Shown piece after piece: positions 1-38,519 of a DNA stretch of 38,519 nt (positions are counted from its first letter, which is position 1; each line of letters starts with the position of its first letter). The notes under the pieces were generated by a model, which saw only the letters and a program-made list of their open reading frames with translations, did not search any database and had not been told where the DNA came from. The stretch is from an uncultured Planctomycetota bacterium. GTDB taxonomy: Bacteria > Planctomycetota > PUPC01. The DNA lies in contig CAZBCO010000195.1 in assembly GCA_964490295.1 (NCBI GenBank), positions 1 through 38,519 on the forward strand, read 5' to 3'. The translations under genes and the position numbers were made by a program.

Positions 1-319
1 AGCGGCAGCCGGTTGGCGTGTTAGTAAATGCACCCGCGAACTAGATTCCGGTAAAGGTATTGCTGCAGCGCAACTGGAGCGTTCAAGCAGCGCAAGCAAA
101 TCGCAGGGCAAGTACGCTCCATTAGCCAAATACCTGCAAAACTTACCGAAAGAAACACAATCGGTCTGCATTAGCATATCAGATGTTGAGGACATCATTA
201 AGTCCGATTTGCCGGCAAGCGCGAAGCAGCATGATGCCTATTGGCGTAATACCACTCACAATCCACTTGGCGTCGCAATAGCGGCAGCCGGTTGGCGTGT
301 TAGTGAATGCATCCGCGAA
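1..319 (+). repeat. 40-nt imperfect direct repeat (1-40 and 280-319) bracketing a 239-nt lower-GC segment, all in frame with rpoC
   Basis: agcggcagccggttggcgtgttagtAaatgcaCccgcgaa versus agcggcagccggttggcgtgttagtGaatgcaTccgcgaa. Identity is 38/40. Spacing is exactly 279 nt (93 codons). Both mismatches are nonsynonymous (K/E, T/I). Confidence 0.9.
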
Positions 320-2305
320 ATTGTCGGCGCCCGCATCGAACGCATCTCGACCATCAACCCGCTGTGGTGCATGTTCGACAGCGGCGCCCGTGGTAGCGCG
401 ATGCAGATCCGCCAGATGGCCGGGATGCGCGGCCTGATGGCCAAGCCGTCGGGCGAAATTATGGAGACACCGATTAAGGCGAACTTCCGCGAAGGCCTGC
501 CCGTGCTGGAATACTTCAGCTCGACGCACGGCGGTCGCAAGGGCCTGGCCGACACCGCCCTGAAGACCGCCGAGTCCGGCTACCTGACCCGCAAGCTGGC
601 CGACGTGGCCCAGCAGGTGGTGGTCGGGATGCAGGACTGCGGCACCACCAACGGCATCACCAAGACCGCAGGCACGGTGGGCCTGGCCAAGAACATCTAT
701 GGCCGCGTCGCGGGCGAAACGGTCATCGACCGCAAGAACGATACGTTGATTGTCGAAGAAGGCCAGGTGATCACCGCCGATATCGCCCGCGCGGTTGAAG
801 ACCTCGGCTTTGACAGCATGAAGGTGCGCTCGCCCCTGACCTGCGAGGCGTCCAAGGGCATCTGCGCCCGATGCTACGGGATGGACCTCTCGACGCAGCA
901 GTTGGTCGAAGAGGGCTTGGCGGTGGGCATCATCGCCGCCCAGTCGATCGGCGAGCCGGGTACCCAGCTCACCATGCGGACGTTCCACATCGGCGGCGTC
1001 GCCACCACAGCCGGCTCCGAGCCGGACCGCGTGGTGGCCCCCGCGGCCGGAACCATTCACTACGAGAACATCGTCAGCGTCGAAGGCCCGGAAGGCGACC
1101 ACGTGGTGCTGAACCAGAACGGCAGCCTGGTCCTTCGCGACGCCGAGGAGCACGAGTTGGGCACCTACCCGATGCGTATCGGCGCGAAGCTGCTGGTCAA
1201 GGACGGCGGCAAGGTCTCGGCCAAGAAGGTGCTGGCCACCTGGGACCCGCACATGAGCCCGATCGTCACCGAGAAGAGCGGCACGGTACGCTTCATCGAC
1301 ATCGAAGAAGGCGAGACGATGCGGAAGGAGATCGACTCGGGCGGTTCCGAGCGTTCCGTGATTGTCGAGCACAAGGGCGACCTGCACCCGCAGATTATGA
1401 TTGAGGACCGCAAGGGCGACATTCTGGGCATCTATTCGATTCCCGAAAAGGCCTATATCGAGGTGGAAGAGGGCGAGTCGGTCAAGGCCGGAGCGCTCTT
1501 GGCCCGTACCCCGCGCCAGATGGGCCGCACCCAGGACATCACCGCTGGCCTGCCGCGCGTCACCGAGCTGTTCGAGGCCCGCAAGCCGAAGGACCCGGCG
1601 ATTATGAGCGAGATTTCGGGCATTGTGCAGCTCGGCGAGCGGAAGCGCGGGCGGCGCTCGATCATCGTCCGCAACGATGCCGCCGATATCGAGCAGGAGC
1701 ACCTGGTACCCCAGGGCAAGCGCCTGCTGGTCACCGCCGGCAGCCCGGTGCGTGAGGGCGATCCGCTGGTCGACGGCCCGATGGTCCCGCACGACATCCT
1801 GCGCATCAAGGGCGAAGAGGAGCTTCAGAAGTATCTGCTGAACGAGGTGCAGAACGTGTACCGCTTCTGCGGCGAAGAAATCAACGACAAGCACATCGAG
1901 GTGATCATCGGCCAGATGCTGCGCAAGGTGGAGGTGGGCGAGGACGTGGGCGACACCGGCCTGCTGCCCGGCTCCATCGTCGATAAGTTCGAGTTCCGAA
2001 CCGAGAACGAGCGGGTGGTGGAGCAGGGCGGTCGCCCGGCGAGCGCGTCGTCGCTGTTGCTGGGCATCACCAAGGCCGCGCTCCGAAGCGAGAGCTTCAT
2101 CTCCGCGGCGTCGTTCCAGGAGACCACCAAGGTGTTGACCGAGGCGGCTCTGGCCGGAAAGCGGGACGACCTGACCGGCCTGAAGGAGAACGTGATTCTT
2201 GGACATATGGTGCCGGCCGGGACCGGGTTCCACAAATACCGTAACGCGTTGATGAAGAAGGAAGAAGAGCTGCCCGAAGATGATACCACCGAGGCAGCCG
2301 GTTAA
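2..2305 (+). CDS. rpoC: DNA-directed RNA polymerase subunit beta-prime, C-terminal part (5' end outside window; first ~106 codons atypical)
   Basis: Frame is open from nt 2. Motifs seen: [143 protein letters not shown]. Stop TAA at 2303-2305. Confidence 0.95.
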
Positions 2306-2323
2306 CCGGAAAGGAGACGTATT

Positions 2324-2695
<372 letters not shown>

Positions 2696-2712
2696 TGGAG
2701 AGGACGCTTTAG

Positions 2713-3186
2713 ATGGCGAAGAAATTCGAATCAACCGAACGGTTCCTGAAGCCCGACGTGAAGCACAACAACCGCCTCGCCGGGAAGTTCATCAATTGCA
2801 TTATGCTCGACGGCAAGAAGAGCACGGCGGAGAGCATCTTCTATGATGCCTTGGCGGTGATCGCCAAGCGCATCACCGATGTGCCGCCCATCGAGGTCTT
2901 CGAGAAGGCGATTGAGAACGTCAAACCCCAGATCGAGGTGCGCTCCAAGCGCGTCGGCGGCGCCACCTATCAGGTCCCGGTGCCCGTCAGCAGCAAGCGG
3001 CAGCTCAGCCTGTCGATTCGCTGGATTCGTGACGCGGTGCGCAAAGGCAAGGGCAAGCCCATGCACCTCAAGCTGGCCAACGAGCTGACCGCCGCGTACA
3101 ACCGCGAGGGCAGCGCGATGACCGTGCGCGAGAATATCCACAAGATGGCCGAGGCCAACAAGGCCTTCGCCCACTTCGCGTGGTAA
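2713..3186 (+). CDS. rpsG: 30S ribosomal protein S7
   Basis: 157 aa. Motifs KFINCIMLDGKKSTAESIFY, EVRSKRVGGATYQVPVPV, MAEANKAFAHFAW. Canonical position after rpsL. Confidence 0.97.
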   Translation: MAKKFESTERFLKPDVKHNNRLAGKFINCIMLDGKKSTAESIFYDALAVIAKRITDVPPIEVFEKAIENVKPQIEVRSKRVGGATYQVPVPVSSKRQLSLSIRWIRDAVRKGKGKPMHLKLANELTAAYNREGSAMTVRENIHKMAEANKAFAHFAW

Positions 3187-3206
3187 GCTCAATCAAGATT
3201 TCACGC

Positions 3207-3240
3207 CGAGCCGGCGGCCCGAGCTGGGGCCGTCGGCTCG
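3207..3240 (+). other. GC-rich 14-bp stem-loop in the rpsG-fusA spacer
   Basis: CGAGCCGGCGGCCC (3207-3220) pairs with GGGCCGTCGGCTCG (3227-3240). There is one G-U pair and a 6-nt loop. No U-run follows. Confidence 0.6.
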
Positions 3241-3254
3241 TTGCGTAGAAAAAA

Positions 3255-3285
3255 GGCTCCGTCCAACGGAGACCTTGAGTTTTTC
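3255..3285 (+). terminator. Putative weak intrinsic terminator or attenuator upstream of fusA
   Basis: An A-run, then stem CTCCGT/ACGGAG (3257-3262 / 3266-3271) with a 3-nt loop, extended by GG/CC across an A bulge, then ttgagTTTTT. The short loop and the distance to the T-run make it weak. Confidence 0.3.
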
Positions 3286-3328
3286 ATAAGACCAGCAGCT
3301 TACATAAGCTACAGATTAGAAAGCAGTT

Positions 3329-5389
3329 ATGACCTCGTTCAGCAAAAAACGTAACATTGGCGTGATGGCCCATATCGACGCCGGCAAGACCACCGTCTCC
3401 GAGCGCATTCTGTTCTACACCGGCGTTGAGCACCAGATGGGCGAGGTGCATAACGGCGCGGCCACGATGGACTGGATGGTCGAGGAGCGCGAGCGCGGCA
3501 TCACCATCACCTCCGCCGCGACTACCTGCTCCTGGCGCGGCTTCCAGATCAACATTATCGACACACCCGGCCACGTGGATTTTACGGCCGAGGTGGAGCG
3601 CAGCCTACGCGTGCTCGACGGCGCCGTGGCCGTGTTCTGCGGCGTGGCCGGGGTCCAGGCCCAGTCCGAAACCGTCTGGCGACAGGCCGACCGCTATCAT
3701 ATCCCCCGGATTTCGTTCATTAACAAGTTAGACCGCACCGGTGCCAACTTTGACAAGGCGGTGGACTCGCTGCGCACACGGCTGGGGGCCACGCCCCTGG
3801 TGCTTCAGATTCCGATTGGTCTGGAGAACAATCTGCGGGGTGTCGTTGACCTGGTGAAGATGAAAGCCATCGAATTCGATGTCGCTTCCCAGGGGCAAGA
3901 CTTTGTGGTGCGCGAGCTGGAGGGCGACCTGCTCCACGAAGCGGAGCTGCACCGAAGCGAATTGATCGACGTGCTGGCCGAGCACAGCGACCTGGTCGGC
4001 GAAAAATACGTTCATGAGGAGCCGATCACCGAAGAGGACTTGATGGCGGGCATCCGCGAAGCCACGTTGAAAGTGGCCGTCACCCCGGTGCTGTGCGGTT
4101 CGGCCCTCAAAAACTGCGGCATCCAGCCGGTGCTCGACGCGGTGTGCGACTTCCTGCCGTCGCCCGTCGAGGTCTCCGCCATCGAGGGCGTCAAACCCGG
4201 CACCGATGAAGTGGTCAGCCGTAAGCCAAGTCAGAAAGAGCCTTTAGCAGCCCTCGCGTTCAAGCTCTCCGCCGACCGCTATGGCGAACTGTGCTATGCT
4301 CGCATCTATTCCGGAACGCTGCACTCCGGCAAACGCCTCTACAACGCCACCCGTGAACGGGTCGAACGAGTCAACCAGATATGGCGTATGCACGCCGACG
4401 ACCGGACGCCGATGGAGAGCGCCACAGTCGGCGACATTGTCGCCCTGGTGGGGCTTAAGTTCACGGCCACCGGCGATACCATCTGCGAGAAAGAGCACCC
4501 GATTATTCTGGAGCAGATGAAGTTCCCGGTCCCCGTGATCAGCCAGGCGATTGAGCCGAAGACCACGGCCGACCGCCAGAAATTGTCCGAAATCCTTGCC
4601 CAGCTTCAGAAAGAAGACCCCACCTTCCGCCGCCACGTCAACCCCGATACCGGCCAGACGATTATCAGCGGCATGGGCGAGCTGCACCTGGAGGTCTTGG
4701 TGCATCGGATGTTACGCGAGTTCGGGCTGGGTGCCAACGTGGGGCCGCCCCGCGTCGCCTACCGCGAGACCTTCCGCAAAAGCTGCGAAGCCGAGGGCAA
4801 ATATATCCAGCAAACCGGTGGGCGCGGCCAATACGGGCACGTCCGCATTCGCGTCGAGCCGTTCGAGAGCCTCGACGGCCCGACCGTGGAGGACGAAGTC
4901 AAGGGCGGCGAGCTGCCCCAGGAATATATCAGGGCGGCCGGCGAAGGCATTATGAACGCTGCGAGCGCCGGGCTGATGGCCAGCTATCCCATTATTAACA
5001 TTAAGGTTACGATTCTCGGCGGATCGTTCCACAGTGAAGACTCGTCCGACCTTGCCTTTGTGGCCGCGGCCAGCCGAGCCTTGCAGAACGCGGGCCGAGA
5101 AAGCGGGCTTAAGCTGCTCGAACCGCTGATGAAACTGGAAGTCACCGCTCCGGAGGCCTTTGTCGGAGACCTGATGAACGATCTGAACAGCCGCCGGGCC
5201 ACGATTCTGGACATGAATCTGGTCGGCGACCTGCGCGTGATCGACGCCAAGGTCCCCCTGGCCGAGCTGTTCGGCTATTCCACGACCATTCGCTCGCTCA
5301 CCCAGGGGCGGGCCACGCATACGATTGAGCCATTGGAATATGCCCCGGTGCCCGATGACTTGATGCCTAAAATCGTAGGCTTAATGTAA
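3329..5389 (+). CDS. fusA: Translation elongation factor G
   Basis: 686 aa. Motifs [85 protein letters not shown]. Confidence 0.97.
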
Positions 5390-5562
5390 GGCCCCGTTTG
5401 ATTTTCGGACGGAACCGTGTCTAATGAATAACTTACGGCGATTTTCTTTTGCCCGCGCGATTTGCACGGCACTATATCTTGACGTTAGTAAATTGCTAAC
5501 ATACACCATAATGTTTTTACATTTTTTTACAACTCGGCTCGTCATAAACTGTCGATTTTCAC

Positions 5563-5590
5563 TTGACGGACGGCTTTGGAGTTCTATAAT
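5563..5590 (+). promoter_or_regulatory. Near-consensus sigma70-type promoter for the S10 operon
   Basis: TTGACG (5563-5568), 16-nt spacer, TATAAT (5585-5590). A/T-rich tract upstream (atgtttttacatttttttac). About 105 nt upstream of the rpsJ ATG. Leader contains hairpin GTTCGC-tggt-GCGAAC (5643-5658). Confidence 0.6.
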
Positions 5591-5702
5591 GAGCATCTTT
5601 TCACCTTTGGGGTACCGGGTTTACGGTGCTTCGGAGGGCTGAGTTCGCTGGTGCGAACGACGCTTGGAACGGGCCGCAAGGCGACTGGATTGGAGAGGCT
5701 GG

Positions 5703-6014
5703 ATGCCCAATCTGACGAGAATCAGGATTCGGATGGAAGCATACGACCACGAGGTGCTTGACCAATCGGCCGAGCAGATCGTGAACGCGGTGTTGCGCAC
5801 CGGGGCGAGCATCTCCGGCCCGGTACCGTTGCCGACGCGTATCGAGCGGTACACCGTGCTCCGGTCGCCGCACGTGGACAAGAAGTCCCGCGAGCAGTTC
5901 GAGATTCGGACGCACCGTCGCATTGTTGATATCATGTCACCGACCTCGCAGACCACGGACGCCCTGCAGAACCTCAGCGTCCCGGCCGGCGTCGGCATTC
6001 GAGTGAAGGCGTAA
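5703..6014 (+). CDS. rpsJ: 30S ribosomal protein S10
   Basis: [27 protein letters not shown]..., [42 protein letters not shown] 5703 follows GGAGAGG. The tracked ORF start at 5664 was trimmed. Confidence 0.95.
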
Positions 6015-6019
6015 TCACG

Positions 6020-6667
6020 ATGTTGCAGTTTGATATTTATAATATGAACGGCGAGAAGGTGGACGTGCTGAGTATTGACGAGGCGACGTTCGGCGGCACG
6101 GTCAACAAGGCGGTCCTGCGTGAGGCGGTGCTGATGTATCAGGCCAACCGCCGAGCCGGCACCGCGAGCGCCAAGAACCGGTCGGAAGTGACCGGCACGC
6201 GCAAGAAGCCCTTCCGCCAGAAGGGAACCGGCCGCGCCCGCCAGGGTTCCTGGATCGCGCCCCACCATCGCGGCGGCGGCGTGCCCCACGGCCCGCACCC
6301 CCGCGACTACTCCTATGCGATCCCCAAGAAGGCCCGCCAGGCCGCCCTGAAGAGCGCCTTCCTCGACAAACTTCAGTCCGCCACCCGCGTGGTGGACCAG
6401 ATCGAGCTGGAGCAGCCCAAAACACGGGCCATCGCCGATATGCTCGCGGCCCTGGACGTCAATGGTTCCTGCCTGATCGCCACGCTCGGCGCGTCCGACA
6501 GCGTGGTCAAATCGGTGCGGAACCTGCCCAAGGTCACGATCAAGCGGATGAGCGACATCAACGCCTGGGACCTGCTCAGGCCGAAGCAATTTGTGGTCAC
6601 TCGCGCGGCGCTCGAAAGCGTCGTCGAACGGTTCAGCAACGAAGACAACAAAGACGGTAAAGTCTGA
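6020..6667 (+). CDS. rplD: 50S ribosomal protein L4
   Basis: 215 aa. Motif [37 protein letters not shown]. Confidence 0.96.
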
Positions 6668-6972
6668 TGAACGATCCGAGAAAAGTCATCATCGAGCCGG
6701 TTGTCACCGAGAAGAGCACCGAGCTGATCGAACGGCCGAACAAGCAGGGCGAGCCGGAAAACGCCTACACCTTCAAGGTGGCGAAGAAGGCCCGCAAGCC
6801 CGAAATCGGGCAGGCCGTCGAAGCGATCTTCAACGTCAAAGTCAAGTCGGTCCGAACGCTATGGCGGCGCGGCAAGGTGCGGCGCGGCCGACGTGGCGGC
6901 ACCAGCCACACGCCGGACTGGAAAAAGGCCGTGGTCACTCTTCAGCCCGGCCACAGAATCGAGTTGCACTAA
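6667..6972 (+). CDS. rplW: 50S ribosomal protein L23
   Basis: 101 aa. Motifs [40 protein letters not shown] overlap with the rplD stop. Confidence 0.95.
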
Positions 6973-6973
6973 T

Positions 6974-7807
6974 ATGCCGATCAAACAGAGAAAACCCACG
7001 ACGCCCGGCCAACGCACGATGCAATACTCGGACTTTGCCGAGATCACGTGTACGACGCCGGAAAAATCGCTGACCGAGCCGCTGAAGAAGTCGGGTGGCC
7101 GCAACGCCACCGGCCGGATGACGATGCGCCGCCGCGGTGGCGGGCACAAGCGCCGGTACCGCATTATCGACTTCAAGCGCAACAAGCACGGCGTGCCGGC
7201 CAAGGTCGCTACCATCGAGTACGATCCGAACCGTACCGCCCGGATTGCCCTGTTGCATTACGTGGACGGCGAGAAGCGCTACATCCTGGCCCCGCGCGGG
7301 CTGGCGGTGGGCCAGATGGTGGTCTCCGGTGAGGAGGTCGAGCCGCGTGTCGGCAACGCCCTCCCGCTGAAGAACGTCCCCCCGGGCACCCCGATTCATA
7401 ACCTGGAGCTGGTCCCCGGCGCGGGCGGCAAACTGGTTCGCGGCGCCGGCGTCTCCGCCACCTTGCAGGCCAAAGAAGGCAAGTATGGCCTGGTCGCTCT
7501 GCCGTCCGGTGAAATTCGCAAGATTCACTTGAACTGCTATTGCACCATCGGCCAGATGGGCAACGTGGATCACTCGAAGATCAGCTTGGGCAAGGCGGGC
7601 CGCAGCCGCTGGCTTGGCCGCCGTCCCAAGGTGCGCGGTATGGCGATGAACCCGGTCGCCCACCCGATGGGTGGTGGCGAAGGCCGCGCAGGCGGCGGAC
7701 GGGTCCCGGTTTCGCCCTGGGGCAAGCCCGCCAAGGGCGGGAAGACCCGCAGCAAGCGGGCCACGTCGAACACGTTTATCGTGCGCCGTCGCAGCAAGAC
7801 CCGATAG
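6974..7807 (+). CDS. rplB: 50S ribosomal protein L2
   Basis: [14 protein letters not shown]..., [49 protein letters not shown]. Tracked ORF (6893) trimmed to the ATG just after the rplW stop. Confidence 0.96.
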
Positions 7808-7825
7808 AGTCCGTAAGGAGTTGAC

Positions 7826-8089
7826 ATGTCGCGTTCGGTGAAAAAGGGCCCTTATGTGGCCGAGAAGCTGCTGAAGAAGGTCGAGCGGTCCGTCAATCGC
7901 GGCGGCGTCGAGCCGATTCAGACCTGGTCGCGGGCGTCGGTCATCATTCCCGACTTTGTGGGCCAGACGTTTATGGTGCATAACGGCCGCACGTTCACCC
8001 GTGTGTACGTGACGGAAAACATGGTCGGCCATCGGCTGGGCGAGTTTTCGCCCACCCGGGTCTTCCGGGGCCATTCGGGCCGGAAATAG
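7826..8089 (+). CDS. rpsS: 30S ribosomal protein S19
   Basis: [11 protein letters not shown]..., [39 protein letters not shown]. Confidence 0.97.
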
Positions 8090-8122
8090 TACGAACGCTC
8101 TTCCAGGAGCAGGAACAGGACG

Positions 8123-8461
8123 ATGGAAGCCAAAGCAAGACATCAGCACGCGAGAGTGTCGCCCACCAAGGTGCGGCCGGTCGCCAAACTGATCAAGAAC
8201 ATGCCGTTGCCCACCGCGTTGGATACGCTGCGCGTCAGCAACCTGCGCGGGGCTCGGCTGCTGGAAAAGGTGGTCAAGTCGGCTTGGGCCAATGCCATTG
8301 AAAAAGGCGGCCGACTCGACGAGGACGATTTTTACGTGACACGTGCGTATGTGGACGAAGCCCCGACGCTGAAGCGTTGGCGGGCCGGCGACCGAGGCCG
8401 AGTCCGGCCTATCTTGAAGCGCGGCTGCCACATCGCCGTGGTTTTGTCTGACCAGAGGTAA
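8123..8461 (+). CDS. rplV: 50S ribosomal protein L22
   Basis: 112 aa. Motifs ARVSPTKVRPVAKLIKN, YVDEAPTLKRWRAGDRGRVRPILKRGCHI. Confidence 0.96.
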   Translation: MEAKARHQHARVSPTKVRPVAKLIKNMPLPTALDTLRVSNLRGARLLEKVVKSAWANAIEKGGRLDEDDFYVTRAYVDEAPTLKRWRAGDRGRVRPILKRGCHIAVVLSDQR

Positions 8462-8464
8462 AGT

Positions 8465-9199
8465 ATGGGCCAGAAGATCAACCCCATCTCGCTGCGGCTG
8501 GGCATCACCGAATCCTGGCGGAGCCGGTGGTTCGCCGACAAGAAGCAATTCGGCGAATTGCTGGTCGCCGACCAGAAGATTCGGAGCTTCATCCACAAGC
8601 ACTACGAATTCGCGGGCATCCCGCGCATCGACATCGAGCGCACCAGTGCCCAAGCCCGGATTGCCTTGCACTGCGCTCGGCCGGGCGTGATCATCGGGCG
8701 CAAGGGCCAGGAAGTCGAACGGCTGCGTTCGGAGCTTGAGGCCCTCGCCGGGTGCCAGGTACACATTGACATCAAAGAGATCGCGAAGCCCGAAATGAGC
8801 TCCGGGCTGATCGGCCAGAGCATCTCCGAGCAGCTGAAGAAGCGCGCGGCGTATCGCCGGGTGCTGCGCAAGTCTGCCGAGACGGCGATTGAAGCCGGGG
8901 CTTTGGGCGTGAAGATCGAGCTCTCCGGCCGCCTCGGCGGGGCCGAGATGCGTCGGCGCGAGCGCGTGACGCTGGGCATGATCCCGCTGCACACGCTGGA
9001 TGCCTACATTGACTATTCCTTGACCAAGTGCGTCACCACCTACGGCGTGATTGGCGTCAAGGTCTGGGTGTACAACGGCGAAAAGCAAAGCCTGAAGGGC
9101 CAAAGCGCCCCGGCAGCCCGTTCGAAGCCGGCCGGCGCTCCCGCTGAAGATGTGAATCCCGCTGCGGCACCGGGCGCCGCGGTGGAAGGAGTGAACTGA
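8465..9199 (+). CDS. rpsC: 30S ribosomal protein S3 (Ala/Pro-rich C-terminal tail)
   Basis: [14 protein letters not shown]..., KH-domain [25 protein letters not shown]. Confidence 0.97.
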
Positions 9200-9618
9200 T
9201 GCCCCTGATGCCCAAGAGAGTCAAGCACCGCAAGGTTCAGCGCGGTCGCATAAAGGGCGAAGCCACGCGAGGCAACTATGTTGCGTTCGGTGATTACGGC
9301 CTCCAGAGCCTCGAACCGGGGTGGATTACCGCCCGCCAGATCGAAGCCGGCCGCGTCGCCATCAGCCACTATCTGGCCCGCGAGGGCAAGCTGTGGATTC
9401 GCGTCTTCCCGCACAAGTCCGTCACCGCACGGGCCGCCGAGACCCGGATGGGCAGCGGCAAAGGCGAGCCGGAATTCTGGGTCGCCGAGGTCAAGCCCGG
9501 CACGGTGATTATCGAAGTCGGCGGCGTCCCCGAAGAGGCGGCCATCGCCGCCCTCAACCGGGCCGCCCACAAGTTCCCCCTTCGTATGAAACTGGCCCAC
9601 AGGAGGCATGCCTGGTGA
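9199..9618 (+). CDS. rplP: 50S ribosomal protein L16
   Basis: [17 protein letters not shown]..., [34 protein letters not shown]. Confidence 0.97.
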
Positions 9619-9857
9619 AGCCGTCCGAAATCAGAGCCTTATCCGATGCCGAGCTGTTCAATGAGCTGGAAAACGCCGAGCAGCGTCAGTTTAACCTGCA
9701 CTTCCAGCGCACCACCCAGAACTTGGAGAGCACCGCGGAGTTGGGCAAGATACGAAAAGATATCGCCCGGTTGCGGACCATTATGGCTGAGCGAGCGCTG
9801 GAGCGCTCCGACGCGAACCGCCCCGAGGCCGATCAGAGTGAGGCGTCCGAATCATGA
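9615..9857 (+). CDS. rpmC: 50S ribosomal protein L29
   Basis: [31 protein letters not shown]... GTG 9615 overlaps the rplP stop (GTGA). AGGAGG at 9601-9606. Confidence 0.9.
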
Positions 9858-10120
9858 GCACGGAACGTAAGCCCCCACGGGCGGTGACCGGTGTGGTCAC
9901 CAGCAGCAAAATGAACAAGACCATTGTGGTCAAGGCCCAGCGCATGGTGCAGCACCCGCTGTACCGCAAGTATGTGCGCCGAGCCGAGGTGTTCAAGGCG
10001 CATGACGAGAATAACGAAGCCCGCTTGGGCGCACGGGTGCGCATCGCTGCCACCCGCCCGCTGAGCAAAACCAAGCGCTGGCGTCTGGTCGAAATCTTGG
10101 AACAAGGACAGGAAGCCTGA
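9854..10120 (+). CDS. rpsQ: 30S ribosomal protein S17
   Basis: 88 aa. Motifs VTGVVTSSKMNKTIVV, HPLYRKYVRR, RPLSKTKRWRLVEI. Confidence 0.96.
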   Translation: MSTERKPPRAVTGVVTSSKMNKTIVVKAQRMVQHPLYRKYVRRAEVFKAHDENNEARLGARVRIAATRPLSKTKRWRLVEILEQGQEA

Positions 10121-10123
10121 GTC

Positions 10124-10492
10124 ATGATTCAAGCGGAAACCCGGCTGGATGTGGCGGATAACAGCGGTGCGAAGCGCGTCGCCTGTATTAAGGTGCTGGG
10201 CGGCAGCCGCCGGCGCTACGCCAACATCGGCGACATTATTGTGCTGAGCGTCAAGAAGGCCGCCCCCAACGCCCCGATCAAGCAGGGCGAAGTCTGCCGC
10301 GGTGTGATCGTGCGAAGCACCAAGGGCCTGAGGCGGGCCGACGGGTCCTATGTCAAGTTCGACTCCAACGCCGTGGTGATTATCGGCGAGGATAAGAACC
10401 CGCGAGGCACGCGCATCTTCGGAGCCGTCCCCCGCGAGCTTCGGACCAAGAACTTTATGAAGATCATTTCCCTGGCGTCCGAGGTGGTGTGA
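10124..10492 (+). CDS. rplN: 50S ribosomal protein L14
   Basis: [28 protein letters not shown]..., RFDSNAVV-type core, [10 protein letters not shown]. Confidence 0.97.
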
Positions 10493-10500
10493 GGAAACCG

Positions 10501-10842
10501 ATGGAGATTCATAAGAACGATACAGTGGTGCTGCTCAAAGATTTCAGCGGGGCGACCCCGGTGCGCAAGGGCACAACCCACCGCGTCCTCCGCGTCTTCC
10601 CCAAAGCGGGCAAGCTGATCTGCGAGGGCGTGAACGTCAAGCACAAGCACGTTCGGGCCAACACGAACCGGGACTATCCGCGCGGCGGCATCATCCGCAA
10701 GGAAGCCCCGATCGACGCCTCGAACGTGGCCCTGTATTGCAACACCTGTGAGGGCAAGGCCCGCGCCCAGCGCAAGCGGGTCGATGGAAACGTCACACGC
10801 ATCTGTAAGCAGTGTGGCGGCGTGTTCGAACCGACAGCCTGA
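10501..10842 (+). CDS. rplX: 50S ribosomal protein L24 with C-terminal CxxC...CxxC zinc ribbon
   Basis: MEIHKNDTVVLL..., VNVKHKHV, GGIIRKEAPIDASNVAL, YCNTCEG...ICKQCGG. ATG 10501 lies 5 nt after GAGGA. An upstream in-frame GTG at 10489 is also possible. Confidence 0.92.
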   Translation: MEIHKNDTVVLLKDFSGATPVRKGTTHRVLRVFPKAGKLICEGVNVKHKHVRANTNRDYPRGGIIRKEAPIDASNVALYCNTCEGKARAQRKRVDGNVTRICKQCGGVFEPTA

Positions 10843-10862
10843 TGTTATTGGAGACGGGGTAC

Positions 10863-11405
10863 GTGGTGACCCTTTTGAAACAATATCAAACCGAAGTGGT
10901 TCCGGCTCTGCAAGAGCGTTTTCAATATAAGAACGTGATGGCCGTGCCGAAGCTCCAGAAAATTGTCCTGAACGCCGGCGTGGGTCGCGGCAGCGAGGAA
11001 AAAGAACGCCTGCAGCAGTCGCTCGACGACCTGACCGCTGTGGCCGGCCAGAAGGCCGTGCCCCGCAAGGCGCGCGTCTCGGTCGCCAACTTCAAAGTCC
11101 GCCAGGGCATGACCGTCGGCACGATGGTCACGCTGCGAGGCACCCGGATGTACGAATTCCTCGAACGCCTGATTGGCTTGGCGATCCCGCGAATTCGCGA
11201 CTTCCGCGGCCTCTCACCCAAGGGCTTTGACGGCCACGGCAACTATTCGTTCGGGATTAACGAGCAGGTGGTGTTCCCCGAAATCGATCCCGACGGCGTC
11301 AAGGTCACGCAAGGCATGCACATCACCTTGGTCACCAGCGCCCTGACCGATGACGAAGGCCGCGAGCTGCTGCGCCAAATGGGCATGCCGTTCGCAGAAA
11401 ACTGA
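10863..11405 (+). CDS. rplE: 50S ribosomal protein L5
   Basis: (V)VTLLKQYQTEVVPALQERFQYKNVMAVPKLQKIVLNAGVG... GTG 10863 gives an N-terminus that aligns residue for residue with typical L5. GGAG lies 9 nt upstream. ATG 10842 is an alternative start. Confidence 0.9.
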   Translation: MVTLLKQYQTEVVPALQERFQYKNVMAVPKLQKIVLNAGVGRGSEEKERLQQSLDDLTAVAGQKAVPRKARVSVANFKVRQGMTVGTMVTLRGTRMYEFLERLIGLAIPRIRDFRGLSPKGFDGHGNYSFGINEQVVFPEIDPDGVKVTQGMHITLVTSALTDDEGRELLRQMGMPFAEN

Positions 11406-11414
11406 GGATAAGGA

Positions 11415-11600
11415 ATGGCTCGGACCGCTTGGATCAACCGTTGTAACCGAACCCCGAAGTTTCCCGTGCGCGCGTACCATCGTTGTGCGTTGTGCGGGCG
11501 GCGACGCGGGTACTTGCGCAAGTTCCGGATCTGCCGCATCTGCTTCCGCAGCCTGGCCTCCAACGGGCAGATCCCCGGCGTACGAAAGGCGAGCTGGTAA
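11415..11600 (+). CDS. rpsN: 30S ribosomal protein S14, short zinc-binding (type Z) form
   Basis: 61 aa. Motif [22 protein letters not shown]...GVRKASW. Confidence 0.95.
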
Positions 11601-11631
11601 GCCGCCACTGGCGAACAGGAGTCAGCGACTC

Positions 11632-12030
11632 ATGACGATGAACGACCTTGTCGCGGATATGTTGACCCGAACTCGGAACGCTCTGCGCAATCGGAGCCAG
11701 ACGGTAGAGGTCATCCACTCGAAGCTCAATGCCGCCATCGCGGAGGTCTTGAAGCGCGAGGGCTATATCCTCGATTTTCAGCCCCTGGACACCAAGCCCC
11801 AGCCCATGCTCAAGCTGTACCTCAAGTACGGGCCGGACGGCGAGGACGTGATTACCGAGATTCAGCGCGTCAGCACCGCCGGATGCCGCACCTACTCCGG
11901 CGCGGCCGACCTGAAGCCGGTCAAGAATGGCCTGGGCATCTATGTGGTCTCCACGCCCCAAGGCGTGCTGAGCGACCGGGAATGCCGACAACAACGTGTG
12001 GGCGGTGAAGTACTGTGCAGCGTGTGGTAA
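11632..12030 (+). CDS. rpsH: 30S ribosomal protein S8
   Basis: MTMNDLVADMLTRTRNA..., AEVLKREGYI, GIYVVSTPQGVLSDRECRQQRVGGEVLCSVW. Tracked ORF (11350) trimmed. Confidence 0.95.
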   Translation: MTMNDLVADMLTRTRNALRNRSQTVEVIHSKLNAAIAEVLKREGYILDFQPLDTKPQPMLKLYLKYGPDGEDVITEIQRVSTAGCRTYSGAADLKPVKNGLGIYVVSTPQGVLSDRECRQQRVGGEVLCSVW

Positions 12031-12058
12031 TCGCCTCCGCATTGGACGAGAAAGAATT

Positions 12059-12667
12059 ATGTCGCGAATAGGAAAGAACCCGATATCTGTCCCCGCCGGG
12101 GTCCAGATCGCTCTCAACGGGGCGACGCTCTCGGTGGAAGGCCCCAAGGGCAAGGTCGAAATGACCGTGCATCCTCTGATCGCCGTGACTCTCGGCGAGG
12201 GCTCCGTCACCGTCGGCCCCAAGGAGTTCGAGGGCCGCGACCCCAAGAAGCTGCGCCTGCAGGGCGCGATGTGGGGCACCACCCATCGGCTGATCAGCAA
12301 CATGATCACCGGCGTGACCGAGGGCTATAGCAAGGCCGTTCAGGTCGCGGGCGTGGGCTACGGGGCGTCGCTGTCCGGAGACCAGTTGGTCATCCGTTGC
12401 GGTTACGCCAACGAAGTCAGCATCCGAATCCCCGAAGACATCACCGTGGACCCGCCGCAGAACGACAGCGTGTCCGTGACCGGTTCTGGAGTGCTGCCCT
12501 GCGCTACCGTCACCATCCGGGGCATCGACAAGCAGCGGGTGGGTCAGTTCGCAGCCGCCGTACGGGACATCCGTCCGCCCGAACCGTACAAAGGCAAGGG
12601 CATTCGATACTTGGGCGAAGAGGTCAAACACAAGGCCGGCAAGGCGTTGGCCGCCGGCTCGTCGTAA
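12059..12667 (+). CDS. rplF: 50S ribosomal protein L6
   Basis: [17 protein letters not shown]..., [22 protein letters not shown]. Tracked ORF (11996) trimmed. Confidence 0.95.
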
Positions 12668-12681
12668 GCAGGATAGCCGAG

Positions 12682-13050
12682 ATGAACAAGCAAAAGCTCA
12701 AACGATTGCAGCACCACCGGCGTCACCTTCGGGTGCGCAAAAAGACGTTCGGCACGGCCGACCGTCCGCGTCTTGCCGTGTACCGCAGCCTGAAGCATAT
12801 CTATGCTCAGATCATCGACGACATCAGCGGCCAGACCCTGACCGCAGCGTCGTCCCAGAGCGCCGACGTCCGCGAGGCCGTCCAGGGCACAGGCAACTGT
12901 GCCGCCGCTCAAGCGGTGGGCAAGCGCCTGGCTCAAAAGGCCGTGGCTCACGGCATTCGCACCGTCGTCTTCGACCGGGGCGGATTCAGGTATCACGGCC
13001 GGATCAAGGCCCTGGCCGACGCTGCCCGCGAGGGCGGCCTGGTTTTCTAA
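12682..13050 (+). CDS. rplR: 50S ribosomal protein L18
   Basis: [21 protein letters not shown]...[20 protein letters not shown]..., [25 protein letters not shown]. Confidence 0.95.
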
Positions 13051-13087
13051 TTCGATTTTTGTAGTCACTCGTTCAGAGGAGTCCAAC

Positions 13088-13843
13088 TTGTCCGAGGCAA
13101 CACCGGAAAAAAAGGACGAGCAGAACGCTCAGGACGCTCCCGAAGTCCAGGCGGTTGAAACGCCCGCCGAAGCGTCGCCGGACACCCCGGCCGACACGTC
13201 GGCAGAGGCTTCGGAAGCCGCCACCCCGGCCGAAGGCGGCGATGCCGCCGAAGCACCGGCGGAGCAGGAGCCTGAAGCCGAACCCGTCTTCAAGCGCGGG
13301 GCGCGCTCACACCAGCCCACCGCCCGCGAACGTCGCGGCCGGCGTGGTCGGCGCGACGAACCCCAGGCCGAACAGCGTGACGACCATTACGAGAACGTGG
13401 TCAAGGTCTTTCGCACCGCTGCCGTGGTCAAGGGTGGACGTCGGTTCAGCTTTGCCGCGTTGACCGTGGTGGGCGACCGCAACGGGCGCGTGGGCATCGG
13501 CTACGGCAAAGCCAACGGTGTGCCGAACGCCGTGGAGAAGAGCTTCAAACAGGCGAGGCGCTCGATGCACAAGGTGACTCTGGCGGGCCATACCCTGCCG
13601 CACGAGGTCACCGGCCGCTATCTCGCCTCGCGCGTCTTTATGCGCCCGGCCGCGCCGGGTACCGGCATCATCGCCGGAGCCGCCGTCCGAGCCGTGGTCG
13701 AAGCCGCCGGCGTGCGGGACGTGCTGACCAAGGCTTACGGCAGCACTGCGTCCAAAAACTTGGTGAAAGCCACGCTGCAGGGCCTGCAAGCGCTCCGCGA
13801 CCGGGCCACCGTGGCGAGACTGAGAGGAGTGGAACTCGAGTGA
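13088..13843 (+). CDS. rpsE: 30S ribosomal protein S5 with long acidic Pro/Ala-rich N-terminal extension
   Basis: Core motifs VKVFRTAAVVKGGRRFSFAALTVVGDRNGRVGIGYGKA and GTGIIAGAAVRAVVEAAGV. TTG 13088 lies 6 nt after GAGGAG and is the first plausible start after the rplR stop. Confidence 0.88.
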   Translation: MSEATPEKKDEQNAQDAPEVQAVETPAEASPDTPADTSAEASEAATPAEGGDAAEAPAEQEPEAEPVFKRGARSHQPTARERRGRRGRRDEPQAEQRDDHYENVVKVFRTAAVVKGGRRFSFAALTVVGDRNGRVGIGYGKANGVPNAVEKSFKQARRSMHKVTLAGHTLPHEVTGRYLASRVFMRPAAPGTGIIAGAAVRAVVEAAGVRDVLTKAYGSTASKNLVKATLQGLQALRDRATVARLRGVELE

Positions 13844-14283
13844 ATCTTTCAGACGCCGTCTCCGGACAACGTTATAAAGGCACCAAGCGGGTGGGCCGTG
13901 GGAACGGCTCCGGCTGGGGCAAGACCTCGGCCCGCGGCCATCGCGGGGCCAAGTCCCGCTCCGGAGCGCGCATCCCCGCCACCTATGAAGGCGGGCAGAT
14001 GCCCCTCTTCCGTCGGCTGCCGAAGCGCGGCTTCAACAACCTGCGCTTCCAGAAGCGGCCCTCGGTGATCAACATCGGCGACCTGGCCAACTGGCCGGTC
14101 GAAGAAGTGGTCACGCCCGAAGCCCTGCTGAAGACCGGTTTTGTCGACAGCATCGCCAATGGCGTGAAGATTCTGGGAAACGGCGACGTATCGCGCCCCC
14201 TGACGGTCAAGGCCCATGCCTTCTCCGCCACGGCCCAAGAGAAGATCGAAGCGGCCGGCGGCAAGGCCGAACTGATCCGGTAA
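13840..14283 (+). CDS. rplO: 50S ribosomal protein L15
   Basis: KRVGRGNGSGWGKTSARGHRG, GGQMPLFRRLPKRGF. GTG overlaps the rpsE stop. Confidence 0.95.
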   Translation: MNLSDAVSGQRYKGTKRVGRGNGSGWGKTSARGHRGAKSRSGARIPATYEGGQMPLFRRLPKRGFNNLRFQKRPSVINIGDLANWPVEEVVTPEALLKTGFVDSIANGVKILGNGDVSRPLTVKAHAFSATAQEKIEAAGGKAELIR

Positions 14284-14298
14284 TCAGGAAAGCAAATC

Positions 14299-15669
14299 GT
14301 GCTTGAACCGCTTATTAACTGCTTTCGGATTCCTGAGCTACGGCGGAAGATTCTCTTCACGCTGTTTATGCTCGCCCTCTTCCGGGTGGGGGCCTTTGTG
14401 CCCATCCCCGGCGTGGACACCCAGGTGGTGCGGAAAACCGCCGAAGACCTGGGCTCCGGGGCGATGGGCTTGGTCGATATGTTCTCCGGCGGCGCCCTGA
14501 GCAACGGGTCGGTCTTTGCCCTGGGCATCATGCCCTACATCAGCGCCTCGATTATCTTCCAGCTTCTGGCCACGGTGATCAAGCCGCTGGAAGAGCTGCA
14601 GAAGGAAGGCGAGGCCGGGCAGAAGAAGATCAACCAATACACGCGGTACGCCACCGTACTGCTTTGCATTGTTCAGGCCATTTTCATCGCCCGAAGCGTC
14701 AAGAACATCCAGTCCGGCGGCCAATATCTGGTGCCCAACCGAGCGGGCTTTAGCTTCGAGCTGATGAGCATCGTGGCCCTCACCGCCGGCGCGCTGTTGG
14801 TGATGTGGATCGGCGAGCAGATCCAAGAGCACGGCGTGGGTGACGGCATCTCGCTGCTGATTATGGCCGGCATCGTGGCGCGAATGCCCGCGATGGTGCG
14901 TCACGTCTGGGTGGACCAGGTGGGCCAGAACCTCTGGAACCCGGCGGAGGGCAAGATCGGCATCCTGGGCGTCGTGGGGATGGTGATGATGTATGTGTTG
15001 GTGGTGGTCGGCGTGGTGCTGTTACACCAGGGCCAGCGCCGGATTACCATTCAAACCGCGAAGCAGATCAAGGGCCGGCGCGTCTTTGGCGGACAGCGCT
15101 ACTATCTGCCGCTGAAGGTCGGGGCCGCGGGCGTCATCCCCATCATCTTCGCCCAATCGCTGCTTCAGTTTCCCGGCTGGATTTTCATGGGGCTGGCCCA
15201 GAGGGCTCAGAGCGAGTTCAGCGCCAACCTCTGGGGCTTCATGTATAACCTGTTCCACTACGAGAGCTTCAGCTATCTGGTGGTTTATATCGCGTTGATT
15301 ATGTTCTTCTCCTTCTTCTGGACCGCGGTGCAGTTCAACCCCATCAAGATGGCGGACGAGATGAAGGAGCACGGCAATTTTGTACCCGGCATCCGGCCCG
15401 GCAAGCGCACGTCCGAGTATTTCGAGCGGGTGATGACGCGCATCACGCTCGCCGGCTCGGCCTTCATCGCCATGATCGCGGTGTTGCCCCTGTTGGTTCA
15501 GCAATCCACCGATCTCGGCCCGGTGGCCTATATCTACGGCGGCACCGGCATCCTCATCGTGGTGGGCGTGGCCTTGGACCTGGTGCAGAAAATCGAGAAT
15601 CATCTGTTGATGCGACATTACGACGGGTTCCTCAAAGGGGGCTCGCGAATCAAAGGAAGACGAGGCTAA
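14299..15669 (+). CDS. secY: Preprotein translocase subunit SecY
   Basis: 456 aa, multi-TM. Motifs ELRRKILFTLFMLALFRVGAFVPIPGVD, SVFALGIMPYISASIIFQLL, GEAGQKKINQYTRY, LIMAGIV. Confidence 0.97.
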   Translation: MLEPLINCFRIPELRRKILFTLFMLALFRVGAFVPIPGVDTQVVRKTAEDLGSGAMGLVDMFSGGALSNGSVFALGIMPYISASIIFQLLATVIKPLEELQKEGEAGQKKINQYTRYATVLLCIVQAIFIARSVKNIQSGGQYLVPNRAGFSFELMSIVALTAGALLVMWIGEQIQEHGVGDGISLLIMAGIVARMPAMVRHVWVDQVGQNLWNPAEGKIGILGVVGMVMMYVLVVVGVVLLHQGQRRITIQTAKQIKGRRVFGGQRYYLPLKVGAAGVIPIIFAQSLLQFPGWIFMGLAQRAQSEFSANLWGFMYNLFHYESFSYLVVYIALIMFFSFFWTAVQFNPIKMADEMKEHGNFVPGIRPGKRTSEYFERVMTRITLAGSAFIAMIAVLPLLVQQSTDLGPVAYIYGGTGILIVVGVALDLVQKIENHLLMRHYDGFLKGGSRIKGRRG

Positions 15670-15670
15670 T

Positions 15671-16321
15671 ATGGGTTTACGACTGATCTTTCTCGGCCCT
15701 CCGGGCGTTGGTAAAGGCACCCAGGCCAAGGGCTTGGCCGCCGACCGGGGCATCCCCCACATCTCCACCGGTGATATTCTCCGGGCCGAGGTGGGCAACG
15801 GGACCGAGCTGGGCCGCAAGGCCAAGGAATATATGGACGCCGGCGATCTGGTGCCCGACGCCTTGGTGGTGGAAATGGTCGCCCAGCGGCTGACGCAACC
15901 GGATTGCAGTGGCGGCTACCTGCTCGACGGGTTCCCCCGAACCATGGCCCAGGCCTTGGCCCTGGAAGAGAAGCTCAACGAGCGCAACGAGGCCATTGAC
16001 CGGGTGCTCTACTTCTCCGCCCCCGACGCGGTGCTGGTTCAGCGCCTTTCGGGACGACGGATGTGCCCGGCCTGCAACGCCGGGTATCATGTCGAGGCTA
16101 TGCCACCCAAGGTCAGCGGCGTCTGCGACCGGTGCGGCACGGAGCTGATTCAGCGCGACGACGATCAGCCCGAAGCGATTCAGAACCGCCTGGAGGTCTA
16201 TAAGGCCCAGACGCAGGAATTGATCGACTATTATCGCCGTGCCGGCACGCTGGTCGAAATCGACAGCACCGGCACCGTGGACGCCATTGCCGATGCGGTG
16301 GCCGCCTCTTTGGAAAGCTAG
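15671..16321 (+). CDS. adk: Adenylate kinase (Cys4 zinc lid)
   Basis: LIFLGPPGVGKGTQA, ISTGDILRAEV, GYLLDGFPRT. Lid is CPACNAGYH...CDRCG. Confidence 0.96.
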   Translation: MGLRLIFLGPPGVGKGTQAKGLAADRGIPHISTGDILRAEVGNGTELGRKAKEYMDAGDLVPDALVVEMVAQRLTQPDCSGGYLLDGFPRTMAQALALEEKLNERNEAIDRVLYFSAPDAVLVQRLSGRRMCPACNAGYHVEAMPPKVSGVCDRCGTELIQRDDDQPEAIQNRLEVYKAQTQELIDYYRRAGTLVEIDSTGTVDAIADAVAASLES

Positions 16322-16390
16322 ATGTCGCCGGAGCCGCCCAGGGCGGTTCGGCGGATGTACGATGTGGTTCTTTGAGAAATCAGGCAGGCT

Positions 16391-17173
16391 ATGTTCGGCG
16401 AGATACCGCTCAGGACACCCCAGGAATTGACGTTGATGCGCGAGGCCGGGCGAATTGCAGCCTTGGTCCTTGAGCAGATGAAGGAGCGGGTTGAACCGGG
16501 TATCACCACCCTTGAGCTGGATGCCCTCGCCGAGGAGACCATTGTCCTCCACGGCGGGCGGCCGGCGTTCAAGGGCTATCGGGTACCGGGCCGCAAGCCG
16601 TTTCCCGCCACCCTGTGTACGTCGGTCAACGACGAGGTGGTCCATGGCATCCCCAACGCGACCCCGCTTCGGGCGGGCGATATCGTGGGGATTGACGTGG
16701 GTGTGGATTATCAGGGCTTTTACGGCGATACCGCCGTCACCCTGCCGGTCGGGCAGGTATCGGCGGAGGCTCAGCGGCTGATGTCGGTGTGTGCCGAGGC
16801 GTTGCAACAGGCCATTGACCGGGCGATGAAGCCGGGTCAGCCCCTCTCCGAGATCGGGCGGGTGGTGCAGGGCTACGCCGAATCGCACGGCTTCTCCGTG
16901 GTGCGCGACTTTGTCGGGCACGGCGTCGGCACCGAGCTGCACCAGCCGCCCCGCGAGGTGCCCAACTACGTGACCCGGCGTTGCGCCGACGTGGTGATGA
17001 AGCCGGGGCTGGTCATCGCGATTGAGCCGATGATCAACGCCGGGCGGTATGATGTCGCCGTGGACCCCGACAACGAGTGGGTGGTTCGCACGGCGGACGG
17101 ACGGCTGTCAGCCCATTTCGAGCACACCGTGGCGATCACGCCCGACGGGTGCCGGGTGCTGACCCTGCCGTAG
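16391..17173 (+). CDS. map: Methionine aminopeptidase, type I
   Basis: 260 aa. Motifs [49 protein letters not shown]. Confidence 0.95.
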
Positions 17174-17190
17174 GCAACGTAAGAGGATTT

Positions 17191-17463
17191 ATGGCTAAGG
17201 AAGAAGCAATACGAGTGGATGCGGTGGTGCGAGAGGCCCTGCCCAACGCGATGTTCAGCGTCGAGTTGGAAAACGGGCATCGCGTGCTTGCCCACGTCTC
17301 CGGAAAGATGCGGATGCACTTCATTCGCATTCTGCCCGGCGACCAGATCAGTATCGAAATGTCACCGTACGACTTGACCAAGGGTCGAATCGTGTACCGC
17401 GAAGAGCGGCAATCACAGCGATCGCCTGGCGGCGGCGGTGGCGGACGGAAAGGAAGGCGTTAG
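17191..17463 (+). CDS. infA: Translation initiation factor IF-1 with Gly/Arg-rich C-terminal tail
   Basis: [51 protein letters not shown]...GRIVYR, followed by [20 protein letters not shown]. Confidence 0.94.
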
Positions 17464-17464
17464 G

Positions 17465-17581
17465 ATGAAAGTTCGGACTTCGGTCAAACGCATTTGTGAA
17501 AACTGTAAATTGATCAAGCGTCGCGGCGTGGTGCGAGTGATCTGCACCGAGCCTCGGCACAAGCAGCGCCAGGGCCGTTAG
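17465..17581 (+). CDS. rpmJ: 50S ribosomal protein L36 (zinc-binding form)
   Basis: Not in the ORF track (38 aa). My translation: [38 protein letters not shown]. Stop TAG at 17579-17581. Confidence 0.93.
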
Positions 17582-17606
17582 GCCCGGCCAACGAAGGAGC
17601 GATCTT

Positions 17607-17987
17607 ATGCCCCGTCTGATGGGTGTTGATATTCCGGGTCACAAGCACGTCGAGATCTCCTTGACGTACATTCACGGCATTGGCCGATCCTCCGCCGTCA
17701 AAATCTGTGCCGAGGCGGGCATCGAGCTGGGCACCCGGGCCGACGACCTGACTGAAGAGCATATTTCACGGATCATCGCCATCATCGACCGGTCGTACAC
17801 CGTCGAAGGCGAGCTGCGGCGGATGGTCACCCAGAACATCGCCCGCCTCCGTGAGATCAACTGTTACCGCGGGACCCGGCATCGCCGTGGCCTGCCTGTG
17901 CGTGGCCAGCGAACTCGCACCAACGCACGCACTCGTAAAGGACCCAAGAAGACCGTGGCCGGTAAGAAGAGCGTCAAGGGCCTCTAA
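17607..17987 (+). CDS. rpsM: 30S ribosomal protein S13
   Basis: [26 protein letters not shown]..., [26 protein letters not shown]. Confidence 0.97.
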
Positions 17988-18019
17988 CGTTCCGGACGGC
18001 ATAGGGACAGGAGACATTC

Positions 18020-18400
18020 ATGGCAAAGAGCGTCAAAAAGCGCGTACGGCGCGTATCCTCTCAGGCGATCGCGACCGTCAAAGCGACGTTCAACAACACG
18101 ATCGTGGCGATCACCGACCTGAACGGCGACGTGCTGTGCTGGACCAGCGCCGGGCAGCTGGGCTTCAAGGGGTCGCGCAAGAGCACCCCGTTTGCAGCCC
18201 AGCGTGCCGCCGAGAGCGTGGCCCAAAAGGCCCAGAAGATGGGCGTGCGGTCCATCGAAGTCCGGGTCAAAGGCCCCGGCTCCGGCCGCGAGTCCGCCGT
18301 GCGGGCCTTGCAGGCCGCCGGATTGGAAATCAAGGCGATTGAAGATGTAACGCCGTTGCCCCACAACGGGTGCAGGCCGCGCAAGCGGCGGCGTGTGTAA
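18020..18400 (+). CDS. rpsK: 30S ribosomal protein S11
   Basis: [68 protein letters not shown]. Confidence 0.97.
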
Positions 18401-18454
18401 CGCTGCGTGCCGGCCACCTCGGCCACGATGCAGCCACCGATAAGGAGATAGGGA

Positions 18455-19084
18455 TTGGGACGTTACACCGGACCAAAATGTCGGCTCTGCCGGCGTGAAG
18501 GCATCAAACTCTTCCTCAAGGGAACGCGGTGCGACACCGCCAAGTGCGCCTTGGAGCGCCGCCAGTATCCCCCGGGAGCCACCGCCTTCCGTCGCCGCAA
18601 GATCACCCCGTACGGGCTTCAGCTGCGCGAGAAGCAAAAGCTCAAGCGCTACTATGGCGTCGCCGAGAAGCAGTTCCGGCTGGCCTTCGCCCGCGCCGAA
18701 CGGACCCACGGCAACACCGGTGAAAACCTGTTGCTGCTGATGGAACGCCGCTTGGACAATGTGGTCGCTGCGCTGGGCCTGTCGCTCTCGCACAGCAGCG
18801 CTCGCCAGTTCATCCGGCACGGGCATGTGATGGTCAACGGACGGCGCGCCTCGATTGCGTCGATGATTGTTTCGGCCGGCGATGAGATTTCCGTCGTCAA
18901 CCGGGACAAGTCCAAGGCCTTGGCGGCCGAGTCGCTGACCATCACCGAGAACCAACCCTTGCCGACCTGGCTGGAGCTGGTCTCCGTGGAACCCCCCGTC
19001 GGTCGCGTCGTTCGCGAGCCGACGCGGGAAGACGTGCAACTCCCGGTCGAAGAGCAGCTCGTCGTCGAGCTTCTGTCGAAATAG
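18455..19084 (+). CDS. rpsD: 30S ribosomal protein S4
   Basis: MGRYTGPKCRLCRREG..., YGLQLREKQKLKRYYG, RLDNVV, ARQFIRHGHVMVNG. TTG start after AAGGAG. Confidence 0.95.
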   Translation: MGRYTGPKCRLCRREGIKLFLKGTRCDTAKCALERRQYPPGATAFRRRKITPYGLQLREKQKLKRYYGVAEKQFRLAFARAERTHGNTGENLLLLMERRLDNVVAALGLSLSHSSARQFIRHGHVMVNGRRASIASMIVSAGDEISVVNRDKSKALAAESLTITENQPLPTWLELVSVEPPVGRVVREPTREDVQLPVEEQLVVELLSK

Positions 19085-19125
19085 AACCTGCAAGATAATC
19101 GCCCCCACGGCGTGGAGGAAAAGAG

Positions 19126-20106
19126 ATGCGAAAAAGGTGGATGGGATTCGAGCTTCCGGTCCGTGTCGTTTGCGACAGGGAAACGCTCACCGACACCTAC
19201 GGCAAATTTACCGCCGAGCCGTTTGAGCGCGGCTACGGCAACACCGTCGGCAACGGCCTGCGGCGTGTGCTGCTGTCGTCCCTGCGTGGAGCTGCGATTT
19301 CGGGCGTGAAGTTCGAGGGCGTTCAGCATCAGTTCCAGACCATCCCCGGCGTGGTGGAAGATGTCACCGACATCTGCCTCAACCTCAAGAAGGTGCTGGT
19401 CAAGCTCCACAGCGACGGCGTGAAGGAAATGCAGCTCGACGTCCAGCGCAAAGGCCCGATTACCGCCGGCGACCTGCTGCACGACGCCGACATCGAGATC
19501 GCCAACCCCGACCAGCATATCGCCACGGTCAGCGAAGGCGGGCGCATCGTCGCCCAACTCGAAGTCCGGCCCGGCCGCGGCTACAAAGTCGCCGAGGAGT
19601 TCCTCAAGGAAGATATCGGCTTCATCCCCTTGGACTGCATCTTCTCGCCGGTGATCCGAGTCAAGCCGTCCATCGAGAACTGCCGCGTGGGCCAGGTGAC
19701 CAACTACGACCGCCTCACGCTGGAGATCACCACCAACGGCACGGTGGACCCCGAAATGGCCCTGGTCGAGGCCGCCCGGATTTACCGCAAGCACCTCGAC
19801 CCGTTCGTTCAGTACTTCGAGCTGGGGCCGCCCATCGAAGACGCGGCCTCGCAGCTCGCCGCCCAGAAGGAGCTGGAGCACAAGACCGAACTCGAACGCA
19901 AGCTGGCCCGCTCGGTGGACGATCTCGAGCTGTCCGTCCGCGCGGCCAACTGCCTCGCGTCGCAGAAGATCGAGACGCTCCGCGACCTGGTGACCAAAAC
20001 CGAGGCCGAAATGCTCGCGATGCGCAACTTCGGCCAGACCTCGCTGACCGAGGTCAAGAATAAGCTGACCGAGCTCGAACTCGAACTCGGCATGTCGATC
20101 GACTGA
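19126..20106 (+). CDS. rpoA: DNA-directed RNA polymerase subunit alpha
   Basis: 326 aa. Motifs FTAEPFERGYGNTVGNGLRRVLLSSL, and C-terminal domain LELSVRAANCL...ETLRDLV, NFGQTSLTEVKNKL. Confidence 0.96.
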   Translation: MRKRWMGFELPVRVVCDRETLTDTYGKFTAEPFERGYGNTVGNGLRRVLLSSLRGAAISGVKFEGVQHQFQTIPGVVEDVTDICLNLKKVLVKLHSDGVKEMQLDVQRKGPITAGDLLHDADIEIANPDQHIATVSEGGRIVAQLEVRPGRGYKVAEEFLKEDIGFIPLDCIFSPVIRVKPSIENCRVGQVTNYDRLTLEITTNGTVDPEMALVEAARIYRKHLDPFVQYFELGPPIEDAASQLAAQKELEHKTELERKLARSVDDLELSVRAANCLASQKIETLRDLVTKTEAEMLAMRNFGQTSLTEVKNKLTELELELGMSID

Positions 20107-20183
20107 GAGAAGACCGAGCCGACCGCGTACATCGTGGACATCGCGGACGGAAGCCCCGTTACTGAGAGACAGGACAGGATAAG

Positions 20184-20675
20184 ATGCGCCATCGAAAATC
20201 ATACCGCAAGCACGGTCGCCGTACCTCGGCCCGCATCGCCCTGATGCGCAGCCTGGTCCTTGGCCTCTTTATGGCCGAGCCGACCGACACCCATGCGGAG
20301 CGAATCATTACCACCGTCCCCAAGGCCAAAGACGCCCGACGGATGGCCGACCGCCTCGTGACCCTCGGCAAAAAGGGCACCCTGGCCGCCCGCCGCCGAG
20401 CCTTGGAGGTGCTGCCCAACAAGCGCGCCGTGCGGAAGCTCTTTGAAGAGATCGCCCCGCGCTACGCCGACCGCCAGGGCGGCTACACCCGCATCCTGCG
20501 GCTGGGCAAAAACCGCGTGGGCGACGACGCCTCGCAGTGTCTGCTCGAGCTGGTCGGCCTCAGCGAGGCCGGCGAAGCGGCCCCGCAGAAGCCCGTGGTA
20601 GCCGACGACGTCGAGCCGGCCACGCCGCCGGCCACGGAGCCGGCGGAGAGCGCCGACGACAAGCCCCAAGGCTGA
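20184..20675 (+). CDS. rplQ: 50S ribosomal protein L17 (acidic Pro-rich C-terminal tail)
   Basis: MRHRKSYRKHGRRTSAR..., TTVPKAKDARRMADRLVTLGK, RQGGYTRILRLG. Confidence 0.95.
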   Translation: MRHRKSYRKHGRRTSARIALMRSLVLGLFMAEPTDTHAERIITTVPKAKDARRMADRLVTLGKKGTLAARRRALEVLPNKRAVRKLFEEIAPRYADRQGGYTRILRLGKNRVGDDASQCLLELVGLSEAGEAAPQKPVVADDVEPATPPATEPAESADDKPQG

Positions 20676-20683
20676 CGGACGGC

Positions 20684-20712
20684 TTGACAAAACCGCGACG
20701 GGGGAGTAGCTT
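20684..20712 (+). promoter_or_regulatory. Possible promoter for tRNA-Val
   Basis: TTGACA (20684-20689), 17-nt spacer, TAGCTT (20707-20712). The -10 element is weak. Confidence 0.3.
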
Positions 20713-20757
20713 GGTAGGGCTGGCGGGAACGTCGGCGCGGACAACGAAGACAGGTCC

Positions 20758-20835
20758 GGGCGATTAGCTCAGCTGGTTTAGAGCGCTTGCTCGACAAGCA
20801 AGAGGTCACTGGTTCGAATCCAGTATCGCCCACCA
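20758..20835 (+). tRNA. tRNA-Val (anticodon GAC), CCA encoded
   Basis: Hand-folded cloverleaf. Acceptor GGGCGAT/ATCGCCC. D arm GCTC/GAGC. Anticodon stem CTTGC/GCAAG with loop TCGACAA (anticodon 20793-20795). T arm ACTGG-TTCGAAT-CCAGT. Discriminator A plus CCA. Confidence 0.88.
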
Positions 20836-20970
20836 ACCTTCGCCCCGGAACCTTGAGGTCGTCTCGCCACCGGGCGCAGACCCCTCGGCCCTCCGAGAGC
20901 GAAGCGTAAACTCCCCGAACGAAACCGGCACCGTGCCGCGGGGGCTTGGCAGGTTTTACAAGGAGTCCTG

Positions 20971-22914
20971 TTGGTCAACATACGGCTGCCCGACGGCCAG
21001 AGCAAAGAGTACCCCGACGGAACCCCCGTCCAAGCCGTACTCGCCGACAATCATTCGGGCGCACAAGTAACCGCGATCGCGGCGAAAATAAACGGCGAGG
21101 CCTCCGACCTCAGCCGGTCGATCAACGCGGATTGCTCCGTTGAGCCGATTGTCCCTCAGAGCGCCGAAGGCCTCGAAATCCTCCGACACAGCGCGTCCCA
21201 TGTCATGGCCCAGGCGGTCTTGAAGCTCTGGCCCGACGCCAAGCTGGCCATTGGCCCCGCCACCGCTGACGGGTTCTACTACGACCTGGAGATGACCCAC
21301 CGCTTGGTCGAGGACGATCTGCCCGCCATTGAGCGCGAGATGAAGGCCCTCGTCAAGCAGAAGACCCCCTTCGTGCGGGCCGAACGCCCGGCGGCGGAGG
21401 TCCTCCGTGACGCGCAGCAGGCGGGCAACCCCTACAAGGCCGAGCTGGTCCAGGGCCTCATCGATGCGGCCGTCGCCCGCGGCGAAGCCCCCGAAGCCTG
21501 CACCGTCAGCACCTACACCAACGGCGATTTTGTGGACCTCTGCCGGGGGCCGCACGTGCCCACCACCGGCCATATCGGGGCCTTCAAGCTGCTCTCCATC
21601 GCCGGGGCCTACTGGCGCGGCGACGAAAAAAATAAGATGCTCCAGCGCCTCTACGGCACCGCCTTCCCCACCCGCGAGGCGCTCCGGGATTATCTGGAAA
21701 TGCTGGAGGAGGCCAAACGACGCGACCATCGCCGCCTGGGCAAAGACCTCGACCTCTTCTCCACCGACGAGCTGGTCGGCCCCGGCCTGGTGCTGTGGCA
21801 CCCCAAGGGCGGGCGCATCCGCTCTCTGATCGAGCAATTCTGGCGCGACGCCCATTATGCCCACGGATACGACATCGTTTACACCCCGCACATCGGGCAA
21901 CTGGATCTGTGGGATACCAGCGGCCACACCTCGTTCTATCGCGACAACATGTACGCGCCGATGGAGGTGGACGACCGGCAGTATCAGATCAAACCGATGA
22001 ACTGCCCCTTCCACATCGCCATCTACAAGAACAAGCGGCACAGCTACCGCGAGTTCCCGTTGCGCTGGGCCGAGCTGGGCACCGTCTATCGCTATGAGAA
22101 GGCCGGCGTGCTGCACGGCCTGCTGCGGGTGCGCGGGTTCACCCAGGACGACGCCCACGTGTTCTGCCGCCCCGACCAGTTGGCCGACGAAATCCAGCAC
22201 GTCCTCGACTTCACCCTCTATATCCTGCGCACTTTCGGGTTCCACGATTTCGACATCGCGCTCAGCACCCAGCCCGACAAGTTTGTGGGCGAGCAGGAGA
22301 ACTGGGACCGGGCGACCGAGGCCCTGAAAGCCGCCCTGCAAAACAGCGGGCTGGACTTTGTCGTCCAGGAGGGCGAGGGCGCCTTCTACGGGCCAAAGAT
22401 CGACGTCAACATCCGCGACTCGCTCCGTCGTGTCTGGCAGTGCTCGACCATCCAGGTCGATTTCAACATCCCCGAGCGGTTCCGGATGCGTTACACCGGA
22501 GCGGACGGCGAGGAGCACCAGCCCATTATGATTCACCGGGCGCTGATGGGTTCGGTCGAGCGGTTCTTCGGCTGCCTGGTCGAACACTACGGCGGGGCCT
22601 TCCCGCTCTGGCTCGCCCCGGTGCAGGCGGTCATCGTCCCCATCACCGAGCGCCAGCACGAGCGGGCCGAGGCGGTCCGGCGGCAGTTGGCCGAGGCGGG
22701 CTTCCGCGTCGAGAGCGACAGCCGCAGCGAGAAGATGGGCGCGAAAATCCGCGAGCACACCACCCATAAGGTGCCGTATATCCTGGTCATCGGCGACCGC
22801 GAGGCCGAGTCCGGCGAAGTCGCCGTCCGCCGCTATAAGGTGGGCGACCAGGGAGTCATGGCGGTCGAAGCCTTGATCCGTTCGATGGCCGATGAGGTGG
22901 CGGCCAAGGCATAA
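20971..22914 (+). CDS. thrS: Threonine--tRNA ligase
   Basis: 647 aa. TGS-like N-terminus MVNIRLPDGQSKEY. Motifs RHSASHVMAQAV, LCRGPHV, RRDHRRLGKDLDLF, KPMNCPFHI, RVRGFTQDDAHVFC, FYGPKID. TTG start 5 nt after AGGAG. Confidence 0.96.
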   Translation: MVNIRLPDGQSKEYPDGTPVQAVLADNHSGAQVTAIAAKINGEASDLSRSINADCSVEPIVPQSAEGLEILRHSASHVMAQAVLKLWPDAKLAIGPATADGFYYDLEMTHRLVEDDLPAIEREMKALVKQKTPFVRAERPAAEVLRDAQQAGNPYKAELVQGLIDAAVARGEAPEACTVSTYTNGDFVDLCRGPHVPTTGHIGAFKLLSIAGAYWRGDEKNKMLQRLYGTAFPTREALRDYLEMLEEAKRRDHRRLGKDLDLFSTDELVGPGLVLWHPKGGRIRSLIEQFWRDAHYAHGYDIVYTPHIGQLDLWDTSGHTSFYRDNMYAPMEVDDRQYQIKPMNCPFHIAIYKNKRHSYREFPLRWAELGTVYRYEKAGVLHGLLRVRGFTQDDAHVFCRPDQLADEIQHVLDFTLYILRTFGFHDFDIALSTQPDKFVGEQENWDRATEALKAALQNSGLDFVVQEGEGAFYGPKIDVNIRDSLRRVWQCSTIQVDFNIPERFRMRYTGADGEEHQPIMIHRALMGSVERFFGCLVEHYGGAFPLWLAPVQAVIVPITERQHERAEAVRRQLAEAGFRVESDSRSEKMGAKIREHTTHKVPYILVIGDREAESGEVAVRRYKVGDQGVMAVEALIRSMADEVAAKA

Positions 22915-22958
22915 CGGGGCCAAGCCCCAGGAGGTGAGACACGGCAGAGAAAAAAGGC

Positions 22959-23453
22959 TTGAATATCAATGACGAGATCGAGGCCAGCCGCGTGCGGCTG
23001 ATCGGCTCGGACGGCGAACAGCTCGGCGTGGTTCCCATCGATGAGGCCCTGAGAAAAGCCTCGGAGGCCACCGTGGACCTGGTCGAGGTCAGCCCCGAAG
23101 GCGACCCGCCGGTCTGCAAGTTGATGGACTACGGCAAATACAAGTACAAGATCAAGCGTCGTAAACAGCAGGCCAAGACCAAGTCGCATGTCACGCATAT
23201 CAAAGAGATTCGGCTGCACCCCAAGACCGGTCAGCACGATATCGACTATCGGCTGAACCAGGCCCGTGATTTCCTGGCCAAGGGCGACAAGGTGCTGGTC
23301 TCGGTCATCTTCAGTGGCCGCGAGATGGCCCATATCGACCTGGGCCGGGAGCTGCTGGACCGCGTTTCGGAGCAGATCGCCGACGCGGCCAAGCTGGAAC
23401 TTCCGCCGAAGCGCGAAGGGCGCCGGTGGACGATGATGTTGGTGTCAAAATAA
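22959..23453 (+). CDS. infC: Translation initiation factor IF-3
   Basis: NINDEIEASRVRLIGSDGEQLGVV..., DLVEVSPEGDPPVCKLMDYGKYKY, IKEIRLHPKTGQHDIDY. Non-ATG start: TTG 22959 is the only canonical start after the in-frame stop at 22935. Confidence 0.92.
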   Translation: MNINDEIEASRVRLIGSDGEQLGVVPIDEALRKASEATVDLVEVSPEGDPPVCKLMDYGKYKYKIKRRKQQAKTKSHVTHIKEIRLHPKTGQHDIDYRLNQARDFLAKGDKVLVSVIFSGREMAHIDLGRELLDRVSEQIADAAKLELPPKREGRRWTMMLVSK

Positions 23454-23576
23454 CGCGGCCCGTGACAGCTCTGCCGCATGTGCGGCCTCCGCACCGCGCG
23501 GAACCGGCCGCATACTCGACAGGATTGTCGCCCCGGAGTTGGGGCGCAGGGTTCGGAACCATACAGGAGAAGACCA

Positions 23577-23774
23577 ATGCCTAAGCAGAAGACCCACAAG
23601 GGCCTCGCCAAGCGTGTCCGGGTCACCAAGACCGGCAAAGTGATGCGTGGCCAAGCCGGCGCTCGACACTTGTTGTCAACCAAGAGCGGCAAACGCAAGC
23701 GACAATTACGCAGTACGGCCAGCGTGGCCGCTGTGGACGAAGCCCGGATTAAGCGCGCCTTGCTCGGCAACTAA
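23577..23774 (+). CDS. rpmI: 50S ribosomal protein L35
   Basis: MPKQKTHKGLAKRVRVTKTGKVMRGQAGARHLL. Tracked ORF (23478) trimmed to the ATG after AGGAGA. Confidence 0.93.
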   Translation: MPKQKTHKGLAKRVRVTKTGKVMRGQAGARHLLSTKSGKRKRQLRSTASVAAVDEARIKRALLGN

Positions 23775-23789
23775 CCTAAAGGAGGCCCC

Positions 23790-24146
23790 ATGCCCAGATC
23801 AACCAATCTGCCGGCCCGTAACCGGCGTCGTAAACGGGTGCTGAAAGAAGCCCGTGGCTATTTCGGTGCTCGCAGCACCCAGTACAAGACCGCCGCCAGC
23901 GCCGTCGAGCGCGCCAAGGCCTATGCCTTCCGCGACCGCAAGCGCAAAAAGCGCGACTACCGACGCCTGTGGGTCACCCGCATCAGCGCCGCCTGCCGGA
24001 TGCGCGGCATCAACTACAGCTCCTTCATGAACGCCCTGAAAACGGCCGGCATTGAGATCAACCGCAAGATGCTTTCCGAGATCGCCATCGGCGATGCGCT
24101 TGCGTTTGACCGCCTGGTCGAAACCGCCAACGCCGTGAAAAAGTAG
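23790..24146 (+). CDS. rplT: 50S ribosomal protein L20
   Basis: MPRSTNLPARNRRRKRVLKEARGYFGARS..., AYAFRDRKRKKRDYRRLWVTRISAA. Confidence 0.96.
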   Translation: MPRSTNLPARNRRRKRVLKEARGYFGARSTQYKTAASAVERAKAYAFRDRKRKKRDYRRLWVTRISAACRMRGINYSSFMNALKTAGIEINRKMLSEIAIGDALAFDRLVETANAVKK

Positions 24147-24152
24147 GGTGCC

Positions 24153-25175
24153 ATGCTGGATCGCCTGAACAGTTTGCGTGAGGAGGCGCTCGCCGCCATC
24201 GACGCGGCGGGCGACGACGAGGCCCTGGAAGCCGTCCGCGTCGCCTACCTGGGGCGCAAGGGGCGGCTCAAGGACCTGATGGGCGGCTTGTCACAGCTCT
24301 CGGCCGACGAGCGTCCCGCCGCCGGCCAGCGGGCCAACCAGGTCAAGCAGGACATCACCGCGGCGTTCGAGGCCCGCCGGAAAGCCCTGGCGAGCGATCA
24401 GCCCCAGGCCGTCGGCCCGGCGTTCGACGTCACCGCCCCCGGAACGCCGCGCACCCTGGGCAGCATCCACCCCATCACCCAGGTCTACGACGAGATGGTC
24501 GAGGCTTTCACCCGGCTGGGGTTCGAGACCGCCTACGGGCCGGAGATCGAGGACGAGCGCCATAATTTCGACGCGCTCAATATCCCCCCGGACCACCCCT
24601 CGCGGGACGGGTTCGATACCTTCTACATCGAGGACGGCACCTCCGACCACCTGCTGCGCAGCCACACCTCACCGGTGCAGGTGCGGGTGATGGAGTCGCG
24701 GCAGCCGCCCATACGCATCGTCGCGCCCGGCAAGGTCTTCCGCCCGGACACCGTGGACGCCAGCCACTTTCCCATGTTTCATCAACTGGAAGGGCTGTAC
24801 GTGGACGAGGGCGTGTCCTTCGCCGACCTCAAGGCGGTGTTGACCATGGCGATGCAGACCATTTTAGGGGCGGAGACCCGAACCCGGTTCCGCCCGTCGT
24901 TCTTCCCGTTCACCGAGCCGAGCGCCGAGGTCGATGTCTCCTGTCCGTTCTGTAGCGGCCGGGGGTGTTCCACCTGCGGCCAGTCCGGGTGGCTCGAAGC
25001 CCTGGGCGCGGGAATGGTCGATCCCGCCGTCTTTCGGCACGTCGGCTATGACCCGGAGCGTTGGACCGGCTTTGCCTTCGGGATGGGCATCGACCGCATC
25101 GCCATGCTCAAGCTGGGTATTCAAGATATCCGCCTGTTCTTCGAGAACGACATCCGTTTCCTCAAGCAGTTCTAA
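24153..25175 (+). CDS. pheS: Phenylalanine--tRNA ligase alpha subunit
   Basis: 340 aa. Motifs HPITQVYDEMVEAFTRLGF, FDALNIPPDHPSRD, LLRSHTSPVQVR, GKVFRPD, FHQLEGL, FRPSFFPFTEPSAEVDV, GAGMVDP, GFAFGMGIDRIAML. Confidence 0.96.
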   Translation: MLDRLNSLREEALAAIDAAGDDEALEAVRVAYLGRKGRLKDLMGGLSQLSADERPAAGQRANQVKQDITAAFEARRKALASDQPQAVGPAFDVTAPGTPRTLGSIHPITQVYDEMVEAFTRLGFETAYGPEIEDERHNFDALNIPPDHPSRDGFDTFYIEDGTSDHLLRSHTSPVQVRVMESRQPPIRIVAPGKVFRPDTVDASHFPMFHQLEGLYVDEGVSFADLKAVLTMAMQTILGAETRTRFRPSFFPFTEPSAEVDVSCPFCSGRGCSTCGQSGWLEALGAGMVDPAVFRHVGYDPERWTGFAFGMGIDRIAMLKLGIQDIRLFFENDIRFLKQF

Positions 25176-25190
25176 GCGGAGAGACCGAAC

Positions 25191-28100
25191 ATGCTGCGCC
25201 TCATGAACCAAATGACCGAGAAGCACGGGAAGCTGTTGCTGGTGGTCCTCGCCGCCTTCCTGATGGTGGTGTTCCTCATCCCGGACCAGTTCAGCGCCCC
25301 GCCGGAACCGTCGCTGGGGACCTTGTACGGCGACACCATACACGAAGCCTCGGTTCAGGCGATGAACACCCGCTGGCGCCGCATGGGGCTGCGGCCCATC
25401 GGACGCGACCACGAGGACACCGTCCGCAACATGTACGATTCCTACCTGCTGCTGCTGGCCGCCCGCCGGCACGGCGTCCGCGTCGGCCCCAAGGTGATTG
25501 AGGAGGCCCTCCGCCACGAGCCGGCCCAAACCCAACGCATCGAATATGTTCTGGCTGACCCCGAAGCCCTGGCCGGCCAGATCGAACCCTCGGACGCCGA
25601 ATTGCGCGCCTGGTACGACAAACATCGGGCGGACCAGACCGACAGCTTCGAAGACGCCCGCGCATCGGTGCTTCAGGAGGTGCGGCAGGAGCGGGGCCGC
25701 GAGATGGCCCGCCGCAAGATTCAGGAAGCGCAAGCCCGGATCGCCGCGGCCCCCCTGCAGGGGCATGAACAGCGGAGGGCGTTCCGCGCCGCCGCCGAGA
25801 CCACCGGCCTCACTTATGAACAGACCGAGCGTCCCTTTACCGAAAAATACGCGGCCCAAGCCCTGCCCGACCTGGCCCTGAGCTTCGTCTCCACCAGCTC
25901 CAACCAGCCGGGCGACCACGGCCTGCCGCCCGAATTCAAGAAGGCCCTGTTCAACATCCCCGTCGGGCAACCCTCCGAGGTGATGCGCTCCGGCGACAAG
26001 CTGTTCGTCTTCCGCGTGGTCGAGGCCACGGCCGGCTTCAACGCGGAGGGGAAACTGGCGCTCCGGGACTTGGGGTGGTCGATCGACCGCTTCGCGGTGA
26101 TTCGCCAATATGCCAATTACGAAGCGTTGTTCCGGGATAAGATTCGGCTGGAGCCGTCCGAGGCGGCCCTGGCGGTGAACGAGCATATGACCGTGCAGAA
26201 ATATCTCCGGCTGGTCTGCGGCGGTTCGGCCCAGGCGACGCTGGTCACCGAGGATATGCTCGAGCAGCTGCTGGCTTACGAGAATGAAGAGGTCAGCGCC
26301 GTGGCGGCCCGTATCCCCATCGCCCCTTTCCAGAAGGCCGAGACCCCGGACGAAGCCCAACTGATCGCCTACTACAACAGCCGGCGGCGCGTACCCCAGC
26401 ACCCCGACGTGCCTAATTTCGGCTACCTGCGGATGGAAACCATTCAGATCGAATATGTGCTCGCCCCGCAAAAGCGCTTTGAGGAGCAGGCCCGAAGCAG
26501 CATCAGCGACGAGCAGATCCGGGCCTACTACGAGCGCCACAAAGACACCAAGTTCGCCCGGGCCGACGACCAGGGGGTCAAGGCGTTCGCCGAGGTGCGC
26601 AGCGAGATCGTGCGCGACCTTCGGCAGGCCGCGGCCTCCACCGCCGCGCGCGAGGTGTTGGCCGACCTCATGCGCCGCGCCCAGACCTCGGCGGGTGCCG
26701 TGCGGCCGCTGAAGCCGCTGGCCGATAAGCTGGGCCTCGAATACCGCGTCAGCCCGTTCTTTGCCCAACACGAAATCAAGTCCATGGTGCCCGAACTGGC
26801 CGACGCCGAGACCTTTGCCGAGCAGGCCTTCAGTAAGGGCCTGCGCCCCTACACGACCCCGCTTCCCGAAGGTGGGGAAATCAAAATCCACCCCTTCAGC
26901 CCCGTGCTCGAAAGCCAGGGAGCCCAATTCATCTTCCGCCTCCGCGCCTACCGCGACCGACAGGCGCCCGAATACTCGGAGCTGGACGAGGCGGCTCGCC
27001 AGCAGGTGGTCCGGGATTATCGGCAGGTGCAGGCCGTGCAACGTGCGCTTGAGGCGGCCCGCTCGATACGCGCCGAGATCATGAGCGAAACGCTCGCGGC
27101 CATCGCCGCGGAAAACGGGCTGGAAGTCCACCGGGCGGTAATCAAGGCCGCGCCCGACGCCGAGGCCCCGTCACCGGTGCCTCCCACGCTGCGCGAGCAC
27201 GTGGTCCGCGAGATGAAGGCCGTGCCCGGCGAAACCGCGGTGCTGTTCAAGGACGCCGACGCCTGTTACTCCGTGGTGGTCACCGCCATCGGCAAGGCCA
27301 TCGACGAGACCCACATCGCCTATCTCCGCTTCGACCCGAAAGCGATGCTCAGTTCGGTGGAGCCTGACCCCAGCGAGGTGGCCGAGCGGGCGCAGGACAT
27401 CCGGGAAAAGCTCAACGCCGAGTCCTCCGGCGACTCCGAAACGCCGGAAACGAAGCCCAGCGAACCCACCGCCGAGGACCTGGCCCAGGCGCGGGCCGCT
27501 CTCGTCGCCGAACGCCGCGCGCTGCCTATCGAAGCCCGTTACCCGGACTATTTCCAGCAGCGTCTGGTCCAAGCCTTCCGTTCGCACATCGCCTCCACTC
27601 CTTTGGAGTTCGACCAAGAGGTTCGGCTGGACGTGGCCTCCCCGGATTTCTTCCATATCGACGATACCGCCCCGCTGGGCGGCGATGCCGCGTTGATCCG
27701 CGCGGCGTTCGGCCTGCAACGCGGCGAGCTGAGCGGGCCGGTGACCGGCGACCACAGCGCGGCCGTCATGTGGCTGGAGGCCGACACCACGCGCGACGAG
27801 GTCAAGGTGGAGATGATCTCGGTGCGCCCCAGCCAGTACGATCCGTTGAACGTGAAGGTCAGCGACAAGGACGCCCGGGCCTACTACGAAGCCCACACCG
27901 CCGAATTCGCCACCCCGCCCCGCGCCCGCGCGGAGTATCTGTTCGCGTCCTTCCGCAAGGTTGCCGCGGCCTTCGAGGCCGAAATTTCGGAAGAGGCCAT
28001 CGCCACCTACTACGAAGCCAACCGGGCGGAGGCCTATGCCAACCGGCCGCTGGACGACACGCTGAAGGGCACCATTCGCAGCCTGCTGGCCCTGAACCGG

Positions 28101-29783
28101 GCCAAGGCCGAGGCGGCCAAAACGGCCATCGTCGCCGCCGCCAAGGCCGTTCCGGAGGCGTCGTTCGAACAGGTTGCCCAGGACTCCCCGCTGCACGCCG
28201 GCGTCACCCCGATGCTCCGTCCCTCGGACAACGCCATTGATTTTATCGGCTACGCCCCGACTCTGGTGCAGAAGATTCTCGCCGCCAAGCCGGGCGAGCT
28301 GAGCGAGCCGGTGGAGGTGGATGACGGCTGGGTTCTCTTCCGCGTCACGGAACGCGTCGAGAGCACCACGCCGCCCGTCGAGGTCGCGCTGCCCGCCGCC
28401 CGCGACCGGGTCCGCAAGCAGCGGCTCGAAGCCCAGGCCAAAGCCGGGCTGGAAGCGATCCGTGCGGCGTTGGCGAAGGACGCCCAGGCCGGCATCGCGG
28501 ACTTGGTGAAACGCCCCGCCCTGATGGCGGCGTTGCCCTTCGGCCCCCGCGTCGAGACCACGCAATTCTTTGACCAGGACCGCGCCCTGAACATCCCGCA
28601 GATGACCAGCGCCCTGCGCACCGAGGTGTTCGCCACAAAAGCCGGCGAGACCACCCCGGTGATTGTCGGCGAGGACCTGGTTCAGTTCGCTCGCGTGATC
28701 GAAGCCAAAAAGAACCGACTGGTCCGCGTTCACGCGGTGCTGGTCGGCGCCGACCTCTTCTCCGGTAAGGAACAGGTCAGCGAGGCCGACGCCCAAGCCC
28801 ACTACGCGGCCCATCAAGACCGCTATCGGCAGCCCGTCCGTTATGAAACCGAGTATGTGATCGCCAGCGCCTGGGCGCTGGAAAACGAGATGAAGCCCTC
28901 CGAGGAGGAGATCGAGGCGGCCTATCAACAGCTCAAGCAGAGCTTCGCCAAAACGGACGGGGCCGAGACCACGTATAAACCCCTCAGTGAGGTCCGAAGC
29001 CAGGTGCTCGCGGCCCTGCGAACCCACCAGGCCAATGCCAGGGCCGAGGAGCTGGCCCGCAAGGCCCGCGAGCTGTTGACCCAGGGCAAGACCCTGAAGG
29101 AGGTCGCGGATGAGCTGACGGGCCTCCAGTATGTGGACCAAGAGACCTACCAGCCGGGCGACGAGAACGCCCCGTGGGATTTCCGCCGCGTGGCCGGGCT
29201 GGACGCCTTCCTGGAATCGGCCAAGGCCGGCGACTTCAGCCCCGTGCTGCGCTCGTACTCCGGGCGGCTGATCGTGCGGCTCAAACAGGTGCATCCTGCG
29301 GGCGTGCCCGAATTCCAGAAGATCGCCGAAGAGGTAAAGGACGACGTGGCCACGCAACGCGGCCTGGCCGAGGCCCGCAAGATGATTGAGACGGTGGTGT
29401 CCCGGATCGCCAATCCCGAATCCCCCAGCGTCGAGGCCTTGCGTCAGGCGGCAGAGCAATTCACCGTCACCCAGCGGGTGAAAGAGCGGCTGCGCCCGAT
29501 GGACATCCCCTACCACAAGCGCAGCGAGCCGCAGAACTTCTCGCGGGCGATAACGCCCCGGTTGTTTACGCTGCTGCCCGGGCAGGTGTCCGAGCCGCCG
29601 ATTCTCGACGGCGAGAAGAGCCAGGAGTGCTATCTGGCCGCGCTGGTCGGCCGTCGCCAGGGCGAATCGCCCTACGCGGAGTGGATGGTTCGCCAGTTCG
29701 GCATGGTGGCCGCTCGTCAACGTGTGGCCAAGCTGATCGACAGCATCTGGGCGGATTTCCGGGCGACGCCCGCGCAGCAATAG
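25191..29783 (+). CDS. Giant (1530 aa) membrane-anchored protein made of repeated PpiD/SurA-N/parvulin-like chaperone modules
   Basis: One N-terminal hydrophobic helix (KLLLVVLAAFLMVVFLI). At least 7 helix signatures of the A-[YW]-Y-x-x-H/N type and at least 7 'G-E/Q/D-x-S-x-P-V + hydrophobic strand' signatures, typical of PpiD/SurA/PrsA. Protein-like composition, unlike the Arg/Gly/Ala-rich antisense ORFs. Confidence 0.75.
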   Translation: MLRLMNQMTEKHGKLLLVVLAAFLMVVFLIPDQFSAPPEPSLGTLYGDTIHEASVQAMNTRWRRMGLRPIGRDHEDTVRNMYDSYLLLLAARRHGVRVGPKVIEEALRHEPAQTQRIEYVLADPEALAGQIEPSDAELRAWYDKHRADQTDSFEDARASVLQEVRQERGREMARRKIQEAQARIAAAPLQGHEQRRAFRAAAETTGLTYEQTERPFTEKYAAQALPDLALSFVSTSSNQPGDHGLPPEFKKALFNIPVGQPSEVMRSGDKLFVFRVVEATAGFNAEGKLALRDLGWSIDRFAVIRQYANYEALFRDKIRLEPSEAALAVNEHMTVQKYLRLVCGGSAQATLVTEDMLEQLLAYENEEVSAVAARIPIAPFQKAETPDEAQLIAYYNSRRRVPQHPDVPNFGYLRMETIQIEYVLAPQKRFEEQARSSISDEQIRAYYERHKDTKFARADDQGVKAFAEVRSEIVRDLRQAAASTAAREVLADLMRRAQTSAGAVRPLKPLADKLGLEYRVSPFFAQHEIKSMVPELADAETFAEQAFSKGLRPYTTPLPEGGEIKIHPFSPVLESQGAQFIFRLRAYRDRQAPEYSELDEAARQQVVRDYRQVQAVQRALEAARSIRAEIMSETLAAIAAENGLEVHRAVIKAAPDAEAPSPVPPTLREHVVREMKAVPGETAVLFKDADACYSVVVTAIGKAIDETHIAYLRFDPKAMLSSVEPDPSEVAERAQDIREKLNAESSGDSETPETKPSEPTAEDLAQARAALVAERRALPIEARYPDYFQQRLVQAFRSHIASTPLEFDQEVRLDVASPDFFHIDDTAPLGGDAALIRAAFGLQRGELSGPVTGDHSAAVMWLEADTTRDEVKVEMISVRPSQYDPLNVKVSDKDARAYYEAHTAEFATPPRARAEYLFASFRKVAAAFEAEISEEAIATYYEANRAEAYANRPLDDTLKGTIRSLLALNRAKAEAAKTAIVAAAKAVPEASFEQVAQDSPLHAGVTPMLRPSDNAIDFIGYAPTLVQKILAAKPGELSEPVEVDDGWVLFRVTERVESTTPPVEVALPAARDRVRKQRLEAQAKAGLEAIRAALAKDAQAGIADLVKRPALMAALPFGPRVETTQFFDQDRALNIPQMTSALRTEVFATKAGETTPVIVGEDLVQFARVIEAKKNRLVRVHAVLVGADLFSGKEQVSEADAQAHYAAHQDRYRQPVRYETEYVIASAWALENEMKPSEEEIEAAYQQLKQSFAKTDGAETTYKPLSEVRSQVLAALRTHQANARAEELARKARELLTQGKTLKEVADELTGLQYVDQETYQPGDENAPWDFRRVAGLDAFLESAKAGDFSPVLRSYSGRLIVRLKQVHPAGVPEFQKIAEEVKDDVATQRGLAEARKMIETVVSRIANPESPSVEALRQAAEQFTVTQRVKERLRPMDIPYHKRSEPQNFSRAITPRLFTLLPGQVSEPPILDGEKSQECYLAALVGRRQGESPYAEWMVRQFGMVAARQRVAKLIDSIWADFRATPAQQ

Positions 29784-29804
29784 GCCCGCCGGAGCGACCA
29801 AGCC

Positions 29805-32613
29805 GTGGCGGAAGACAAATACATCCTGGTCACCGGCGCCCGCGAACATAACCTCAAGAACGTCCACGTGCGCATTCCGCGCGATCAACTGGTGGTCATC
29901 ACCGGCATCAGCGGGTCGGGCAAGTCCTCCCTGGCGTTCGACACGCTCTTTGCCGAGGGCCAGCGCCGCTACGTCGAGAGCCTGTCGGCCTCCGCCCGCC
30001 AATTTCTCGAACAGATGGAGAAGCCGGACGTAGATTCGGTGGAGGGGCTTCCGCCCACCATCTCCATCGAACAGCGCCAGGCCGGCTCGACGCCCCGTTC
30101 GACGGTCGCCACCACCACCGAGATTTACGACTATCTCCGCCTCCTCTTCGCCCGCGTCGGCGAGCCGACCTGCCACCTGTGCGGGAAGCCGATTACTCGC
30201 CAGACCGCTCAGCAGATCGCCGACGCCGTTCGGGAGCTGGAGGCCGGGGCTCGGGTGATGATCCTGGCCCCCCTGGTGCGCGGGCGCAAGGGCGAATACC
30301 GCGAGGTGTTCGACCGCGTGAAGCGCGAGGGCTATGTCCGCGCCCGCGTGGACGGCAAGCTGGTCGAGGTCGATGAGCCGCCGAAGCTGAACAAGAAGCT
30401 GACACACACCATCGAGGTCGTCGTGGACCGCCTGGTGATGAAGGCGGACCTGGGCGCGCGGCTGCAAGACTCCGTCGAGACCGCCCTGGGCCTGGGCGCG
30501 GGGCTGGTCACCGTGGCCAGAGAACAAAAAGACGGCACCTGGGCGGACACGGTTTACAGCGAGCTGTACGCCTGCCCGGACTGCGGCACCGGGCTGGAAG
30601 AGCTGACCCCGCGGATGTTCTCCTTCAACAGCCCTTACGGGGCGTGCCCGGTCTGTTCGGGGCTGGGCGTTCGGCTGGAGATCGACCCGGAGCTGGTGGT
30701 GCCCGACCCGCGCCGCTCGCTGGCCGATGGGGCGGTGGAGGCGTTCAAGCCGGGGCCGGGCATGCCGGTCTGGTTCGCCGCCCGGCTGCGCCGCGCCGCG
30801 GCCGAGTTCGGCATCTCGCGCCAGAAGCCCTTTGGCGAGCTCCACGCCCAGAAGCGGCGGCTGTTGCTCCACGGGTCGACGCCCGCGGCCGAGAACAAAT
30901 ACGGGGCCTGCTACGATGGGGTCATTCCCATTCTCCAGCACCGGTTCGACCATTCCGAGAGCGACGGCGTTAAACAACGGATTATGCAGTACATGAGCGA
31001 ATTGCCGTGTACCGCCTGCCACGGGGCGCGGCTGCGGCCGGAGTCGTTGGCGGTAAAGGTCCGCGGCCAGTCGATCAGCGAGTGGTGCTCGCTCTCGGTG
31101 GGCGAGGCCAGCCGGGCCTTTGAGGCGCTGACCTTCAATCGCGAGCAGGCGGTCATCGCCCGCCAGGTGCTCAAGGAAATCCGCGAGCGGCTGCGCTTCC
31201 TGGTGGATGTCGGCCTCAGCTATCTGACCCTCGACCGAGCCAGCGGGACGCTGGCGGGCGGCGAGGCCCAGCGCATCCGGCTGGCCACGCAGGTCGGTTC
31301 CGGCCTGGTCGGCGTGTGCTACGTGCTCGACGAGCCTAGCATCGGCCTGCATCAGCGCGACAACCAGAAGCTGCTCAAGACGCTCCGGCGGCTCCAGGGG
31401 CTGGGCAACTCGGTGATCGTGGTAACACGACGAGGAGACCATCCGGCTGTCGGACCACGTCATCGACCTCGGCCCCGGAGCGGGCGAGCACGGCGGCGAG
31501 ATCGTCGCCCAGGGCACCGCCGAGGAGATTCAGGCCGTGCCACGCTCCGTCACCGGGCAATACCTCTCCGGGGCGAAGACCATCGCCGTGCCCAAGCCGC
31601 GCCGCCAGGTAAACCCTAAGCGGGCCATCGTGGTGCGCAAGGCCACGCTCAACAACCTGAAGCAGGTCACCGCGACGTTCCCGCTGGGCGCCTTGATCTG
31701 CGTGACCGGGGTGTCGGGTTCGGGCAAGAGCTCGCTGGTCACCGAGACTCTGTACAAGGCCGCGGCCCATGAGTTGAATCGCACCAAGGACCGTGGCGGG
31801 CCGCACGAGGGCATCGACGGGCTGGAGCAAATCGACAAGGTGATCGAGATTGATCAATCGCCCATCGGGCGGACGCCGCGCTCCAACCCGGCAACCTATA
31901 CCGGGGCCTTCACCGAAATCCGCTCGCTCTTCGCAATGACCAAGGAGGCCAAGATCCGCGGCTACAAACCCGGACGCTTCAGTTTCAACGTCAAGGGCGG
32001 GCGCTGCGAGGCCTGTGAGGGGCAGGGCACCAAACGGATCGAAATGCACTTCCTGCCGGATATTTTTGTGAAGTGCGAAACCTGCGGCGGCCTGCGGTAC
32101 AACCGCGAAACCCTCGAAATCCGCTACAAGGGCAAGAACATCGCTGAGGTGCTCCACATGACCATCGAAGAGGCGGTGAGCTTCTTCGAGAACTTCCCCA
32201 AGCTCCAACGCGTCCTTCAAACCCTGGCCGACGTGGGGATGGACTACATCCGCCTGGGCCAGTCCAGCACCACCCTCAGCGGCGGCGAGGCCCAGCGGGT
32301 GAAGCTCTCCTCCGAGCTGGGCAAGCGAGCCACCGGCCGTACGCTCTATATGCTCGATGAGCCGACCACCGGCCTGCATTTCGCGGACATCAGCAAGTTG
32401 CTTGGCGTACTCAACCGCCTGGTGGATCGCGGCAATACCGTGCTGGTGATCGAACATAATCTGGACGTGATCAAATGCGCCGACTGGGTGATTGACCTCG
32501 GGCCGGAGGGTGGCGACGCCGGTGGACAGATAGTGGCGACCGGCACACCTGAAGACCTCACCGCTATCAAGGCCTCATATACCGGTCAGTTTCTGGCCGA
32601 AATCCTCAAATAA
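29805..32613 (+). pseudogene. uvrA: Excinuclease ABC subunit A, reading frame broken by a 2-nt deletion near 31423-31425
   Basis: Fragment 1 (29805 onward): [31 protein letters not shown]-type TLAGGEAQRIRLATQ, YVLDEPSIGLHQRD, then GNSVIVV. UvrA sequence then continues in the +1 frame from 31426: [31 protein letters not shown]...SVTGQYLSG...[12 protein letters not shown]...[11 protein letters not shown]...[11 protein letters not shown]...VIEHNLDVI. In-frame TAA in the second frame at 31423-31425. Confidence 0.9.
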
Positions 32614-32670
32614 TCTCGCTTTTTGACTGGCTTGGGCGCCCGGCTATTCCGACCGTTACTGTAGATTATT

Positions 32671-32974
32671 TGTGGGTAATATCACCTTTTACCACAAACG
32701 GCCCACCGATACCCCACTTAATATCTACAAGTTATCCACAATGACACTGTGGATAACTTGTGGGTTTGTGGTGGGCCGTCTTGGGAATGCCTTGGGGGTT
32801 TCTTGGGGATATCTTTTGATAAGTCATTGTCCGTTTCCGCCCCTGTGGACTATCGCGAGTTGCCAACAAGTATCCCCAACTTATCCACAGGTACTCCCAT
32901 CGGCGCTTGCAATTCCAATGCCTTGTCAATAAGAGAGTTACGTCTTCAAATGCTGTGTTTTCAACAAATCCACA
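32671..32974. promoter_or_regulatory. Cluster of DnaA boxes (oriC-, datA- or DARS-like DnaA-binding locus)
   Basis: Perfect TTATCCACA at 32732-32740 (+), 32748-32756 (as TGTGGATAA) and 32881-32889 (+). One mismatch at 32671-32679 (TGTGGGTAA). Two mismatches at 32844-32852 (TGTGGACTA) and 32966-32974 (AAATCCACA). Sits in a low-GC spacer between the convergent genes uvrA and the PP2C gene. Confidence 0.7.
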
Positions 32975-33015
32975 GTCTATTGTATTATGATGATTAGTTT
33001 TATATAGAGAGAATA
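32975..33015. other. AT-rich tract adjoining the DnaA-box cluster (possible unwinding element)
   Basis: gtctattgtattatgatgattagttttatatagagagaatac. This is by far the most AT-rich stretch in the window and lies directly next to the last DnaA-like box. Confidence 0.4.
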
Positions 33016-34293
33016 CTAATCAAGAATATCGAGGATGATCAACGACATATCGTCGCTGACTTCCGTCTGTCCTGCCTGGCGGGCTGTAGAAAGTATGGTG
33101 CTCGCCAATTGATCGGCTTTGACCCCGTGGTTGCTGGTGATAATGCGGCAAAGTCCTTTGGAGCCGATCATTTCTCCCCGGACATCCTGAGCCTCGATGA
33201 TACCATCCGTGTAGAACACCACCCGGTCGCCGCGTTGGATCGGGACGGTGTCCTGGCCGAAACCCACCACGCAGTCTTCATCGGCCCCCAGAATGATGTT
33301 TTGGGATTTCAATTCGATGCAATTCTGTTGTCGACCTCTCTGTAAGAAGGGGGGCGGGTGGCCCGCTCCGGAGTAGGTGAGGGTGCCTTCCCGCACATCG
33401 ATGAGCGCCGCAAAGAAGCTGAGCAGGATGCCGATGGGTTGGAATTCCTGGCAGAAGAGTCGGTTCAGCTTTTTGACCACGTCCAGCGGTTCCGTGCCGT
33501 AGGCAAAGGTGGTATCGGTGTGTCGTTTGAGCATTGGCCGAACCTGGGAGTTGACCACTTCGGCCACCAGGGCCGATGCCACCCCGTGCCCGGTGACATC
33601 GCAAATGGTGATGAACAGGCTCTCCTCCGAGAGCGGGAAGATGCCGGCGTGGTCGCCGCCGACGCCGGTGATCGGGACGTAGCGGACCTCGGCGTGGAAG
33701 TGTTTGGCGTCGTAATTTTTGGGGATGGACTTGCGTTGCACGACCTCGGCGAGGGCTAGGTCGCGCTGCATCATCTGTTGGCGTCTTTCGAGCCGTTGGT
33801 TGACCTCGCTCAGGTGACGGCGGCTCTCGTGAACGTAGGCTTCCGCCTGGGCGGACATCGAGCAGTCGAAGGCCCGCAGGGCGGCTCGCGTGACCGCCGG
33901 GACGTGTTCTTTGGAGAGCTGCTCCCGTTGACAGGCCCGCCAGATCAACTCGAGCACGCCGTCTCGAATAATACTGAGGTAGGCGTTGGCATCGGCCACA
34001 CTGAGTCCGGCGGCAAAATTGATGCCGCCAACCTCCACGTGCCATTCGGCCGCGGGGCCGCAGCTCTTCATGCACATTCCGTAGAGCGAGATCGCCTGCT
34101 GGAGCCATTCATCCGATTCGGCGATACGAAATTGGCGGACCACATTAGCCAGTTGCGTCCGGGCCAACATGCGCTCGCGACAATAGGAGACCAGCGTCGG
34201 AAGGTTGTTCTGTATCAAACGGAGCACCGTGTCCGTGGCTTGGATTTCGTGGTTCATATCATCGGCATAAATATCGGTGGGCTTCGCAGGCAT
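33016..34293 (-). CDS. SpoIIE/PP2C-family serine phosphatase (RsbU-like) with ~190-aa unassigned N-terminal sensor-like domain
   Basis: C-terminal half: LALAEVVQRKSIP...HAEVRYVPITGVGGDHAGIF, ITICDVTGHGVASAL, YSGAGHPPPF, VVFYTDGIIEA, SDDMSLIILD (PP2C metal-binding Asp motifs). The N-terminal helical domain was not recognised with confidence. Confidence 0.85.
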   Translation of the reverse strand: MPAKPTDIYADDMNHEIQATDTVLRLIQNNLPTLVSYCRERMLARTQLANVVRQFRIAESDEWLQQAISLYGMCMKSCGPAAEWHVEVGGINFAAGLSVADANAYLSIIRDGVLELIWRACQREQLSKEHVPAVTRAALRAFDCSMSAQAEAYVHESRRHLSEVNQRLERRQQMMQRDLALAEVVQRKSIPKNYDAKHFHAEVRYVPITGVGGDHAGIFPLSEESLFITICDVTGHGVASALVAEVVNSQVRPMLKRHTDTTFAYGTEPLDVVKKLNRLFCQEFQPIGILLSFFAALIDVREGTLTYSGAGHPPPFLQRGRQQNCIELKSQNIILGADEDCVVGFGQDTVPIQRGDRVVFYTDGIIEAQDVRGEMIGSKGLCRIITSNHGVKADQLASTILSTARQAGQTEVSDDMSLIILDILD

Positions 34294-34296
34294 GGA

Positions 34297-35235
34297 CTAT
34301 AGCTTTCCGCTCCAGCTTTCAATGAGCCATTGCTTCTCTGAGGTCTTGACCAACTGAAACGCGATTTCCGGAACTTCCCTGGCCCATCCGGCGGGCGAGG
34401 TGAGCAGCAGCTTGCATCGGGCTGTGGCTTGACTCTTTTCCGGCTTTCCAGAGTCAAATCGTACCTCCACCGCCGAGATGGTGTGCAGGGAGCAGGGTTT
34501 GGAGCGTAACGCGGCCATCCCCTGCTTTTTGATGTCTTGGGCCAGGGCGCTTTCCGGGGCGATCAGGTCGAGAATCGTCTTGGCATCGTCACGGTTGAAC
34601 GCGACGATGAACTCGCGTATCAGGCTCTGAATGGCTTCGTCTCCCCTTTGTGCGGCGGCATATTCACGGGCCATAGCCTCCAGGGGTTTGAAGAGATCGG
34701 TGATCACCGCGAGGGCTTCCGGGTCCTGGCCCTTCTCGTGTCGCAACTGCAATTCGGTTTTCCATTTTTCGAGCTGGCTCAAGGTCTTGTCGGCACCTTG
34801 GGAGGGGACCGACGACTCGACATAGGCGACCAGCAGCATTTTGAGGATGGACATCGCCTCACGGGGTATTTCGCCGGTGTTGGCGGTCAACAGGTTCACG
34901 ATCCCCGTGCTTCCGGTCTGGCTGGCTCGGACATGATTCTCGGTCATCTGATAGGCCAGAGCTTTCACGTAGTAAGCACGCCAAACATATTGGGGCTCAT
35001 CACAACGCAGAATCACGAAGTCGGCGATACGGATCGCTCGCTCGTAATGGGCCGCTCGCTCGACGTACAACAGGCTCCGGGCATCGGCCAGCATGCGATG
35101 GGCTTCCAACCCGGTAATAACCTCGTCTTCGGTCGTTTTGACGGAACGTCGCCCCCACCAGAGTCCGCAACCGGAGAGGGTTATGGCCGCGAGGCAGAGC
35201 GTCGCAAGGGCCATGGGAAAATCGGGTTTTCGCAT
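34297..35235 (-). CDS. Lipoprotein of unknown function (helical N-terminal part, possible NTF2-like C-terminal domain)
   Basis: Signal peptide with lipobox MALATLCLAAITLSG|C. Stop lies 3 nt before the PP2C start. The C-terminal fold assignment (SLIREFIVAFNRDDAKTILDLI...WLIESWSGKL) is a guess. Confidence 0.7.
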   Translation of the reverse strand: MRKPDFPMALATLCLAAITLSGCGLWWGRRSVKTTEDEVITGLEAHRMLADARSLLYVERAAHYERAIRIADFVILRCDEPQYVWRAYYVKALAYQMTENHVRASQTGSTGIVNLLTANTGEIPREAMSILKMLLVAYVESSVPSQGADKTLSQLEKWKTELQLRHEKGQDPEALAVITDLFKPLEAMAREYAAAQRGDEAIQSLIREFIVAFNRDDAKTILDLIAPESALAQDIKKQGMAALRSKPCSLHTISAVEVRFDSGKPEKSQATARCKLLLTSPAGWAREVPEIAFQLVKTSEKQWLIESWSGKL

Positions 35236-35241
35236 CAGGAC

Positions 35242-35688
35242 TTACTCCTCCCGGTTCTGCCCGGCGCGCGGCCCGCCGGAGCACAGGTACCAGGCCAAAT
35301 ACACCCCGAAGCCATATCGTAGCACCTTCAGCCATCCACCCCAACGAAATAATTCCAGCCAACGCATCGGGACCCACACGATATCCGTCAGGTATAACGT
35401 ATCGGCCATCAGCAGCGAGACGTCACTGGCCAGCATGGCCATCAGCGCGGCCCCGGATCCGATCAGGCCCTCGCGCCGGGAGCGTTGACGCGAGAACAGC
35501 ACCACGCCCAGGGCGGCGCAAAAGGCGGCGAGCGGCTCGTAGGCGATGATTCGCCACGTGGTGTATCGCTGAACCAGCGAGAGCACGGCGATCACGAAGA
35601 CGCCCAGGGCTGCACCCGCAGCGGCCCCTGCAAGGCATACGTTCCGCTCGGATGTCGCGCGACCGGTGACGAGGGGGTTATCGCTCAA
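35242..35688 (-). CDS. Small integral membrane protein (3-4 predicted TM helices), unknown function
   Basis: Hydrophobic runs VCLAGAAAGAALGVFVIAVLSLV, PLAAFCAALGVVLF, LIGSGAALMAMLASDVSLLMA, YGFGVYLAWYL. Its start overlaps the upstream gene's end by 11 nt. Confidence 0.65.
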   Translation of the reverse strand: MSDNPLVTGRATSERNVCLAGAAAGAALGVFVIAVLSLVQRYTTWRIIAYEPLAAFCAALGVVLFSRQRSRREGLIGSGAALMAMLASDVSLLMADTLYLTDIVWVPMRWLELFRWGGWLKVLRYGFGVYLAWYLCSGGPRAGQNREE

Positions 35689-37030
35689 GGGTGCCTCTTT
35701 GCCTCAACAGGTCGAGCGGGTCGCCCATAAACAGTTCCAAATCACGTTTCGGGCCTTCCAGCAGGCGTCGGGCCATCCGCTCGGCATCCAGGGCCGTAGC
35801 AACCGCCGCTAATTCATGAGATCGATAAACCCGCTTCAGGGCCTCGGAGGGTTCGGAGGTTCGCAATTCCTCTCCCAAGGCCCGTTGCTTCTCAAGCAAC
35901 GCGGTGATGCGCACCTGGAACGCCTCCGGCCGGCCGCTCTGCTGTTCCTGCTGTTGTTGCTGGATGGCTCTGGCGACCATCATCGGCCAGCCCGGCAAGA
36001 GCGTCAGCGGGCGCCATTCGTGCATCATCGCATCGATGCGGGCGGCGTGCATATAGTGCAGCAATCGCCCTCGCATCAGGAAGGCGACGGCCGCCGCATA
36101 GTCCGGATTGCTGCGTTGGGCAAGTGAATGGGCGATATGCAGTCCCAGGGCCATCGGCCCACTGGGTTCCTCCGCCATCGGGTTGTTGCTCGAACCCCTC
36201 GGCGGCCGAATGTTGTATCCGGTCATCCCGATGAGATACACCTCGGCCTCCCGGTGGCCACCCTTCACCAGGCCGTCGTAAACGCGGGCCAGGGCCTCGA
36301 CGATCTCCTGGCGGTGTGTTGTGGCCTTGGCCTTTTCCTCGTCGCTGCGGGGCGTGTAGAGGCTGTCGATAAACAGCCGCTCAATGGCCGCCGCGCAGAC
36401 CCGGCCCGCCCCGGTCTGGGTTTGCGTGGCCAGATAAGCCCTGGCGTCGGGCGTCAGCGGACGCGGCAGGCGAAGGAAGGTCGCTTCACAGAACGCCGTC
36501 TCCTCGGCATGACGCCGGCAGGCCCGCAGCATCACCTTGGTCGCTGGTTCGAGGTCCTCGCCGGTGTAGGTCCAACGTGAGAGTTGTTGCATCGTGTCGA
36601 GCCGGTCTTCCGGACTTTGCTTCAGCAGCAGGCGTTCCAACCGAGCGGGTGACGGCGGCCACGGAGGGATGTCGAGCAGGGCGCGTGAGACGAACCGCAA
36701 GGCCCACAACGGCGGCGTGGCCGCCGCGCGAAACGGCAGCAGGGCCGACTCCGTCACAAACCCGCGCGAAGTCGGCTGCCAAAGCATCGCCCCGGTGTCA
36801 TACCACGCATCATCGAGCGCCGTCGCGGGATGCACCACCACGGTATCGAGCACACCGGCGGCCAGGCAGGCGGGCAGAACCACCGGGGCGGTCACCACCT
36901 TCCAGGCCGTGCTCTCAGGGACCAGTGCCCCTTCGGTCGCATTCATCAGGCGGCGGTTGCGCGGGTTCATAAAAGCGCAGGAGGCGCACAACAACGGCAG
37001 CACGGCAACGAGCAACAGGCGTTTGTTCAC
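35678..37030 (-). CDS. 450-aa probable lipoprotein: N-terminal domain paralogous to the upstream 131-aa lipoprotein, plus ~330-aa helical extension of unknown function
   Basis: MNKRLLLVAVLPLLCAS|CAFMNP... Residues ~18-120 align with the 131-aa protein (CAF-NP-N, PE-T, LA-G-LD--VVHP--AL, DT---LW--PT). Contains a QQQQQEQQ tract. ATGA overlap with the upstream gene. Confidence 0.7.
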   Translation of the reverse strand: MNKRLLLVAVLPLLCASCAFMNPRNRRLMNATEGALVPESTAWKVVTAPVVLPACLAAGVLDTVVVHPATALDDAWYDTGAMLWQPTSRGFVTESALLPFRAAATPPLWALRFVSRALLDIPPWPPSPARLERLLLKQSPEDRLDTMQQLSRWTYTGEDLEPATKVMLRACRRHAEETAFCEATFLRLPRPLTPDARAYLATQTQTGAGRVCAAAIERLFIDSLYTPRSDEEKAKATTHRQEIVEALARVYDGLVKGGHREAEVYLIGMTGYNIRPPRGSSNNPMAEEPSGPMALGLHIAHSLAQRSNPDYAAAVAFLMRGRLLHYMHAARIDAMMHEWRPLTLLPGWPMMVARAIQQQQQEQQSGRPEAFQVRITALLEKQRALGEELRTSEPSEALKRVYRSHELAAVATALDAERMARRLLEGPKRDLELFMGDPLDLLRQRGTLER

Positions 37031-37422
37031 GGTTCTGATGTCCTTGAAGGCCGGAGATCAAAAAGACTTTCGCCCACCCAGTAGAAGGCAAACGCCACCG
37101 GAGTCAGAGCGGCCTTGGGCACCGCTTTGAACGCCTGGGCAGCAAACGAGCCGGTGGGCTTCGCCCACAGCACGCGGTAGGTATCTTCTCCTGCAAATCC
37201 CAGAGCTTGGAGCGGATGCACCACGGCGATGTCCAAGGCCCCGGAGGCCAAACCCAGGGGCACCGTCAGCGGCGACCACAGGGCTTTGCCGCCCGTGGTT
37301 TCGGGCGTGATGACCTGATCCAAGCCGGTCAACAGCGGCGTATTGTCCGGATTGGTGAAGGCACAGCCCCCACTGAAGAGCGCTGCGATCATCAAGCCTA
37401 AACAGATTCTACGCATCATCAT
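37027..37422 (-). CDS. 131-aa lipoprotein, possibly YceK/YidQ-like
   Basis: MMMRRICLGLMIAALFSGG|CAFTNPDN... has a clear lipobox. First gene of the minus-strand operon. The family assignment is tentative. Confidence 0.7.
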   Translation of the reverse strand: MMMRRICLGLMIAALFSGGCAFTNPDNTPLLTGLDQVITPETTGGKALWSPLTVPLGLASGALDIAVVHPLQALGFAGEDTYRVLWAKPTGSFAAQAFKAVPKAALTPVAFAFYWVGESLFDLRPSRTSEP

Positions 37423-37450
37423 GTTTCCCCGTTCAGATTCCTACAAACGC

Positions 37451-37479
37451 ATGGTACCATCCGGCGATGGCCCGGTCAA
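37451..37479 (-). promoter_or_regulatory. Candidate promoter of the five-gene minus-strand operon
   Basis: On the minus strand: TTGACC (37479-37474), 17-nt spacer, TACCAT (37456-37451). About 30 nt upstream of the ATG at 37422. Confidence 0.4.
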
Positions 37480-37545
37480 GCCGACAAATGCGGCGGGAAG
37501 CGCCGGTTTCCTGTCCGGAGTGCCGGGGAACGATTCCACCTTTCC

Positions 37546-37574
37546 TTGACACCCTGCGCGGGGAGCGGTAAAAT
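37546..37574 (+). promoter_or_regulatory. Near-consensus sigma70-type promoter for rsfS-argS
   Basis: TTGACA (37546-37551), 17-nt spacer, TAAAAT (37569-37574). 20 nt upstream of the rsfS ATG. Confidence 0.55.
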
Positions 37575-37594
37575 CCGACGTCGCGAGAAGCCCA

Positions 37595-37984
37595 ATGGCG
37601 CACTTTAAGCGGAGAGTCAACATCACATCCAGAGAACTGGCGAAGCAGGCCGCTCGCATTGCGGATGAGTTGAAGGCGACGGAGATCACCATCCTCGACG
37701 TGCGGAAACTGTCGGACATTACGGACTATTTTGTGATCTGCACCGGCGACAACCGGCGCCAGCTCACCGCGGTCCAGCGGCGTATCCTGAACACCTGCCG
37801 CCAGCCGGGCACCACCACCCCCCGACTCGAAGGCGAGCCGGGGAGCTCGTGGGTGTTGTTGGACCTGGTGGATGTGGTGGTGCATCTGTTTGACCCCGAA
37901 TCCCGGGCGTTTTATGACCTTGAATTGTTGTGGGGCGATGCGCCGAAGGTGGCCTGGGCGCCCGCCAAACCTTCCGATCGATAG
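37595..37984 (+). CDS. rsfS: Ribosomal silencing factor RsfS (IojAP family)
   Basis: 129 aa. Motifs ITILDVRKLSDITDYFVICTGDNRRQLTAV, WVLLDLVDVVVHLFDPESRAFYDLELLWGDAP. Confidence 0.9.
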   Translation: MAHFKRRVNITSRELAKQAARIADELKATEITILDVRKLSDITDYFVICTGDNRRQLTAVQRRILNTCRQPGTTTPRLEGEPGSSWVLLDLVDVVVHLFDPESRAFYDLELLWGDAPKVAWAPAKPSDR

Positions 37985-37991
37985 GAATCCT

Positions 37992-38519
37992 GTGCCCATA
38001 CGCGAGAAAATCAGCGCTGTCATTTGCAACGCCATCCGGAACCTGCCGGGTGTGGACCCCGCCGAGCTGGAGAGCCTGTGTCTGGTGGACTACGGCAGCA
38101 GTGGCCGCGGCGACCTGACCTCCCCCGTCGCCATGCGGCTGGCCAAGCCCCTGCGCCGCAACCCGCGCGAGCTGGCCGAGCTGGTCGCCCAGGCGCTGCG
38201 CGACGCCAACGACGGGCTTCGTAACGTCATCGAGCGCGTGGAGGTGGCCGGCCCCGGCTTTATCAACATCACCCTGGTCCGCCGCTATTGGGTGGACCTG
38301 TTACGTCGGATTCTGAGCGACGGCCCGCGCTACGGGCGGTCGGATATCGGCCGACGCCACAAGGTGCAGATCGAGTTCGCCTCGGCCAACCCCACCGGGC
38401 CGCTCTCCGTGGCGCACGGCCGCCAGGCCGCGCTCGGCGATGTGTTGGCCAACATCATGCGCTTCGTCGGGTTCGAGGTCGCCACCGAATACTGGGTCAA
38501 CGACTGCGGCAACCAGATC
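37992..38519 (+). CDS. argS: Arginine--tRNA ligase, N-terminal part (3' end outside window)
   Basis: Absent from the ORF track because there is no stop in the window. My translation from GTG 37992: VPIREKISAVICNAI...GDLTSPVAMRLAKPLRRNPRELAELV...VEVAGPGFINITL...GRSDIGRRHKVQIEFASANPTGPLSVAHGRQAALGDVLANIMRFVGFEV..YWVNDCGNQI. Confidence 0.9.
   Translation, partial: MPIREKISAVICNAIRNLPGVDPAELESLCLVDYGSSGRGDLTSPVAMRLAKPLRRNPRELAELVAQALRDANDGLRNVIERVEVAGPGFINITLVRRYWVDLLRRILSDGPRYGRSDIGRRHKVQIEFASANPTGPLSVAHGRQAALGDVLANIMRFVGFEVATEYWVNDCGNQI

Follow-up and report, generated by a model that had tools for sequence, protein, structure and literature searches.

A probable alternative, low-GC allele of a tandem DUF7662 insertion in the RNA polymerase beta-prime subunit of an uncultured planctomycete

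The rpoC locus at the contig start

Our study examined a stretch of 38,519 nt (hereafter the window) from an uncultured Planctomycetota bacterium (assembly GCA_964490295.1), the first base of which is the first base of contig C195 (CAZBCO010000195.1) in a metagenome-assembled genome (MAG) of 412 contigs with 4.1 % contamination. Frame +2 has no stop codon from nt 2 until that of rpoC at nt 2305 (767 aa), and the following features were identified within it.

1..40, + strand: tail of the preceding module copy, equal to repeat copy 1, cut by the contig end (nt 1 of the window is nt 1 of C195)
41..103, + strand: inter-module linker of 21 aa, from comparison with the linkers of relatives
104..346, + strand: complete DUF7662 module of 81 aa (QGKYAPL...IVGARIERI), the last of the array, from Pfam, our own HMM and an AF2 model
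280..319, + strand: repeat copy 2, 38/40 identical to copy 1, from repeat comparison
319..320, + strand: putative allele breakpoint, from composition, identity to contig C206 and run contigs
320..408, + strand: 89 nt common to the 3' end of C206 (C206:3473-3561), where the allele paths merge, from 100 % identity
320..2305, + strand: rest of rpoC, from the pre-bridge-helix segment to the stop, of native composition, with RNA_pol_Rpb1_4 and Rpb1_5 matches

The two copies of the 40-nt direct repeat lie 279 nt apart, start to start, and such a pair is expected by chance 3.4e-13 times per 3 kb. Both mismatches (nt 305 and 312) are nonsynonymous (E/K and I/T), and beyond nt 40 and 319 the repeat is lost, with only 4 of the next 20 nt matching. 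GC content in 120-nt windows is 0.44-0.48 over nt 41-280 compared to 0.60-0.73 downstream, and GC3 in 20-codon windows runs at 0.35-0.60 up to nt ~319 and at 0.75-0.95 thereafter. Sequence to the left of position 319/320 is thus low in GC3 and allele-specific, whereas that to the right is identical to C206, a contig of the same genome. The repeat and its spacing, the frame open into beta-prime and the low GC of nt 41-280 relative to the rest of rpoC had all been described in an initial annotation made from the letters alone, and each was reproduced here. The same annotation counted about 1.14 tandem copies of a module; the tandem repeat stands, but the fraction does not, as the contig end truncates the array. 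Nor does the module end with the 40-mer, as had been proposed, since it runs past nt 319 to include IVGARIER (nt 320-343).

A DUF7662 array in beta-prime

The first 106 residues (window:2-319) matched Pfam family PF24698 (DUF7662) over residues 39-101 (E 1.1e-8, 35.2 bits against a curated gathering score of 26 bits), covering profile positions 2-58 of 72. This confirms the family of small proteins with a 'KYxPL...LPxSA...WW...AGW' pattern to which the initial annotation had likened the segment. An HMM built by us from stand-alone members of 75-100 aa scored the module at 76.5 bits (envelope aa 35-115), and the positions conserved in ≥90 % of a 59-sequence alignment (L11, L36, P37, W47, G63 and W64) are all present in it. 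IVGARIER aligns with the terminal strand of the stand-alone DUF7662 proteins, which places the composition break within the last module, immediately ahead of the final strand. On sequence grounds, 'GIAAAQLER' (nt 56-82) in the linker appears to occupy the place of the 'IVGARIER' or 'GkIxGAxIE' strand that follows other modules.

The AF2 model of the module (pLDDT 93.9, pTM 0.81) has the topology H-E-H-H-H-E-E (H5-12, E20-24, H25-32, H39-48, which is split, H54-61, E64-70 and E75-80), in which IVGARI forms the last strand. The confidently predicted fold is winged-helix-like, namely helix-strand-helix-helix followed by a beta-hairpin wing, with one extra helix before the hairpin. Structural searches returned mostly winged-helix proteins, although as weak matches below safe thresholds (best Foldseek E 0.27; best VIA-align Z 5.8 and 5.2, none ≥8). 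The best of these were the winged-helix plasmid initiators RepE (2z9o; Z 5.8, rmsd 2.6 Å over 69 residues, also the top Foldseek row) and Pi (2nra; Z 5.2), which share the same helix-strand-helix-helix-hairpin order. The module differs from them in its extra helix, its roughly neutral net charge and a sequence identity of 12-20 %; the likeness of fold is no proof of DNA binding, and the charge neither supports nor excludes nucleic-acid binding. A context model of the two-module insertion was poor (pLDDT 58, pTM 0.39).

The insertion lies directly after the second secondary-channel rim helix, at approximately residues 702-720 of E. coli beta-prime, and DUF7662 is the only Pfam family matched inside it. 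On C206, the stretch homologous to E. coli beta-prime 628-708 is the rim-helix region, which lies upstream of the insertion. The resemblance of the 40-mer to AAANDRVSK, which the initial annotation presumed to stand at the equivalent place in E. coli and took as a sign that part of the repeat could be native, is therefore a coincidence as far as can be told.

The array was found in 8 of 10 genomes of this Planctomycetota family, the genome under study (G000) included. The insertion was matched in full in 7 of the 9 other family genomes and in none of 15 genomes from the other families of the class. The two family genomes that gave no match comprise one that lacks this part of rpoC and one whose contig starts 28 aa past the junction. 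In three other families of the class rpoC reads '...ELKNDTRDGQPYVNPIWLM', a 10-residue loop with no insertion. In every assembled beta-prime of the family, DUF7662 modules of 80-93 aa stand in tandem: two in most members, three in G003 and L019/P0152, and five in P0151. On this distribution, the array was already at the site in the family ancestor, and the insertion itself is old and family-wide, with only the low-GC cassette looking recent and foreign. Of the initial proposal of a recently acquired tandem-domain insertion, the lineage-specific tandem array is thereby retained, while recency would apply to the cassette and not to the insertion. Relatives do carry an insertion of this class in native codon usage, as an ordinary lineage-specific insertion would, but the low-GC allele is a compositional outlier among them: its GC3 is 0.51 compared to 0.88 for the rest of the gene, whereas the other insertions for which DNA was examined have 0.70-0.92 compared to 0.81-0.94, and the native modules of C206 have 0.86.

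In each of 55 pairs, conservation was lower in the insertion than in the flanks (median 0.46 vs 0.71). A similar dimorphism recurs in the sister genus, where L019 and L021 are 0.91-1.00 identical in DNA across the flanks (~1,360 codons; 97-100 % over >4 kb on long contigs), yet only 0.59-0.73 identical within the insertion (third positions 0.25-0.52), with one extra module in L019. In L019/L021 the sequences match again from 8 nt before the G codon of GARIER, and in C195/C206 from 6 nt before it, which places the breakpoint at the same codon in both genera. Even between genera, no difference occurs in the flank GGCGCCCGCATCGAACGC.

Variable, near-identical copies also led us to consider a diversity-generating retroelement target, for which differences confined to template adenines are expected. 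Of the 14 listed differences between module variants, 2 are transversions and the other 12 are transitions, with all four kinds represented; on this substitution spectrum the candidate was rejected.

Sequence support across the junction

C206 encodes rpoC from the start codon, with native GC and two module-like units before the same IVGARIER, and its last 89 nt are those shared with the window. Assembly contigs (k=31), as distinct from raw reads, from three runs of two studies cross position 319/320; continuous read coverage over the junction had been recommended as a check. In runs X1 and X2, one from each study, a contig covers nt 229-349 with 0 differences at a depth of 4.5 and 4.3, respectively, and in run X3 a contig covers nt 163-336, although the sequence beyond the junction amounts to 30 nt (X1, X2) and 17 nt (X3), below the 31-nt bridging rule of the tool. 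A loose end of 255 letters with the C206 sequence enters at nt 320. The contig over nt 320-447 is common to both paths, with a depth of 21.3 and no difference between them; variant letters start at nt 409, and the depth downstream is 18-20. By difference, the C206 path has a depth of ~17 compared to 3-4.5 for the low-GC path. The depth of ~4.5, set against ~21 in the shared segment, indicates that the low-GC form is a minority allele or else stems from a sister population living alongside. The raw-read run X4 yielded nothing on nt 1-300 and is evidence neither way.

Run contigs of the low-GC path begin at nt 7-10, and attempts to extend it upstream were unsuccessful in the genome, metagenome and viral collections alike. 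No other copy was found by DNA among the contigs of the genome and no second copy by Pfam family, the only hit being a weak, unrelated match on C52 (E 0.59), and neither the metagenome contigs searched with window:2-421 nor the viral contigs contained a relative.

These data bear on the possibility that a real low-GC array, junction included, stems from a co-occurring sister species or population of the family and was joined to the present genome by the assembler via the conserved flank, in which case nt 1-319 would belong to a different genome from the rest of C195. This possibility, which overlaps with our preferred reading in that the latter allows for either a strain or a sister population, is the less likely of the two, but deserves consideration. 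It accords with the low depth of the low-GC path, with an rpoC variant of ~10 % divergence and depth 3.1 seen downstream at nt 1354-1500, and with C206 providing a complete alternative for the genome; moreover, the identity of the flank between genera means that the graph paths of relatives would merge there. Against it, no difference was seen in the shared contig over nt 320-447, whose depth matches what the two paths add up to, and dimorphism within a lineage is already evident from the near-identical flanks of the sister genus. The chimeric contig end raised in the initial annotation is upheld in so far as the assembly followed a minority branch, but not as a false join, given the run contigs that cross the junction.

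Origin of the low-GC modules

Among 263 compared modules, the best 12 matches of the C195 module were all from beta-prime, led by module 5 of P0151 at 56 % identity, and the first module from elsewhere stood at rank 13. All 34 beta-prime modules grouped together with one outsider (SH-aLRT 93), in a quick tree of 84 columns in which most forks lack resolution. The module has the beta-prime signature YWRxTxHNPLG, rather than WWANSxxxPQ, and is preceded by a linker of the beta-prime-specific type. The genuine gene fusion that had been offered as a second alternative finds no support in these matches or in the grouping with beta-prime modules.

No donor was found. An exhaustive representative search gave 429 matches at E ≤1e-3, none above ~51 % identity, and a 'longer' protein search gave three beta-primes with a best-segment identity of 47-50 %. 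There was no close relative in phages (6 records, 31 %), plasmids (9 records, 32-39 %) or viral contigs.

A stand-alone or mobile-element DUF7662 gene could have been newly inserted into rpoC and then duplicated in tandem. The GC3 of 0.51 does indicate a foreign source, tandem DUF7662 arrays are known outside beta-prime (P0001-P0005), and the C195 module scores highest of the beta-prime modules against the stand-alone profile (the others score 14.6-69.1 bits). Such a fresh capture is nevertheless improbable, considering the ranking of matches and the signature described above, the lack of a close relative in the viral contig, phage and plasmid searches, and an array that was already at the site in the family ancestor. 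Still less probable is expansion from within, by which the extra modules would be duplicates of the genome's own native modules and the low GC would not be foreign. The 279-nt repeat does reflect a recent tandem duplication within the allele and copy number does vary in the family, but the C206 modules differ in GC3 and are absent from the best 30 matches of the C195 module, and duplication would account for the repeat and not for the composition or the divergence from C206.

A purely artefactual join, in which a foreign stand-alone DUF7662 gene was glued to rpoC, is suggested by the sharp composition break and by the position of the segment, which opens a contig of a fragmented MAG, but is largely refuted by the recovery of the junction in independent assemblies, by a module and linker of beta-prime type, by a break inside a folded domain at the same codon as the breakpoint of the other genus, and by the last strand of the domain lying on the rpoC side. 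We estimate that an in-frame join in the same orientation would arise by chance in ~1 in 6 cases.

Discussion

Lineage-specific insertions are well known in beta-prime, with examples such as SI3/beta'i6 in the trigger loop of E. coli and beta'i2 of Thermus, and are usually seen as ancient, fixed markers of large clades that involve two or three domain types. Lane and Darst reportedly catalogued the lineage-specific insertions of RNA polymerase in 2010. Like SI3 and the others, the array described here is an in-frame series of folded domains in a surface loop of an essential subunit, confined to one lineage and built from one repeated domain type, and like SI3 it adjoins the secondary channel. 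A more recent catalogue of RNA polymerase insertions (Alvarez-Carreno et al. 2024; PMC11515920) assigns E. coli column 638-806 to beta'-uD4 in its table, and its section 2.4 places beta-prime insertions at seven locations: bD2 (two), bD4, bD5, the uD5 N-terminus, bD6 and bD7. The DUF7662 site, in beta'-uD4 at ~702-720, matches none of the seven locations of that section. The array also differs from the catalogued insertions (HABAS/SBHM, BEAN/BBM2 and sLC) in its winged-helix-like, alpha/beta fold, its family-level age, its 2-5 copies and its block replacement between near-identical genomes; that article infers an end to insertions late in bacterial evolution. Within the literature covered by our search, no report was found of an insertion at this site of beta-prime that is either winged-helix in type or planctomycete in origin.

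A literature search by name likewise found no published paper on DUF7662. Other members of PF24698 occur as stand-alone proteins of ~80 aa, as multi-module arrays and as fusions to CBS/HEPN_Swt1/DUF4268, NERD, Mrr_N and DprA-SLOG, and others are labelled as GIY-YIG and HNH nucleases in plasmid records. The beta-prime modules share the core of the family (L, LP, W and GW) and the tendency to tandem arrays, but form a tree group with a signature of their own (YW.DT.HNPLG.AIA.AGWRV...GkI.GA.IE), and sit in a polymerase rather than next to nuclease or sensor domains.

Taken together, the evidence suggests, with a probability of roughly 0.8, that the beta-prime insertion specific to this family has an alternative allele of foreign composition, and that nt 1-319 of the window are its 3' end. 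Under this reading, the surface loop after the second rim helix would have been replaced in the family by tandem, independently folded DUF7662 modules. The array would then behave as a cassette: it changes much more rapidly than the remainder of the gene, differs in the number of its modules and is exchanged as a block by recombination, with the right-hand crossover in the stretch coding for the last strand, 'I(V/I)GARIER', whose nucleotide sequence is conserved. The sampled population would hold a majority version of native GC with two degenerate modules, as in C206, and a minority version with at least two near-identical low-GC modules, as at the start of the window; the assembler would have taken the minority path into C195 and halted in the 279-nt tandem repeat. 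The minority genomes may belong to another strain of the same species or to a sister population that co-occurs with it.

While the anatomy, the two paths with their depths, the recurrence in the sister genus and the fold prediction are shown here, we infer that the array may serve as a solvent-exposed platform at the secondary-channel mouth that binds protein or nucleic acid, and the block replacement would reflect selection for a changing array surface. More speculatively, and with considerable doubt, this horizontally exchanged, copy-variable cassette might be a deliberately changeable surface of RNA polymerase, its polymorphism within populations being maintained through conflict with phage, or with other factors that bind to or detect the polymerase. 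Its domain would then derive from nuclease-type defence proteins, in which it acted as a sensor or targeting module. The contexts named for such recruited modules are HEPN, NERD, Mrr_N, DUF4268, GIY-YIG and HNH.

In summary, this family-level insertion departs from the usual picture of fixed clade markers in its fold, in a site outside the list in section 2.4 of PMC11515920, in its 2-5 copies and in occurring, in two genera, as sharply distinct alleles within rpoC genes that are otherwise near-identical. Such cassettes break assemblies, as in three genomes here, and can leave a mixed-allele rpoC in MAGs that are used as phylogenetic markers. If confirmed, the finding would mean that recombination can exchange a defined surface of an essential enzyme as it does an accessory locus, would give the uncharacterised DUF7662 a testable context and would point to the loop after the rim helices as an insertion hotspot in Planctomycetota. 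Were the suggested conflict with phage to prove true, one discrete module within an essential housekeeping enzyme would be under balancing or diversifying selection.

The low-GC segment at the contig start

The initial annotation described a foreign-looking module of low GC content, bracketed by 40-nt repeats and in frame with rpoC, and our analysis bore out the features on which this was based:

nt 1-40 and 280-319: direct repeat (family D3); the 40 nt at the window start recur after 279 nt with 38/40 identical
nt 2-2305, frame +2: open frame whose 767 residues form the C-terminal part of RNA polymerase beta-prime
nt 41-280: GC content of 0.44-0.48, against 0.60-0.73 across the remaining gene

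Approximately 3e-13 such repeat pairs would be expected by chance per 3 kb, and GC3 switches at nt ~319 from 0.35-0.60 before to 0.75-0.95 after. The profile search proposed for the 106-aa translation matched residues 39-101 to Pfam DUF7662 (PF24698) above its cut-off. Window nt 1 is also nt 1 of the contig (C195), from an assembly of 412 contigs with 93 % completeness and 4.1 % contamination, and comparison of translations revealed that the linker after the first, incomplete module copy corresponds to the one found between modules in relatives. GC3 of this insertion piece was 0.51 vs 0.88 for the rest of the gene, while 12 other insertions with available DNA gave 0.70-0.92 vs 0.81-0.94 for the remainder of the respective gene; the second-strongest outlier was locus L019 (0.70 vs 0.92), where GC3 was depressed across the entire three-module insertion. 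Separately, fusA and the ribosomal-protein gene that follows it are separated by a spacer (window 5390-5660, next gene start 5664) that was visibly low in GC and contained short ORFs only, on both strands.

A second version in the same genome and a family-wide insertion

On C206 (3,561 nt), a second contig of the source genome, the rpoB end is followed by rpoC, which begins at its start codon and runs for 901 aa. The terminal 89 nt of C206 are identical to window 320-408 and the two contigs differ upstream, and they therefore converge at window nt 320. Between the conserved 'SVADRVMQELK' and 'IVGARIER', C206 holds an insertion of ~140 residues that reads as two diverged module copies (...HNPLYMALAHAGWRVAG... 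and ...YWRDTAYNPLGLTLTCVGWRVSR...) and is native in composition (GC3 0.86, with 0.93 in the remainder of the gene). A profile of stand-alone DUF7662 proteins detected both modules (31.0 and 14.6 bits), which scored under the cut-off of the Pfam DUF7662 model. The consensus rpoC of the source genome runs along C206 and passes into C195 at nt 320.

Alignment to the beta-primes of the closest relatives, suggested as a check, found an insertion at this site family-wide. The C206 region gave a full-length insertion match in seven of nine other genomes of the same family, and conserved flank only, or no match, in genomes of other families. The most canonical insertion, that of genome G005, matched eight of 10 family genomes, the source genome included, and none of 15 genomes from the four remaining families of the class. 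Two family genomes gave no hit: in one, nothing matched this part of rpoC, and in the other a contig starts 28 residues past the junction; neither demonstrates absence of the insertion. Three sister-family rpoC genes run '...ELKNDTRDGQPYVNPIWLM...' without it, and a relative whose insertion is 99 % identical to that of G005 is annotated as a Candidatus Brocadiia bacterium MAG, Candidatus Brocadiia being a class of Planctomycetota. The array was recognizable and in frame in every family member with the region assembled. The contig starting 28 residues past the junction is G006:C24 (nt 1-604, locus L035), which makes this the third family genome with a break here. The insertion seems to break assemblies repeatedly.

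Public-run evidence at the junction

Three public runs contain the stretch: X1 and X2, from two studies, share 0.90 of the sampled words with it, and X3 shares 0.37. The evidence from them consists of k=31 contigs placed on the window rather than raw reads. The continuous coverage over 319/320 that had been proposed as a check was obtained in part: contigs of all three runs cross the junction, but extend only 30 or 17 nt beyond it, just below the 31-nt bridging rule. X1 and X2 each yielded one contig spanning 229-349 with 0 differences (depth 4.5 and 4.3), and X3 a contig spanning 163-336 (depth 2.6). A 255-letter loose end in X1 and X2 joins at nt 320, its final 30 letters being the C206 sequence that precedes the junction. 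The low-GC and C206 paths are therefore both real DNA in the same samples. The common contig at 320-447 had a depth of 21.3 in X1 and 6.1 in X3, rpoC further downstream 18-20, and the low-GC path accounted for ~1/5 of the depth in X1/X2 and ~2/5 in X3. The raw-read run X4 gave no coverage of window nt 1-300. In the most conserved stretches of rpoC (window 409-470 and 937-990), many contigs belonging to other organisms overlap, with depths of hundreds to ~1,800 and many variant letters, and depth there is uninformative about the source genome.

A second variant of the low-GC module lies at 95-258 (16 differences, depth 4.2). Of 14 differences listed for it, eight are nonsynonymous and 12 are transitions, and in X3 the letters of this variant at 167-228 sit on a contig abutting the junction. 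The variant may represent a neighbouring tandem copy or another strain. An rpoC variant ~10 % diverged is present at window 1354-1500 (depth 3.1), and the minority low-GC path may therefore come from a sister population. The low-GC segment is genuine and of more interest than an artefact of the contig would be. It is not 'the' rpoC of the source genome, however: window 1-319 represents a minority cassette whose composition is foreign.

Module anatomy, relatives and site

The unit consensus is (K)YxPLxxxL ... IExIlGxxLPxSAxxxxxYWxDTxHNPLGxAIAxAGWRVxrLdrdxxGkIxGAxIE, and copy number varied.

Table. DUF7662 units per beta-prime array
2 units: eleven beta-primes
3 units: genome G003 and locus L019 (= protein P0152)
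5 units: protein P0151

Stand-alone DUF7662 proteins end in '...AGWRVsxvDxxxxtVtFxR', and in a 59-sequence alignment their last strand aligns with 'IVGARIER'; the latter, after nt 319, is thus the final strand of the last module, and the breakpoint falls within a domain.

An exhaustive search with the 106-aa translation returned 429 hits at E <=1e-3. The top four (P0001-P0004) were not polymerases but proteins of 769-1,314 aa with 7-10 modules and the signature ...AWWANSxxxPQG.... With P0005, they make up a distinct, uncharacterized class of repeat proteins: stand-alone chains reaching 1,314 aa, with 7-10 modules, low-complexity linkers between these and nearly identical adjacent modules. Other DUF7662 contexts (36 hits scanned) were mostly CBS + DUF7662 + DUF4268, and also HEPN_Swt1, NERD, Mrr_N, DprA/SLOG and DUF6884, while plasmid matches were annotated as GIY-YIG, HNH and DUF4268 proteins.

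Among 263 modules compared, the best 12 matches of the window module were all from beta-prime, the closest being the fifth module of P0151 (56 % over 78 residues), and the first outsider ranked 13th. A quick tree (94 rows, 84 columns) placed all 34 beta-prime modules in one group (SH-aLRT 93) with a single outsider, P0098, which combines DUF7662 with two Fis-type HTH domains. First and second modules formed sub-groups of 13 rows each; the window module fell outside both, in an unresolved placement alongside all three G003 modules and the 'extra' ones from P0151 and L019. These sequence comparisons indicate that the window module belongs with the polymerase modules, and it was the best-scoring beta-prime module against the stand-alone profile (76.5 bits). 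Origin from the native C206 modules was rejected, as these are absent among its 30 best matches.

The left flank, C206 through '...VMQEL', aligns with E. coli beta-prime 628-701/708 and many solved beta-primes, and the right flank with the residues leading up to '...SDSGARG' in a further solved chain. The array therefore takes the place of a short loop around E. coli 702-720, which we place immediately behind the second rim helix of the secondary channel and ahead of the F-loop and bridge helix. Under the domain scheme given in the text of PMC11515920, this site is inside the universal domain beta'-uD4 (E. coli column 638-806), whereas the seven lineage-specific beta-prime insertion locations described there (types HABAS, BEAN and sLC) are all outside it.

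Two beta-primes carried further extra segments. The rpoC of L011 (G002:C1) encodes ~300 aa (...AAVIDRHVRRGMKLRV...) some 300 codons upstream of the array, within the Rpb1 domain 3 match region, and G008, of the same genus, is without it. P0015, a family-type beta-prime of 1353 aa, has ~200 aa at residues ~950-1150 within the Rpb1 domain 5 region, with a motif that looks GIY-YIG-like by eye (VYKF...YAGQT...R...EY). Pfam searches of both segments gave no match.

Predicted fold and role

AlphaFold2 modelling of the 81-residue window module (59-row alignment) gave a mean pLDDT of 93.9 and a pTM of 0.81, with a helix, a strand, three helices and a beta-hairpin of which IVGARI is the second strand. 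Foldseek returned no match at E <=1e-3, its weak rows being mostly winged-helix DNA binders (RepE first, E 0.27). An independent structure search gave RepE (Z 5.8; rmsd 2.6 A, 69 residues) and Pi (Z 5.2), then CtsR, Stn1 and CooA/CRP, with Z >=5 in two chains and Z >=8 in none. The modelled fold appears winged-helix-like. The modules are about neutral in net charge (median +1, range -4 to +7). The model of the whole two-module insertion with flanks was poor (pLDDT 58, pTM 0.39), and in it the two rim helices lead into two modules of the same topology. Our analysis shows an array of independently folding modules in a surface loop adjoining the secondary-channel rim helices.

Such an array would present a solvent-exposed docking platform. 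By analogy with DUF7662 contexts elsewhere (nucleases, HEPN and CBS sensor proteins, and the Fis-type HTH of P0098), it most likely binds a macromolecular partner, protein or nucleic acid, and from its position could affect secondary-channel access or touch downstream nucleic acid. We put the probability of a binding-platform role of some kind at roughly one half.

Allele dimorphism and replacement of the array

Loci L019 and L021 represent a sister genus and lie on long contigs, each from a different metagenome. The rpoC flanks of the two (~720 codons left, 640 right) share DNA identity of 0.91-1.00, mostly 0.97-1.00, whereas the insertion reaches just 0.59-0.73, with one extra module in L019; L021 and genome G001 have identical insertions. 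Within the L019/L021 insertion, conserved residues share 0.25-0.52 identity at third codon positions, so synonymous sites are saturated. Similarity fades over the first ~90-100 nt on the left, and identity returns 8 nt ahead of the GARIER G codon in L019/L021 and 6 nt ahead of it in C195/C206, followed by the same GGCGCCCGCATCGAACGC in both genera. A pattern of this kind would result if homologous recombination in the conserved flanks had replaced the segment between them as a block. In all 55 pairs of two-module beta-primes the insertion was less conserved than the 150-residue flanks (median 0.46 vs 0.71).

Saturated synonymous divergence between alleles together with conserved core residues argues that the cassettes would be old, functional lineages exchanged by recombination rather than products of rapid point mutation. 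That conflict with polymerase-targeting factors maintains the polymorphism seems unlikely. These results show that the array evolves fast, differs in its number of modules and is exchanged as a block, and that rpoC genes of this family which are otherwise nearly identical carry, recurrently and as a natural state, sharply different alleles of the insertion.

Follow-up and report, generated by a model that had tools for sequence, protein, structure and literature searches.

In Escherichia coli, oriC lies away from dnaA, and its high-affinity DnaA boxes nucleate arrays of weak boxes that are separated by 2-bp gaps and run in opposed orientations; the box adjacent to the unwinding element points toward that element. 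The basal unwinding system of Bacillus subtilis has been dissected experimentally and reads TTATCCACA AATCCACA GGCC CTA CTA TTA CTT CTA CTA, with ACTTATCCACAAATCCACAGGCCC and TACTATTACTTCTACTA as the oligonucleotides of the system (PMC8287927 supplement). Pseudomonas oriCII, a conserved region with origin-like properties, can replicate plasmids but is not needed by the chromosome, which shows that such regions can stay conserved across families without being a working origin (PMC13438810). In the DARS core, boxes I and II meet head-to-head across 5 bp, and box III has the direction of box II (PMC6868365).

For the Planctomycetes, our literature search found no experimental description of an oriC. 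Predictions place it at 5.45, 1.28, and 1.40 Mb of the sequence records in Rhodopirellula baltica, Pirellula staleyi, and Planctomyces brasiliensis, respectively (PMC8287927 supplement). Three of the four Planctomycetia predictions in that supplement lie above 1 Mb, as measured from the record start rather than from dnaA, which would fit origins situated elsewhere than at the start of the record.

Here, we analyze a non-coding spacer between uvrA and a SpoIIE/PP2C phosphatase gene in a 38.5-kb stretch of planctomycete DNA (the window). Judged by its sequence, the spacer is best explained as an oriC-type DnaA assembly and unwinding element that is conserved in an uncultured Planctomycetota clade. 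We lean toward its being the chromosomal origin of this clade, situated, as in E. coli, away from dnaA.

Genomic Setting of the Spacer

The spacer has a G+C content of 44.5%, against 63% for the whole window, and lies between the convergent 3′ ends of uvrA and the PP2C gene, as had been described in an earlier note on this DNA (Table 1). The 32 kb to its left are all on the + strand and point toward the spacer, running from rpoC through the genes for S12, S7, EF-G, S10, SecY, RpoA, L17, tRNA-Val, ThrS, IF3, L35, L20, PheS, and a 1530-aa PPIase to UvrA. To its right, the PP2C gene closes a five-gene operon. That dnaA is not nearby, as first noted, holds for the whole 38.5-kb window and for 10 kb around the locus in every relative; within the same limits, we found no dnaN, gyrB, parAB, or gidAB, and a search for a parS-like site showed none to be present. 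The spacer, therefore, lacks dnaA/dnaN and the other origin-linked neighbors that are common, though not obligatory, at oriC. Its flanks differ from those of the described systems: B. subtilis oriC lies between dnaA and dnaN and E. coli oriC has gidA and mioC as its neighbors, whereas the spacer separates uvrA from a convergent operon. Pseudomonas oriCII, upstream of gidA, sits in a promoter and regulates gidAB-parAB, whereas the spacer is bounded by two gene ends and has no promoter to regulate.

Table 1. Coordinates of the spacer, its flanking genes, and its predicted elements in the window
Feature	Position	Strand	Remarks
uvrA	29805..32613	+	Conserved left flank; interrupted in the window by a frameshift near 31425
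Spacer, uvrA stop to PP2C stop	32614..33015		Predicted DnaA assembly region and unwinding module
Left-facing double box TGTAGATTA-tt-TGTGGGTAA	32660..32679	-	2 and 1 mismatches; 11-bp phasing; repeat D3
Right-facing double box ATATCTACA-ag-TTATCCACA	32721..32740	+	2 and 0 mismatches; 11-bp phasing; repeat D4
Left-facing double box TGTGGATAA-ct-TGTGGGTTT	32748..32767	-	0 and 3 mismatches; repeats I1, D3
Degenerate left-facing box-like run TGGGAATGCC TTGGGGGTTTC TTGGGGATATC TTTTGATAA	32782..32822	-	Period ~11 bp; repeat D2
Single degenerate box TGTGGACTA	32844..32852	-	2 mismatches
Right-facing double box GTATCCCCA-ac-TTATCCACA	32870..32889	+	2 and 0 mismatches; 11-bp phasing; repeat D4
Tandem box beside the trios, TTTTCAACA + AATCCACA	32958..32974	+	Compare B. 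subtilis boxes 6 and 7, TTATCCACA + AATCCACA
Linker GTCT, 4 nt	32975..32978	+	G+C-rich in most relatives (GGCC, GCCC, GGCG)
Six DnaA-trio-like repeats, ATT GTA TTA TGA TGA TTA on the + strand	32979..32996	-	3′-TAA CAT AAT ACT ACT AAT-5′
AT-rich tract, candidate DNA-unwinding element	32979..33020		Adjoins and slightly overlaps the PP2C stop codon
SpoIIE/PP2C phosphatase gene	33016..34293	-	Conserved right flank; last gene of the conserved five-gene operon
Five-gene operon ending in the PP2C gene	33016-37422	-	Conserved across the clade

DnaA Boxes in the Window

The box scan bore out the three perfect TTATCCACA boxes of the earlier note, at 32732 (+), 32748 (-), and 32881 (+), all of them in the spacer and none elsewhere in the 38.5 kb; it also recovered the inverted pair TTATCCACAatgacacTGTGGATAA at 32732-32756 and the 1-mismatch box TTACCCACA at 32671 (-). 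With up to one mismatch allowed, the window holds 11 matches where 2.8 are expected, a count reached in 0 of 100 shuffles. With up to two, 16 of its 66 matches fall within 32660-32974. Degenerate boxes proved more numerous than the earlier note had counted (at least two with 2 mismatches): beside the three perfect boxes and the one 1-mismatch box, about 12 with 2 mismatches lie in the same 315 bp, making this a box cluster with high-affinity consensus sites of the kind expected at oriC.

The spacer contains double boxes (Table 1), and those at 32721..32740 (+) and 32748..32767 (-) meet head-to-head across a 7-bp gap. The layout resembles E. coli oriC in that weak boxes, spaced by 2-bp gaps, form arrays of opposite orientation and in that the unwinding-proximal box faces the candidate element. 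It differs from E. coli oriC in that we saw no GATC clustering in the window’s spacer and identified no IHF or Fis site there.

A Predicted Unwinding Module at the PP2C End

A predicted module of DnaA box, GC linker, DnaA-trios, and AT-rich DNA, missed in the earlier note, is the strongest origin-type feature of the spacer. A gap-free alignment of 18 sequences at the PP2C end shows this one module, shared by all of them and the best-conserved part of the spacer, in which a degenerate tandem box is followed by a 4-nt linker, six 3-nt-periodic repeats, and AT-rich DNA. The 18-locus consensus reads TAACCCCAA, AACCCACA, GSCS, and TTA TTA TTA TGA TGA TTA and then becomes AT-rich. The upstream box, TAACCCCAA in the consensus, is TTTTCAACA in the window and TTATCAACA in the related locus L002; the second box, AACCCACA in the consensus, is AATCCACA in both. 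On the complementary strand, the consensus triplets are 3′-AAT AAT AAT ACT ACT AAT-5′. Trios 1-3 of the window have the required middle A (- strand), and across the alignment this A (T on the + strand) is present in 17/18, 14/18, and 15/18 sequences for trios 1, 2, and 3, respectively.

The module has the element order and orientation of the B. subtilis oriC (incC) system (Richardson 2016; PMC6669920; PMC8287927). Its trio-proximal box in the window and in L002 is identical to the B. subtilis AATCCACA, and the whole tandem box of L002 (TTATCAACAAATCCACAGG) is one base apart from that of B. subtilis (TTATCCACAAATCCACAGG). The linker is 4 nt long in both systems and is GGCC in the locus L013 as in B. 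subtilis, and in both, three or more trios have A in the middle position of the complementary strand and are followed by AT-rich DNA. The trios themselves differ, being mostly 3′-AAT-5′ and then 3′-ACT-5′ here and GAT in B. subtilis, as does the clade’s consensus box AACCCACA.

Under a published search rule, a box may carry up to 2 mismatches and stand up to 16 bp from the trios, of which there must be three or more (3′-NAN-5′, middle A) in the correct orientation (PMC8287927). The window contains such an arrangement in AAATCCACA (2 mismatches), GTCT, and 3′-TAA CAT AAT-5′. By itself, this rule is permissive, and the weight of the evidence for a candidate module is in its conservation and register. 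The conservation of the module could in principle be explained by other constraints.

The AT-rich tract beside the trios (32979-33020), a candidate for the unwinding element expected at oriC, occupies the same place in all relatives. Its G+C content of 0.17-0.20 is the lowest in the window for windows of 30-41 nt. The claim that this is the most AT-rich run of the window, therefore, holds at that scale, with a tie at 41 nt (5489-5529, in the fusA-rpsJ spacer), and fails at 60 nt, where 5473-5532 marginally beats it. Elsewhere in the spacer, at 32698-32730, the sequence CCGATACCCCACTTAATATCTACAAG resembles the start of the unwinding module in relatives (e.g., CCGATACCCCAAAACCCACAACCGTTATTA in L168) and may represent a second, decayed copy of that module.

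Conservation among Relatives

We collected the orthologous loci L002, L003, L005, L007, L009, L011-L013, L086-L090, and L166-L171. Relatives of the PP2C protein came only from metagenomes and from metagenome-assembled genomes (MAGs) labelled Planctomycetota, at 48-72% identity. A scan of GTDB genomes with the PP2C protein alone returned no relatives, scans of GTDB and metagenomes with the PP2C alignment returned MAG and metagenome orthologues and no complete genome, and a word-indexed search for PPIase homologues, aimed at cultured Planctomycetes, returned only eight, all of them members of the clade. Wherever a locus extends far enough, the genes follow one another as ThrS-IF3-L35-L20-PheS-PPIase-UvrA and converge on the five-gene operon ending in PP2C; past the operon, gene content differs among loci. 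The orthologous non-coding spacer is ∼370-460 bp long (17 loci).

The DnaA boxes are conserved with it. The 17 orthologous spacers (6.6 kb) contain 20 perfect boxes, against one in 273 kb of flanking sequence, an ∼800-fold enrichment; for boxes with at most one mismatch, the counts are 59 and 19, a 128-fold ratio of densities. Within most loci, box density is highest in the spacer, and four loci (L090, L166, L007, and L005) have no perfect box. Pairs of boxes in the same orientation at exactly 11 bp start-to-start occur 40 times (0.025 in shuffles), with a further 24 cases at 22-23 bp, and right-facing boxes followed by left-facing ones occur 8 times at 16 bp start-to-start (the 7-bp gap) and 11 times at 27 bp. 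The head-to-head junction of double boxes is a layout conserved across the clade, and relatives also have degenerate left-facing runs resembling the one at 32782..32822. Conservation of the boxes downstream of uvrA, which the earlier note had named as a check, is thus found in the relatives, and the proposed link of the cluster to DnaA is supported by ∼17 conserved loci, by the enrichment of perfect boxes, and by the exact 11-bp phasing. The architecture of the spacer, the phasing and orientation of its boxes, and the conservation of position and register extend across ∼12 distinct lineages.

Several independent assemblies (L001, L011, L086, L090, L007, L012, and L172, the last two being the same MAG) break inside or within ∼1 kb of the spacer or between the PPIase gene and uvrA. 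These breaks might reflect strain variation or a change of coverage there.

Strand Composition and Gene Orientation

We looked for a switch of skew at the spacer, both in raw sequence and at 4-fold degenerate sites of called genes, over up to 10 kb on each side. Raw GC skew was weak and noisy. At 4-fold sites, averages were -0.1 to -0.35 for the left-hand genes and about 0 for the operon. Operon skew correlated across genomes with neither uvrA skew nor PPIase-gene skew, and the same-strand control, uvrA against the PPIase gene, gave r = 0.11. These results indicate that the skew test is powerless except in L007 and that most of the genomes have no measurable replication skew; skew was negligible or uninformative in 10 of 12 genomes.

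L007 is the only relative with strong strand asymmetry. At its 4-fold sites, the 3′ end of uvrA has 11 G and 91 C, the coding skew of the operon is +0.35, and that of further operon-strand genes is +0.27. To the left and right of the spacer, over at least 10 kb, G is enriched on one and the same physical strand, without a skew switch, although the uvrA side amounts to 679 nt. At face value, forks would cross the L007 spacer coming from the operon side, a point against its being an origin. This argument is limited by its single genome, by the short uvrA side, and by L007 itself, whose boxes are the weakest and whose trio-proximal box is the most degenerate of the set. In L168, its closest relative, the coding strand of the operon is G-enriched (+0.19), which is the wrong sign for an origin, and the left-hand genes are unshifted.

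A skew minimum 9 kb from the spacer in L007 was considered as an origin and rejected, as it coincides with a low-GC BglII-type restriction-modification island. This island (659-1907, 2115-3218) encodes a BglII-like endonuclease and an MT-A70 methylase and adjoins a gene for subunit A of a bacterial topoisomerase VI (Topo VI-A), homologues of which (68-84% identity) are widespread in Planctomycetota and other MAGs. When we sought to extend L007, the exact Topo VI-A protein was found on a 1.5-kb contig only, and the closest long contig (L173) is without the PP2C operon.

From an origin at the spacer, one fork would run head-on through uvrA, the translation genes, and the entire rpoC-str-S10-spc-alpha supercluster. 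The earlier note had weighed this against oriC. The gene arrangement is as it described, and the supercluster would indeed be met head-on, but the objection is weak in this phylum, because Planctomycetes are reported to have no gene-strand bias. Leading-strand gene fractions are 0.50 and 0.51 in two species (PMC4070872), and the median of the phylum is near 50% (PMC11040001). The note’s preference for a role like that of datA or DARS, which rested on the head-on argument and was reached with the unwinding module overlooked, loses its support.

Discussion

From the arrangement of these elements, we infer DnaA binding, unwinding, and probable origin use at the spacer in vivo. DnaA would first occupy the three consensus boxes, which would nucleate cooperative filling of the neighboring weak boxes, 2 bp apart (11-bp phasing), in arrays that face each other. 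The rightmost tandem box (TTTTCAACA, AATCCACA), together with the 4-nt linker, would place an ATP-DnaA filament on the - strand trios (3′-TAA CAT AAT...-5′). This filament would stretch the - strand and open the adjacent AT-rich tract (32979-33020), where the helicase would load. In favor of an origin are the box cluster, the phased and opposed arrays, the unwinding module, the AT-rich element, the typical size, and the deep conservation of both flanks. Against it are the absence of origin-linked genes, the convergent flanks, and the L007 skew, as well as the relatives without a perfect box and the permissiveness of the trio rule.

These objections leave a distinct, if lesser, possibility that the spacer is a conserved origin-like DnaA locus that does not initiate and is traversed by forks. 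It might then be a dormant or conditional second origin, as in the case of oriCII, or a site that regulates the pool of DnaA through titration, ATP hydrolysis, or nucleotide exchange, as do the B. subtilis clusters and E. coli datA/DARS; its copy number would then change at a fixed time in the replication cycle. The strong asymmetry of L007 without a switch at the spacer fits such a locus, as does the G-enriched operon of L168, although the skew evidence comes essentially from one genome, with 679 nt on one side, and 10 of 12 genomes are uninformative. Genes on both sides are mostly on the + strand except for the 4.4-kb PP2C operon, consistent with a fork running straight through; neither dnaA nor dnaN is nearby, and the strength of the boxes differs among relatives. 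The spacer shares with oriCII, a precedent for such a locus, a conserved, origin-like DnaA-box cluster away from dnaA, and oriCII’s ability to replicate plasmids while being dispensable on the chromosome (PMC13438810) is the kind of behavior that a dormant origin would show; oriCII, for its part, lies close to the true origin. With DARS1, DARS2, and datA, it shares the form of a non-coding DnaA-box cluster, and the conserved head-to-head junction with same-direction partners recalls the DARS core (PMC6868365), but with a gap of 7 bp rather than 5 bp (8 instances, 16 bp start-to-start) and a double box on either side. The spacer also has many more boxes than DARS or datA, in addition to the trios and the AT-rich unwinding module. 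This module, the best-conserved part of the spacer, weighs against a non-initiating locus: we know of no mention of a box, GC linker, trio, and AT-rich module in the accounts of datA, DARS, and the B. subtilis DnaA-box clusters and, to our knowledge, no DnaA-trio-bearing locus has been reported outside oriC. It is less likely than not, although the L007 skew points that way, that a complete unwinding module has long been conserved at a site that forks merely pass; if so, such a trio-bearing locus would serve as a conditional second origin or else represent a new kind of DnaA-control site, one engaging single-stranded DNA.

Explanations that do without DnaA are improbable even when pooled, whether they invoke a regulator palindrome, a terminator, a small RNA, or a replication terminus. 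The earlier note had suggested that the palindrome might bind a non-DnaA dimeric regulator, and the convergent genes might instead share a hairpin terminator or a small RNA. As single-stranded DNA, 32695-32785 does fold into a long hairpin (-28 kcal/mol, z = -7.7), and a scan of the spacer gave a single sigma-70-like promoter match (TCAACA, 16 nt, TATTAT) and a single terminator-like hairpin, each at the level expected by chance. Rfam searches at gathering and E-value thresholds, however, gave no family, with generic hairpin matches far below the gathering score, and the spacers are otherwise too diverged for a conserved RNA. The repeated unit is the exact DnaA consensus, ∼800-fold enriched in the 17 spacers, and the palindrome turns out to be one junction of two phased arrays in which most boxes are direct repeats at 11 bp, an arrangement that a palindrome-binding dimer does not explain. 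We consider this whole group of readings very improbable and the suggested regulator unsupported. A terminus or dif-type site, to which we assign still less probability, would account for the genes that point at the spacer from both sides and for the G-rich coding strands of the right-hand genes in L168 and L007. The coding strand at the uvrA end of L007 is, however, strongly enriched in C, opposite in sign to what a fork coming from the left would give; past the 4.4-kb operon, most genes are back on the + strand, no dif-like XerC/XerD core was seen by eye, and the DnaA boxes, their phasing, and the trios would go unexplained. On the strength of the L007 uvrA skew and the DnaA-specific architecture, the terminus reading was rejected.

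If the spacer is the origin, a planctomycete clade seen only in metagenomes would gain a sequence-defined oriC, along with an anchor for read-depth growth estimates and for genome closure. It would also extend the B. subtilis-type basal unwinding system, nearly base for base, into the Planctomycetota. Replication starting there would run head-on into uvrA and the entire ribosomal-protein/RNA-polymerase supercluster, in keeping with the absent gene-strand bias of the phylum, and would offer a natural test case for the tolerance of replication-transcription conflicts. If it is not the origin, the spacer would be a DnaA-trio-bearing locus outside oriC, the more surprising outcome.

Additional Features of the Window and Related Loci

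DNA adenine methyltransferase genes (D12 class, N6_N4) occur within 10 kb of the locus in L168 (2797-3678), L173 (403-1272), and L166 (1-203).

In the window, uvrA occupies two ORFs (29805-31619 and 31537-32613), with a frameshift at ∼31425 that falls within the conserved VVEHDE motif, where gtggtaacacgacgag reads as a GAA codon minus 2 nt. The gene is intact in relatives (934-990 aa), and the split copy is either an assembly error or a real pseudogene. Between pheS and uvrA, the clade always has the 1530-aa protein, which contains four PPIC-type rotamase stretches (window 25191-29783). The proteins of the five-gene operon are ∼130, 420-450, 148-160, 312-320, and 425 aa long, and the equivalent operon in L002 lies at 6861-11266. 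The four proteins encoded upstream of PP2C gave no Pfam or NCBIfam match; the N-terminal half of the PP2C phosphatase (∼215 aa) is clade-specific and well conserved.

The str/S10 clusters (window 5389-6667) look non-canonical. There is no tuf between fusA (3329-5389) and rpsJ (5664-6014), and the ORF directly after S10 matches L4, not L3. The spacer between fusA and rpsJ (5473-5532) is AT-rich to the same degree as the candidate unwinding element.
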